Part shown: positions 1 through 64,000 of the stretch, piece after piece | How the letters are laid out: each line of letters opens with the position of its first letter | How positions within the stretch are numbered: position 1 is the stretch's first letter | Source: Centroscyllium fabricii | Taxonomy: Eukaryota | Assembly (NCBI GenBank): GCA_051313645.2 | Contig: JBNRSN020000002.1 | Coordinates: 101,122,001-101,186,000 of the forward strand | Length of the DNA: 64,000 nt | Direction of reading: 5' to 3' | The notes under the pieces: model-generated | What the model was told of the DNA's origin: nothing | What the model saw: the letters and a program-made list of their open reading frames with translations, nothing else | Database searches by the model: none | Translations under genes and position numbers: made by a program

Positions 1-1260
1 GTGCACGCTCCTCCTTTGTGGGATCTCTATTCTCTCTCTCAATGAACTTCTTCACTCATCATCCAATCCTGTTCACTTTTTTTGCTGATGATGCCAATCT
101 ACGTTCATCATCTTCCTTCAGATCATGTGCCATCCGTGCTCACAAACTCCATTCCTCTTGCAGTACAATAGTTGAATCACTATATTTTGATACCCTTCCA
201 TGGGCAATAAAATATTGGCCCGGATTTTGCAGTAGGAATAAAGGTGAGGCAATCAGCACGCACCGTTATCAAGGAGCAAATTGGACAGCAACGTTTGGCG
301 GCCACACATGTGCAGTTGAAAACCGAAATCAGGAAGTTGCTGTCCGAGTTGCCCTGCTCCTCCACAAGCTTCACTACACTGGTACCTCACCGAGAGACTC
401 GGCATTCAAACATATGAAGGGCGTGAAGTTACAGTACTTACCCATTAGTTGCCTACTAAACATGTCAGAAAAAGTTAGGGTTTGTCCATTCAAGTATAAG
501 TGAATTTTGGCACTGAAAATGAACTTTCCAAGTGTGGAGTCTCATTCCTTCTAATTTTATTTATTGTTGGAGATTTTAAAAACTTAAGAAATTAAAATAA
601 TTTTTAATTTACTTTTTCTTTCTGTCTCTTTTATTTTTCTCTCTCTTAATCCTATCTTTCTTTTCCCCTCTTTATTTTGCTTTCTGTACATGATTTGACA
701 TTGAATTAAATATTCCAATTGACACTTCCTGGTCTAGACTCTGCGTGCGTATCAATCGGATTGTTTGAGCAGACATGTTCACACAGGTCCCAGATCCCCT
801 GTAGAGGGCGCCACGCTGCTTTCGCTGTTTGATAACCTCAAATCACAGTGTAAAAATGTAAGCGTAATGAATGACGAGTGCCATTTGTTCACTGCTAACC
901 ACAAAATCTGGGCCATTATTTCCTTCAATTCAGTTTATTCTCTCACAAGACCAACAAACAATTGCCACTCTTGAACTTTGATTGCTCCACCCCTAGTCCT
1001 CCTTCAACTATTGAAATTTTTGGTCTCACCATCTCCTCTGATCGCAAATAAAAGTCTCACATCTTCTCCACTGCTAAAAGTGTCCTCAGAGAAGCTCAGT
1101 TTCCTTTTTTATGCCAAAAATGTCTTTCCTTTCAACACCGCTTAACGTACTATGAAGTCCAAGTCTGATCAGGACTTAAATGCTGTTGCCATATCGGGAA
1201 CGGCTCTTCTACCATACCTCTCACTCTCCTGGACAGGATACAAGAAAAAGCTGGATATAT
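1..1260 (+). pseudogene. Highly degenerate non-LTR retrotransposon RT remnant (CR1/L2 group), split by the MITE at 217-914
   Basis: FFADDANL near 80-100; after the MITE, frameshifted IEIFGLTISSD, KSHIFSTAK and LLDRIQEKA-like motifs at ~1005-1250. Confidence 0.6.
217..914. mobile_element. Non-autonomous Harbinger-type DNA transposon (MITE)
   Basis: TIRs GGCCCGGATTTTG / CAAAATCTGGGCC; ATT directly on both sides (214-216, 915-917). Confidence 0.8.
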
Positions 1261-2648
1261 GATCAGTCATACTTTTCATCTTTAGCCACTAGTTACCTTG
1301 CCACTAACATGTATAGAAAAACTTTGTCATACTTTCTGTCTCCCCTTCACAATATCCTTTGTTTTTGTTTTACTGATACTGTTACAGTCATTGCTCTCTG
1401 AATGTTCCTCTTGTTCCTAACGTTCTTCTTGTTCCTGCTAAATTTTCTTCTTGTTCCCTCCTCCCTGCAGTCTCAATATGTTGAAATCATTGGGGGGATT
1501 TTACAAAATCTTGTTCCCTGCAAGAAGCCTCGCCCTTTAAGAGTGCATATCGGAAGTTCAGAGGAACATGCCCCACAATTTACTGACCATTTAGTAAAGA
1601 AACTGTAAGCCATGTGCACCAAAATTCCCAAAATATACTCCCTTCCAGGTGCATGGTTTTGTGAAATGATCCCTCATAGCTCATCGCATCCTCTCCTATG
1701 CTAAGTTATTATTTCCCAAGACCTCAAAATTGGATCCTTTGATCCTTCACTTTTCCACCCGTTACAGTTTACTGGCTTTTAAAACTCAAGCTTGCTGTCA
1801 TCTATTGTTCCTTGCTTTCCCTAACCTTCTCTAATATTACTTGCAAACTTGGTGGTATCCTACATAGCGGGACTTGGAATAATAATGAAAAAGCTATCTC
1901 CTATGTTCAGTATATATTACACAATTGTTTGGCGACAGGAGATTTTAAGATCAGCATCCTTTTAACCTCATCATTAATTCACTGAGGGTTTTTATATAAC
2001 GAGTAACCATATTAATACATTTCTGGTACTGAAGGTAATTTAGTTGATTTCAGTTTAAAATAAGTTTATTCAAAAAATCCAAGTTGCCATTCATAGGGTT
2101 CAGATATATATTTTCCATTAAATATTCTTCAAATACAGGTCACTGAATGAAAAGTACAGTGTTCACATTTTGTCCTGTGCTGGTCAAAGTTCAGTACTCA
2201 GATGGTTAAATTCAGGATATTTTTAGATAATAAAATGCTTTTCTGTAGACTTCTTATCTCCTGTAAGTGATTGATTTCTAGTTAGTGCAACAAGCTAACA
2301 TGACATAGTTTGTTTGATTTTGAAGAATGATTTTTACTTCCGCTGAGAGCTCTCGATCTAGTTCTAGTTATCCTGTTGTGCAGTGACACTGTTAGCTGAA
2401 AAATTGACAATGAGCAGCATGTGAGAAATTGGCTTGTGATGGGGAAGGCTGCCATTGGATGGGGGGGTTGGAAGCTTCTAAAGGGATCTGTCAAAATCAG
2501 CTAAGATGGGGGTGGGGGGTGTGGGGTGGCAGAATGTGACAGAAGTAGGTGGCGACAGGATGGTTGTGTGAGGGACGGTTATGTCAGGAATGGCGTGGCA
2601 TGGATAGCTTTTCAGAGTCTATTGTGAGATGCAGTCTATGAGAGGGTT

Positions 2649-3187
2649 CATAGAATCATAGAATCATAGAAATTTTTACAGTGCGGATAAGGGCCATTCG
2701 GCCCATCCAGTCCGCACCGGCCCAGGAATCTCCTCGCTATACTAACCCCATTTGCCCGCACTTGGCCCATAACCCTGTATGTTATGGTCCTTCATGTGCT
2801 GGTCCAAATATTTTTTAAATGTTGCGATGGTTTCTGTTTCCACCACCCTTACAGGCAGGGAGTTCCAGACTTCCACCACCCTCTGGGTAAAGAAATTTCT
2901 CCTTACCTCCCCCCTAAACCTCCCTCCCCTAATCTTGAATCTATGTCCCCTAGTACTTGACTCTCCCACCAATGGAAACAATGCCCCTTTATCTACCCTA
3001 TCGTGTCCTCTCATGATCTTGTAGACCTCAATCATGTCCCCCCTCCACCTTCTCTTCTCCAGGGCAAACAACCCCAGCCTGTCCAGCCTCTCTTCGTAGC
3101 ATAAGTCCCCCAGACCAGGTATCATCCTGGTAAACCTTCTCTGCACCCTTTCCAGGGCAACCACGTCCTTCCTGAAGTGCGGTGACC
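2649..3187 (-). mobile_element. CR1 LINE, 5'-truncated
   Basis: ORF 2742-3164 (LERVQRRFTRMIPG...RNFFTQRVVEVWNSLP); (ATAGAATC)n tail; AGGGTT on both sides (2643-2648, 3188-3193) as likely TSD. Confidence 0.92.
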
Positions 3188-3894
3188 AGGGTTGTTTCTG
3201 AAAGGTTATTTTTGATGAGGCAGGTTTATGTAGGTTAGTTGTGATGAGTCAGTTATTATCAATTGTTTGTGATGGAATAGCTGGGCTAGTTCTTATGGTG
3301 GTTAGTTGTCTTAGTCAACTTTCGTCAGGGTTAGTAGTGACAGGGTCAGTTATGATGCATTAATTGTGATAGGGCCAGCTGTGACAGCTGAGTTTTGTCA
3401 GGGTTGATTGTGACAGAGTAAGTTATGATGAGGTCAGTTGTGACAGTGTAAGTCATGAAAGATTGACTGTGATGGAGTCAACAATGATGACTTTATTGTT
3501 ACAGAGTCAGTTATGACAGATGGGTTTTATCAGAGTTTGTTGTGACAATATTAGTGTTGATAGGATGATTGGAGCACGTTTAGTTGTGATGGCTGGGTTT
3601 TACTGTGGTTGTTTATGATGAATATGGCTGTGGGGCAAAATTCATTGAGGTTGCTTATGGTGGAGACAGTTGTGGTATGGTACTTATTGGGGTTGATAGT
3701 GACAGAATTGCTATGATGGATTTTGATGGGAATTGATTAAAATTGCATTGCTTGTGGGGAGGTGTTTGACAGGGACGGTTGTGAAACAGTTGGTAAGTTT
3801 AGTGGGTTCTGGAATGGTGTTTGATTGGGTTGGGATCATTTATGATTGGCTTAGTTTTGATGGGACCAATGGTAATGGGGTTGGTTCGAATCAG

Positions 3895-3980
3895 AGACAA
3901 AAACAGAATACACTGGAGACACTCAGCAGCATCTCCAGTGTTTTCTGTTTTTGTTTCAGATTTTCAGTGTCTGCAGTTGG
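3895..3980. repeat. Short fold-back remnant related to hammerhead family B; no ribozyme core left
   Basis: acaaaaacagaatacactggaga ... tctccagtgttttctgtttttgt inverted arms, similar to 60620-60850. Confidence 0.55.
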
Positions 3981-4854
3981 TTTGGGTCAAATTCATTATG
4001 AAGGGCTTAGTTACAATGTGGTAGTTTGTGGGATGGTTTGACACGGTAAGTTTGGAAAAAATGGATGTGATTGAAGGCTCTGATGTGACGGTTTTCACTT
4101 TTATATAGTGACATTTTCCATCGAGAAATATTTCTGATAGATGAATTTTTAATTTAATTCTCTGTAATCATTGAGTCGCTGCTTATTTTTCTGGAGTGAT
4201 TACAGCTTTGTTACTATTAATGTGTCATGGTAAGAGATCTGTCCATTGTGTGACAGCCAACCAAGCAAGTGTATTGTGAGCATCTGCTCTAATAGGAGTG
4301 GGAGTGAGAATGGACTCACAGCAAGAAGTACTGTTCTCTGGTTAAGTAAATTCAACAGAGAGCTAATCAAAAGAATCAAGATTTTACTAATAAAAGAATA
4401 AAGGACCAGAGTGATTGGTGTAAAGTTATGATAAGGATGTTTATGACAAACACATACTTAGCATTCTTTATTATTTTCCCCTGGCCTGGCTCAGTTTGGA
4501 TGGGTTGCTTCCTGGCACGTTCACGTACAGGATTTTATGTCAGCTCATTTGGGTTGAGGTTACATGTTCATTCCTATCTGTAGTCTAACTGGGCATCACA
4601 ATACAGCTGAGATGTGCCAATAAAGTAATCATGCTACCACCTTGCTCAACTGATAAAATCTATCTATTTTTCAATATAGCCAGGGCTGGTCACATTTTTT
4701 AAAGAAAACAATTGCCATAGCATTTCAAACAGCTTAATTTTTACAAAGGTGACCCTTCTTATCTGATGAAATTGAAATAAAAACAAAATGACTGCCAGCT
4801 GTTGCCATGTTACTGAAATGATACTGCATCCAATCAGGGCAATTTGTATAATTG

Positions 4855-5420
4855 GTCTCGGGATGCAGACCATGCTGGCAAGGCCAAATTTATTGATCAT
4901 CCCGAGTTGCCCTGAGAAGGTGGTGACCTTCTCTTTGAATTGCTGCAGCCTTTGTGAAGATGATGCTCCCACAATGATGTTAGATAAGCAATTCCAGGAT
5001 TTTGACCCGACAACGATGAAGAATGGTGATATACATACAAGTTAGAATGGCGTGCGGCTTGAATGGGAACTTGCAAGTAATTGTGCTTCCATGACATTAA
5101 TGCTGTGCTCTGGATGGTGTCAAACATCTTGGCTGTTTTGCGGCTACACACTCATCCAGGCAAATGGAAAGTATTCTATCACACTCCTTGTTGAGCCTTG
5201 TCGATAGTGGAGCGGCTTTGAAGCGTCAGGTGAGCCACTCATTGCAGAGTGTCCAGTCTCTGCCCAGCTCTTGGTGTTGATATGGCTGATCTAACTAATT
5301 TGCTGGGATGTTTTCAGAATCCGTAACCTTCACTGTGTCCAGTGCAATCAGCCATTACTTAATGTCATGTGGAATGAACCAAATTGGCTGGACACTGCAT
5401 CTCTGATGGTGGGAGCCTTG
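4855..5420 (-). mobile_element. Degenerate CR1-group LINE 3' fragment (same family as 17335-18250)
   Basis: Shares gccctgagaaggtggtg, ttccaggattttgaccc and gggaacttg blocks with the 17.4-kb copy. Confidence 0.65.
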
Positions 5421-5559
5421 TGAGGTAACAAAAATGTGGCAAATTCAACATCAGGAAGAATTCACAAACAACTTCCTCAATAAAACAAATATTCCAATTT
5501 ATGACCCCAAAATATATTCAGTGCAAAATACATCATTATTAATGGGGCAAGAGTGTTGA

Positions 5560-6925
5560 AGGTAGTAGGGAAAATGTAGAATCTATTATTAAGGACGTGG
5601 TAACAGGGCACTTAGAAAATAATAATAGGATTGGGCAGAGTCAGCACGGATTTATGAAATGGAAATCATGTTTGACAAATCTGTTGGGGTTGTAACTAGA
5701 AGAATAGATAAGGGGGAATCAGTGGATGTGGTGTATTTGGATTTTCAGAAGGCATTCGATAAGGTGCCACACAAGAGGTTATTAAACAAAATTAGGACTC
5801 ATGGGATTGGGGGTAATATACTAGCATGGATTCAAGATTGGTTAACAGACAGAAAAGAGAGAGTAGGAATAAACGGGTCATTTTCGGGTTGGCAGGCTGT
5901 AACTAGTGGCGTATCGCAATGATCAATGCTTGGACCTCAACTATTCACAATCTACATCAATGATTTGGATGAGGGTACCAAATGTAATATACCGATATTT
6001 GCTGATCATACAAAGCTGGGTGGGAATGTAAGTTGTGGGGAGGATGCAAGGATGCTTCAAGGGGATATAGACAGGCTAAATGAGTGGGCAAGAACATGGC
6101 AAATGGAATATAATGTGGAGAAATGTGAAGTTATCCACTTTGATAGGAAAAATAGAAAAGCAGAGTATTTTTTAAATGGTGAGAGATTGGGATACATTGA
6201 TGTTCAGAGGGACCTGGGTGTCTTTGTACACAAATCACTGAAAGTTAACATGCAGGTACAGCAAGCAATTAGGGAAGCAAATGGTATATTGGCCTTTATT
6301 ACAAGAGGATTTGAGTATGAGAAAATATGTCTTCCTGCAATTATATAGGACCCTGGTGAGACCACACCTAGGGTATTGTGTACAGTTTTGGTCTCCTAAC
6401 CTAAGGAAGGATATACTTGCTATTGAGGGAGTGCAACGGAGGTTCACCAGACTGATTCCTGGGATGGGGGGCTTGTCCCATGAGGAGAGATTGAGTAGAC
6501 TAGGCCTATATTCTCTGGAGTTTAGAAGAATGAGAGGTGATCTCATTGAAACATACAAAATTCTTACAGGACTTGACAGGGTAGATGCAGGGAGGATGGT
6601 TCCCCTGGCTGGGGAGTCTAGAACCAGGGATCACAGTCTCAGAATAAGGGGTCAGTCATTTAGGACTGAGATTAAGTGAAATTTCTTCACTCAGAGGGTG
6701 GTGAGTCTTAGGAATTCTCTACCCCAGAGAGCTGTGGAGGCTCAGTCGTTGAGTATATTCAAGACAGAGATCGATAGATTTTTGAATATTAAGGGAATCA
6801 ATATGGGGATAGTGCAGGAAAGTGGAGATGAGGTAGAAGATCAGCCATGATCCTGTTGAATGGCAGAGCAGGCTCGAGGGGACGAATGGCCTACTCCTGC
6901 TCCAATTTCTTATGTTCTTATGTAA
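5560..6925 (+). mobile_element. CR1 LINE, 5'-truncated, frameshifted RT
   Basis: VDVVYLDFQKAFDKVPH, GPQLFTIYINDLD, YRTLVRPHL; 3' UTR ending ttatgttcttatg. Confidence 0.95.
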
Positions 6926-7795
6926 AGTACCATTGAAGGCAGTTTCAATGCTTTGATTGACAACACGATGACATTGCCATATTGTTGCTATATTTCCCAC
7001 TACTAAAATGTATTTTTATTTTTGTTAAACAAATAAATTTTAATCAAATGTGTGGGAGCCTTATCGCTGCAGATGTCATATCTATCGCAGAAACAAAACA
7101 TTCTGAAGACCACCTCAATGGTGCTCTCTAGAATAACTGCAGAATATTCACCATTCTGAGAGTTTATCAGTTTATTAATATTTGTTCTGAACTTTGCGTC
7201 ATTTAATATTTCAACATCATTTCTGTGCTGGTTTTAATAAAGCATGCCATGAATTTGAAGTGAGTGGGTTTTGTGATGTGATTGCAGTAAGCAGACATGG
7301 CAGCTCTGACTTAATGTTACAAACAAATGTAGCCACAGCTTAATTGATTAATTGGGTAATCGATTTGTTTTCATGCTGACAACTCAATTAGCAAGATTGA
7401 TAATCTTTATACCCCTAACTTGTATTTACTGAAAGGGGGTGGTGGGGGTGGGGGGGGAGAAACTACACTGTATTAATGAGATGGTCGCAATGAATGAGTT
7501 GTCGCTGTGGCATTCCAGAGAAGTGTTACATGAGTATGCTTTTCAATAAAGGTGTCGGGCTGAGTTCCTGAGCAACAAGGTTTCCAAATAATGACGTTGG
7601 TGAAACCTCGGTGAAGGTCTAAATCCACAGCAAGGACACCACCAAGAAAAGGGCAGGAGATGAATCGAGAGGTTATTGACAAGGTGGATGCAGGGAGGAT
7701 GCAGCTGAGTCAGGTTTCTCAAAGTTGTGCTCAACTTTATTCGCTCAGTATACAGATAGAATCGGAATCACAACCAAAACACCTCAGTTCAAGTT

Positions 7796-9045
7796 TTAGA
7801 TTAGATTAGATTCGCTTTATTGTCATTACACAGTACAAGTAAAATGCAACGAAATTAGGTGTGTCTAACCAGAGTGCAAACAGCAGTTATATGCATACAT
7901 ACAAATAATAATACACAGTAAAAGAGTATATACAGTAAGTGCAGTGGGTAGACATGCCGTAAAAAATACACTATATAAAAGGTATATTCGCTGTAGGCAT
8001 ATGTACAAACAGGTTAAGAACATAATGGCATCTCATGATCTTCAAGGGCTAGGCAGTATGAGACGGGGTGGAGTTCTTTGTCAACAGTCTGACAGCTGAG
8101 GGGAAGAAGCTGTTAATAGTCCTGTTGGTTCTGCCCGGGAGGCTGCGATAGCGTGACCCAGTGCGAGTGCCACGTTGGGCGATAAACAGTCCATGGTTGG
8201 GATGAGAGGCATCTCTGATGATGTTGCGTGCCCTTCGTAAGCACCGCCTCTCATAGACTGAAGTGATGGATGGGAGCGAGGTCTTGGTGATGCGTTGAGC
8301 GATTTTCACCACCTTCTGCAATGATTTCCGGTCGCTGATGGTACAGTTGCCGTACCAGACTGAGATGCAGGTGGTGAGGATGCTCTCAATGGTACAGCGG
8401 TAGAAGTTCACCAACACCTGAGAGGATAGGCGAAGTTTAGCCAGTTTCCTCAGGAAAAAGAGGCGCTTGTGGGCCTTCTTGACCAGAGTTGAGGTATTGG
8501 TGGTCCAGGAGAGGTCTTCAGAAATGTGAACTCCCAGGAACTTAAAGCTGGTGACACGCTCAACCTCCTCCCCATTGATATGGATGGGGGTGTGCATGCC
8601 TTTTTTGTTCTTTCTGAAGTCCACGATAATCTCCTTGGTCTTTTTGGTGTTGAGTGCCAAGTTGTTGTTGGCACACCACTCTGCTAGGTGCTGGACCCCT
8701 TCCCTGTATGCCGTCTCGTCGTTGTTGCTGACGAGCCCAAATACTGTGGTGTCGTCTGCAAACTTGACAATGGTATTTGAGCCATGGACAGGATTGCAGT
8801 CATGCGTGAAGAGGGAGTAGAGAAGGGGACTCAGCACACAGCCCTGCGGGAGACCAGTGTTCAGGATGAGGGACGAGGATTTGTACTTGTCCAGTCTGAC
8901 GTGCTGGGGTCTGTTGGTCAGAAAGTCCAGTATCCAATTACAGAGGGAGGGGTCGATGCCAAGGCCAACAAGCTTGGTGATCAGTTTGGAGGGGATGATG
9001 GTATTGAATGCCGAGCTAAAGACAATTAACAGGAGTCTCACATAG
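7796..9045 (-). mobile_element. Rex1/Babar-type non-LTR retrotransposon, 5'-truncated, 330-aa open RT frame
   Basis: ORF 8049-9041: [51 protein letters not shown]; (TTAGA)n tail. Confidence 0.9.
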
Positions 9046-9116
9046 TGGTTCTAAGAATCTGCCTTAGAACCACAAACTTTTAATCGTGTCATCTAATTAT
9101 TACTTCTTGAGTTATC

Positions 9117-9815
9117 TTATCAAGATTCAAGATTCACGATAATTTTATTGCCATATGTAACTGGTACAATGGAATGCTTACTCCCCATTCACTCCCACAA
9201 TATAAGTATAAAAAAGCAAAAAGTAAAATACAAGTATAAATACAGAAAAATAATAAGCAAATAAACAAATAAGTAACAAGTACAGTTAGCAGTTCAGTAG
9301 GCGCACTGCCTGTGGGTAGAAACTGTTTTTGAACCTGCTGGTTCAGGTTCAGATGCTGCGGTACCGACGGCCGGACCACAGGAGGGAGAACAGATCGTGC
9401 CCAGGGTGATTGGGGTCCTTGATGATTGAGCGGGCCTTGTTCCGACACCTGGTCTGGAAGATCTCCTCGATAGACGGAAGTGCACACCCAATGATTTTTT
9501 CTGCCATCCTCACGACCGTCTGAATGGCTTTCCTGTCCTGTGCAGTGGTGTTGCCATACCACACAGTGACGCCACCCGACAGGACGCTCTCTATGGAGCC
9601 GCAGTAAAAGTTAACAAGCCACTTTGTGCTTATGCCGCATTTCCTCAGGCGCCGTAGAGGGTAGAGGCGCTGGTGTGCCTTCTTCAGCATTGCCTCAGTA
9701 TTGTAGTTCCAGGTCAGGTCATCAGAGATCTGCAGACCCAGGAATCGGAAGCAACTGGCGACTTCTTCCTATCTATTTTCAACCTTGGTGGTATGCTGCA
9801 TTCTGATTCTTGACC
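9117..9815 (-). mobile_element. Second Rex1/Babar-type fragment (different subfamily)
   Basis: FRFLGLQISDDLTW..., KKAHQRLYPLRRLRK, IESVLSGGVTVWYGN; (TCAAGAT)n tail. Confidence 0.88.
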
Positions 9816-9986
9816 CTTCACCCAAGTGTCTCAATAAAAAAGAAATCTAGTTTTGGATATGCATTGCCACATCCATTTTATCAATTTCCTTTAGGTATTT
9901 TAAAGTTTTTAATCATGTTCCCTCCCTGTCCCCCACCCCACCCCCGCTGCCCCAATTAATAATTTATCAATGAGAATGGATTCACT

Positions 9987-10095
9987 GGGGGTAATTTTCA
10001 ACTCTCCCACCAGTGGTTGATTTCAATGATGATAGCGGGTGGGTGAATTGCACTGCCAGCTTACTACCCAGGTAGTGAAGCTGAAAATTACCCCC
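9987..10095. mobile_element. 109-bp Harbinger-type mini-MITE
   Basis: Perfect TIR GGGGGTAATTTTCA / TGAAAATTACCCCC; ACT on both sides. Confidence 0.8.
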
Positions 10096-12440
10096 ACTGT
10101 ATTTCTTCATTCATCAGTGACCGAAAACTTGAAATCATTTTTGTTGCTCTTGTCTGCTCTGCCCTGCTTACTTTTAAAATTAAAATGGAAAGTTTTGAAG
10201 CACTTGGAAAATGTTTTTATCTCTACAGTACACTTATTTTTCAAAATGAGTTTTTAATTTGTGGAAAATTGTCTCACAGTTTGATCACAGATAGCAATGT
10301 GTAAAATTATAAGATTATAAAAATACTCTGATATCTTCAAAAGTGTAACATTTATTCTTTGTAGATATTTACATTGAGACCCCTATCTGTTAGATGCCTG
10401 AATAATTCATAAAAAAAATTTGTTTAGCCAGTGTATGGTTTCACGTTTGAAATAAGAGCTCAACTTGAGATAGGGGTTAAAAATATATCCTTTGATCAGT
10501 GAGTGAGTCTCAAGCCTCCATCGTTCCTTTTTGTGATTGTTAACAGTTCTCAGCAAGGGGAAATCCCCATCTATGTGTTCCCTCCGAGCTGAATTAAGTG
10601 TCTTAGCCAACTGTGTCATCTAGCCTTTCAGCAAAGAGCTGACCTTTAGCTTGTTGAGATGGCATGAAATCACTTAGACAGGGTACTGATCTTTAAAGGA
10701 AAAAAATCTGTATGTTACAGTCAAGGTAGTCTCATTCCAGACAGACAGTTTTTAATGGAACTAGGTTGATATCAGGACTATGAGAATGTTACAATTTTAC
10801 ATCAGGCTTAAATGTTTGAATTAATTCATTAATTAATTTGAATAGTGAGGAATTTTCACAGCCATTACTTAACAGTAATACTCTCCTTCCATCTCCCTCC
10901 CCACACACTACCCACCATGTAGTATGTGCATCTATTATCATGTTGCATTATGAAATATTATTCAACGCCATTGAATAATACCACCGTCGATATTTACTTT
11001 AATTTGAAGAATGGCATGAAGAATCATTTCAAACAATACCAAGAAAGTAAAACACAGTTGGTTAATTACAATTCACAAGAATTCAAAACCAGGAGGGATA
11101 GTTCTAACAAAGATCACCGTCTCAAAAGAATTTTATTTTGAGATTGAATAATGTCACTTAACTCTTTGAAGGTTACATTATGTTTGCAACTTTCCAGAAT
11201 AAATGCTTTTTGGTGCGTCAGGCCTGAGAGGATTCTGTGCTCCAGTTCTTTTCTCCATCTGTCTACATATTACTATGACTGTAATTGAGACAGATAATAG
11301 GCATTATGTCTCGCCTATGTCGAGGAAACTTGGGAGCTTTTGGATTAACAGAAAGTCGAGTTTAAATTTCAGAGACTGATGTTGCAAGCTGATGGCATTT
11401 CATTTTGTTAATAATGCAAATTCCAGCTAAGGCCAGTTCAGGCCAGTTGACATGGCTTTCACTGGTATCAATTAAAATTTACAGCTGGGTTAGTTCCGTC
11501 TGCCAACACTATGTACTGCTCGCGCCAGGTAACCTGTTTCAGGTTTTCTGCCGATGCTACTATTTAATCAATTATTATGAGATGGAATAGAACAACCCAG
11601 TTTGATTCACTCACTAATTTGTTTTTCCTCCCTCGAATGGATTGCCTGGGATCAGGAATTCACCCAGTAGGGTAATCCCAACTGTGCAGCTGCAGCCTGT
11701 AACTGAACACATTACAGACTGCCTACAGCTCGCTTGTTCCGAGTGTGTTACCATCCCATAATGTGCTGCAATGACAAGGCACCTTGTCTTTATTTCCATC
11801 TTTCCAATTTTCTAATTTCCTATCTTGAAAGCACAGACTCATTATGGGGTTCAATTCTATGAGTGTCAGACATCTACTGGTAAACTGGATCTAGTGAGAA
11901 TGAGGAATTTTAAGAAATTAATATTGGTAAAAATAATACTGGAAAAATTAATGGCACTAAAAGCCAACAAATCCCCAGGACCTGATGGGCTATATCCTAG
12001 GGTTTTAAAAAAGGTGGCTACAGAAATAATGGATGCTTTGGTGTTCATCTTCCAGAATTCACTAGATTCTAGAATGGTCCCCACAGATTGGAAGGTGGCA
12101 AATATAACCAGGCTATTCAAGAAAGGAGGGAGAGAGAAAACAGGGAACTATAGACCAGTTAGCCTGACATCAGCTGCAGGGAATCTATTATTAGGGATGG
12201 GGTAACATGGCACTTTGCCCAATCAAACTATGATTTTCTAAGTGCCATGTTACCCCATCCCTAATAATAGATGTCAGCATGGATTTATGTAAGGGAAATC
12301 ATGTTTGACAAATCATTTTGACATTTTTCAGGTTGTAACTAGCAGGGTAGTGTATTTGGATTTTCAGAAAGCATTTGAAAAGGTGCCACACAAGAGGTTA
12401 TTACACCAAGTTAGGGCTCAAACGATTGGGGGTAATATAT

Positions 12441-14310
12441 CCCATCGTACAGAGAACCCCCAGCTTCTGTCGCGACACTACAGACGTCTTACAGCAACTC
12501 AGCACCCACGGACCAGTTGAACCAGGAACACTCCTCGCCACAATGGACATCTCGGCACTCTGCACCAGCATCCCCCACGATGACGGCATTGCTGCGACAG
12601 CCTCAGTACTCAACACCAACAACAGCCAATCTCCAGACGCCATCCTACAACTCATCCTCTCCATCCTTGACCACAATGTCTTCACCTTCGACAACCAGTT
12701 CTTTACCCAAACACACGGAACAGCCATGGGGACCAAATTCGCACCCCAATACGCCAACATCTTCATGCATAAGTTTGAGCAAGACTTCTTCGCTGCACAG
12801 TATCTCCAACCAACGCTATACACCAGATACATCAACGACATTTTCCTCCTATGGACCCACGGCGAAGAATCACTGAAAAGACTACACGACAACATAAACA
12901 AGTCCCATCCCACCATCAAACTCACCATGGACTACTCCTCAGAATCGGTTTCATTATTGGACACACGAATCTCCATCAAAGTCGGACACCTCAGCACTTC
13001 ACTCTACCGCAAGCCCACGGACAACCTCATGATGCTCCACTTCTCCAGCTCCCACCCTAACCACGTTAAAGAAGCCATCCCCTATGGACAAGCCCTGCAA
13101 ATACACAGGATCTGCTCAGACGAGGAGGAACGCGATGGACACCTACAGACACTGAAAGATGCCCTCGTAAGAACGGGATATGATACTCGACTCGTCGATT
13201 GACAGTTCCGATGGGCCACAGCAAAAAATCGCACAGACCTCCTCAGAAGACGACCACGGGACACAACCAACAGAGTAGCCTTTGTCGTCCAGTACTTCCC
13301 CGGAGCGGAGAAACAACGCCATGTTCTTCGCAGCCTTCAACATGTCATCGATGACAATGAACATCTCGCTAAGGCCATCCCCGCACCTCCACAACTTGCC
13401 TTCAAACAGCCACCTAACCTCAAACAGACCATCGTTCGCAGCAAATTACCCAGCTTTCATGAGAACAGTAACCACGACACCACACAACCCTGCCACAGCA
13501 GCCTCTGCAAGATGTGTCAGATCATCAATACAGATACCATCATCACATGTGAGGACACCACACACCAGGTACATGGTACATACTCATGTGACTCGGCCAA
13601 CATTGTCTACCTCATAGGTTGCAGGAAAGGATGCCCCGGAGCATGGTACATCAGCAAGACCATGCAGACGCTGTGACAACGGATGAATGGACACCGCACA
13701 ACAATCACCAGGCAGGAGTGTTCCCTCCCAGTCGGGGAACACTTCAGCAGTCAAGAACATTCAGCCTCCGATCTTCGGGTAAGCATTCTCCAAGGCGGCC
13801 TTCAAGACACACGACAACGCAAAATCGTCGAGCAGAAACTGATAGCTCAGTTCCGCACTCATGAGGATGGCCTCAACCGGGATCTTGGCTGCATGTCATG
13901 CTACATGTAACCCCACCTGATGTAGAGTCATCCAGACTCCAGTCATCTTTGGCTTGTTCTCACTAAGACATTTTTTTAAATTGTTCTGTGTTGGTTTTTC
14001 ACACAGACCACAGCATGTGCAACATTTGACCCTTTGTGACTCCACCTCATTGTTCTTCGGGTGGTGTCTGCCTGACTGATCTGTTTGGACACCATTCACA
14101 CCTTTGATTGCTATAAATGTCTCTCTGCCGAGGTGTGATGAAGGGCAGTTGGAAAGATTTCCTGTAATCATCCAGCATTGTTCTCCGACTATATATGCTG
14201 TGTTTGTATGCATCTCTCTACTACACCTGATGAAGGAGCAATGCTCTGAAAGCTTGTGATTTCAAATAAAACTGTTGGACTATAACCTGGTGTTGTGTGA
14301 CTTCTGACAT
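12441..14310 (+). mobile_element. Penelope-like retroelement (probably Neptune-type), 5'-truncated: RT + Cys motif + GIY-YIG endonuclease + pLTR
   Basis: MDISALCTSIP, GTAMGTKFAPQYANIFM, YTRYINDIF, LYRKPTD; PCHSSLCKMC; NIVYLIGC...WYISKT; PVGEHF; GLNRD; a few stops; 11-bp TSD GGGTAATATAT (12430-12440, 14311-14321). Confidence 0.93.
14224..14258 (+). ncRNA. Minimal type I hammerhead ribozyme motif in the PLE pLTR (family A)
   Basis: CAC-CTGATGA-A-GGAGC(AAT)GCTCT-GAA-AGCT-T-GTG: catalytic core, stem II, palindromic stem III, 3-bp stem I. Confidence 0.8.
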
Positions 14311-14556
14311 GGGTAATATATTAGCATGGATTGAGGATTGGTTAACAGAGAGAAAACAGAGAGTAGGAATAAACGGGTCATTTTCAGGATGGCAGGGTGT
14401 TACTAGTGGTGTGCTTGGGCCTCAGCTATTTGCAATCAATGACTTGGATGAGGGGACCGAGTATTATGTATCCACGTTTGCTGATCATACAAAGCTAGGT
14501 GGGAAAGTAAGTTGTGAGGAGGATGCAAAGATGCTGCAAAAGGATATAGACAGATT

Positions 14557-15667
14557 GGACCGTAATTTGCGGCTCCGACGAGTGCGTACGAGGTGCGTAC
14601 TCGCCCGTAAGTGCCATGCAAGTTCTGGGTTTAGGTTTGTGCTGCGCATGCGCTAAAACGCACCTATATATTCCCATGGTGCATTGTGCCAGCTTCGCAT
14701 ATTGAGGCGCTTTATGTGCTAATCCCATTTCTCAAAGAGTTGAAGTCTGTACTCAAGTGTCAACTTGGCTTAGTTGCTAACACTCTCGCCTCTGAGTGAG
14801 AAGGTTCAAGCCCTACTCTTGAGTTTGAGAGCAGAATCTGGGCTGATTCTCCAATGCCGCACAAAGGGAGTGCTGCATTGTTGAAGGTGTCATCTTTCAG
14901 ATGAAATGTTAGACCAGTTCCAGTGAATGCAAAAGATCAGGACATATGGTGTCACAACTAATCTTACTTCCTCAATCAACTACAGCCAAAAAATCAAGAG
15001 TTTAAGTGGTTATTCATCTCATTGGCTATATGCTGGAAATTTCTGTGTACATATTGGCTGCCACATTTACCTTCATAACCAAAATGACTACACTTCAAAA
15101 GTAATTCATTGGTTGTGACATGGTTGTGGATGTTCTGAGGATTTGATTAGGTGCCATATCAGAGCAAGTACCTTCTAAAAGAACCTGGAAGTAATTTCAC
15201 GGTTAATGGGGGCGATTTTGCCAGCACTCAGGGGTCAGGTTTGGAGGCGGGACTGCTTTCAAAATCAAAAAGATTGGCAGCAGGTCCTGAGCCAACTTCC
15301 AACCTGCCCCCAATCAATCTTTCCAGGAGTTGGGTCCCCGATTTCCATAGTGACCCAACTCCTAGCGGCGGGAAGAGGATTATAGCCACTTAACTGCTGG
15401 TTAGCAGGTAGTTAGCAGGCAGTTAAGAGGCTTTTTCAAATTTTGACACTGCTACTGCGGAAAAAAGTCGGAAGTACACTGCGCACCTCCTGGTGCACAG
15501 GCCAACGCGCTTCAACTCCCGCCCCCACCCCCAGCCTTCTTTGGAATTGTAGGTATCCCACGCATGCGCGGGAAATGGCGTCTACCTGCAATTCCAAGGG
15601 CCGCACGCGTGAGTACCCGCTCCGTACTCATGCACTGCAGCCCCGGGGCCATCAGAAAAACTGGCCC
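14557..15667. mobile_element. Probable composite Harbinger-type MITE region with nested SINE/MITE pieces
   Basis: Left ATT|GGACCGTAATTT with hairpin GAGTGCGTAC..GTGCGTACTC; right GTGAGTAC..GTACTC subterminal motif and GGCCC|ATT resembling 51915-51964; TIR match weak. Confidence 0.4.
14758..15172 (+). mobile_element. tRNA-derived SINE, DeuSINE/SacSINE1-like
   Basis: tRNA-like head (tggcttagttgc...ggttcaagccc); gggagtgctgcattgttgaaggtgtcatctttcagatga body; acacttcaaaagtaattcattggttgtg block near the 3' end. Confidence 0.7.
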
Positions 15668-17334
15668 ATTAAGGAATAGTTTTAAATTACGTTCTAAAAC
15701 ACTGCCCTATTGCGTTGGTTCATGGCAGATTTTGCATTCAGTAATATGCAAATGAGTTTAGCGAAAACTTGAGAGGGAAAAAAACTCTCAAACTAGCGCA
15801 ATTTTGAGCGCAATTTGCGCCCGGATCACCGATTGCACCCAAAGCAGAAACTCTACCCACCAAATATATTTATTGCAATAACTGATTAGGGTAGAATACT
15901 CCTGTGTAAATGTTAACATTGTGTTATGTGAAGGTTGACTTTGATCTTTATCAAGTTTGAAAGCATATTGCAATGAGATTGCAGCAGCAGGTTTGGATGA
16001 TATCAATCATTTTTCTTAATTTCCCCGCTATAAAATGGTGTGGTATACTGTAGCAAAGCATTTCAAGTCACCAAATTCATATGACCCGAAAACTATACTT
16101 TCCTCAGACTTCCCTTCCGCTACAATCTACAGGCTCAACTCAAGACTGACACCACCACTATTCGCTAATTTATCCAGTCTTCTCTCCAGTTCTTTTCAAC
16201 CTTTATAATCACCTGCACGATGGCCTTGCTAGCTCATTTTGGTTTTTTGATAAAAAAACAAAGGACGTGAGTTTCTGCCTGTGATCCTCATCCAGTAAAT
16301 TACTAATCTCAGTTGATCCTTTCAAAGCTGGAAATAACTGAGTCACTCTGAGCCGTGGTCTCCTGTGGTTCACTTGTACAGTGTTGCTTGAGAACTGACT
16401 TCACCACATCACCTAAGAAATGACCTGTGGTGAGAGATAGAAAAGCATAGAAAATAGAGAGGGAGAGGTAAATTAAAAATAACGTTACATCAAAAAATGT
16501 TTTCAGATTATCATGCTGTACTAGTCTCTCTCCTGGAAGGGGACCAACAGGTAAATACATGGTCTGAGACTCCATAATAGCACTACTTAGAAGTGTTAAG
16601 TCCTCTCATGGAAATGGATCTGAAAAAAATGACAACGCAAAATAATATTAGAAAATTTACTGATGTTGTGGAGTAGCATAAGACAAAGCTGTGCTATGAC
16701 TCCATCAAATCTATGTTTTCTTCTGAACAATTATTTTTAAAGAATGTACCAATAACTCTAAATATTTATGTTGTATGAACTTGATGGAAAATTGCATAAT
16801 CTGCTTTTTTATTCCACTCATGAGATAGCCCTGCATAGCTTACTCTCAATTTTGTTGCTCATTGAGTTATTAGGCCTGCCTTGCTCATGTAATAAAAAGT
16901 GCATTAACCCCTTTCCCATCAAGTATCCTCCATTAATCTACCAATGCAAGGAAGTCTGCAGGAGTTTCGCTGCTGCAGAACGCAGTCTATAATTCTGATA
17001 GATAAGAAGTCAGGAGAATGACATTCTTCCTAAGTGACAATTTAAAGGGGGCTGACATTGTTTAATCGAAAATATGCATAGTATGCACATTTGGCCAGAA
17101 TCCGTTTGTTATATAGACACTCAATTACATTGCTTGAGCCTAAACCCTGAGAGACAAACAAAAATTGCTTCCCAGAGTGCTGATGTTTATCTCAACAGAA
17201 TGAGAGTTAAGACATTTGATTTCACTGAAGAGAATACTGAAGAAGTACAGTGTACTCCTAGTAAAGGCTGATATTTCAGTCCCTTGTGGTTCTTTATGGC
17301 ACAGGTGTGTCTCAGTGTCATTCTTTTTTTTATC

Positions 17335-18250
17335 CATTGATGGGATGTGGGCGTCGCTGGCTGGCTAGGCCTGCATTTAGTGCCCATCCCTAATTGCCCT
17401 TGAGAAGATGGTGGTGAGCCACCTTCTTGAACCGCTGCAGTCCATATGGTGTAGGTACACCCACAATGTTGTTAGGAAGGGAGTTCCAGGATTTTGGCCC
17501 AGCGACACTGAAGGAGCGGCGATACAGGTCCAAGTCAGGATGGTGTGTGGCTTGGAGGGGAACTTGTAGGTGGTGCTGTTCCCATGTGTCTGCTGCCCTT
17601 GTCCTTCTAAGTGGTAGAGGTCGCGGGTTTGGAAGGTGCTGTTGAAGGAGCTTTGGCGAGTTGTTGCAGTGCCTCTTGTAGATGGTACACACTGCAGCCA
17701 CAGTGCACCGGTGGTGGAGGGAGTGAATGTTGAAGGTGGTGGGTGGAATGCCAATCAAGCGGCCTGCTTTATCCTGAATGGTGTCGAGCTTCTTGAGTGT
17801 TGTTGGAGCTGCACTCATCCAGGCAAGTGGAGAGTATTCCATCACACTCCTGACTTGTGCCTTGTAGATGGTGGAAAGGCTTTGGGGAGTCAGGAGGTGA
17901 GACACTCGCCGCAGAATTCCCAGCCTCTGGCCTGCTCTTGTAGCCACAGTGTTTATATGGCTGGTCCAGTTCAGTTTCCGATCAATGGTAACCCCCAGGA
18001 TGTTGATAGTGGGGGATTCAGCGATGATAATGCCATTGAATGTCAAGGGGAGATGGTTAGAGTCTCGCTTGTTGGAGATGATCATTGCCTGGCAGTTGTG
18101 TGGCGCGAATCTTACTTGCCACTTGTCAGCCCAAGTCTGAATGTTGTCCAGGTCTTGCTGCATATGGACACGGACTGTGTCAGTATCTGACAAGTCTCGA
18201 ATAGTGCTGAACAGTGTGCAATCATCAGCGAACATCCTCACTTCTGGTAT
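17335..18250 (-). mobile_element. CR1-group LINE (distinct from the main CR1 family), 5'-truncated, 283-aa open frame
   Basis: ORF 17390-18241: MFADDCTLF, ILGVTIDRKLNW, IYKAQVRSVMEY, WNSLP; A-rich 3' end. Confidence 0.9.
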
Positions 18251-20330
18251 GTATGTGCTCTAAACTGGGTAAGCTATATATCCCAGGTTAAGAATAGGAG
18301 CTGATTCCTGAGAGCTAACAAACTGCATGAATCTGGAGAAGCTGGTATTCATTTATCTAGCATCTTGGATACCTTTGGCACGATCAATGTATAAATCATG
18401 CACAGCTTCTACATACATGGTGTATTCGGCATGTGAGCTAACATAAAGCTACCATATCCCTCCCCTCCAGTCTCCAAATTCTAGCTCACCAGAGCAACCT
18501 CTCTTGCCTTTCTCTTTTATTTATACCACTGTCGTTATTGATTCTCTGGACTTTCCTCTCTTGGCCCTGCTAAGATCCAAACATACTTTTCCTCTTCACT
18601 GCACCCTCACTTGTTTAATCAAGACTCATTGAACCATTTCCTACTGTTTCCCAGGACATCAAAACAGTGAAACTTTATACCACCCTCAAAATTCCTTTTC
18701 TCTTGCAATCTACGACCTATGAAAACCTAAGCTTGGCATCCCTTAATCGTTATTTATTATTTCCCTTGTCTTGTCTCCTGCATTTTTCAACCTTCTTTGT
18801 GCTCTACACTATAGGCTTTGGTCTTCCAACTAAATTTCTCAATAAAAAGAAAATATGATAACCATCCGATATACACATATATGTGCCAATGCCACTTTCA
18901 TGATTTCATAGACCATAATGTGCAGGCTACCTAAAAGCAAATCTGATAAGAGCACGTTGCACTTAGTGCAAGTTTGATCCATATACATTACAACCCCAGC
19001 TTTCATCGTACATTGCTTCTACTCTGCAGATTTTGTGCTTCTCATTGGCAGAGTGACAGATGCAATGCCAGACTTTGTCCCGCATTAGTTGCTCTACCCT
19101 GGGCGCTTGTGTCTCTCATTGGAAGCGTGCCAAATTGGATGGAAGGTTTGTCCTAGGTTAAGAAGCTTATGTAGAAAGCATGAAACAAGAAAAGGCCATC
19201 ATGTCTGCTCCTTCCTCGACCTGTACTATTCTGCCCCGTCGTGAACTCTGCCCTATTCATTTAATCTCCCAAAGGAGATTTCTGCATAAACATTCTCTGA
19301 TCCCCAAAGTTAATCAAGTAAAAACTGCAGAATACTTATCCATCTCTGGCATGCTGCCCTCCACCCCAGTAGCACACGAACCACTGTATCCTGCAGAGGC
19401 TGGTTATTTCTATACAGTGCACTTGTCCCCTTTGCTGGAAAAGTGCCCAATATAATTCAAGTTTTCACCTCTCCTTGCATTAGTTATCTCTGCACGCATG
19501 TCCCTCAGGCAAACACTAAATGCAACACCAAGGTTTTGTCTTATATTAGCTGCCTCTATATAACCTGCTTGCACGTTCAATCACTAGTGAAACACTGGGG
19601 TTCTTTCTGCATCAGCTATTAATGCGTTGTCTCCTCAGGATCTTTTAAATCAGCAGCTAACTAGGTTCAGCAAATCTAAATTACAAATGCAAACCTTAAT
19701 GTAAACTGTTTGCACAATATATAGATCGGCACTGGCCAACTGAATCTTCAGAGTTATTTTACCATCTCTCTGCTAAGGTCTGTGGGACTGCTTAAAGCAG
19801 TCATATGTATAAATAGCTTGGGGCCAGCCACTTACAACCCACCTCCCCATCACCTGTGACTCTTTCCACACTTGCTACTCCAAGTGCCTTTAGGCTTCAC
19901 TCACAGCGCCATGTCTGTGGCATGTTGTCAGAGTTATGATTCAGTGTTAACACTGCATCTCACGGTCTCCAGTTGGAGGAAGCAAGAAAATTAGAATTGC
20001 TACTTGGCTTTTTTTTTCAAGCTATAAATGCCATTCACCAATTAAAAGTTTGAACTAGCATTACAGTGGCAGTTTCTTTAATACGATGAACATTTTATCG
20101 AGATTGGCATTTGGTTCTGAAAGGTTCTTTTATTAGTCCGGTTCACAACAGGTTTAGTCAGTGTTTCACCAATCAGACTCGAGAAAATCCCATAAGCACC
20201 ACATGCACAAGGTGGCTCCATCCTTCTTTTATTTGTGAATAAAATGAAGCACCACAAATCACACTATTCCTGAATCTCCAGTCTGCAGAGGGAACAATCG
20301 CAGCTGTAGATGCAGAATTATAGAGTCATA

Positions 20331-21164
20331 GGCCGAAAAATTCGTCAGCGCACAAAATGGGCGCTAAATTTGACGCTATGCAAAAATTTACCGCCGGCGC
20401 TAAATTAGCGCCGATGCACCCGATATTGGCGCTAGTGGTGGCCTTGATGATTTTGGCGCAAATTCCCGCCTTGCGCGAGAGTCAGGCGGCTAATATCCCG
20501 GCGCTAATGGCTGTTCCCGGGCGCAGCGCTCTCTGACTAACTGCTTGCTTCCCCTTCGCCTCTGCAGCCGATGAGGCATTAAAGGGGGAGCAGCAGCTGT
20601 TCTCCGTGCTGTCTGAGCAGTTGCGTCTCAGAGAGAGCGGAGAGAGGGGCCGGCTCTGTGATCAGTGGCGTCTTGCAGAGAGGGGGGAGGGCAGCTCTCT
20701 GATCATTTGCGTCTTGGTGGGTCACCGCGACCCCCTCCCGCGGCCACTCTCTGCAAGACGCCAGTGATCACAGAGCCGGCCCGCTCTCTGCAAGACGCCA
20801 TCAATTGGCCGCTGAGGCCGACTCCCACCATCAGCTGGCCGCGCTCGGGCTGAAGAGGGAGGGTGGCCCTTTTACCAGCGCTGCAGCGGCCACTCAAAGC
20901 CGCTGCAGCGCTTGCAAAAGCTGTCGCTAATAGCGCGGGTGGCGCTGCGAAGGCGCTAAGGCCAATATCGGGCGCAGGCCATTGCATATGCATTGCCATG
21001 ACGATTGTTGATCGTTAGGCGGTGCAGCGCTAGCGTTTAGCACCGGCGCTAACCACCATGCCAATTTAGCGCCCGCCGCTAATTGGGGCACTACGTTGGC
21101 GCTGCCCTATTAGTGCCGATTTTCGGCGCTAATGGGCTGGTGCTAAGGGGCCAATTTCATGCCC
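20331..21164. mobile_element. GC/CpG-rich Harbinger-type MITE inserted in a CR1 tail
   Basis: Ends GGCCGAAAAATT / AATTTCATGCCC; ATA on both sides; many TAGCGC/GCGCTA subterminal motifs. Confidence 0.75.
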
Positions 21165-21441
21165 ATAGAGTCATAGATTTATACAGCACGGAAAGAGGCC
21201 CTTCGGCCCATCGTGTCCACGCCAGCCATCAAACCTTTTCTATTCTAATCCCATTTTCCAGCACTTGGTCCGTAGCCTTGTATGCTATGGCATCTCAAGT
21301 GCTCATCCAAATGCCTCTTAAATGTTGTGAGGGTTCCTGCCTCTACCACCCTTACAGGCAGCGAGTTCCAGACTCCAACCACCCTCTGGGTGAAAAAGTT
21401 CCTCCTCAAATCCCCCCTAAACCTCCCGCCCCTTACCTTGA
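21165..21441 (-). mobile_element. CR1 3' fragment
   Basis: (ATAGAGTC)n tail (also on the left of the MITE at 20320-20330); accaccctctgggtgaaaaag motif. Confidence 0.85.
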
Positions 21442-21579
21442 AACTATTAGATTCAGCCTGTCCCTACATTATCCTGTTATTCTGTGCTACGGTGCTGGCA
21501 ACAGCTTGATTCCTGATGGGAATAGTGGCAACTGGTTAGCAGGGAAAGAAGCAGTAGCAGCTCCATTCTATCACTCAGT

Positions 21580-21763
21580 GGGGTTAATCTTAACTCTTGG
21601 TGATAGTGTAAAACAGGCGCTATCGGATTGTCGACCATTATACACCCCAGCCTCTTTTCCCTTCCATTGAAGTCAACAGAAAGGAAAATTGAACGAGGTG
21701 TATAATGGGCGGCCAATCGATGTCATCTGTTTTACATTATCACCAAGAGTTAAAAGTGGCCCC
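21580..21763. mobile_element. Fold-back MITE
   Basis: Long imperfect inverted arms (ttaactcttggtgatagtgtaaaacag / ctgttttacattatcaccaagagttaa); GGGG...CCCC ends; AGT on both sides. Confidence 0.8.
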
Positions 21764-22018
21764 AGTGACACATCTTTTTATTCACCGCTCTGGGATCTAT
21801 CTTCCTGCATGCATCAACTGTAGAAAGATGCAGATTTACCATCTGTTTTAAGTACCATTTTATTTTTAAAAGCCTCTACTTATTAATTTGTACTCCATGT
21901 TTTTTCCTTCCTTTTGTCACTGCTTTTTTCAACCCTGCCGTCTTGTGCTCAGAACACCAGTGCTGAGGTATGTGGCCATTGCAATGAGGTTCCTGAAGTG
22001 AATGTTGCTAAATTCTAT

Positions 22019-22850
22019 GGGCTGGAATTTTATCAATGTAGACGGGACTCCCACTTTTGGGGTTGTAGCCCCACCTCCATTGAGTTGTGGCCAACCCACT
22101 CGATTTTCCCCTGATTTACCTTGTTGAGCCTGCCCACTGAGCTCAGCAGGCCAATTAAGGGCCACCCAGCAACAGGTGATGTCACAGATTGACATTTCAT
22201 CTGTCAAGAGCTTTTGACAGATGAAATATCAGCATTTGACAGCTCGTTGATGCTGTCAAGCACTGACAATCTGTACTGTAAGTTAATTCCTTCCTCTCAG
22301 GCTGATTTAGCGATCTCTCCAGAACAGAAAGCAGAGGCTGCAGATTTTGACAGTTCGCGGCCATTCTGCTTTCTGTGCCGGTGAGATGAGGGACTCCCGA
22401 GACCTGAAGGAAGGAAGGCTGCATTATTAACTAAAGGTAAGTAAAAGTTATTTAAACACTTTATACGCACCAAACACACATACCTCTGCACTCATGCACC
22501 CATTACTCACCTGAACACCGGACATCTCAAACCCTCCAAGCCCTTCAGCCCAACGGCCTGCCTCGCTTACTTGCCCTGGTTTGGAGCCATCAGGAAGCCC
22601 ACACTTCAGGAATAAAAATAGGGATTAAGCTAAAAACTGCCTGTTAACTACCTGTTAACAGGCAGTTAATTGGCATTAATCCCTTCCCACCTCAGGGAGG
22701 TGGCTCCCAGCACGGGTCGGGTACCAGCCTCCGGTGAAACGGGCATGGAGTCGGGTTGGGGGTGGGATGGGTTCGTGCCCCCTGATTTCACGATTTTAAC
22801 CCCCCACACGCCTCCAATCCCGCCTCAATGGCCCAATGAAATTCGAGCCC
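22019..22850. mobile_element. Harbinger-type MITE
   Basis: Ends GGGCTGGAATTT / AAATTCGAGCCC; flanks TAT/GAT (one mismatch); central TGACAG hairpins. Confidence 0.6.
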
Positions 22851-24022
22851 GATGGCTTGGAGAGATTTGCAATTGGGCTAAAGTGTGTGAGGCGTTGGCT
22901 GCATACACAAGGTGGTGGACATTTCCCTCCTCAACACCACTCTCTTTTTGGGCCATTTTTTCTAGTGCAAAAGGTAGAAACTTCCAAGAGAGTCTGTTAG
23001 GAGTTGAGGTTATCCCAAAATTCATAAATCTAGCGAAAGGGCTCTATTAACCTAGAGCATTTATAGTTTGAATTACAACCTCATCATTTCCAGTTTTTAT
23101 TTCCTTGTTTCTATGGGAAAATAACTCACCGCCACCCAGCAACTGCCCATAGTGATATGACTGAAATACAGAGCTTGTTATTTGAGGAATTGTGGGGGCA
23201 TCACTGTGCCGATCACTCAATGATGCAGCACATTGGAGCACTCTGTGAGTGGCCCTCGAGCAAAATGCTGCTTGGAAACTTGGCCCTTGATAAAAAGTTA
23301 GTAACATTGGTTTGAAGTCATCCTAGCTCTTATCCTTCAGCACAACAAACTTGTCTGTCAGCATAAAGAACTCCTGTCTCTCTCCTTTTCTTGAAAGGTT
23401 CATTAATATTCATTAACCACAGGGGTGTTTCTAACAAAGGAACTAATCTGCATCACCGTGTTTTACACTGAGCTGCACGCTTCTTATTCCCAACCCCCCT
23501 GACATGATTGACATGCATATATCAGCTAATTACACTTCAAAGCCCTTAAGTATCTAAGCCATTGAGCCAGGACCTAGGACTCTTTATGACACAGAATCAT
23601 ATTGCATTAAATTCCACAAGGTCATGACGACTTAACCCTTTTGTCTCCAGCTTCACTGTCTGTACGTATTAACAGCTATAATCTAACTCCCAGAGCCCAA
23701 GTACCATAACTTATGATCCAGATATATGGGATGGTGCATGTTGTTGGCTCTTCAATATATAAGGGCAAGTCTTATGAGCCTTTACTCCTGGCAGGGAGCT
23801 TTACCCACCAGGAATGCATATCAAGAAATCACTTTCTCCATCGTTTTCTGTTCACTAACGGACAAACATTTGTAGGGAGCATGTCTATGATTTCCAAACA
23901 TACACCCCTGGCAGATGGATTGATGACAAGGTGCAGCATACCTGAGATTTTCCAATGTACACTCCTGCTGGGCAAGGCTTCCTGCCGGGAGCACACGTTT
24001 GTCTCTGTATTACTACAAAGTA

Positions 24023-24177
24023 TGATGTGGAGGTGCCGGTGTTGGACTGGGGTGGACAATTGCAAGAAGTCACACAACACCAGATTATAGTCCAACAGTT
24101 TTATTTTAAATCACAAGCTTGTGATTTAAAATAAAACTGTTGGACTATAATCTGGTGTTGTGTGACTTCTTGCAATT
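24023..24177 (-). mobile_element. PLE pLTR-derived fold-back mini-element (family A) containing a perfect 120-bp palindrome
   Basis: Palindrome 24058-24177 centred on AAGCTT; arms match PLE 14250-14305; direct repeat ATTACTACAAAGTA at 24009-24022 and 24175-24188. Confidence 0.88.
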
Positions 24178-24604
24178 ACTACAAAGTACTGAGACACATA
24201 TTTGTCCCAATACTCAACTCCACTGAATTCCCAGTCTCTGCCATGCAACTGCAGGAAAGTACTCAGCAGGAGCCAGGTACTGCCTTCTTCTTCTTCTTCT
24301 CTTCTCATACAGAGAGGAAAGGACAATCGAGAATGCTCCCTGGCCTCCTGGCGGCTATCTCAAACAAGCATCGTCAGAGTCCTAGGAGTAGATTATGATC
24401 CTTCCCTCTCATCCACAAGTCAAATTGTATTAATCATATTGCATTAAATTCCACAAGGAGAAAAAAAAATGGGGTGGGGAAGAAATTTAAGAATATAAAT
24501 TCTTATATAATAAAAACAAACATTGTAAATATCCATCCTGCTTCTAAAATGTCCTTCCATTTTTAAATTGGATATTGTTTTTTTCAGTGCATTGCATATA
24601 AGTG

Positions 24605-24775
24605 CAGAGATAGAAACAGAGTTAACATTTCAGTTCATTGGCCTTACATCAGAATTCAGGTTATCAACCTGAAATATTAACTCTGTTTCTCTCTCCACAG
24701 ATGCTGCCTGAGTACTTTCCAGGATTTTCTGTTTTTATTGCAGATTTCCAGCATCCACAATATTTTGCTTTGGTT
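24605..24775. mobile_element. Degenerate fold-back mini-element, hammerhead family B
   Basis: agaaacagagttaacatttcag ... ctgaaatattaactctgtttct inverted arms; decayed core. Confidence 0.7.
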
Positions 24776-24919
24776 TTGGTGGAGATAATTGGTTGGCTTC
24801 GAAATTCACCTGGTGTGGTTTTTTAAAATTGAAATAACCTTAAATGAAGAAAGCACTCTCTCTCTCTCTGACTCCAGTTTCTCTCTCCCCTCTCAGTGCA
24901 ATATACTTTTAAAAGTAGC

Positions 24920-26592
24920 ATCTCGGGAATAGTGATCATAGTATTGTAAGGTTTAGATTAGTTATGGGGAAGGACAAGGAGTAATCTAGAATAAAAATAT
25001 TTAACTGGAGGAGGGCTAATTTCAGTGAATTGAGGAGGTATCTTGCCCGGGTTAATTGGAGTCAGAGACTGGCAGGCAGAAATGTAATGGAGGAATTGAT
25101 GGCTTTTAAAGAGGAGATGGTTTGGGTACAGTCTAGCTACATTCCCACAAGGGGGAATGGGAGGGCAAACAAAGCACGAAGTCCCTGGATGACGGAGGAG
25201 TTAGAGAGTAAGCTGAAGCAGACAAAGAGCATCTGACTGATGTCAGCTTGATAATACAAGCAAGAAGTACAGAGGAGAAGTGAAAAAGGAAATAAGTGGG
25301 CTAAGAGACAGTACGAGAATAGTTTGCCGGCTAACATAAAAGGGAATCCAAAGGTCTTCAATAGGCATATTAACAGTAAAAGGGTTGTCAGAGGAGTGGT
25401 AGGGCCGATTAGGAACCAAAATGGAGATCTATTGATGGAGGCAGAAGGCATGGCTGAGGTACTAAATGAGTACTTTGCATCAGTGTTTACCAAGAAAGAG
25501 GACTTTGTCAAAGCTATGATAAACAAGGAGATTGCCAGGATACTGGATGAGATAAAAATAGATAAAAAGTAGGTATTAGAAAGGCTGGCAGGACTTAAAG
25601 TGGATAAGTCATGGATGGGATGCATCCTAGGTTGCTGAGGGAAGTAAGGGTTGAAATTGCAAAGGTTCTGGCCACAATCTTCCATTTCTCCTTAGCTACG
25701 GGGGTGGTGCCAAAGGACTGGAGGATTGCAAATGTTACATCCTTGTTCAAAAAAGGGGAGAAGGATAAACCTGGCAATTACAGGCAAGTCAGTTTAACAC
25801 CAGTGGCGGGGAAGCTTTTAGAAACAATAATCTGGGATAAAATTAGCAGCCACTTGGACAAGCATAGACTAATAAAAGAGAGCCAGCACAGATTTGTTAA
25901 GGGCAAATCGTGTTTGACTAACTTGCTTGAGTTTTTTGATGAGGTAACAGAGAGGGTGGATGAGGGCAGTACAGTTAATGTTGTGTGTATGAACTTTCAA
26001 AAGGAATTTGATAAAATACCACATATTAGGAATGTTAGCAAAATTGAAGCCCATGGGATAAAAGGAAAAGTCACAGCATGGATACAAAATTGACGAAGAG
26101 TTTGAAAATAGAGAGTTGTGGTGAACGGCTGTTTTTCAGATTAGAGGGAGGTATACTGTGGCATTCCCCAAGGTTCAGTACTAGGACCACTGCTGTTTTT
26201 GATATACATTAATGACTTGGACACAATTTTTAAATTTGCAGATGACACAGAACTTGGAAGTGTCGTTAACAGTGAGGAAGATAATAATAGACTTCAAGAG
26301 GACATAGACAGGTGGAACAAGTAGACACATGGCAGATGAAATTCAATGTAGAAAAGGGTGAGATGATACATTTTGGTAGGAAGAATGAGGAGAGAAAATA
26401 CATGATACATGCAAGAAGAGACAAATCTGGGGGTGTTTGTGCACAAATCTTTGACGGTGGCAGGACAGGTTAACAAAGCAGTTAATAAAGCTCCTAGAAT
26501 CCTTGGCTACATAAAGAGAGGCACAGAGTATAAAAGACAGGAAGTTATGCTAAACCTTTATAACACACTAGTTCGGCCCCTATTGGAGTGTT
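24920..26592 (+). mobile_element. CR1 LINE ORF2 fragment (second subfamily), degenerate
   Basis: LNEYFASVFT, DGMHPRLLREV, NYRQVSLT, KSCLTNLLEFF, KFADD. Confidence 0.92.
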
Positions 26593-27410
26593 GGAGTAAA
26601 TTTTCATTGAGCCGTGAGGCGGGCTTTTCAGCGGGGAGGGCCGCAAAGTTGCTAAACCGGGTTTCCCGACGACCACCACTCCCCCCCCCCCCCCCACCCC
26701 CCCGGCCGAATCCCTGCCGCTTTGTGATTTCCCGCCACTGTGTCTACCCGCCCCGAATCTTTCCCACCGGCGGCCAACGGGAATGGTCATTAGGCTCATT
26801 AGGGACCCTTAATTGGCATGTATAATGCTATTTTAAGGGCCCCCTGCAATTTTGAAGTGTTTCCCGCCCATAACCCGCCAGCCTGAAACCCCACCGGTGA
26901 AACCTAGTGGGGACACATTTGGTTTGCTGACTTTCACCATCAAGGCATTGAAGCAGCTGTAGCAGAATGCCTTCCTGGCCTCCAGCATGCTGGAGGTCTA
27001 ACTGTCTCCCTAAGGTGAACAAGATCAGTGGGGAAACACCTTTCAAATGCTTACCTTCCAGCTGCTTTCTAGTGATTGACAGATAGGCCTTCCCTAGCTG
27101 TCAAGAGGTTACCAGTGAAACAAACTACTTAGAGTTGTCAATCATCCACTTGTGGTTAGCTTATGTTTACAGGGCTTTATGATGTCACAATCCACTGAAT
27201 CAACAGAAACAACCAAAACAAACTCCTTAGAGTTGTCAATCATGGGCTCTGGTGGTTATACAGCGGGAACCCCGCCCGCTTTCTGTCTTAAACAATCAAT
27301 TGACCAGGGATTCCCACACGCAGGCAATTAATTGGCCAATTGAGCCAAAATTGCATGGGGCTGCCAGGCCCTTTAACATTCAGGTCATGCTGAGGCCATC
27401 ACGTGAAATC
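26593..27410. mobile_element. Harbinger-type MITE (same family as 43335-43863, opposite orientation); right end uncertain
   Basis: Start ggagtaaattttcattgagccgtgaggcggg closely matches the reverse complement of 43833-43863. Confidence 0.6.
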
Positions 27411-27704
27411 TTTAACCAATGGCATTAACAGACACAAAAAAACTATTCAGTGGATAAATGTAGTCATTCATTATGAAATATGCAATTTTGTGATGTCTTT
27501 ATGTTATGATCCTCATTTTGGATGTTTGAAACTACAGTTACTGAAGAAAAATTGGTTGAGGAGAAAAACACTTCAGAAAGCATTTTGAACAATTTGTGTG
27601 GAACTGCTGGCTAGATTGTGCAATCACAGGGTGCTGCACTCTCACAATAAAATAGTACGAAGTCACACAACACCAGGTTATAGTCCAACAGTTTTATTTT
27701 AAAT

Positions 27705-27739
27705 CACAAGCTTTCGGAGCGCTGCTCCTTCGTCAGGTG
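27705..27739 (-). ncRNA. Minimal hammerhead ribozyme motif (family A)
   Basis: Minus strand CAC-CTGACGA-A-GGAGC(AGC)GCTCC-GAA-AGCT-T-GTG, perfect 5-bp stem II. Confidence 0.82.
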
Positions 27740-27748
27740 TATGGCATA

Positions 27749-27783
27749 CACCTGATGAAGGAGCTTCGCTCTGAAAGCTTGTG
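27749..27783 (+). ncRNA. Minimal hammerhead ribozyme motif (family A)
   Basis: CAC-CTGATGA-A-GGAGC(TTC)GCTCT-GAA-AGCT-T-GTG. Confidence 0.8.
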
Positions 27784-28087
27784 ATTTCTAATAAAACTGT
27801 TGGACTATAACCTGGTGTTGTGTGACTTCTTACAATTGTCCACCCCAGTCCAACACCGGCACCTCCACATCACAATAAAATAGCAACTACAGTGTGTCAA
27901 ACAGCGGGATACCTTTAACATTGAAAATATCTATCATACTGACACCTACAGTAGTAATAGGCATTTATATTCAGTTTTCAATGAAATGCATGACCCATAT
28001 TGCAAATTTAATATAATAGTTCTATTCAATTTCCCCCATATTTTCCCCTTCCCACAGCTACCTCTGTCAGACTGTCTGTTAGGCAGT

Positions 28088-28588
28088 GGGGTAAAAATAT
28101 GTGGGCCCGATGTGTCGCTGTGGAGACAGCGAGTGCCCGAAGCAAGAGGCCCGAGGATCGATAACAATTCATCCTCGGACCTCATCTGAATCATTGGGGT
28201 GAACTGCAGGAACTGATTGCACGTCCAATAGGCAGCTCACCCAACAGGAGATGGCGATTTCAAGCCACCTGCCTCTCTGGCAGCGACCCTTAGCTACGTC
28301 CCAGGAGTGGGTTGGAGCAGGCTCCGAGGGAAGGGCCGTTCGCAACTCCTGTCTCCACGGGAAGCACTCCTGTTCCTCCTGGCTCCACAGGAAGGGCATT
28401 TTTATAAAGCACTATTTAAAAGACTTACCTTTGGTTGAGGGCCCCAGGGGCTACTGAAGAATTCTGAGCACAGCGGGCCTGACCCTGGGCCTGCAAATTT
28501 TGGCAGTGGGACGAGTGCTTGCACAGATTGGCCTACTGATCGAATATCGCCTGTTTAACACTATCGCCCATAGTCAAAATGACCCCCC
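28088..28588. mobile_element. Probable Harbinger-type MITE
   Basis: GGGGTAAAAAT / AAAATGACCCC ends; CpG-rich interior; TSD not intact. Confidence 0.5.
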
Positions 28589-28782
28589 GCGCCCCTCACC
28601 CCACGCTCCCCACCTGACCATGATCAGAGGTGCAAACTCTGAATAATTTTTCACCTCCCTGGCTCAGGGATACTGTGGCCACTACTGTGTTCCTTCCAGC
28701 ACCCAGTTGACAGCATCTAACTCAGCTCAAGTTGGAGATCAAATTTGAGATCTTTATAATTTGTAAGGCTCAGTTTCATATT

Positions 28783-28977
28783 ACATAGAATTTACAGTAC
28801 AGAAACAGGCCATTCAGCCCAACCGGCCTGTGACGGTATTTATGCTCCACACGAGCCTCCTCCCAACTTACTTCATCCTCACCCTATCAACATATCCTTC
28901 TATTCCTTTCTCCCTCAAGTCCGTATCCAGCTTCCCCCTAAATGCATCTATGCTATTTGCCTCAACTACTCCCTGTG
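28783..28977 (-). mobile_element. CR1 3' end fragment
   Basis: catagaatttacagtacagaaacaggccattcagccc...aaatgcatctatgctatttgcctcaactact. Confidence 0.75.
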
Positions 28978-30585
28978 TTAAGTGGCCTCTTTTCCAAACC
29001 CTCACTTACTTGGTACAAGTTACAAATCTGTTTCGAATGAAAACATCTGCATCTGAGAGTAATGCAAATAACTTTAGATTTCATGGTAAGACAAACATGA
29101 AATGCTGCTCTAAGACATCCTAACAGATACCTCCGAGTAAGTATTGCTGAGGTAATTGAATAGTAAATGGAGATATTGACAGAAAACGAGGCTGTTTTAT
29201 TCGAATACTTGTCATAATGTTCTCCCAGTTGCCGGATGTGTAACATGTCAGTTTTACACGCTGTGTGGGGCAGCCTGGTGCGCAAGCATGTCGCACCCTT
29301 CCTGCTCCCAGCGCCGAAGCATAGGCGAACTGTCAGCTTGAAGCAGTCAACGAGAGAGCAGCGAGGCACGACGGAGCAAAACAAATCTGGAGGGAGAGCG
29401 CGCAGATCGCCACACCACAGGAAGCCAGATCATGGGGCTCTATTGACGAGAGGGGGAAAACAAGGCGAGAGGAAGTAGTGACACCAATTAAATGCCTCGG
29501 CTACACATAAAACCTATTTACGGAGAGAAAATTGTTTGCCTTTGAAAAACACTTACTCGCACTTGAAGTGACTTTAGGGGATTTTTCACTTTCTTTGATA
29601 AGGCTAATAAATTTAACAGCAGATAATCACACTGACTAGAGTAACCTAGTCTGGTGCACAGCTGGTTTGGGGGTTGTCTGGGGACCAGAGTGTTTCTGGC
29701 ATACTAATTAGTGGAAAATGTCAAAGTAAAACTAAAATACCTTTATATAATTTGAAGGAGAAGAGAAATTTACATGACAAAGGCTCTCTTACCACAGGGC
29801 TGAATTAAAAAAAAACAATTGCTGTTTATATATGACCTGATTTTTTTTGTCATTCATTTCCAGAAGGAAGGGGCAATTTACCCATGTTTTTCCAAACATG
29901 AAATATACCTGTCATAATATTTATAAAATTGTGCTATCTCCAATGGAGCAGGTTGGAGGCTGACGTTTTAGCTTTATGCAAAAAGGGAGTCGTAAATAAG
30001 TCATTTTGCCTCAGATAAATCCTCCATCGTTCCCCATCATTGTCACACACAAGCAGAGATGACAGTTGATTATTCCATCAATTGTCATGGAGACGCCTGC
30101 AGTGTTTATGAATTTTTATATGTTGCAGGCTTTTTTCTATCTATATATATATACATATATATAGATATAAATAGCATGCTAAAACTTCAATTCTTATTTC
30201 CTTTCTTCCCGCCCACCCCCCCGCTCTCTCCCCCGAAAATGTCGAATCTGTCTGACAGTGAATTAGATTAAATGTGACATCGGGCATGAGAGCTTGTTAT
30301 AGGTAGACGGTACCCTGGGTTGAATATTAGAGGGAGGGGGGAAAGAGTGGGCTCAGCTGTTCCACTGAACCTAAATTAATAGATGGCCTGCTTTAAAGGG
30401 GCAGTGTCTTCATTAAAAATATTGTGCAAACTTTAATTTTAAAAATAATTTCAGATGGAGAGGAATCTCCAGATCATTTTCTTCACTTTTTAAGTGTATA
30501 TAAATGTATCATACTTTGCAATATGATTCTCATATTGTATTTTATTTTCCAGTTCCCACAACGACATCCACTGTAACCTCCAACA

Positions 30586-30922
30586 TTCTCTGTAACCTCC
30601 TCCAGCCCTACAACCCTCTGAGATCTCTGCGCTCCTCCAAATGTGGCCTCATGCGCCACCTCGACTTTCTTCGCTCCACCTTTGATAGCCGTGCCTTCAG
30701 CTGCCTCGACCCTAATCTCTGGAATTTCCTTCCTAAGCCTCTCCGCCTCTCAAGCTGTCTCTCCTCCTTTAAGACGCTCCTTAAAACCTGCCTCTTTGAC
30801 CGAGCTTTTGGTCACCTTATGTGGCTGGGTGTCGAATTTTGTTTGACAATGCTATGTGAAGCATCTTGGGATGTTTTACTATGTTAAAGACGCTATATAA
30901 ATACAAGTGATTGTTGTTGTTG
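30586..30922 (+). mobile_element. L2 LINE 3' end
   Basis: LCNLLQPYNPLRSLRSS...RAFSC...LWNFLP...FKTLLKT; gctatataaatacaagt + (GTT)n tail. Confidence 0.85.
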
Positions 30923-31168
30923 TGCTTGCAGGACGCCCCCATTTTGGGAGAATGTCTTAGAGGCTAGCAATGTGAAATGATATTTGTAGCCTGTGCAGGG
31001 CAGGCTGAGAGTTCAGACTACCCTCAACCAAAATAAAATGATGGCACCAACAGCCATTTACAGTTGGAGTCACCAATGCTTTGCCTCTAATAGTAAGTAA
31101 CAACAAAGCCACGCCCCAAAGTAGTTCTCCAAGCCACTGGAGAGCAGTGTGACAGAAATAGAAATATT

Positions 31169-32557
31169 GGGGGGGATTTTTCCGGAAGTGCGGGAACCTG
31201 GCGGAGATTGGTCAGGGCGGGTTCCTGTCCCGCCTGGCCAAAGACCTGGGAACCCCACGCAATTTTCAGTTAATTGAGTTGTTAAATCCCTGCCTGCGGC
31301 AGCCGGTGGTAATTGACTCAATCGAGTCGGGGCTCCAGCGGGGCTCGAGCAGTTTGATTGACAGTTCCAGCACTGGTTGTTGACAGTTCCCATGGAAACA
31401 CTCCACTGTGATATCACAGTCGAGTGGAACCAATGGGAAAGGTCAAGTGCTGGTGACTGACAGGTGGGCGGGCGGGCTCAGAATCCTTTTCAGCTCGGCA
31501 CTGGCTGTGAGGAAATGTGCAAAGCTGAGATTTCTCAGTTTTTGCCCACAGCTGGTGCACCCACCACGGAGTTACTTACTCCTCTAAGGTGCTGGAGGCA
31601 TGCCAAGCATTTTGCAGCATGTCCTCACGACCTTGAAGGAGAAAGTAACGACCAGCGTTGTGCTCCCGCTGGGTTTTACCCAGCGGGGTTTAAGGTGACG
31701 GAGAATGGGTGGGAAATGGCTAAAAATGGCTAAGGGCCCTTAAAATGGCATTATAGATGCCAATTAAGGGCCCTTAACAACCTAAACAACCATCCCCGCC
31801 GGCCGCCGGCGGGAAGGATTCGGGGCGGGGAAAGAGGCCGTCCAAAATTGCAAAACCGGCGGGTTGGGGCGGGACACCAACATTTCCTATTTTCACCTCC
31901 CAGCCACCCAAAACCCTGCCTCAAGGCCCTGTCACACCTAGACGTTTTAGCCAGCGTATGCAAATTTGGCTAAAACGCTGAACTTTTGACTTTTTTTCAG
32001 TTTTGGGTGTAAATAGCGTATTCATAACGTATGCATAACGTATTAGTAACGTACACAGAACGTATCGATAACTTACAGATAACATATACCAACGAATGCT
32101 TAGCGTGTTGTCGGCGTTCACAACTTATGCCCAACGATAGTCTAACGTATGCATAGCGCGCGGCAGCGTATCGCCGACGTTTTAGATAAATGTTGATACG
32201 TTGGCATACGAAATCGTCAAGGTGTGACAGGGCATGACAGGGGCACAGGTAAGGTGTGTTCAACGATCGCCTAACGTGCCTACAACGTATGGCCAGCGTA
32301 TGCGGAACGTGTGAGTCATACGCTGGATAAGTCGAGATTTTTTGTGCATGCTCAAAAATTCTCGACTTACTCGAAGTACAACGACGTATGCAACGTATGC
32401 GCAACGTATGCCCAGCGTATGCCCAGCGTTCTCGTAACGTATGCATAACGTACCCATAACGTATCCGACGTAACCCAGCGTTTTAGCCAAATTTGCATAC
32501 GCTGGCTAAAACGTCTAGGTGTGACAGGGCCTTCACGGGGACATGAAAATCCCCCCC
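31169..32557. mobile_element. Harbinger-type MITE hosting a younger element
   Basis: GGGGGGGATTTT / AAAATCCCCCCC; ATT on both sides. Confidence 0.8.
31924..32532. mobile_element. Young 609-bp non-autonomous DNA transposon (PIF/Harbinger-like)
   Basis: Perfect 57-bp TIRs (31924-31980, 32476-32532) starting AGGCCCTGTCACAC; TCA on both sides; dense (A/G)CGTAT motifs. Confidence 0.92.
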
Positions 32558-33675
32558 ATTGTTTGGGCGGCCTCAGTTCCACTCCAGCTGTTTGTTGCTG
32601 TATATTATCTCAGATTAAATTCAAAGCTAAACCTTCCACAAGTTTGAAATGGAAGGTCATGGAAGAGATAGCTTGTCCATGAGAACTCAGGAAGATTCCT
32701 TTGATGAAGTTTTAGTAAAGATAAAGGCTTTCTTTTGATCCAGGGGTTATTGGGGACGGTGTGTTTTAAATGCAAATTAAAAATTCAAGGTGTTAGCACC
32801 GGAGTCGATGCTTTGATATTTTACTGACGTTACACCCCAGCATGGGTGGGTGGCCAGCACTATTATATTTGAAAGGTTCCACTTCAACTGTTTATAGCAG
32901 TTACTCCCTGTGAAGATGTATATTAACCCTAGAGAAACATTAAGCAACTCTGCGCTATTGGCATATGTCAAAGTGGAATTGTGAATTTGATATTAGATTT
33001 AATCACACTTGATTGACAATCCTAACTTCAAATGCAGAAGATGTCCTTAAAGGATTTGTGAGCAGTTCCACATTTCCTTTCTCATGTTAGAATGAAGAAC
33101 TCTGCAACAAAAGTTGGTATTCCATGTATCTCATGAGAGGTGACTTCAGCAAACTGAAAGGCATTATTGGTATCAAGCTTATTGGATCGATCATGGAATT
33201 AGATGATAGAATTTTGGCTGTGGGAGGGAAATGCGATCATGAAAGGCTGATGCTGTAATGGATTCCATATTGTATATCTCACAATTTCTGTTGTTATTTG
33301 GTATGTCTAACAATGTGGCTTTATACTTACTATACTGTCTATTTCCTAAACTTCTGTATATATAATTTTTTTTGTTCTCTGAATGTTCAAATGCTGGAAA
33401 GGGCACTTTTATTGCCCATCTCTAAGTGTTGGCGTGCCTTCCCCTTGGACTGCTGTCACCCGTGTGGTGATGGTGTTCCCATGGTGGTGTTAAGTGTGAG
33501 TAAATACTATTGTGATATAAACCTGTGACAGACTGTTCCTTCCAAATTTGACTGACAGAGGGAATGGGAATCCTATGTAAATTGCAGTAGCAGCATTACT
33601 GAAAATTAAGGTCATTTCTAACCGTAAGTTAAGCAACCAAAGACATAAAATCTAGTAAACAGTCAAAAGGAAAAT

Positions 33676-33888
33676 GGGCCTAGAAATTGGATCACGTTCG
33701 AATTGGGGAGAAATCCAGGTACTGCGTACGCTGCAGGTGCCGAATGAGGCCAGCAGCAAGACCACAGCAAATTGATCCACAGGCCTCATTGTTTTTGTCA
33801 CCAGCGGGCTGCAGGTATGAATGAACAACTTTAAAAGCCCACCTGCCCTATTGCCGCTGGATGGGTTGGGTTAAAATTCCCCCCCCCC
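33676..33888. mobile_element. Short Harbinger-type MITE abutting the satellite
   Basis: AAT|GGGCCTAGAAATT start; AAAATTCCCC end. Confidence 0.45.
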
Positions 33889-33889
33889 G

Positions 33890-36800
33890 ACACAGTGGTA
33901 CAGAGACACACCGAGACAGTGGCACACTGACACTCAAGATACTGGCACACTGTGACACGGGCACACTGCAACACGGACACACTGCGACACAGACACACTA
34001 CAACAAGGACACACTGCGACACGGGCACACTGTGACACAGGCACACTGCGACACGGACACACTGCGACACGGACACACTACAACAAGGACACACTGCAAC
34101 ACGGGCACACTACAACAAGGACATACTGCGACACGGATACACTGCAACAAGGACACACTGCAACACGGACACACTACAACAAGGACACACTGCGACAAGG
34201 ACACATTGCGATACGGGCACACTGCGACAAGGACACACTGCGACAAGGACACACTGCGATACGGGCACACTGCGACAAGGACACACTACAACAAGGACAC
34301 ACTGCAACACGGACGCACTGCGACACGGACACACTGCGACAAGGACACACTGCAACAAGGACACACTGTGACACGGGCACACTACAACAAGGACACACTG
34401 CGACAAGGACACACTGCGACACGGACACACTACAACAAGGACACACTGCGACACGGACACACTGCGACACGGACACACTGCGACAAGGACACACTGCGAC
34501 ATGGACACACTGCAACAAGGACACACTGCGACACGGACACACTGCGACACGGACACACTGCAACAAGGACACACTGCGACACGGACACACTGTGACATGG
34601 ACACACTGCGACAAGGACACACTGCGACACGGACACACTGCGACAAGGACACACTGCGACACGGACACACTGCAACATGGACACACTGCGACAAGGACAC
34701 ACTGCGACACGGGCACACTGCAACAAGGACACACTGCAACAAGGACACACTGCGACACGGACACACTGCGACACGGACACACTGCAACAAGGACACACTG
34801 CAACATGGGCACACTGCAACATGGACACACTGCGACACGGACACACTGCAACAAGGACACACTGCAACATGGGCACACTGCGACACGGGCACACTGCAAC
34901 AAGGACACACTGTGACACTGACACACTGCGACACAGGCACACTGCGACACGGATACACTGCGATACGGGTGCACTGTGACATGGGCACACTGTGACACTG
35001 GCACACTATGACACTGCGAAATGTAGAAACTGCAACAAGGACACACTGCGACATGGGCACACTGCGACACACGCACACTGCAACAAGAACACACTGTGGC
35101 ACTGGCACACTGACAGGGGCACACTGCAACAAGAACATACTGCGGCACTGGCACACTGGCACGGGCACACTGCGACACGGGCACACTGCGACACACGCAC
35201 ACTGCAACAAGAACACACTGTGGCACTGGCACACTGACAGGGGCACACTGCAACAAGAACATACTGCGGCACTGGCACACTGTGGCACGGGCACACTGCG
35301 ACACGGGCACACTGCGACACTAGCACACTGTGACATGGGCACACTGCGACATGGGCACACTGTGACACTAGCACACTGCACCATGGGCACACTGCGACAT
35401 GGACACACTGCGACACAGACACATGGTGACACTGGCACACTGCGATATGGGCACACTGTGACATGGGCACACGGCGACACTGGCAAACTGTGACACCGGC
35501 ACACTGCAACAAGGACACACTGTGACACTGGCACACTGCGACACGGGCACACTGCGACAAGGACACTACGACACTGGCACACTGTGACACTAGCACACTG
35601 TGACAGTGGCACACTGCATCACTGGCACACTGCAACAAGGACACATTGCAACACAGACACACCGACATGGGCACACTGCGACATGGGCACACTGCAATAC
35701 TGGTGCACTGCAGCGCAGGCACACTGCGACACTGGCACACTGCCACACGGGCACACTGCGACACTGGCACACTGCGACACTGGAGCTCTGCGACAAGGAC
35801 ACAGCGACAAGGACACAGCGACACTTTCACACTGCAACACTGGCACATTGCAACAAGGACACACGGTGCCATGGGCACACTGCGACATGGGCACACGGTG
35901 ACATGGGCACCTGGTGACATGGGCACACTGCGACATTGGCACACTGCAACACTGGCACACTGCGACACTGGCACACTGTGACATGGGCACACTGCAACCA
36001 GGACACACTGCGACATGGGCACACTGCAATACTGGCGCACTGCAATGCAGGCACACTGCGACACTGGAACACTGCCACACGGGCACACTGCGACACTGGC
36101 GCTCTGCGACAAGGACACAGCGACACTTTCACACTGCAACACTGGCACATTGCAACAAGGACACATGGTGTCATGGGCACACTGCGACATGGGCACACTG
36201 TGACACGGGCACCTGGTGACATGGGCACACTGCGACATGGGCACACTGCAACACTGGCACACTGCAACACTGGCACACTGCGACATGGGCACACTGCAAC
36301 ACGGGCACTGCGACAAGGACACACTGCGTCATGGGTACACTGTGACAAGGGCACACTGCAACCAGGACACACTGCGATGTGGGCACACTGCGGCACTGGC
36401 ACACTGTGACTCTGGCAAACTGCGACACTGGCACACTGCGACACTGGCACATTGCAACAAGGACAGACTGCGACACGGGCACACTTTGACACTGGCACAC
36501 TGCGACACTGGCATACTGTGACACTGGCACACTGTGACATGGGCACACTGCGACACAGGCAATCTGTGACACTGGCACACTGCGGCATGGGCACACTGTG
36601 ACACGGGCACACAGCAACATGGGCACACAGTGACATGGGCTCACTGCAACACTGGCACACTGTGACATGGGCACACTGTGACATGGGCACACTGCAACAC
36701 GGGCACACTGTGACACGGGCACACTGTGACATGGGCACACTGGCACGGGCACACTGCAACAAGGACACAGTGCGACATTGGCACACTGCAACACTGGCAC

Positions 36801-39800
36801 ACTGCAAAACTGGCACACTGCAACATGGACACATTGTGACATGGGCACACTGCGACACAGGCACACAGCAACAAGGACACACTGCAACATGGGCACATTA
36901 GCGACACTGGCACACTGTGACACGGGCACACTGCAGCGCGGGCACATCACGACATGGGCACTATGTGACACTGGCACACTGCAATAAGGACACACTGTGG
37001 CACAGGCACACTGCAACACTGGCACACTGCGACTCTGGCACACTGTGAAACTGGCAAAACTGTGACACTGGCACACTGCAACACTGGCACACAGCAACAC
37101 GGATACAATGTGACATGGGCACACTGTGACACGGGCACACTGCAACACAGACAATCTGTGACATGGGCACACTGCAACACTGGCACACTGTGACATGGGC
37201 ACACTGCAACACTGGCACACTGCGACGTGGGCACACTGCGACACTGGCACACTGTGGCACTGGCACACTACATCACTGGCACACTGCAACAAGGACACAC
37301 TACAACATGCGAACACTGCGACCCGGGTACACTGCAATACTGGTGCACTATGACATGGGAACACTGTGACACTGGCACACTGCAACACAGGCACATTGCG
37401 ACATGGACACACTGCGACATGGGCACACTGCGACACTGACAAACGGTGACACAGGCACATTGCGACATGGGCACACTGCGACACTGGCACACTGCAATAC
37501 TGGTGCTCTGCGACAAGGACACAGCGACACTAGCACACTGCAACAAGGACACACGATGACATGGGCATACATGCGACATGGGTACACTGTGACTGGCACA
37601 CTGCGACATGGGGCACACTGCAATACGGGCACTGCGACACGGACACACTGCAACATGGGCACACTGCGGCACTGGCACACTGCGACACGGGCACACAGTG
37701 ACATGGGCACACTGCAACACTGGCACACTGCGACATGGGCACACTGCAACACTGGCACACTGCGACACGGGCACATGGTGACATGGGCACACTGTGACAC
37801 GGGCACACTGTGACACGGGCACACTGCAACACGGGCACTGCGACAAGGACACACTGCATCACGGGCACACTGCAACAAGGGCACACTGCGGCAAGGACAC
37901 ACTGCGACCCGGGCACACTGCGGCACTGTCACACTGCGACACTGGCAAACTGCGACACTGGCACACTGACACTGGCACATTGCAACAAGGACCACTGCGA
38001 CACGGGCACACTGTGACACTGGCACACTGCAACCCTGGCACACTGTGACACAGGCACACTGCGACACTGGCACACTGTGACTTGGGCACACTGCGACACA
38101 GGCACACTGTGACACGGGCACCCTGCGACACAGACACCCTGTGACACTGGCACACTGCAACACTGGCACACTGCAACACGGGCACACAGTGACATGGGCA
38201 CACTGGCACACTGTGACATGGGCACACTGTGACATGGGCACACCGTGACATGGGCACACTGTGACATGGGCACACTGCGACACTGGCACACTGAGACACG
38301 GCACACTGCGACACTGGCACACTGTGACATGGACACACTGCAACACTGGCACACTGTGACATGGGCACACTACAATACTGGCACACTGTGACATGGACAC
38401 ACTGCAACACTGGCACACTGCAACACAGGCACACTGCGACATGGGCACACTGCAACATGGACACATTGCAACACGGGCACACTGCGACACGGACACACTA
38501 CAACAAGGACACACTGCAACACGGGCACACTACAACAAGGACATACTGCGACACGGATACACTGCAACAAGGACACACTGCAACACGGACACACTACAAC
38601 AAGGACACACTGCGACAAGGACACACTGCGATACGGGCACACTGCGACAAGGACACACTGCGACAAGGACACACTGCGATACGGGCACACTGCGACAAGG
38701 ACACACTACAACAAGGACACACTGCAACACGGACGCACTGCGACACGGACACACTGCGACAAGGACACACTGCAACAAGGACACACTGTGACACGGGCAC
38801 ACTACAACAAGGACACACTGCGACAAGGACACACTGCGACACGGACACACTACAACAAGGACACACTGCGACACGGACACACTGCGACACGGACACACTG
38901 CGACAAGGACACACTGCGACATGGACACACTGCAACAAGGACACACTGCGACACGGACACACTGCGACACGGACACACTGCAACAAGGACACACTGCGAC
39001 ACGGACACACTGCGACATGGACACACTGCGACAAGGACACACTGCGACACGGACACACTGCGACAAGGACACACTGCGACACGGACACACTGCAACATGG
39101 ACACACTGCGACAAGGACACACTGCGACATGGGCACACTGCAACAAGGACACACTGCAACAAGGACACACTGCGACACGGACACACTGCGACACGGACAC
39201 ACTGCAACAAGGACACACTGCAACATGGGCACACTGCAACATGGACACACTGCGACACGGACACACTGCAACAAGGACACACTGCAACATGGGCACACTG
39301 CGACACGGGCACACTGCAACAAGGACACACTGTGACACTGACACACTGCGACACAGGCACACTGCGACACGGATACACTGCGATACGGGTGCACTGTGAC
39401 ATGGGCACACTGTGACACTGGCACACTATGACACTGCGAAATGTAGAAACTGCAACAAGGACACACTGCGACATGGGCACACTGCGACACACGCACACTG
39501 CAACAAGAACACACTGTGGCACTGGCACACTGACAGGGGCACACTGCAACAAGAACATACTGCGGCACTGGCACACTGGCACGGGCACACTGCGACACGG
39601 GCACACTGCGACACACGCACACTGCAACAAGAACACACTGTGACACTGGCACACTGACAGGGGCACACTGCAACAAGAACATACTGCGGCACTGGCACAC
39701 TGTGGCACGGGCACACTGCGACACGGGCACACTGCGACACTAGCACACTGTGACATGGGCACACTGCGACATGGGCACACTGTGACACTAGCACACTGCA

Positions 39801-42800
39801 CCATGGGCACACTGCGACATGGACACACTGCGACACAGACACATGGTGACACTGGCACACTGCGATATGGGCACACTGTGACATGGGCACACGGCGACAC
39901 TGGCAAACTGTGACACCGGCACACTGCAACAAGGACACACTGTGACACTGGCACACTGCGACACGGGCACACTGCGACAAGGACACTACGACACTGGCAC
40001 ACTGCATCACTGGCACACTGCAACAAGGACACATTGCAACACGGACACACCGACATGGGCACACTGCGACATGGGCACACTGCAATACTGGTGCACTGCA
40101 GCGCAGGCACACTGCGACACTGGCACACTGCCACACGGGCACACTGCGACACTGGCACACTGCGACACTGGAGCTCTGCGACAAGGACACAGCGACAAGG
40201 ACACAGCGACACTTTCACACTGCAACACTGGCACATTGCAACAAGGACACACGGTGCCATGGGCACACTGCGACATGGGCACACGGTGACATGGGCACCT
40301 GGTGACATGGGCACACTGCGACATTGGCACACTGCAACACTGGCACACTGCGACACTGGCACACTGTGACATGGGCACACTGCAACACGGGCACTGCGAC
40401 AAGGACACACTGCGTCATGGGTACACTGTGACAATGGCACACTGCAACCAGGACACACTGCGACATGGGCACACTGCAATACTGGCGCACTGCAATGCAG
40501 GCACACTGCGACACTGGAACACTGCCACACGGGCACACTGCGACACTGGCGCTCTGCGACAAGGACACAGCGACACTTTCACACTGCAACACTGGCACAT
40601 TGCAACAAGGACACATGGTGTCATGGGCACACTGCGACATGGGCACACTGTGACACGGGCACCTGGTGACATGGGCACACTGCGACATGGGCACACTGCA
40701 ACACTGGCACACTGCAACACTGGCACACTGCGACATGGGCACACTGCAACACGGGCACTGCGACAAGGACACACTGCGTCATGGGTACACTGTGACAAGG
40801 GCACACTGCAACCAGGACACACTGCGATGTGGGCACACTGCGGCACTGGCACACTGTGACTCTGGCAAACTGCGACACTGGCACACTGCGACACTGGCAC
40901 ATTGCAACAAGGACAGACTGCGACACGGGCACACTTTGACACTGGCACACTGCGACACTGGCATACTGTGACACTGGCACACTGTGACATGGGCACACTG
41001 CGACACAGGCAATCTGTGACACTGGCACACTGCGGCATGGGCACACTGTGACACGGGCACACAGCAACATGGGCACACAGTGACATGGGCTCACTGCAAC
41101 ACTGGCACACTGTGACATGGGCACACTGTGACATGGGCACACTGCAACACGGGCACACTGTGACACGGGCACACTGTGACATGGGCACACTGGCACGGGC
41201 ACACTGCAACAAGGACACAGTGCGACATTGGCACACTGCAACACTGGCACACTGCAAAACTGGCACACTGCAACATGGACGCATTGTGACATGGGCACAC
41301 TGCGACACAGGCACACAGCAACAAGGACACACTGCAACATGGGCACATTAGCGACACTGGCACACTGTGACACGGGCACACTGCAGCGCGGGCACATCAC
41401 GACATGGGCACTATGTGACACTGGCACACTGCAATAAGGACACACTGTGGCACAGGCACACTGCAACACTGGCACACTGCGACTCTGGCACACTGTGAAA
41501 CTGGCAAAACTGTGACACTGGCACACTGCAACACTGGCACACAGCAACACGGATACAATGTGACATGGGCACACTGCGACACGGGCACACTGCAGCACGG
41601 ACAATCTGTGACATGGGCACACTGCAACACTGGCACACTGCGACATGGGCACACTGCAACACTGGCACACTGCGACGTGGGCACACTGCGACACTGGCAC
41701 ACTGTGGCACTGGCACACTACATCACTGGCACACTGCAACAAGGACACACTGCAACAAGGACACACTACAACATGGGAACACTGCGACCCGGGTACACTG
41801 CAATACTGGTGCACTATGACATGGGAACACTGCGACACTGGCACACTGCAACACAGGCACATTGCGACATGGACACACTGCGACATGGGCACACTGCGAC
41901 ACTGACAAACGGTGACACAGGCACATTGCGACATGGGCACACTGCGACACTGGCACACTGCAATACTGGTGCTCTGCGACAAGGACACAGCGACACTAGC
42001 ACACTGCAACAAGGACACACGATGACATGGGCATACATGCGACATGGGTACACTGTGACTGGCACACTGCGACATGGGGCACACTGCAATACGGGCACTG
42101 CGACACGGACACACTGCAACATGGGCACACTGCGGCACTGGCACACTGCGACACGGGCACACAGTGACATGGGCACACTGCAACACTGGCACACTGCGAC
42201 ATGGGCACACTGCAACACTGGCACACTGCGACATGGGCACATGGTGACATGGGCACACTGTGACACGGGCACACTGTGACACGGGCACACTGCAACACGG
42301 GCACTGCGACAAGGACACACTGCATCACGGGCACACTGCAACAAGGGCACACTGCGGCAAGGACACACTGCGACCCGGGCACACTGCGGCACTGTCACAC
42401 TGCGACACTGGCAAACTGCGACACTGGCACACTGACACTGGCACATTGCAACAAGGACCACTGCGACACGGGCACACTGTGACACTGGCACACTGCAACC
42501 CTGGCATACTGTGACACAGGCACACTGCGACACTGGCACACTGTGACTTGGGCACACTGCGACACAGGCACACTGTGACACGGGCACCCTGCGACACAGA
42601 CACCCTGTGACACTGGCACACTGCGACACTGGCACACTGCAACACGGGCACACAGTGACATGGGCACACTGGCACACTGTGACATGGGCACACTGTGACA
42701 TGGGCACACCGTGACATGGGCACACTGTGACATGGGCACACTGCGACACTGGCACACTGAGACACGGCACACTGCGACACTGGCACACTGTGACATGGAC

Positions 42801-43330
42801 ACACTGCAACACTGGCACACTGTGACATGGGCACACTACAATACTGGCACACTGACATGGACACACTGCAACACTGGCACACTGCAACACAGGCACACTG
42901 CGACATGGGCACACTGCAACATGGACACATTGCAACACGGGCACACTGACACGGGCACACTGCAGCAAGGACACACTGCCACACGGGCACACTGCCACAC
43001 TGGCACACTGCGACATGGGCACATTGTGACATGGGCACACTGCGACACAGGCACACTGCAACAAGGACACACTGCAACATGGGCACATTAGCGGCACAGG
43101 CACACTGCGACACGGGCACACTGCGATGCGGGCACAATGCGACATGGGCACACTGCGACACTGGCACACTGCACTAAGGACACACTGCGACACAGGCACA
43201 CTGCAACACTGGCACACCGCGACACTGGCACACTGTGAAACTGGCACATTGCGATGCTGGCACACTGCAACATCGGCACACTGCGACACAGATACAGTAA
43301 TACACAGACACTGATAAGATGACACTGAGA
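33890..43330. repeat. ~9.4-kb tandem array of a 16-bp unit (ACACTG[CG/TG/CA]AC-[ACGGG/ACTGG/AAGGA/ATGGG]-C) with ~4.4-kb higher-order duplication
   Basis: Direct reading; marker GAAATGTAGAAAC at ~35018 and ~39438 (offset 4420); ORF-track twins at offsets 4420/4450/4466. Confidence 0.97.
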
Positions 43331-43334
43331 CATT

Positions 43335-43863
43335 GGGGTAAATTTTCCCTCGGGTGTGGGGAATTGGCGGGTTTGCAGCGGGTCAGGTTTCCCACACGAA
43401 TACTAAAGGGCCTGGGAGCCCCACGCAATTTTGGCTCAATTGGCCAATTGATTCCCCGCATGTGGGAACCCTTGCCAATTGACTATTTCCAGTCTGAAAG
43501 TCAGCGGGGTGCCGGCTGCTTAAAGACCAGAGCGCCGTTTCAATGAGAGGCACAGCACAGCACTCTCATTGACAGCTGCTAGTCAGTTTCAATGAGAGGC
43601 GCAGCACAGCTCTCTCACTGACAGCAAAAAGAGCTACAAGGTGAGTTACTGAAAAGCTATATTCTCCCTGAAATTGCACACCCTGGTGATACAGTTAGCC
43701 CTCCTGCAGGCTGCTGCCTAGGGCTGACTTCTGGTACAGCTGATTGCATGTCATCCTTTGACTTGCAGCTGATACTCAGCAAGCCGATTGTATCCCCGCG
43801 TTTGCTATTTTGCGCCCCGTCCCGCCGGAAAACCCGCCTCACGGCTCATTGAAAATTGACCCC
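43335..43863. mobile_element. Harbinger-type MITE
   Basis: GGGGTAAATTTTC / GAAAATTGACCCC; flanks ATT/ACT. Confidence 0.75.
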
Positions 43864-44137
43864 ACTGAATCAGTGATATAGCCACACACTGTGATGGTGG
43901 AATGCTGACACTTAGATGCTGACATGCCCAAATACCGAGTACTTTTTATCATCAGCTGGGTGCACAATCTGTGTTCGAAAGGAAATTTTAAATAGGGAAT
44001 ATTTTCACAATAAAGCACCAGCTGTAAAATACTAGGAGGAAAGGAGGCATTATAAAACACTGCCTAGTAGAAAATCCTCTGATTTTGATTTTTAACCTGC
44101 TCCCAGTGATGACCTACTATTTTAGCTTTCTACTCAC

Positions 44138-44289
44138 AACTGGAGCCTGTCTGCTGAGACACTGAGATTAGTTGGTGCTGCAACTTGTTGGCTTCGATCG
44201 CTCCTCGTCGGTATCCACGTCCTGGTTCGATATCAGTCTGTGAGATGTGCAGTGGTGCCTTATCACTCATGTCAGCAGAGCAGTTCCAG
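44138..44289 (-). other. Candidate 152-nt spliced exon, gene unidentified
   Basis: Acceptor ttctccattttgggtcttcacacgcAG; donor GTGAGT; one open frame WNCSADMSDKAPLHISQTDIEPGRGYRRGAIEANKLQHQLISVSQQTGSS; CpGs retained. Confidence 0.4.
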
Positions 44290-44479
44290 CTGCGTGTGAA
44301 GACCCAAAATGGAGAATCAGCATATGGGGAGGGGTTAATAGATATTTAAAAGATGTGATTTTTTTTCTCTCTTAATCCCTAGCTTTTGTTTTCGGTGGAG
44401 GCGGGGGGTGGGGGTGGGAAGGTCCTTAATGTTCAAAGTACCTTGCCTAGGTACCTGGAACCATTCGTGGAAATTTGAT

Positions 44480-44550
44480 TATGTGACATTCTGACCACAT
44501 GATGCCTGACCATGTGATGCCTGATCACATGACATCTGATCATGTGGCAT
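44480..44550. repeat. Short degenerate 15-bp tandem repeat (CTGACCACATGATGC-like)
   Basis: ctgaccacatgatgc ctgaccatgtgatgc ctgatcacatgacat ctgatcatgtggcat. Confidence 0.75.
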
Positions 44551-44729
44551 TCGTTTACCTGACATTTGTTCACAAGGCTTCTATAAATGTTATTGCATTT
44601 GCCTTATAAGGGTTGGGTTCCCTGCAGTTGAGTATTTTTGCTTGTGGTTCCGTGCCAGCCGTTGTTGTGTGAGAAGTTCCAAGAATCAGGAAGCCATCCG
44701 TAAGCAGGCGATGAGGGGACCAAGGAACA

Positions 44730-46130
44730 CCTGCCCGATTTCAGAGCCCCCGCCCTGAGTTCAGAGTCCCTGCCCTGATTTCAGAGCACCTGACCCTGCT
44801 TTCAGAGCCCTGCCCTGATTTCAGAGTCCCTGCCCTGATTTCAGAGCACCTGACCCTGATTTCAGAGCCCCGCCCTGATTTCAGAGTCCCTGCCCTGATT
44901 TCAGAGCCTCCACCCTGATTTCAGAGTCCCTGCCCTGATTTCAGTGCACCTGGCCCTGATATCAGGGCCCCTGCCCTGAGTTCAGAGCCTCTGCTCTGAT
45001 TTCAGAGCCCCTGCTCTGATTTCAGAGCCCCGTCCTGATTTCAGAGCCCCGCCCTGATTTCAGAGTCCCTGCCCTGATTTCAGAGCCCCACCCTGATTTC
45101 AGAGCCCCTGCCCTGATTTCAGAGCCTCCACCCTGATTTCAGAGTCCCTGCCCTGATTTCAGAGCACCTGGCCCTGATATCAGAGCCCCTGCCCCGAGTT
45201 CAGAGCCTCTGCTCTGATTTCAGAGCCCCTGCCCTGATTTCAGAGCCCCGCCCTGATTTCAGAGTCCCTGCCCTTATTTCAGAGCCCCGCCCTGATTTCA
45301 GAGTCCCTGCCCTGATTTCAGAGCCTCCACCCTGATTTGAGTCCCTGCCCTGATTTCAGAGCACCTGGCCCTGATATCAGAGCCCCTGCCCCGAGTTCAG
45401 AGCCTCTGCCCTGATTTCAGAGTCCCTGCCCTGATTTCAGAGCCTCCGCCCTGATTTGAGTCCCTGCCCTGATTTCAGAGCACCTGGCCCTGATATCAAA
45501 GCCCCGCCCTGATTTCAGAGTCCCTGTCCTGATTTCAGAGCCTCCACCCTGATTTCAGACTCCCTGCCCTGATTTCAGAGCCCCTGCCTCGATTTCAGAG
45601 CCCCTGATCCTGATTTCAGAGCCCCAGCCTTGATTTCAGAGCCCCGACCCTGATTTCTGAGCCCCTGCCCCGATTTCAGAGCCCCAGCCCCGATTTCAGA
45701 GCCCCTGCCCTGATTGCAGAGTCCCTGCCCTGATTTCAGAGACGCCACCTTGATTTCAGAGCCCCTGCTTTGATTTCAGAGCCCCTGCCTCAATTTCAGA
45801 GCCCCTGACCCTGATTTCAGAGCCCCTGCCTTAATTTCAGAGCCCCTGACCCTGATTTCAGAGCCCCTGCCTCGATTTCAGAGCCCCTGACCCTGATTCC
45901 AGAGCCCCTGCCTTGATTTCAGAGCCCCTGCCTTGATTTCAGAGCCTCTGCCCTGATTCCAGAGCCCCTGCCCTAATTTTAGAGCCCCAGCTCCTGATTT
46001 CAGAGCCCCAGCACTGATTTCAGAGCCCCTGCCCCTGATTTCAGAGCTCCAGCCCTGATTTCAGAGCCCCTGCCCCTGATTTCAGAGCCCCAACACTTGA
46101 TTTCAGCGCCTCTGCCACGATTTCAGAGCC
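44730..46130. repeat. Minisatellite, ~20-bp unit CCCTGCCCTGATTTCAGAGC, about 70 copies
   Basis: Direct reading; unit length varies 18-21 bp. Confidence 0.97.
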
Positions 46131-47189
46131 TCCGATTGAGGAGACCTCACCACCCCTCACCCAGATTGCTAAAACCTGCAATTCCCGAGCCCTCCCCATT
46201 CCCGACTCTCCAGCAAGCACCACTTGATCATGGCTCTCTGCGGGTGATGTCACCAAGTCGAAGGCTTCTCTAACAGCAGCTGTTAATGTCAGGAAGCGAG
46301 GCGGGAAATTTAAATCGCCGAAACCCCCCGGTTCTGGGAAAGTCCTGGTCATTCCAGAAGGATTGGAAACCCTTACCTTGCCCTCAGTATTAGTCATTTT
46401 AACTGATGCTGTTAACATTGACAAATTACTTCAAAAGAAAGTTTTGTAAACTACTTGCACCTTGTTAACTGGAGTAGATGTTGGTGGGTGGTCTGATGGT
46501 GGTGAATAAACAATTGCAATACAGTAAAATCCAGTTTATAAATCACATATTGGCCTAGAAATTCAATCACGATCTGCCCATTTTACAGGAGTAAAATGGG
46601 TGCCAAAGGGCCCAATATGGTGCATGACATGCACGCGCTCAGTCAGTGCCAGAGGTGTGTCCGCCATATTTGATCAGGCTGCTCAGCAGGCGCCCAGGGC
46701 GTGCCGGAAGCATTTAATTGTCTCATTTTAAATTTAAATAAGGTGTCCTAGGCTTATTGTAGGACCCCTTTGTGAAATTGGACTGCCCCAGTGCCTAACT
46801 CACCATGTGATAGACTTGCCATGTGATAAACGCACTCAGCAAATTATGACACTAACAGGCAGCGAGGAACTTGCAGAAGTGCTATTTAAATGGCTTATCT
46901 ACTCTGAACAGGTTAGTTGGTGGTTTGTCCCCTTAGGCTGCTGGTTTACATTCCAGGCCTTTAAAAAAAAATTCTACATTCCACAAGTTAATTCTGACTT
47001 CTGGAAACAACTTTGTGCTAGTGCTGGACTGTTTTCTGTCTGCCTCGCAAACAGTTTTCTCGCAGTCATAGGTGGGTTGGTAGGTCTGCCTTTGGGGCTG
47101 GAGGACGAGGGGGCCAGTGAAGAAGATGGGAGAGACCAGGAGCAGCTGGGAGAAGAGGGAGGAAGAGGAGAGTGCTGCACAGCAGGCCA

Positions 47190-47716
47190 TAACAAGAGTG
47201 GGTCTTCTGGGAGTACTTCTCCTACTTCAACTGCTCTGAGGAGCTGTGAGGTGCCTGTGCTTCACCAAAGGAGGCTACAACCTACTGCACCCACAACTCG
47301 AGCCTCACACCAGTGCATGGACAGCACTGCCTGTAATTGTCAGGGTCACCGTGGCATTTAACACTTAGGCCTTTGGCTCGTTCCAGCTGCTGACATCAGT
47401 GACAGCTCCCAGTTTTCTCTGTCCGGGAGGTCAATGAGGCTCTCTACACCAGGAAAAATGCCTACATCATAATCCCAGTGGACAGAGCGAAGCAGGATGA
47501 AACAGCACTAGAATTCACCTCCATTGCAGGCTTCCACAGGGTCCACGGTGCCATAGACTGCACCGACGTTGCCTTACTTGCTCCCTATCACCAGTCTGAC
47601 ACGTTTCTCTGTGGAAAGTAATTCCACTCCCTGAATAACCAGCTTGTCTGCGACCACAAGCAGAGCATCATGCAGGTTTGTGGCCCATTTCCCTACAGCA
47701 GTCATGATTCATTCAT
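47190..47716 (+). pseudogene. Harbinger (HARBI1-like DDE) transposase remnant
   Basis: From 47526: AGFHRVHGAIDCTDVA...GK*FHSLNNQLVCDH...MQVCGPFPYSSHDSFI; upstream ALPVIVRVTVAFN...GSFQ; frame resumes (LHQS) after the CR1 insert. Confidence 0.88.
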
Positions 47717-48281
47717 AGAAACATAGAAGCATAGAAGATAGGAGCAGGAGTAGGCCATTCAGCCCCTCGAGCCTGTTCCACCATTCAATGCGATCATGGC
47801 TAATCATTCAATTTCAATACCCTGTCCCTGCTTTCTCCCCATATCCCTTGATCCCTTTAGCCTTAAGAAATATATCCAACTCTTTCTTGAATATATTTAA
47901 TGAATTGGCTTCTACTGCCTTCTGTGGTAGGGAATTCCACAGGTGCACCACTCTCTGGGTGAAGAAATTCCTCCTCATCTCTGTCCTAAATGGCGTACCC
48001 CTTATCCTTAGACTGTGACCCCTGGTTCTGGACTCCCCCACCATCGGGAACATCCTTCCTGCATCTAGTCTGTCCAGTCCTGTCAGAATTTTTAAAGTTT
48101 CAATAAGATCCCCTCTCATTCTTCTAAAATCCAGCGAGTACAAGCCCAATCGACCCAATCTCTCCTCATACGTCATTCCTGCCATCCCGGGTATCAGCCT
48201 GGTGAATCTTCGCTGCACTCCTTCCATGGCAATAACATCCTTCCTTAGATAAGGTGACCAAAACTGTATGTAATACTCAAG
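47717..48281 (-). mobile_element. CR1 LINE 3' fragment inserted in the transposase
   Basis: LEYYIQFWSPYLRKD...RNFFTQRVV; (ATAGAAAC)n tail; ATTCAT on both sides (47711-47716, 48282-48287). Confidence 0.93.
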
Positions 48282-48394
48282 ATTCATCCTGCACCAGTCC
48301 TGTGCCGCCTTCCCCCCTCCTCCCCGCCCCCCACAGTCACCCAAAATCCTTCGAGGCAAGAGGCCTTCAGGCTGTTGTTTTTGAACAGCATCTG

Positions 48395-48660
48395 AGATTG
48401 AGATGAGGAGAAATTTCTTCACTCAGAGGGTTGTGAATCTTTGGAATTCTCTACACCAGAGGGATGTGGATGCTCAGTCCTTGAGTATATTCAAGGCTGA
48501 AATAGATACATTTTTGGACTCTAGGGTAATGATGGGATGTGGGGATCAGGCAGGAATGTGGCGTTGAGGTCGATGATCAGCCATGATCTCATTGAATGGT
48601 TGAGCAGGCTCGAGGGGCCGTGTGGCCTACTCCTGCTCCTATTTCTTATGTTCTTGTGTT
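48395..48660 (+). mobile_element. CR1 3' fragment
   Basis: gagatgaggagaaatttcttcactcagagggttgtg ... ttatgttcttgtgtt. Confidence 0.88.
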
Positions 48661-48721
48661 CAGTAACCTGCCTGGAGATAAAATCGGGGCCATAGGATCA
48701 GTGAAATAATTCATGAATTAG

Positions 48722-48970
48722 TTCAATTCAATTCAATTTCAATTCAATTCAAGTTTTATTGTCATTGCAGAGTACTAGTACAATACAACGAGACGAAGAC
48801 TCGACGCTCCCAAGAGTAGTGCAAATAAATTACATGCAAATTGCATACAGTAAAGTACATTATCAGGCGTGCAGGTACCGGAGTTTCTTTTTAGAGTTCA
48901 GGAGGCTGACAGCCCTGGGGAAGAAGCTGTTCTTAAATCTAGTCGTGCGGGTGCAAATTGATCTGTAGCG
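48722..48970 (-). mobile_element. Rex1/Babar-type 3' end
   Basis: (TTCAA)n tail; gacagccctggggaagaagctgtt (NSFFPRAV) as in the 8.1-kb copy. Confidence 0.75.
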
Positions 48971-50162
48971 TATGAATATTCATTTGTCAGTGAGGGAGGT
49001 ATTTGTGTGAATTTCAGGGTTTAGAGAATACAGTAAACTGCTTGATATACACTGTCAGTGTTAATGATGTCACCTGAGCACATAACTTTGTCACCACATT
49101 GGCCCAGAAATTCGGGTCGGAGGCTTCCTGCGTGTGTAAGCCTCCAACCTGAACTTACCTTGCGCGCCGGCCGCTAAGCTGCTGGCCCGCGTGGAATTCC
49201 GATCCTGGGCCTCCTCCAACTGCCGGCGCGCAGTGCTTGCGCATCCCAGCGGCGCAGTTAGTGCGATGCGTCCTTTGGGATCACATGGGCCATGGAGAGC
49301 CAATCGGAGCAGGGAATGCTCCATTCATAAGTTTGACAGGAAGAGCTGTCAAAACTATGAAAACTACAAGCCCCAAAACATCACTGAAACTTCAAATAAT
49401 TTTTTTTAAATCACATTTTTTAAATAACTATAAATTACATGAAATAACTATTTTAAACAATAATTTACATTTTTGAAAATATTAATTATTTTTCCTAACG
49501 GGGCTAAAAATAAACTTAACTTTCTTTAAAGTATTTTAAAATAATGGCCCAAAAATTAGGGTGACTGCTGGAGGTTTTGGAGCCAGGTACTCACGCACAT
49601 GGGCTCCGAATTGCAGGAAGCAGACGTTCCCACTGCTACCTGTAATTCCGATGGTGGCCAGTGGGGGGTCGCGAGCTGCAGCCAGCTGTATCGCATTTGC
49701 CTGCGCACCAGGAGGTGCGCAGTAGGATTCCGATTTTTTTCAGAGTTTTTTATCGGGGTAAGTATTGAAGATTTTACACTGAAAAATATCAGCTGTAACA
49801 ACCCCTTTTTAGCAGGTAAGTGTTTTATTTTCTAGAATTTAAGTTTTTTTTTGCAGGTTTTTACTTTTTTTAAACTTTAAGGACAGCTAAGTATATCTTT
49901 AGGCCAGTTAAAAACTTTTAAAAAAAATTCTAAAATTTTTTTTTCTTTAAAATAAGTAATTTATGTTAGTTAGAGTATTGTTAAAAAATGTGGTGTTTTT
50001 TTAAATTTTATTTTTGTGTTTAGATGTGTTTTTGAAGCTCTTCCTTTTCATAACTTTCACTGATTTCTCTGTGTAAGGTATGAATGGAGGACTGCTTCCA
50101 TTCATTGGCTCCCTGCAGATCACGTGGTCCCGCGCGAGATCTCGCACTAACTACAACGTTGA

Positions 50163-51505
50163 GCAGAGCACTTGGCAAATGGGGACAGGATAGGACAGAG
50201 TCAACATGGATTTACAAAAGGTAAATCGTGCTTGACGAATCTATTGGAATTCTTTGAGGAAGTAACTGGTAAAATAGATGGGGGAGAGCCAGTAGATGTG
50301 GTGTACCTGGACTTCCAAAAAGCCTTCGATAAGGTCCCACATAAAAGATTAGCATGTAAAATCAAGGCTCATGGGATAAGGGGAAAAGTATTGACGTGGA
50401 TAGAGAACTGGCTGGCAGATAGAAAACAGAGAGTTGGAATAAACGGCTCATTTTCTGAATGGCAGGCAGTAACAAGTGGGGTACCTCAGGGATCTGTCCT
50501 GGGTCCCCAGCTGTTCACAATTTATATTAATGACCTAGATCAGGGAATCGGATGCAGCATCTCCAAATTCGCAGACGACACTAAACTAGGAGGGGGGGTA
50601 GGCTCAGAGGAGGGGATCAGGAAGCTCCAGAGCGATTTGGACAAATTGGGGGACTGGGCAGATACATGGCAAATGCACTATAATGTGGACAAGTGTGAAG
50701 TTATCCACCTTGGGGGCAAAAATGGGAGGGCAAATTATTATTTAAATGGCAATAGATTGGGAGATGGGGAAGTACAGAGAGACCTGGGTGTTCTTGTGCA
50801 CCAGTCATTGAAGGCGAGCATGCAGGTGCAACAGGCGGTCAGGAAGGCAAATGGTATGCTGGCCTTCATATCAAAAGGGTTAGAATACAGGAACAAGGAC
50901 ACCTTACTACAGCTGTACAGGGCACTGGTGAGACCACACCTCGAGTACTGTGTGCAGTTTTGGTCGCCTCATCTGAGGAAGGATGTTCTTGCCATGGAAG
51001 GAGTGCAGCGGCGATTCACCAGGCTGATACCAGGAATGGCAGGAATGACCTATGAGGAGAGACTATGTAGTTTGGGGATGTACACACTGGAGTTTAGAAG
51101 ATTGAGAGGGGATCTCATAGAAACATATAAAATTCTGACAGGCCTGGACAGACTAGATGCAGAAGGAATGTTTCCGATGGCAGGAGAGTACAGAACTAGG
51201 GGACACAGTTTAAGGATAAGGGCTAAACCATTTAGGACAGAGATGAGGAGGAATTTCTTCACCCAGAGAGTGGTGAACCTGTGGAACTCACTACCACAGA
51301 GGGCAGTGGACGCCAGCTCATTGAATATATTTAAGAGGGAATTAGATATATTTCTGCAGGCAAAAGGGGTTAAAGGTTACGAAGAGAAGGCAGGGACGGG
51401 ATACTGAACTGAAGGATCAGCCATGATCTCATTGAATGGCGGAGCAGGCTCGAAGGGCCGAATGGCCTACTCCTGCTCCTATCATCTATGTATCTATGTA
51501 TCTAT
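50163..51505 (+). mobile_element. Young 5'-truncated CR1 LINE
   Basis: Uninterrupted RT frame plus 3' UTR and (ATCTATGT)n tail. Confidence 0.95.
50172..51407 (+). CDS. CR1 ORF2 C-terminal half (reverse transcriptase), open for 411 aa but 5'-truncated
   Basis: [47 protein letters not shown]. Confidence 0.9.
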   Translation: MANGDRIGQSQHGFTKGKSCLTNLLEFFEEVTGKIDGGEPVDVVYLDFQKAFDKVPHKRLACKIKAHGIRGKVLTWIENWLADRKQRVGINGSFSEWQAVTSGVPQGSVLGPQLFTIYINDLDQGIGCSISKFADDTKLGGGVGSEEGIRKLQSDLDKLGDWADTWQMHYNVDKCEVIHLGGKNGRANYYLNGNRLGDGEVQRDLGVLVHQSLKASMQVQQAVRKANGMLAFISKGLEYRNKDTLLQLYRALVRPHLEYCVQFWSPHLRKDVLAMEGVQRRFTRLIPGMAGMTYEERLCSLGMYTLEFRRLRGDLIETYKILTGLDRLDAEGMFPMAGEYRTRGHSLRIRAKPFRTEMRRNFFTQRVVNLWNSLPQRAVDASSLNIFKRELDIFLQAKGVKGYEEKAGTGY

Positions 51506-52794
51506 GAGTTGCACCAGCACGGTGCCTGGAGCCTGCAGCAGTTGTACAACTCGGGATTTCACATCCTAGAATTGCAGAACGGCAGGAGCGCAGGGCAAGT
51601 GTACCTTGGAGGCTTACACTCGCAGGAAGGCTCCAAGGCTAATTTTTGGGCCATTAAACCTGTGGGAAAAATGTTTTAATCAGAATTAATTCAGCACTTA
51701 CCTTGTTAAAAGCAGGCCTTATGGCTGCTTTTTTCATGTCTAACTTTTTCTCACTTATCCGGACAGAAAATCCTGTAAACAAAGCGCAAGTGCAATGCGC
51801 ACGCGCTGCTGCTCCGGCGCATGCGCCTCACCTCGTAACCTTCGGAGAACGGAAGTGCCGGTTTCCCGTACATGTGCAGTGCATGCACGAAACCGGCACT
51901 TCCTATGGGCCAACGCGTGAGTACCCCGTCTGTACTCACGTGTTCAGAGCCGAATTTCTGGGCCATTGTAACTTGCTTGTATCCATCTATTAATGGATAG
52001 TTTAACAGACTCATGGATACATGATGTACTCTGTACCTTTGTAGTCACAACCTGGGGCTGACTTTCCATTTGAAGATAGACAAATAATTGCGTTGAGTTC
52101 TAGTTTTTTTGTAAACTATCGAAAGAGTGCAATAGGAGTGTTTTGCTTGTTACTCAGTCTTGTCAATGATGTGATTCATCTTTTATTTGATGTTGCTGCA
52201 CATTTTCCGAGATAGATTTATAGATTTTCAGACAGTTTGAATCTCCAACTGTTTCATCGCTGCACACTGATAAGCCAGTGTGATGATTGCAAGAATTTCT
52301 TTTTAAAGAATATTTCCCTTAAAGGCGTACTGTCTTCCAGAAAAGTATCTGGGATTTTTTTGTGGCAGTGAAAGAGAGTGCTGTTTTTATTTGATTGATG
52401 TCACATGCAAGTGACATGATGCATTTTCATGTCTGATTAAATTGTGTGTTTGTAAAAGGAAAATTGGGCAGGCTTTCTGAAGAATGCTGTTCCCTCTGCT
52501 ATGTTCCCATTAATAAAAACACATTCTTATTGGTGGACATGATAGTGACATTATTTTGTGCTGCTGTTTGCATGTCTGGTAAAATGATATGCAAGTCTCA
52601 TTACCTCTTTGAAACAGAAGTGTTCATGAAATATTCTGGACATATACCTCCAAAACAATGGAACAAAAAATATGTTCATTGTAACAGTGAGTTGACCAGG
52701 AAAGGCCCTAAAGGGTTTCAGTGGATATATCGATTAAACCATCAGCACAATGCTTAGCTGCAGTAAAATAAAATTAAGAAACTGAGTTGCATTA

Positions 52795-53300
52795 GACTGC
52801 CCGTGTCCTAACTCGCACCAAGTCCCATTCACCCATCACCCCTGTGCTTGCTGACCTACATTGGCTCCCGGTTAAGCAACACCTCGAGTTCAAAATTCTC
52901 ATCCTTGTTTTCAAGTCCCTCCATGGTCTCGCCCCTCCCTTTCTCTGTAATCTCCTCCAGCCCCACAACCCCCACCCCGAGATATCTGCGCTCCTCTAAT
53001 TCTGCCCTCTTGAGCACCCCTGATTATAATCGCTCAACCATTGGTGGCCGTGCCTTCTGTTGCCTGGGCCCTAAACTCTGGAATTCCCTCCCTAAACCTG
53101 TCCGCCTCTCTACCTCTCTTTTCTCCTTTAAGGCGCTCCTTAAAACCGACCTCTTTGACCAAACTTTTGGTCACCTGCCCTAATTTCTCCTTATATGGCT
53201 CGGTGTCAAATTTATTTTGTCTTATAATATTCCTGTGAAGCATCTTGGAAATTTTACTTCGTTAAAATCGCTATATAAATACAAGTTGTTGTTGTTGTCG
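52795..53300 (+). mobile_element. L2 LINE 3' end
   Basis: ITPVLADLHWLPV...FKILILVFKSLHGLAP; GGRAF...LWNSLP; (GTT)n tail. Confidence 0.9.
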
Positions 53301-53314
53301 TTGATGTGTATAGA

Positions 53315-53400
53315 GAAAGAAAAGAACTTGTATTTATATACTACCTTATCACATCCTCAGTATCAATGGCTTACTTTTGAAGTTTAGTTACCATTGTTAC
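53315..53400 (-). mobile_element. 3' fragment of DeuSINE/SacSINE-like element
   Basis: Reverse complement resembles 15085-15170. Confidence 0.5.
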
Positions 53401-53443
53401 CCGTTTTCCTTCCTTCAAAACCAGCAATTATCTGTTCCGACAT

Positions 53444-53572
53444 AAGCAAAATACTGCGAATGCTGGAAATCTGAAACAAACACAGTAAATGCTGGGAATG
53501 CTCAGGTCAGGCAACATCTATGGATAGAGAAACAGAGTTAACGTTTCAGGGCGATGACCTTTCATCTGAATT
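53444..53572 (-). mobile_element. Hammerhead family B element, single arm, one core mutation
   Basis: Minus strand attCAGATGAaaggtcatcgccctGAAACGTTaact. Confidence 0.75.
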
Positions 53573-53791
53573 ATCTGTTCCAGCTAACAAATCATCACCA
53601 AATATTCCAAAGGAGGATCAGTCAGTTTATTCCTCTGCTCCACCCGTGTACTTGCATCAACATTTGTTTCCCTGGCGTTTGCCCTCGGTGATCTACTTCT
53701 GAATGTTGGAGCCCAAACATTGCCGCTTTATGCAAGGCCACTTTCTCCAATAAGACCTTCCAGCTTTCCCACTGAAGGGGATGGTTCTAGG

Positions 53792-53968
53792 CAGGGCCGG
53801 CTCAAGGTATTTGGGGGCCCCAAACAAGGTATTTTGGGGGCCCCAAACAAGGTATTTTGGGGGCCCCAAACAAGGTATTTGGGGGCCCCAAACAAGGTAT
53901 TTTGGGGGCCCCCAAATCGGGGGCCCTAAACAAATGTTTACATCGTTTATATGGTAGGGCCGGCCCTG
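53792..53968. mobile_element. hAT-type MITE with internal ~23-bp tandem amplification
   Basis: TIR CAGGGCCGGC / GCCGGCCCTG; perfect 8-bp TSD GTTCTAGG; CAAGGTATTT(T)GGGGG(G)CCCCAAA x4. Confidence 0.92.
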
Positions 53969-54503
53969 GTTCTAGGAATTGCACCAACAATGAACTCAGC
54001 TTCCAAACAAAACCTGATGCTTCCCTCTAAGTGTGCAGCAGCCCCTTGAGAGTTGATACATTCAGCACTCGACTCGGCACTCCCGATGATCCAAAAAAAC
54101 ATTCATTGTGCACGCAGTATATTTAAATTAAGCAAACTACCCAACCGTGTAGAATCTGACAAATTCAGGCTGTCACTCATGGTGCTATTCAAAATTATAA
54201 GGGGGTTGATAAGGTAAACTGAGAATAACGAATTATTGAATCAGTAGCTTGAGAGGATAAATTTAAGATAATCAGCAAAGAACCAAATGAGAGATGAGGA
54301 GATTTTTTTTTATTGTGCACAGGGTAGTGAGGACATGAATGCCAGAATTTCCTCTTTGGAGTTCCAATGGGGCAGGACCCATTTCCCTGGTTTGAAGGGT
54401 CATTCGATATACACGACAGGCTCCCGATGGAATTCCCAGCACCCAGGGAGCCCATTATTGCGAGGGTGGAATATCCCAGCAGTGATGCAGTGCAGCTTAA
54501 GGC

Positions 54504-57500
54504 GAAACATAGAAACATAGAAACTAGGAGCAGGAGTAGGCCATTCGGCCCCTCGAGCCTGTTCCGCCATTCAATGCGATCATGTCTGATCATCCAAATT
54601 CAATACCCTGTCCTTACTTTCTCCCCATATCCCTTGATCTCTTTCGCCTTAAGAAATATATTTAACTCCTTCTTGAATATATTTAATGAATTGGCCTCTA
54701 CTGCCTTCTGTGGTAGAGAATTCCACAGGTTCACAGGTATCAGCCTGGTTAATCTTCGCTGAACTCCTTCCATGGCAAGAACATCCTTCCTTAGATAAGG
54801 CGACCAAAACTGTATGCAACACTCAAGATGTGGTCTCACCACGGCCCTGTACAACTGCAGCAAGACATCCTTGTTCCTGTACTCAAACCCTCCCGCTACA
54901 AAGGCCAACATACTATTTGCCTTCTTAACTGCCTGCTGCACCTGCATGCTCACCTTCAGCAACTGGTGCACAAGGACGCCCAGGTCTCGTTGTATTTTCC
55001 CTTCTCCCAATCTATTGCCATTCAGATAATAATCTGCCTTCCTGTTTTTGACACCTAAGTGGATAACCTCACATTTATCCATGTTATCTTGCATCTGCCA
55101 TGCATCTGCCCAATCACCCAACCTGTCCAAATCATACTGGAGTTTCTCGGCATCCTCCTCACAGCACACTTGCCCACTGAGCTTTGTGTCGTCTGCAAAC
55201 TTGGAGATATTACATCTAGTTCCCTCATCCAAATCATTAATATATATTGTGAATAACTGGGGTCCAAGGACCGATCCCTGCGGTACCCCACTAGTCACCG
55301 CCTGCCACTCAGAAAAAGAGCCATTTATTCCAACTCTTTGCTTTCTGTCTGCCAACCAGTTCTCTATCCAAGTCAATATCTTGCCCCCAATCCCATGTGC
55401 CTTAATTTTACACGTTAATATTTTATGCGGGACCTTATCGAAAGCCTCTTGAAAGTCCAAATACACCACATCCACTGATTCTTCCTTACCTATTTTATCA
55501 GTTACATCCTCAAAAAATTCCAGTAGATTAGTCAAGCACGATTTACCTTTTGTGAATCCATGTTGACTTTGTCCGATCCGGTCACTGTTTTCCAAGTACT
55601 CAGATATTACATCTTTTATAATGGACTCTAGCATTTTCCTCATTACCGATGTCAGGCTTACCAGTCTGTAATTCCCCGTTTTCTCTCTACCACCTTTTTT
55701 GAACAGTGGGGTAACATTAGCTACCCTCCAATCCATGGGTACTATTCCAGAGTCTATCAAATTTTGGAAGATGACCAGCAATGCATCCACTATTTCTAGG
55801 GCCACTTCCTTAAGTGCCCTAGGATGTAGATTATCAGGCCCTGGGGATTTATCGACCTTCAATCCTGTCAATTTCTCTAACACCATTTCCCTACAAATAC
55901 TGATTTCTATCAGTTCCTCCCTTTCATTAGGCCCCATGTTCCTTGACAACTCCGGGAGGTTGTTTGTATCCTCCTTTGTAAAGACAGAACCAAAGTATGC
56001 ATTTAATTGGCCTGCCATTTCTTTGTTACCTATTATAAATTCCCCTGATTCTGACTGCAAGGGACCTATGCTTGACTTCACCAATCTTTTTTTCTTCACA
56101 TATCTCTAAAAGCTTTTACAGTCAGTTTTTATGTTCCCAGCAAGCTTACTCTCATACTCTATTTCCCCCCTCTTAATTAATCCCTCTGTCCTCCTTTGTT
56201 GAATCCTAAACTGCTCCGAATCCTCAGATTTACTGCTTTTTCTGGCCAATTTATATGACCTCTCCTTGGATCTTATGCTATCTCTAATTTCACTTGTTAG
56301 CCACGGTTGAGTCACCTTTTTCATTTTATTTTTACGCCAAACTCGGGTGAACAAATTCTGTAGTTCATCCATGCGATCTTTGAATGTTTGCCATTGCCTA
56401 TCCACCGTCAACCCTTTGAGTGACATTCCCCAATCAATCCTACCCAACTCGCGCCTCATACCATCATAGTTTCCTTTATTTAAATTCAGGACCGTATTCT
56501 CTGAGTCAACTTCTTCACTCTCCATCTTAATGAAGAATTCTTTCATATTATGATCACTCCGACCCAAGGGGCCTCGCACCACCAGATTGCTAATTAATCC
56601 TTTCTCATTACATAATACCCAGCCTAAGATGGCCTGATCTCTCGTTGGTTCCTCGACATATTGTTCCAGAAAACCATCCCGTATACACTCCAGGAATTCC
56701 TCCTCCACAGCATTGTTACTAATTTGGCTAGCCCAATCTATATGTAGATTAAAGTCTCCCATGATAACGGCTGTGCCCTTATTGTACACTTCTCTAGTTT
56801 TCCTTTTAATGCCATCCTTGACCTCCGCATTACTGTTTGGAGATCTATATTACCACTCCCACTAACATTTTCTGCCCCTTGGTATTTCTCAGTTCTACTC
56901 ATACAGATTCCACGTCATCAGAGCTAATATCCTTCCTTACAATTGTATTAATCCCCTCTTTAACCAGCAATGCTACCCCACCTCCTTTACCTGTTTGTCT
57001 GTCTTTCCTGAATATTGAATAACCCTAGGTGTTGAGTTCCCAGCCTTGGCCATCCTGGAGCCCTGTTTCCATAATCCCAATCATATCATATTCGTTTACC
57101 TCTATTTGCGCAGCCAATTTATCCACTTTATTATGAATGCTCCTCGCATTAAGACACAAAGCCTTCAGGCTTGTTTTTTTAATGCTCTTAAATGTTTTAG
57201 AATTATCATTTGTTGTGGCCATGTTTGATTTAAACCCTTGATTTCTCAGTCTGCCACCTTTGTTTCTCTCCTTCCTGTCTTTTGCTTTTTATTCTTGTTT
57301 CCCTTTCCTCTGTCTCCTCACTCAGGTTCCCAGCCCTCTGCCATTTTAGTTTAAACCCTCCCCCAGCAAACACTCCATCTAGGTCATCAGTCCCTGCCCT
57401 GCCCAGGTGCAGACCGTCCTTTTTGTACTGGTCCCACCTCCCCCAGAACTGGTTCCAATGTCCCAGGAATTGGAATCCCTCCCCCTTGCACCTTTCCTCT

Positions 57501-58550
57501 AGCCACGTATTCATTTGAAATATCCTTCTATTTCTACTCTGACTAGCACGTGGCACTGGTAGCAATCCTGAGATTACTACCTTTGTGGTTCTATTTTTTA
57601 ATTTACCTCCTAACTCCCTATATTCAGCCTTTAGGACCTCATCCCAGTTTTTACCTATATCGTTGGTACCTATATGCACCACGACAACTGGCTGTTCACC
57701 CTCCCTTTCCAAAATGTTCTGCAGCTGCTCTGAGACGTCCTTGACCCTTGCACCAGGGCGGCAACATACCATCCTGAAGTCACCTCTGCGGCCGCAGAAA
57801 CGCCTATCTATTCCCCTTACAATAGAATCCCCTCTCGCTATAGCTCTCCCACTCTTTTTCCTCCCATCCTGTGCAGCAGAACTACCCCTGGTGCCAGGAA
57901 GTTGGCTGCTGCTACCTTCCCCTGGTAGGCCATCGCCCCCATTAGTATCCAAAGTGGTATATCTATTTGAGAGGGGGATGGCCACAGGGGGCCCCTGCAG
58001 TACCTGCCTGCACCTACTACTCTGTCTGTTGGTCACTGATTCCCTTTCTGCCTGTGCAACCTTTGCCTGTGGTGTGACCAACTCACTAAATGTGCTATTC
58101 ACGAAGTCCTCAGCACCGTGAATGCCCCAGAAGGTATCCATTCGCAGCTCTTGCGCCACAATGCGGTCTGTCAGTAGCAGCAGCTGGACACACTTCCTGC
58201 ACATATGGTCGTCAGTGACACCGGAAGGGTCCCTGATTTCCCACATATCGCAGGAGGAGCGCACTACGATGCCAGGCTGTCCTGCCATGACATACCCTTT
58301 AATTACTTGAAATTAAATTAAATCCAATCAATCCCACCAATTACCTTACAGTAAAATGTGGTTAACGGCCCTGGTTTACAAACAAACTATAAACCACCGA
58401 GTTTAAGTTTAAAAAGAGAAAAGTACTCACCACCCAATCACTTACCTGCTTTCTGGTGATGTCACACTGTAAGAAAGCCCGTGAAATGAGGTTTTATACT
58501 CACCCGGGCCTCGGCTCACTGGTTTCTCCTCTCCCAACTCCAACCACTGT
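54504..58550 (-). mobile_element. Near full-length CR1 LINE (5' UTR, ORF1, APE endonuclease, RT, tail), inactivated
   Basis: ORFs 57230-58288, 57025-57222, 56106-56789 (IMGDFN, LGRSDHN), 54600-56099 (RT); (ATAGAAAC)n tail; internal deletion near 54733. Confidence 0.95.
57230..58288 (-). pseudogene. CR1 ORF1: Cys-rich N-terminus, predicted coiled coil, SGNH/GDSL-like esterase domain
   Basis: SSCDMWE...HMCRKC; GDSIVRG, VVVVHIGTND, KDGLHL blocks. Confidence 0.88.
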
Positions 58551-58551
58551 A

Positions 58552-58880
58552 AGCCTGTGACCCCCAGTTCTGGACTCCATACCATCGGGAACATCCTTCC
58601 TGCATCTAGTCTGTCTAGTCCTGTTAGAACTTTATAAGTTTCAATGAGATCCCCTCTCATTCTTCTAAACTCCAGCAAATATAAGTCCAATCGAACCAAT
58701 CTCTCCTCATACATCATTCCTGCTATTCCAGGTATCAGTCTGGTGAATCTTCGCTGCACTCTCCCCATGGCAAGAACATTCTTCCTCAGATAAGGCGACC
58801 AAAACTGCACACAATACTCAAGGTGTGTCTCACCAAGGCCCTATACAACTGCAGCAAGACATCCTTGCTCCTGTACTTGA
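58552..58880 (-). mobile_element. CR1 RT fragment truncated at both ends, abutting the 5' end of the long CR1
   Basis: QFWSPYLRK...RMRGDLIETYK...DAGRMFPMV. Confidence 0.9.
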
Positions 58881-59795
58881 CCTTAAACTACACAGAAGGA
58901 CTGTGAAGATAGGATTAGCTGTCCCACTGAAGATTCTCAGTTGAATCTGAGGCCTTCAGCTGGTAAGTGCTTGGGGTTAAGTGGAGGGTGAGCAGGCTGC
59001 TCTGAGGCCTTCCCCCTCTGCCTGGACCTCACCCTTTTGCTGCCAATTCCCCAGGCATACTGCCACCTTCCACATGGTAGCCCCCAGGAAACAGTGGTAA
59101 GTAGAGCAGATGGGAGGGAGTCCTCTGGGAGCCTAGCCTCACCCTCCTGCCACTATTTTCATGCAATGAGTGGGGAAGGAGTTACATGGGTGGGGGCAGG
59201 GAAATCCATTCAGGGCGGCGAGGCAGCAGTCAGCCTCATTTCACAAATTTTCCCTCATTCTCCTCCGTGATCCAAACTGAATTTGTGCAGGATCACAAAA
59301 GAGAATTTCCCTTAGCATGCCTTAACAGAAACAGTGGTGGAAGCATAATCCATAGTAGCTTCCAAAAAGGAAGTGGAGAAATACTTGTCAATGACAGATT
59401 TAAAAGTGTTTGGGTGGAGGGGCCGAATGGCCTACTCCTGCTCCTATCTTCTATGTTTAAAAGGCAGAGCATGGGACCAATTGGGTAGCACTTTCAGAGA
59501 GCTGGCACAGGTGGAATAGACCAGCTGGCCTCTTTCTGTGCTGTAAAATTCTGCAATTCTATCAATTGTCCAACATGAGCCAGGAAATTTCATCAGAACT
59601 GTTTCCACTCACTCGTAACTTCGCCACAAATGTGACTGAAACACTGTTTACGCACATAATGGACCTGAGGATCTGCTAAAGGCAATCAGCCTCTAATTGA
59701 CCTCAAGAAGGCACTACAATTACAGCCTTAAAGAGTCACATCACGTAACTCACAGCCACACTTTAGCATCGGAATAATACATTGTGCACCAAATG

Positions 59796-60172
59796 GATGA
59801 CACGGTGGCGCAGTGGTTTGCACTGCTGCCTCGCAATAAGGAGCTCCTGGGTTTGAATTCTGTTTGGCCCGAGACCTCTCTGCGTGGAGTTTGCATGTTC
59901 TCCTCGTGCTCGTGTGGGTTTCCTCCGGGTACTCTGGTTTCCTCCCACCACCCAAAGACGTGCAGGTTAGGTGAATTGGAGATACTAAAAATTGCCCCTG
60001 AGTATGTGTGTGAGATATTGTTCTTAGAGTTGGGGGTGTCGGGGGATATGGGGAGAGGGTAGGAGGGGGGTGTTGGGTTTGGATGATCAGCCATGATCTC
60101 ATCAAAATGGCGGAGCAGGCTCGAAGGGACGAATGGCCTACTCCTGCTCCTATCTTCTGTGTTTCTGTGTTA
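59796..60172 (+). mobile_element. V-SINE (HE1-like): tRNA head, V domain, CR1-derived tail
   Basis: ggtggcgcagtgg A box; gtggagtttgcatgttctcc...gggtttcctccggg V domain; CR1 3' UTR. Confidence 0.88.
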
Positions 60173-60183
60173 CTCCTGTCTTT

Positions 60184-60447
60184 ATAGAAACATAGAAACA
60201 TAGAAGATAGGAGCAGGAGCAGGCCACCCAGCCCCCCGAACCCGCCCCACCACTCAACGAGACCATGGCTGACCACCCAAAACCAGCACCCCGTCCCCGC
60301 CCCGCCCCACACCCCCGATCCCCCCAACACTAAGGGTCAACCTATCATGGCCAATCAACCTAACCCGCACATCTTTGGACTGTGGGAGGAAACCGGAGCA
60401 CCCGGAGGAAACCCACGCAGACATGGGGAGAATGTGCAAACTCCACT
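60184..60447 (-). mobile_element. Second V-SINE (HE1-like), 5'-truncated, tail-to-tail with the first
   Basis: gaaaccggagcacccggaggaaacccacgcagacatggggagaatgtgcaaactccac. Confidence 0.88.
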
Positions 60448-60611
60448 TTGTATACTCTGCAGCAGCATCAGGTACTCCCAGATCAGCTATAGCACAGTTA
60501 TAAAACAGTAAATTCCCTGGCTTGTACTGAAATGGGAGATCCACTATTGTGGGATAATACAAAGGCTGTGGACGGCTGGCAGTCAGGTGCAAGGCAAAAT
60601 CCTGTTTTCTT

Positions 60612-60849
60612 CTTCAAACACAAAAGCAAAATACTGCGGATGCTGGAAATCTGAAATAAAAACAGGAAATGCTGGGAATACTCAGCAGGCCAGGCAGCAT
60701 CGAGGAGAGAGAAACAGTTCACATTTCAGGTCGATGATGACCTTTCATCAGAACTGACGAAGGGTCATCGACCTGAAACGTTAACTCTGTTTCTCTTTCT
60801 ACAGATGCTGCCTGATCTGCTGAATGTTTCCAGCATTTCCTGTTTATAT
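60612..60849. mobile_element. Fold-back mini-element with two opposed hammerhead cores (family B)
   Basis: Plus CTGACGA-A-GGGTC(ATC)GACCT-GAA-ACGT-T-AACT at 60754-60786; minus AGTT-CTGATGA...GAAA at ~60716-60755; 12-bp TSD TCCTGTTTTCTT (60600-60611, 60850-60861). Confidence 0.85.
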
Positions 60850-60872
60850 TCCTGTTTTCTTGTTGTTCGGTT

Positions 60873-60966
60873 AAGAATTACTCTGGTCGCTATATGGAGC
60901 AACATCATAACCATGTTCTTTAATGCATTTGTAATATTGCTACACATAGCAACCAGAGTAATTCTT
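60873..60966. repeat. 94-bp inverted-repeat element
   Basis: Perfect 15-bp arms AAGAATTACTCTGGT / ACCAGAGTAATTCTT, with further imperfect pairing inside. Confidence 0.75.
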
Positions 60967-60974
60967 CTCCTTAC

Positions 60975-61316
60975 TTTGTGTACTCTGCAGCAGCATCAAG
61001 TACTCCCAGATCAGCTATAGCACAGTTAGATGCAGAATAAAGCTCAACAGTAGCCTAGCAACCCCTGCTGCACAAGTGTGATCTTTCCCTTTCTGACAGC
61101 CGCCATCCTTTCTGAATGAGATTTCCAATTTGGTAATTTTTTTGTGTGCTGTGAGCCTATCCTATTAGGAAGTAGATTGAGACTGCCCAAATGCATTTCA
61201 CAAAGGACCCTTACAGCCAACAGACAGACGATACTTTCATCCCATCAGTCTGGACTGGATTGAAGCCAGATACTGAAGATGAAAGACCACTGTCTAACCC
61301 ACTGCATCAGCCAGGC
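60975..61316 (-). mobile_element. LF-SINE-like element
   Basis: Minus strand tRNA-like head then tctgttggctgtaagggtcctttgtgaaatg...gtctcaatctacttccta, resembling the LF-SINE core as I recall it. Confidence 0.6.
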
Positions 61317-61479
61317 ACATCCTCTAGTTTCTAATAATGTCATATACTGCAGGGATGAAGAGCAAGCTGCTTATAAGACCATAGGTAAAAGATGAGAAAA
61401 GACCTGCGGCATAGCATCACATGACTGGTGCTATAACAATATATTTTTTCTGGAGAAAAATGCAGGAAAGTATTGTAAA

Positions 61480-61900
61480 CAATGTACATACTGTATAACC
61501 ATAATGAATGCCAATCAAGCAAACAGTCATGCCTTCAGTCAAGTTTAACAGTAAGTGACTACACATACATGATTTAAATACTGATAAGGGTGAGAATTGT
61601 TTGATACCAGTGGGCACTAAATTCCACAAGTTGGCAACAGAAAAGGCAAAGGTTGATTCACCATCATCATTATGCACCTTGTGAAGAAAGCAATTAAGAC
61701 TCGAGCCAGATCTGGCTTTGTGAACATGAACAGATGAACAGGGAGCTCACTTAAGGTAGTCAGATATAAGGTTGAGGAAACATTTGGAATTGAAATGGGA
61801 AGATGAAGCTCATATATTCTTGCCGATGGAAATGAGCTAACCTATTGTTGCAAGACAGAAATATTCTAATGTCCAAAACAAGGATTCTAAGAGCAGCTTG
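61480..61900 (-). pseudogene. Old LINE ORF2 C-terminal remnant (L2/Crack-like)
   Basis: GESTFAFSVANLWNLVPTGIK...SVFKS. Confidence 0.55.
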
Positions 61901-61941
61901 ATTGCACAAAACAAATCAGTTTAATACAATATTACAAAGTT

Positions 61942-62170
61942 CCCCCAGTAGCTCAGTTGGTAAGTGCACAGCCTAGTGCACAGCTTAGTGTGGAACTGAA
62001 CCCTACTGACGGGCAAGTCCCACATTAGTTCACTGTGTGTATGTCATTTGTGGACATGTTGGGCTGAGCTGTGATGCCCCACTGATGGAATAGCCTACTG
62101 ATGCTCACTGTCTAAACTGATGGCCACTTGGGCAAGGGCTTCCAGTGACCATGGAAGAGTATTCTAGTAT
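61942..62170 (+). mobile_element. Degenerate tRNA-derived SINE
   Basis: gtagctcagttggtaag A-box-like start; body decayed. Confidence 0.4.
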
Positions 62171-62179
62171 GACTCCCTA

Positions 62180-63134
62180 GGAGGGCGCTAATGGGGGCGC
62201 AAAGCAACTAGCGCCCGAGCGTGGCGCGTTTAGCGCCGCTCGGCAAATTGACAAGGCGCTCGGCGGCGGCACTAAACATTAGCGCCACGATCTCCTGCGC
62301 CAGCTGATTGTGACGTCATTCAAGTGCACAACGCCCCGGTAGCGGCCCGGACCGGATATTGAGTGGTGCCCCCTGCCTTACCGCCTGCCGCTAACAACGA
62401 TAGGTTGAGGGGAGCATTCTACAGTCAGAAAGGGACTGGGGCAGCGCTATTTAAAGGTGACTGTTTCCTGCCTTTTTTTGTTGGTGACATTTTTGCACCG
62501 CACATTCTGACAGAGTGAGAGAGAGACTTCTGGAGAGATTCAACACTGTGTGAAGGAGTTTTGGGTAGAGTTGTACTGGTTCATTTTGATTTGCCCTTCC
62601 TTGTATCGATTTAGAAGAGAATGTGGGGGCTGCACTCTCAGCTCTTTCCCTGGGTCTCTCCATTGTTCTTCCCAGCAGATTTTATGCGCCTGTCTCCCCA
62701 GGCCGAGATTCAAGGCTGCAATGAGCAGGATGTGGATGGAGAGCAAGATCGACCCTCCCCTTTAAGATAAAAACAGAAAATGCAGGAGAAACTCAGCAGG
62801 TCAAGCAGCATCTGTGAAGAGAGAAAAAAGTTAATGTTTCAGGTCGATGACAATTCGTCAGAACTCCCCTTTAAGAATTGGACGGTGTCAGTGTGTCTGT
62901 GTTCCATTGCTGACTGACATCACATGAGCTTTGCCAGCACTCTGAGGTAACGCCTCGCTCCTCGGCCTTTGCGCCTTAAGAGAGGTGTGTAGCGCCTGAT
63001 TTATCGCCCCAATCATCTCCAGGGGCGTTAAAAGCCAAGTTTGCAGTTGGAGGCGATAATTAGCGCCAGGCACTAAATTTAGCGATGCACCGAGTATAGC
63101 GCCCCAAATGGGCTGATACAAAATTTTTCCCCCC
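62180..63134. mobile_element. GC-rich Harbinger-type MITE related to 20331-21164; left end uncertain
   Basis: TAGCGC/GCGCTA clusters at both ends; right end AAAATTTTTCCCCCC. Confidence 0.6.
62768..62863 (-). mobile_element. Hammerhead family B insertion (96 bp) inside a MITE
   Basis: 13-bp TSD CTCCCCTTTAAGA (62755-62767, 62864-62876); minus strand agttCTGACGAattgtcatcgacctGAAacattaact. Confidence 0.85.
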
Positions 63135-63317
63135 GTAACTTGAGGAGAGGAGAAAATTGGCTCCATTTAATCATATTGAATTTATGATTTACTTGTGAGA
63201 TATATTTTAATTTTTTGTTTTTTGTTTTAATGGTGCCAGTGTACAATTATGTTTGCAGTTGTCTGTTTCCCAATTATATATCATATATGATCTAAAATTG
63301 TGTTTTACTAGGTTAGA

Positions 63318-63492
63318 TTGTCAGCTTAGCTCAGTTAGTAGCAATCTTTTATTGGAGTCAGAAGATTGTGGGTTCAAGCTGCCCCCCAGGACCTCAGCAT
63401 ATAATCGAAGCTGATAAGTCCAGTACAATACTGAGGGAGTGTTACATTGTCAGAGGTGCCATCCTTCAAATGAGATAGCAAACCAAGTCTTG
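63318..63492 (+). mobile_element. DeuSINE/SacSINE-like 5' half
   Basis: agctcagttagtagc...gggttcaag head; gagggagtgttacattgtcagaggtgccatccttca as in 14758-14905. Confidence 0.7.
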
Positions 63493-63494
63493 TC

Positions 63495-63716
63495 GTATCT
63501 TTGGAGGTCTCTATCCCAGAGAGTTGAGGATGCTCAGTCATTGAGTATATTCAAGACTGAGATTGATAGATTTTTGGACGCTAAGGAAATCAGAGGATAT
63601 GGGGATAGGACGGAAAATTGGAATTGAGGTAAAAGATCAGCTATGATCTTATTGAATGGCAGAGCAGGCTCACAAGGCCATATGGCCTGCTGCTGCTCCT
63701 ATTTCTTACGTTCTTA
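63495..63716 (+). mobile_element. CR1 3' fragment
   Basis: gtcattgagtatattcaagactgagattgatagatttttgg ... tttcttacgttctta. Confidence 0.88.
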
Positions 63717-64000
63717 TTTCAGGTGGGTCACTGCCCAAGTTCGTCTATACATGGTTTTCTCCTTAAAGGTCCAAACATTAAAATATCAATGGTTTGTGAG
63801 ATAATTCATTCCTTCAAGTCTTTTTAGCTGACTTCCAGGGTAGTCCCCCCGGACAGACTTTGGGCGGTTTGTCCAATAGTCCTGGCTGGAGAATCTGTTC
63901 ATTTTCAGGTCTGGGCCTCAATATCATTCGCCCAGTGGGCTGTGGATGGAAATCCATTGGCTCCGGGCCGCCATACTGAAAGAGGATAGGCCTGTGGGAA

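Follow-up and report, generated by a model that had tools for sequence, protein, structure and literature searches.

A perfect 120-bp palindrome centred on a predicted hammerhead helix III sequence in a short Penelope-like insertion

Architecture and status of the 24-kb insertion

The window, a 64,000-nucleotide stretch of Centroscyllium fabricii DNA, contains a 120-bp palindrome at positions 24058–24177. The two 60-nt halves (24058–24117 and 24118–24177) are 100% complementary and meet with a 0-nt spacer at a symmetry axis between positions 24117 and 24118, in agreement with the initial annotation, which had described a perfect 60+60 palindrome centred between AAG and CTT. The second-longest perfect arm in the whole window spans 14 nt, and the longest spacerless arms in shuffled windows (n = 5) span 7–12 nt, which rejects chance as the origin of the palindrome.

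The palindrome belongs to a 152-bp insertion flanked by an exact 14-bp direct repeat (24009–24022 and 24175–24188). The repeat had been noted before and is a true target-site duplication, as shown by its single copy at the empty site of organism A described below. The first three nucleotides of the right copy (ATT) also match the continuation of the element. The last three nucleotides of the right half (24175–24177) belong to the target duplication, and the element-derived arms comprise 57+57 nt. By sequence comparison with the sister arms, the left arm (24058–24117, minus strand) corresponds to the pLTR from the middle of helix III to the tail boundary. This arm alone is extended by an AC-rich 35-nt PLE (Penelope-like element) 3′ tail (24023–24057, minus strand), which is identical to 27838–27872 at 35 of 35 positions and, having no partner sequence, is not palindromic. 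Positions 24023–24120 are 96% identical to 27775–27872. The right, inverted arm (24118–24174, plus strand) is tailless and ends, according to the arm comparison in the window, at the recurrent tailless 3′ end of the family. The 24-kb object is thus very probably a lineage-specific and heavily 5′-truncated insertion of a Neptune-like PLE, in which two 3′ ends, one of them tailed, are arranged head to head.

At the symmetry centre lies AAGCTT (24115–24120), the palindromic helix III sequence of the hammerhead ribozyme predicted for the family, and on either strand the predicted cut falls 3 nt away. Both assignments had been made in the initial annotation and are supported by hammerhead descriptor matches in three other arms of the window (27656–27743, minus strand; 27745–27872, plus strand; 14222–14309, plus strand) and by the same hammerhead layout in 11 of 76 loci with genes for related proteins. 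A second 6-mer palindrome in the 24-kb arm (24125–24130, −3.6 kcal/mol) is not used as the joint. Both 24-kb arms carry a variant at 24084/24151, previously proposed to be private to them, and share a second variant at 24063/24172; neither is found in any of the three other arms. The catalytic cores are indeed missing, with 0 matches of the minimal-hammerhead descriptor on either strand of 24009–24188.

As a hairpin, the 24-kb palindrome has a predicted energy of −66.4 kcal/mol (z = −22.8), and its central 40 bp are 80% A+T. Cruciform formation is plausible from these predictions. Near-perfect palindromes longer than 40 bp number ∼180,000 in the human genome (PMC7999016). Devoid of a hammerhead core and an ORF, the insertion is most likely inert, though hairpin-prone; taken by itself, the locus is an ordinary dead insertion. 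No clear long ORF was found in any of the six frames of its flanks.

Public contigs of four of 21 listed runs were aligned to positions 23450–28050 (two from organism F, the best-matching organism, and one each from organisms G and A); of the other 17 runs, 15 had shares below 0.2. The two organism F samples share one study, and the window may derive from one of them. In both, contigs cover 23450–24043 and 24152/24154–24692 with 0 differences, including part of the tail (24023–24043) and part of the tailless arm (24152–24174), and both outer junctions of the insertion are therefore real. The palindrome centre and the variant at 24151 lie outside all listed locus-specific contigs and are known from the window alone; a contig break would be expected at a multi-copy perfect palindrome. 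In organism A, one contig joins 24008 directly to 24175 and thus lacks the 152 bp and one copy of the 14-bp repeat, which identifies an empty site. In organism G, a contig piece stops at 24013, and cover of equal depth restarts after about 24180; this organism probably also has an empty site, the second contig piece being absent from those listed. The examination of the orthologous site suggested in the initial annotation thus returned an empty site in organism A and, by inference, in organism G. The 24-kb copy is a real, lineage-specific and young insertion. The flanks differ, gaps left out, at 22 of 564 sites from organism G and at 18 of 257 sites from organism A.

The same flanks contain an exact 27-bp direct repeat (23595–23621 and 24432–24458, 837 bp apart) that is present in both organism F samples. 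Its interpretation as the duplication of a larger insertion was rejected, as the enclosed sequence is present in organisms A and G, which show differences within the second copy. Given this distribution, the repeat looks like a lineage-specific templated patch.

A sister fold-back is located 3.5 kb away (27642–27883, plus strand) and consists of a 214-bp element with a 14-bp duplication. In this 27.7-kb copy, both hammerhead cores are kept, and the symmetric centre lies 5′ of stem I and lacks a perfect 6-bp palindrome. Its 88-nt arms differ at seven sites, including two doublets, whereas the 24-kb arms differ at none; tested against the age limit, the 7/88 difference is not significant (P = 0.06 by sites and 0.26 by events). 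At site 27788, the 24-kb arms match one arm of the 27.7-kb copy and the 14.2-kb copy matches the other, which modestly suggests, from one site, the existence of two templates. The 27.7-kb copy is missing in organisms A and G, where 27641 is joined to 27870. Bins 26838–27299 have little or no cover in these two organisms, and no listed contig joins across them. Contigs of all four runs span a 27.7-kb-type centre (27740–27748) with 1–3 letters missing, indicating that this junction type recurs in three species.

The window contains several other repeats. A 9.3-kb array of 8/16-bp period occupies 33941–43289, and 70 copies of a 20-bp unit occupy 44730–46130. A LINE on the minus strand (54603–58312) encodes an RT and an endonuclease; an ORF upstream of these has matches to GDSL-like lipase and OSK domains. 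Imperfect fold-backs at 20641–20800, 21575–21768, 31380–31446 and 60873–60966 are unrelated to the family described here and are possibly MITEs or other PLE ends. Moreover, a ∼90-bp fold-back in LINE-type sequence (12183–12272, 88% complementary) resembles a local template switch.

The parent family and its hammerhead

The window contains a single coding copy of the family (12441–14310, plus strand). Its decayed, 5′-truncated ORF (12441–13910) spans 489 residues with two TGA breaks and comprises an RT, a Cx4CxxC linker and a GIY-YIG-type endonuclease. The ORF is followed by the 3′ UTR and pLTR (13911–14310, plus strand), which contain a hammerhead (14223–14259; descriptor match at 14223, 313 nt past the stop) and terminate in a tailless end. 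A 56-nt part of the 24-kb arm is 96% identical to this hammerhead-bearing pLTR, which ties the palindrome to an autonomous-type PLE. The coding copy is flanked by an 11-bp duplication (12430–12440 and 14311–14321) and has neither a tail nor an inverted arm. It is nested within LINE-type sequence, which we take to be CR1-like.

The closest homologue of the 489-residue product is an uncharacterised protein of Heptranchias perlo (87% identity), followed by proteins of other sharks and then of turtles (40–42%), a similarity by which the host looks shark-like. In Pfam, the window protein matches RVT_1 just under the curated cut-off (E = 1.2e-6) and has no direct GIY-YIG match. Two turtle homologues that align with it over the full length (40–42% identity) contain both RVT_1 and GIY-YIG past the Pfam cut-offs. 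Residues C351, C356, C359, C394, H418 and H434 are invariant in 8/8 aligned proteins, as are the endonuclease residues R414, H418, H434 and N479, and the second cysteine of the CCHH motif is present in the window protein.

These features place the family among the EN+ PLEs. The hallmark of this group, a single ORF that combines a PLE-type RT with a C-terminal GIY-YIG domain, is found in the coding copy and not in the 24-kb fragment. The 24-kb insertion in turn displays the EN+ PLE layout of an inverted 5′-truncated copy, a one-sided 30–40-bp tail and a target duplication. The linker (Cx2-5CxxC) and CCHH motif characteristic of the Neptune clade are present and are also found in Nematis. By the definitions in PMC8557442, the family would be classified as a Neptune- or Nematis-type PLE on the basis of its linker and vertebrate distribution rather than a tree. 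A MITE or DNA transposon was considered and rejected on three grounds: the 35-nt unpaired tail is found at one end, the 11–14-bp duplications are unrelated in sequence, and the same sequence follows an RT ORF. Metagenome contigs contained 0 stretches with the exact 27-nt pattern of the family.

A strict minimal-hammerhead descriptor matched the window at 14223 (plus strand), 27748 (plus strand) and 27740 (minus strand), compared with one match in 100 shuffled windows. The sister-arm hammerheads contain the core boxes, an extra base before stem II, a G10.1-C11.1 pair, a short stem I and palindromic positions 15.2–16.2. No Rfam family reached its gathering threshold in the window. Among the related loci, the 11 that bear a hammerhead contain 0 fold-backs of any kind and are uninformative on centres. 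Four related PLE loci (L051, L067, L068 and L074) have two same-strand minimal hammerheads; in three of these (L051, L068 and L074), about 4 kb separates two identical hammerheads, an arrangement like that of tandem PLE arrays. The window also contains a second, older hammerhead-like family with an AACGTT-type helix III (3889–3977, 24607–24788, 53440–53570, 60617–60859 and 62767–62865), whose hammerhead was identified by eye and fails the strict descriptor. In this second family, the 5′ edge of stem I is the approximate starting point of five of the eight arms, and 13-bp repeats flank the two solo copies.

Formation of the spacerless joint

The ends of the arms could be explained by two separate priming events. 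All three tailless ends in the window fall within a few nucleotides of one site, and both tailed ends fall at one site. The 24-kb arms end at these two recurrent 3′ ends of the family, which fits two separately primed cDNAs, one per nick with a 14-nt stagger. The central hexamer is suited to joining two such ends: AAGCTT forms a 6-bp duplex of −5.8 kcal/mol between two ends, whereas a single end has no predicted intramolecular fold (0 kcal/mol). Two opposed cDNAs of one sequence can anneal symmetrically only at a self-complementary site, and the AAGCTT hexamer exists because the hammerhead requires a palindromic helix III. The purified PLE protein of Poseidon nicks and extends both strands and prefers ATT, and it has two start sites for reverse transcription, one at either boundary of the tail; hammerhead cleavage is dispensable, and the protein is predicted to be a dimer (PMC11167929). 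ATT is likewise the start of the 24-kb duplication on the side of the tailless arm.

Twin priming with annealing at AAGCTT is the reading preferred here for the 24-kb insertion, with a probability of about 0.5. The RT-endonuclease would nick both target strands 14 nt apart, and each nick would prime its own cDNA, the distal start site yielding the tailed arm and the proximal start site the tailless arm. The cDNAs would extend toward each other, and their self-complementary 3′ ends would join at AAGCTT and create a spacerless palindrome at birth. The joint would not require ribozyme action. Equivalently, one arm could have run off at the ribozyme cut and the other could have stopped 6 nt further upstream. 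The in vitro support for twin priming comes from Poseidon, whereas the family in the window is Neptune-like, a difference that counts against this reading. Moreover, the fixed tailless end could instead reflect endonuclease resolution of an intermediate, as outlined in PMC8557442. The initial annotation had included neither twin priming, which fits the fixed tailless end, nor the published inverted-arm layout of PLEs.

Further junctions of the family were collected from the contigs. The best-supported 27 contig joints (15 of 1,106 and 12 of 562), which are not a random draw, included 15 that were dropped (tandem, LINE or second-family joints) and 12 that represent 10 distinct inverted-to-direct junctions. 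Nine of the 10 are asymmetric, as expected from two independent cDNAs. The remaining one is symmetric on another self-complementary site (27795–27801), a sign that any self-complementary site can serve as a joint.

A deletion after insertion is an unlikely alternative with a precise geometry. Through slippage or microhomology repair, a fold-back of the 27.7-kb type with two hammerheads would have dropped the inner 67 nt that separate its AAGCTT sites. Exactly 67 nt separate 27708 and 27775 in the nearby copy of the precursor type, where the two AAGCTT sequences are direct repeats around an inner hairpin, and microhomology-mediated deletions are known in PLE copies (PMC3846280). From one copy alone, a birth junction and a later loss are indistinguishable. 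The precursor allele is not seen, however, and the site is empty in organism A and presumably in organism G. The change from an imperfect to a perfect palindrome would also lead to a less stable state by the rules in PMC7999016. Finally, the two doublets that distinguish the sister arms have no counterpart in the 24-kb arms, a difference for which the source or age could account.

Somewhat less probable is self-priming by snap-back, in which a single cDNA from the tailed end would have stopped at AAGCTT, folded, copied itself to the tail boundary and been cut or joined there. Palindromes at PLE junctions have been read as self-priming in the literature (PMC3846280), the two arms of the 27.7-kb copy share one truncation point, and the 24-kb arms are identical at 57 of 57 positions, including the two variants absent from the three other arms. 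The initial annotation had taken the shared variant to imply that one arm was copied from the other. This implication is not supported, as two cDNAs from one source element would share the variant too. Arms of 57 nt would be identical through youth alone with P = 0.10–0.56 at 4%–1% divergence; identity is thus unremarkable for a young copy, and the shared variants demonstrate a common source rather than copying. Snap-back would be expected to give identical arms as well as symmetric joints, whereas 9 of the 10 junctions are asymmetric, in a set that cannot display perfect palindromes. A hairpin loop takes 4–6 unpaired bases (PMC7999016), which would leave a stem of at most 1 bp at AAGCTT, and the stop at the family's tailless end would need a separate cause. 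Of the integration model in the initial annotation, the fold-back insertion itself stands, but snap-back on AAGCTT is disfavoured by the absence of a predicted fold at the end (0 kcal/mol) relative to the duplex of two ends (−5.8 kcal/mol).

Later homogenisation of the arms is improbable. Arms that once differed would have been equalised by template switching, and their perfection would then be silent on the birth of the insertion. Quasi-palindrome correction is known (PMC3820800), and the template-switch-like fold-back inside the LINE at 12183–12272 indicates that such events occur in this genome. Homogenisation is nevertheless unneeded for a young insertion, in which identity is expected, did not affect the sister copy, and leaves the position of the centre unexplained. 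An assembly or read artefact that skipped a spacer in the true allele is very improbable: none of the listed contigs bridges the centre, and AAGCTT, which flanks the inner hairpin in the sister type, is a plausible skip point, but both ends and the duplication are real, the assembly retained the centre of the sister copy with its 88-bp arms, and the missing bridge is uninformative if contigs from short-word graphs stop, as would be expected, at multi-copy repeats and perfect palindromes.

Helix III as a joint and comparison with known systems

The coincidence of the centre with helix III is real for the 24-kb copy, and a biased sample of contig joints gives no more than a hint of recurrence. 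It is doubtful that helix III is a preferred fold-back joint of PLEs in general. In such a scheme, two element RNAs would be held together at helix III, a dimeric RT would copy them from opposite nicks, the cDNAs would stall at the crossing or the cut, and their ends would anneal. One of the five hammerhead-type fold-backs in the window is centred on helix III; the centre of the 27.7-kb copy falls immediately 5′ of stem I, and of three second-family copies, one has its junction at the stem I 5′ edge (60.7 kb), one has an asymmetric junction (24.6 kb) and one is joined downstream of the cut (3.9 kb). The 5′ edge of the ribozyme may thus be a commoner stop, given the arm starts of the second family and the truncation of the 27.7-kb copy at the same structural position. 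AAGCTT is also one of several self-complementary sites in the element; the hexamer at 14208 is equally stable (−6.0 kcal/mol), the one at 24125 is weaker, and others lie at 27795, 27810 and 27832. A hand-written RNA dimer paired through helix III has an energy of −12.3 kcal/mol, compared with −16.2 kcal/mol for two monomers, and the minimum-energy dimer pairs via stem II; the nearest-neighbour models behind these values omit tertiary contacts of the core. Among the 10 contig junctions, 6 of 20 arm starts lie between −6 and +3 relative to the cut (P = 0.009–0.055 in a binomial test, depending on the assumed range), an interval picked after seeing the data and with unknown letters between the two sides in two of the six. 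Truncation thus hints at a preference for helix III or the cut, in a collection of contig joints in which perfect AAGCTT-centred copies cannot appear.

One study reportedly deals with dimeric PLE hammerhead variants. A literature search, whose scope did not extend to most subscription journals (including older Penelope papers) or to supplements, found no report that places PLE inverted junctions on hammerhead helix III. Inverted copies are not discussed in the consulted part of a 2026 retrozyme preprint (10.64898/2026.07.22.740005), and junction sequences may be given in the supplements of PMC11167929 and PMC3846280.

This shark-type family is abundant and was recently active. Its short insertions are exactly readable at their ends, duplications and junctions, and comparison with related species allows them to be dated. 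Twin priming, snap-back and later deletion would be told apart by a genome-wide map of such junctions, which would bear on how PLEs build their inverted ends. The same map would bear on the in vivo role of the weak PLE hammerheads, namely whether the ribozyme marks the joint. If helix III were a preferred joint, fold-back junctions would serve as an in vivo map of the ribozyme dimer, and active families would leave perfect 120-bp palindromes across genomes.

The 5′ inversions of LINE-1 arise by twin priming, in which two nicks prime two cDNAs that are joined through microhomology, leaving an inversion within the target duplication. The second primer of LINE-1 anneals at an internal position of the same RNA, and a different sequence is inverted. 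In the 24-kb insertion, in contrast, both arms copy the same 3′ end, which generates a palindrome.

Among PLEs, an inverted 5′-truncated copy with a one-sided tail is a general feature (PMC8557442 and PMC8969392). Insertions with an inverted pLTR, an optional 31-bp tail, 8–10-bp duplications and palindromes at the inverted junction have been described and interpreted as self-priming (PMC3846280). The closest parallels are Pen2 and Pen3a of Adineta vaga (PMC3846280; scheme in PMC8557442), which share with the 24-kb insertion the inverted 5′-truncated copy, the junction palindrome, the one-sided 30–40-bp tail and the target duplication. The duplication spans 8–10 bp in Pen2/Pen3a and 14 bp in the 24-kb insertion. 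The palindromes of Pen2/Pen3a (18 and 38 bp) are located at the 5′ end of the pLTR and are not placed relative to the ribozyme in the relevant passages of PMC3846280, whereas both 24-kb arms are cut to 57 nt plus the tail, are symmetric over 120 bp and are centred on helix III.

Poseidon of Anolis carolinensis (PMC11167929) resembles the family in its two RT start sites bounding an AC-rich tail, its nicks on both strands and its ATT preference. Poseidon belongs to another clade, however, and inverted junctions are not addressed in the main text. Its ORF starts inside the hammerhead, whereas the pLTR in the window contains a stop 10 codons in. The sister-arm hammerheads share their features with the minimal type I hammerheads of metazoan PLEs (PMC4209133). 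All that the 24-kb insertion retains of such a hammerhead is helix III plus the stem I 3′ strand, and it therefore cannot be a ribozyme. The inverted arm, the palindromic junction, the one-sided tail and the target duplication are all published features of PLEs, and only the position of the joint on helix III is unusual.

What the first reader, a model, noticed from the sequence alone, without database searches (positions are those of the whole stretch)
27642..27883. TSD-flanked fold-back mini-element with two intact hammerhead motifs on opposite strands
Seen: a 171-bp near-perfect inverted repeat (centre G at 27744); each arm carries CAC-CTGAYGA-A-stem II-GAA-AGCT-T-GTG, and the unit is flanked by an 11-14-bp direct repeat. 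The arms match the 3' end of the PLE at 14224-14305. The stem II loop differs in all three family A copies (AAT, TTC, AGC) while stem and core are kept. Established: PLE pLTRs carry minimal type I hammerheads with a palindromic helix III that cleave as dimers, and PLE insertions often have inverted pLTR segments. Inference: this is a non-coding ribozyme-bearing unit made by PLE machinery. A transcript from either strand would contain one ribozyme plus its antisense, so self-cleavage competes with a long dsRNA hairpin (possible Dicer/ADAR substrate).
Basis: partly seen in the sequence, partly recalled or inferred. Interest (0 to 1): 0.8.

Follow-up and report, generated by a model that had tools for sequence, protein, structure and literature searches.

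The report
Truncated fold-back Penelope retrotransposon insertion
This hairpin-shaped piece of DNA with two mirror-image hammerhead ribozyme motifs is real, but it is one of thousands of short dead-end insertions left by a known kind of jumping gene, not a new self-spreading ribozyme element.

Summary
In detail: a 171-bp inverted repeat centred on G27744, two opposite-strand minimal hammerhead (HHR) motifs and an 11-14-bp target-site duplication.

It is a 5'-truncated, head-to-head insertion of a Neptune-like Penelope element (PLE). The tail has 40,076 exact genome matches. At least 6,839 loci hold two closely spaced head-to-head HHRs; the first 50 have 50 different junctions, and this junction occurs once. 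Inverted pLTR, tail, TSD and opposite-strand HHR pairs are all published PLE features.

Any read-through RNA makes the antisense arm first, and the hairpin is about 50 kcal/mol more stable than the ribozyme fold, so self-cleavage is unlikely.

Residual interest: arm ends pile up just upstream of the HHR, and in 13 of 64 unbiased loci the two arms carry different multi-site HHR alleles while downstream sequence usually matches. This argues against pure self-copying and hints at template switching near the junction.

The parts
27642..27655 (+). Left target-site duplication (14 nt; 11 unambiguous, 27645-27655)
   Evidence: family TSD mode 12-13 nt
27656..27743 (-). Inverted arm: last ~88 nt of a PLE pLTR in reverse, starting at the pLTR end, no tail
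   Evidence: 94% to 14222-14304
27705..27739 (-). Minimal type I hammerhead motif, loop AGC, G10.1-C11.1 kept; predicted cut between 27708 and 27707
   Evidence: cut site inferred from standard HHR numbering, not tested
27744..27744 (.). Head-to-head junction centre, 8 nt upstream of each catalytic core; this junction 23-mer is unique in the genome
27745..27837 (+). Direct arm: 5'-truncated pLTR end
27749..27783 (+). Minimal type I hammerhead motif, loop TTC, G10.1-U11.1 wobble; predicted cut between 27780 and 27781
27838..27872 (+). One-sided 35-nt PLE tail; in full-length copies it joins the 5' pLTR to the ORF start codon
   Evidence: 40,076 exact matches
27870..27883 (+). Right target-site duplication (27873-27883 unambiguous)
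12440..14309 (+). Same-family 5'-truncated, disrupted PLE (RT, GIY-YIG, 3' pLTR with HHR core at 14227); ends at the pLTR end without a tail; 10-nt TSD
24023..24177 (-). Second same-family fold-back, centred on the helix III palindrome at 24115-24120; no HHR core; tail and 14-nt TSD present

Best explanation
The unit is a dead-end, 5'-truncated insertion of an endonuclease-positive, Neptune-like Penelope element. Shown: its parts are the pLTR end, the tail and a staggered-cut TSD, and each insertion has its own junction. Inferred, from in vitro work on another PLE: the RT-GIY-YIG protein nicks both target strands about 12 nt apart; both 3' ends prime cDNA at the two internal start sites (tail end next to the ATG, and pLTR end about 35 nt upstream); both cDNAs stop just past the hammerhead, probably at the 5' end of the transcript; the two ends are joined head-to-head by a few nt of microhomology or filler. 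The two HHRs are passengers. The copy has lost its promoter region and would fold as a hairpin, not as a ribozyme.
For: In 100 consecutive tail matches on contig C1, 61 had a self-inverted match and 55 a head-to-head copy starting near the pLTR end (8 atypical loci moved to the other class). 44 of 54 of these have an exact TSD of at least 8 nt, mode 12-13, against 3 of 200 controls; unit lengths run from 156 to 1387 nt. Junction unique; 50 of 50 junctions distinct among the first 50 of 6,839 loci. Full-length copies with open frames of about 890 codons from the ATG have pLTR-tail-ATG order, RT, GIY-YIG and a C-x4-C-x2-C linker. A second copy and a second HHR family in the same window show the same layout. 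Literature: inverted 5'-truncated copy plus 30-40 bp tail (PMC8557442); inverted pLTR, palindromic junction, 8-10 bp TSD (PMC3846280); dual minimal HHRs on opposite strands read as truncated PLEs (PMC4209133); both strands cut and extended, two RT start sites flanking the tail, HHR not needed for insertion (PMC11167929).
Against: Some short junctions do recur: 542 loci fold back at the helix III palindrome and several 3-8-nt junctions repeat in the list, so small propagating subsets are not excluded. The transcription start near the HHR is inferred only from a TATA-like word at 14190-14196 and the pile-up of arm ends. 37 of 55 loci have both arms ending within 20 nt of the same element position, which snap-back self-priming explains at least as simply as two primings. 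No biochemical or RNA data were obtained.
Confidence: 0.86

Rival explanations
1. Same ordinary class, but the inverted arm is made by self-priming or snap-back: one cDNA folds back and copies itself (or an antisense RNA primes itself, as proposed in PMC3846280). This differs from the best explanation only in how the second arm is made.
For: Arm ends are symmetric (37 of 55 within 20 nt; Spearman 0.67). Long-armed and young copies have near-identical arms, private variants included. 11 rare alleles are shared by both arms of one locus against 0.75 expected.
Against: 13 of 64 unbiased loci have arms with HHR alleles that differ at several linked sites, and 219 loci pair two specific alleles; a self-copy cannot give these without later conversion. 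The window copy differs between arms at N7, loop II and a downstream subfamily site. About a third of loci have unequal arms.
Confidence: 0.3
2. A non-autonomous, propagating fold-back ribozyme element (retrozyme-like or SINE-like).
For: Very common layout: 36 of 100 tail-bearing insertions have two complete opposite-strand cores by position; unit lengths cluster at about 190-270 nt; a few junctions recur.
Against: Unique junction; 50 of 50 distinct junctions; the 39 closest look-alikes also differ at the junction. No tandem head-to-tail repeats as in retrozymes. The HHR fold is negligible in the hairpin (stem II pair probability below 1e-10). The recurring palindrome junction occurs in both main subfamilies, which fits repeated origin.
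Confidence: 0.05
3. The inverted repeat arose after insertion (replication template switch or break repair at a solo pLTR), or is an assembly artefact.
For: Long palindromes are prone to such events (general knowledge); no independent contig spans the centre.
Against: The TSD encloses both arms and the tail; inverted arms start at a fixed point about 35 nt before the tail end across loci; both flank junctions are matched by contigs of two runs; the arms carry different family alleles.
Confidence: 0.04

Closest known systems
Complex insertions of EN+ Penelope-like elements: 5'-truncated copy, adjacent inverted pLTR, one-sided tail, TSD (PMC8557442 Fig. 2 legend; PMC3846280)
   Same: Head-to-head inverted pLTR ends, palindromic junction, 35-nt tail on one side, TSD, AT-rich target.
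   Different: TSD mode 12-13 nt here against 8-10 bp in the Adineta examples; the very short symmetric form is dominant here (at least 6,839 loci); arms often carry different HHR alleles, which I did not find reported.
Minimal type I hammerheads of metazoan PLE pLTRs (PMC4209133)
   Same: Conserved core, extra nucleotide between 9 and 10.1, palindromic 15.2-16.2, no real helix III, high within-genome variability, pairs on opposite strands.
   Different: Pairs here are about 15 nt apart against about 100-700 bp in Schistosoma; stem II 5 bp, stem I 3 bp; the right arm has lost G10.1-C11.1; H17 is U.
Non-LTR retrozymes (PMC7229834; bioRxiv 10.64898/2026.07.22.740005)
   Same: Non-coding, type I HHR, PLE-derived, TSD.
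   Different: Retrozymes are head-to-tail tandem repeats processed to circular RNA; this unit is head-to-head with a unique junction and has one sense HHR per strand.
Poseidon element PAc of Anolis (PMC11167929)
   Same: Tail bounded by two family-wide end points; AT-rich targets; HHR in the pLTR.
   Different: In PAc the ORF starts inside the HHR and the start sites lie about 111-118 nt into the ORF; here the tail ends at the ATG, 90 nt downstream of the HHR cut site, and the protein has a Neptune-type Cys linker.

Membership tests
EN+ PLE insertion unit | Sequence derives from the pLTR of an RT-GIY-YIG element | tested here: met
   GIY-YIG read by eye from the translation (Pfam scored only RVT_1)
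EN+ PLE insertion unit | Inverted 5'-truncated copy adjacent at the 5' end, head-to-head | tested here: met
EN+ PLE insertion unit | 30-40 bp tail at one end only | tested here: met
   35 nt at 27838-27872; no locus with both tails among 50
EN+ PLE insertion unit | Target-site duplication | tested here: met
   11-14 nt here; 44 of 54 loci at least 8 nt
Neptune/Nematis clades of PLE | CX2-5CxxC linker between RT and EN | tested here: met
   C-x4-C-x2-C in both translations printed; definition passages
Neptune/Nematis clades of PLE | Phylogenetic placement of the RT | not tested
   no tree with reference PLEs was built
Minimal type I HHR of PLEs | Core boxes, extra nucleotide between 9 and 10.1, palindromic 15.2-16.2 | tested here: met
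   both arms
Minimal type I HHR of PLEs | G10.1-C11.1 pair | tested here: inconclusive
   met in the left arm; G-U in the right arm
Minimal type I HHR of PLEs | Self-cleavage as a dimer or with protein help | not testable with these tools
   needs an in vitro assay; in the full unit the fold is outcompeted
Non-LTR retrozyme | Head-to-tail tandem units with same-strand HHRs | tested here: not met
   single head-to-head unit
Non-LTR retrozyme | Circular RNA intermediate | not testable with these tools
   no raw RNA reads available
Propagating non-autonomous element (SINE/MITE-like) | Many copies share one internal structure and junction | tested here: not met
   1 genome match to this junction; 50 of 50 distinct

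The most novel reading that the evidence does not exclude
The short fold-backs are paired run-off ('strong-stop'-like) cDNAs of the PLE transcript's 5' end, and the hammerhead region is a template-switch point. In roughly a fifth to a quarter of short units, one arm's junction-proximal 20-40 nt (the HHR core and stem II) comes from a different family member, while the outer arm matches its partner. If RT jumps at the ribozyme cut, or between RNAs paired through the helix III palindrome, PLE hammerheads act as recombination points. That would explain their reported within-genome variability, and thousands of loci would record the PLE insertion pathway. Against a cut-site rule: when the junction lies further upstream, N7 alleles mismatch in only 2 of 50 loci against 13 of 50, so the effect may be tied to the junction, not the ribozyme.
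Probability: 0.2. Interest if true: 0.6.

Novelty: new member of a known kind. Interest (0 to 1): 0.27.

Why it matters
As an object it matters little: the layout and opposite-strand HHR pairs are described, and this copy is inert debris. The population is more useful. How PLEs make head-to-head inversions (self-priming or double priming), and what their hammerheads do, are open questions. This genome offers over 122,000 exact HHR motifs and at least 6,839 close head-to-head pairs with polymorphic markers, so arm-versus-arm comparison can test the models at scale. Thousands of near-perfect 85-bp hairpins could also be a dsRNA source where they lie in introns, but that is untested.

Tried and rejected
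Rfam scan of the whole window: no hammerhead family at E up to 5; only sub-threshold miRNA hits on hairpins, which reflect perfect stems. Expression: no RNA holder listed; the contigs laid cannot show start, end, strand or level. Same-junction family: rejected; L001 differs from the window junction by one base but was the top hit of 1,012 candidates. Pile-up of truncations at the predicted cut site: not seen in the 100-locus sample, although 542 loci fold back at the adjacent palindrome. 'Crossover always at the HHR cut site': weakened, because allele mismatch falls when the junction is further away (N7 13 of 50 against 2 of 50, counted by eye, Fisher p 0.004; p13 9 against 4 of 50, p 0.23; trend p 0.11), and two loci (L229, L249) mix matching and mismatching sites downstream. 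Age dependence within subfamily: none seen, small numbers. The zone profile for upstream sequence is not usable, because alignments ran across the junction. The count of strongly discordant pairs at long spacer was not obtained. Pfam did not detect the GIY-YIG domain. Dfam and Repbase could not be searched, so the family may already be named. Literature searches for arm discordance or template switching at PLE hammerheads found nothing relevant; subscription papers are outside the library, and supplement file 1 of PMC4209133 could not be searched.

Full report
1. Observation. The inverted repeat is as described: 85-nt arms (27659-27743, 27745-27829) around G27744, with 79 Watson-Crick pairs, 2 G-T and 4 mismatches; -148.3 kcal/mol, z -24. 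Each arm holds a minimal type I hammerhead motif and matches the 3' end of the PLE at 14222-14309 at 94%. The direct repeat is 14 nt, 11 of them unambiguous. Two things were missed. A 35-nt segment (27838-27872) follows the right arm only. The right arm's stem II closes with G10.1-U11.1, whereas PMC4209133 lists G10.1-C11.1 as highly conserved. H17 is U, which I recall as the weaker cleavage base; no call tested this. Contigs of two public runs match both flank junctions exactly, but none listed spans the centre.

2. Parent family. A protein search of the window's own 7.2-Gb genome scored 150 of 35,441 candidates. I fetched the 12 loci chosen for long open frames. Several show pLTR, tail, ATG, an ORF of about 890 codons, then pLTR; the tail ends at the start codon. 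The protein has an RT domain, a GIY-YIG motif read by eye, and a C-x4-C-x2-C linker, the mark of the Neptune/Nematis clades (passages); no tree was built. The tail has 40,076 exact matches and the HHR pattern 122,414.

3. Is it a propagating unit? The junction 23-mer occurs once. The 39 closest look-alikes differ at the junction, and 35 of 39 have an exact TSD of at least 8 nt. For an unbiased view I took the first 100 tail matches on contig C1. 61 had a self-inverted match; 55 were kept as head-to-head copies after 8 atypical loci were moved to the other class. Of 54 measurable, 44 have a TSD of at least 8 nt (mode 12-13; control 3 of 200), and lengths run from 156 to 1387 nt. A pattern for two cores within 24 nt finds 6,839 loci; the first 50 have 50 different junctions. 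Against full uniqueness: 542 loci fold back at the helix III palindrome and some 3-8-nt junctions repeat (one search list). The palindrome junction occurs in both main subfamilies, which fits repeated microhomology joining. The window itself holds a palindrome-centred copy (24023-24177) and a fold-back of a second HHR family with its own tail and 12-nt TSD (60612-60849).

4. Known or not. PMC8557442 (passages) describes the inverted 5'-truncated copy and the 30-40-bp one-sided tail. PMC3846280 (passages) describes inverted pLTRs, palindromic head-to-head junctions and 8-10-bp TSDs, and proposes self-priming. PMC4209133 (parts 1-2 of 4 and one supplement passage) reports dual minimal HHRs about 100-700 bp apart on opposite strands as probable truncated PLEs, low in vitro activity, and unexplained within-genome variability. 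PMC11167929 (parts 1-2 of 4) shows both strands cut and extended, two RT start sites bounding the tail, a protein-assisted HHR, and no need for cleavage in insertion. Retrozymes are head-to-tail arrays (PMC7229834 passages; bioRxiv 10.64898/2026.07.22.740005 part 1 of 5 and passages). PMC6155905 (passages) added only background. Two earlier AI notes on other genomes reached the same reading; they are not independent support.

5. Mechanism. Shown: parts, TSD, fixed outer ends, variable junction. Inferred: double priming at the two start sites, then end joining. Both arms end between -35 and +10 of the core's first base in 28 of 55 loci. A TATA-like word lies 31-37 nt upstream of the core in the window PLE, so the pile-up may mark the transcript's 5' end; this is inference. 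Both arms end within 20 nt of the same element position in 37 of 55 loci, which also fits snap-back.

6. Ribozyme versus hairpin. In a head-to-head unit either strand's transcript makes the antisense arm before the sense HHR. Forcing the HHR fold raises the energy from -144.5 to -89.6 kcal/mol (plus strand) and from -141.9 to -93.1 (minus strand); the stem II pair probability is below 1e-10. Isolated arms do fold into stems I and II. Self-cleavage in the unit is therefore unlikely, and expression could not be tested.

7. Arm comparison, the unexpected part. Of 143 pairs, 83 had both HHRs and downstream sequence scorable; 64 of these were from unbiased sets. 28 of 64 differ at some HHR feature after merging CpG decay, and 13 of 64 differ at several linked features. 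Downstream subfamily sites differ in 4-5 of 64 each. A pattern for one strongly discordant allele pair finds 219 loci. In 48 of 50 fetched that were scorable, downstream sites stay largely concordant (3, 6 and 7 of 48 differ, against 12.8, 12.4 and 20.8 by permutation). Rare variants shared by both arms number 3 (0.08 expected), and 5 in 29 of 30 loci discordant at N7 (0.18 expected); the 23 concordant controls have 1. So many arms are not self-copies, yet their outer parts look like one template. Results against a ribozyme-specific cause: with 90-120 nt between cores (1,476 loci) N7 mismatch is 2 of 50 against 13 of 50 (by eye; p 0.004); young full-length copies have identical arms; co-expressed templates of one period plus occasional arm-to-arm conversion could give the same pattern; the window copy differs downstream too. 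I found no paper on this.

8. Verdict. A real feature of a known kind: a truncated head-to-head PLE insertion with passenger hammerheads (confidence 0.86). Interest 0.27. The novel reading, template switching at or near the ribozyme recorded in thousands of loci, has probability about 0.2 and would merit about 0.6.

Noticed in passing
window 24009-24188: Same-family fold-back centred on the helix III palindrome, no catalytic core, tail on the minus strand, 14-nt TSD; 542 loci share this junction type.
   Followed up: partly
window 60600-60861: Fold-back of a second HHR-bearing family (about 80% arm identity), own one-sided tail, 12-nt TSD; H17 is also U in one arm.
   Followed up: partly
window 12430-14320: The truncated PLE sits inside a CR1-like LINE fragment, has a 10-nt TSD and ends at the pLTR end without a tail.
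   Followed up: partly
window 33830-43380: About 9.5-kb tandem array of a degenerate 16-nt unit with long Cys/His-rich open frames that are by-products of the repeat.
   Followed up: no
window 21575-21768, 20660-20769, 60136-60224, 30110-30188: Other imperfect hairpins; only sub-threshold Rfam miRNA hits.
   Followed up: no
window 62861 region (minus strand): Another HHR-like motif resembling the second family.
   Followed up: no
L146-L151: Young full-length family members with intact ORFs and tandem pLTRs; pLTR interiors carry short internal tandem duplications.
   Followed up: partly
G000:C125:1148228-1330254 and C180:2312468-2372941: Five dual-HHR loci with the same 3-nt junction clustered on two contigs, probably segmental or tandem duplicates.
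   Followed up: no
L045: Tail directly preceded by an inverted arm with no direct arm: an extreme truncation of the same layout.
   Followed up: no
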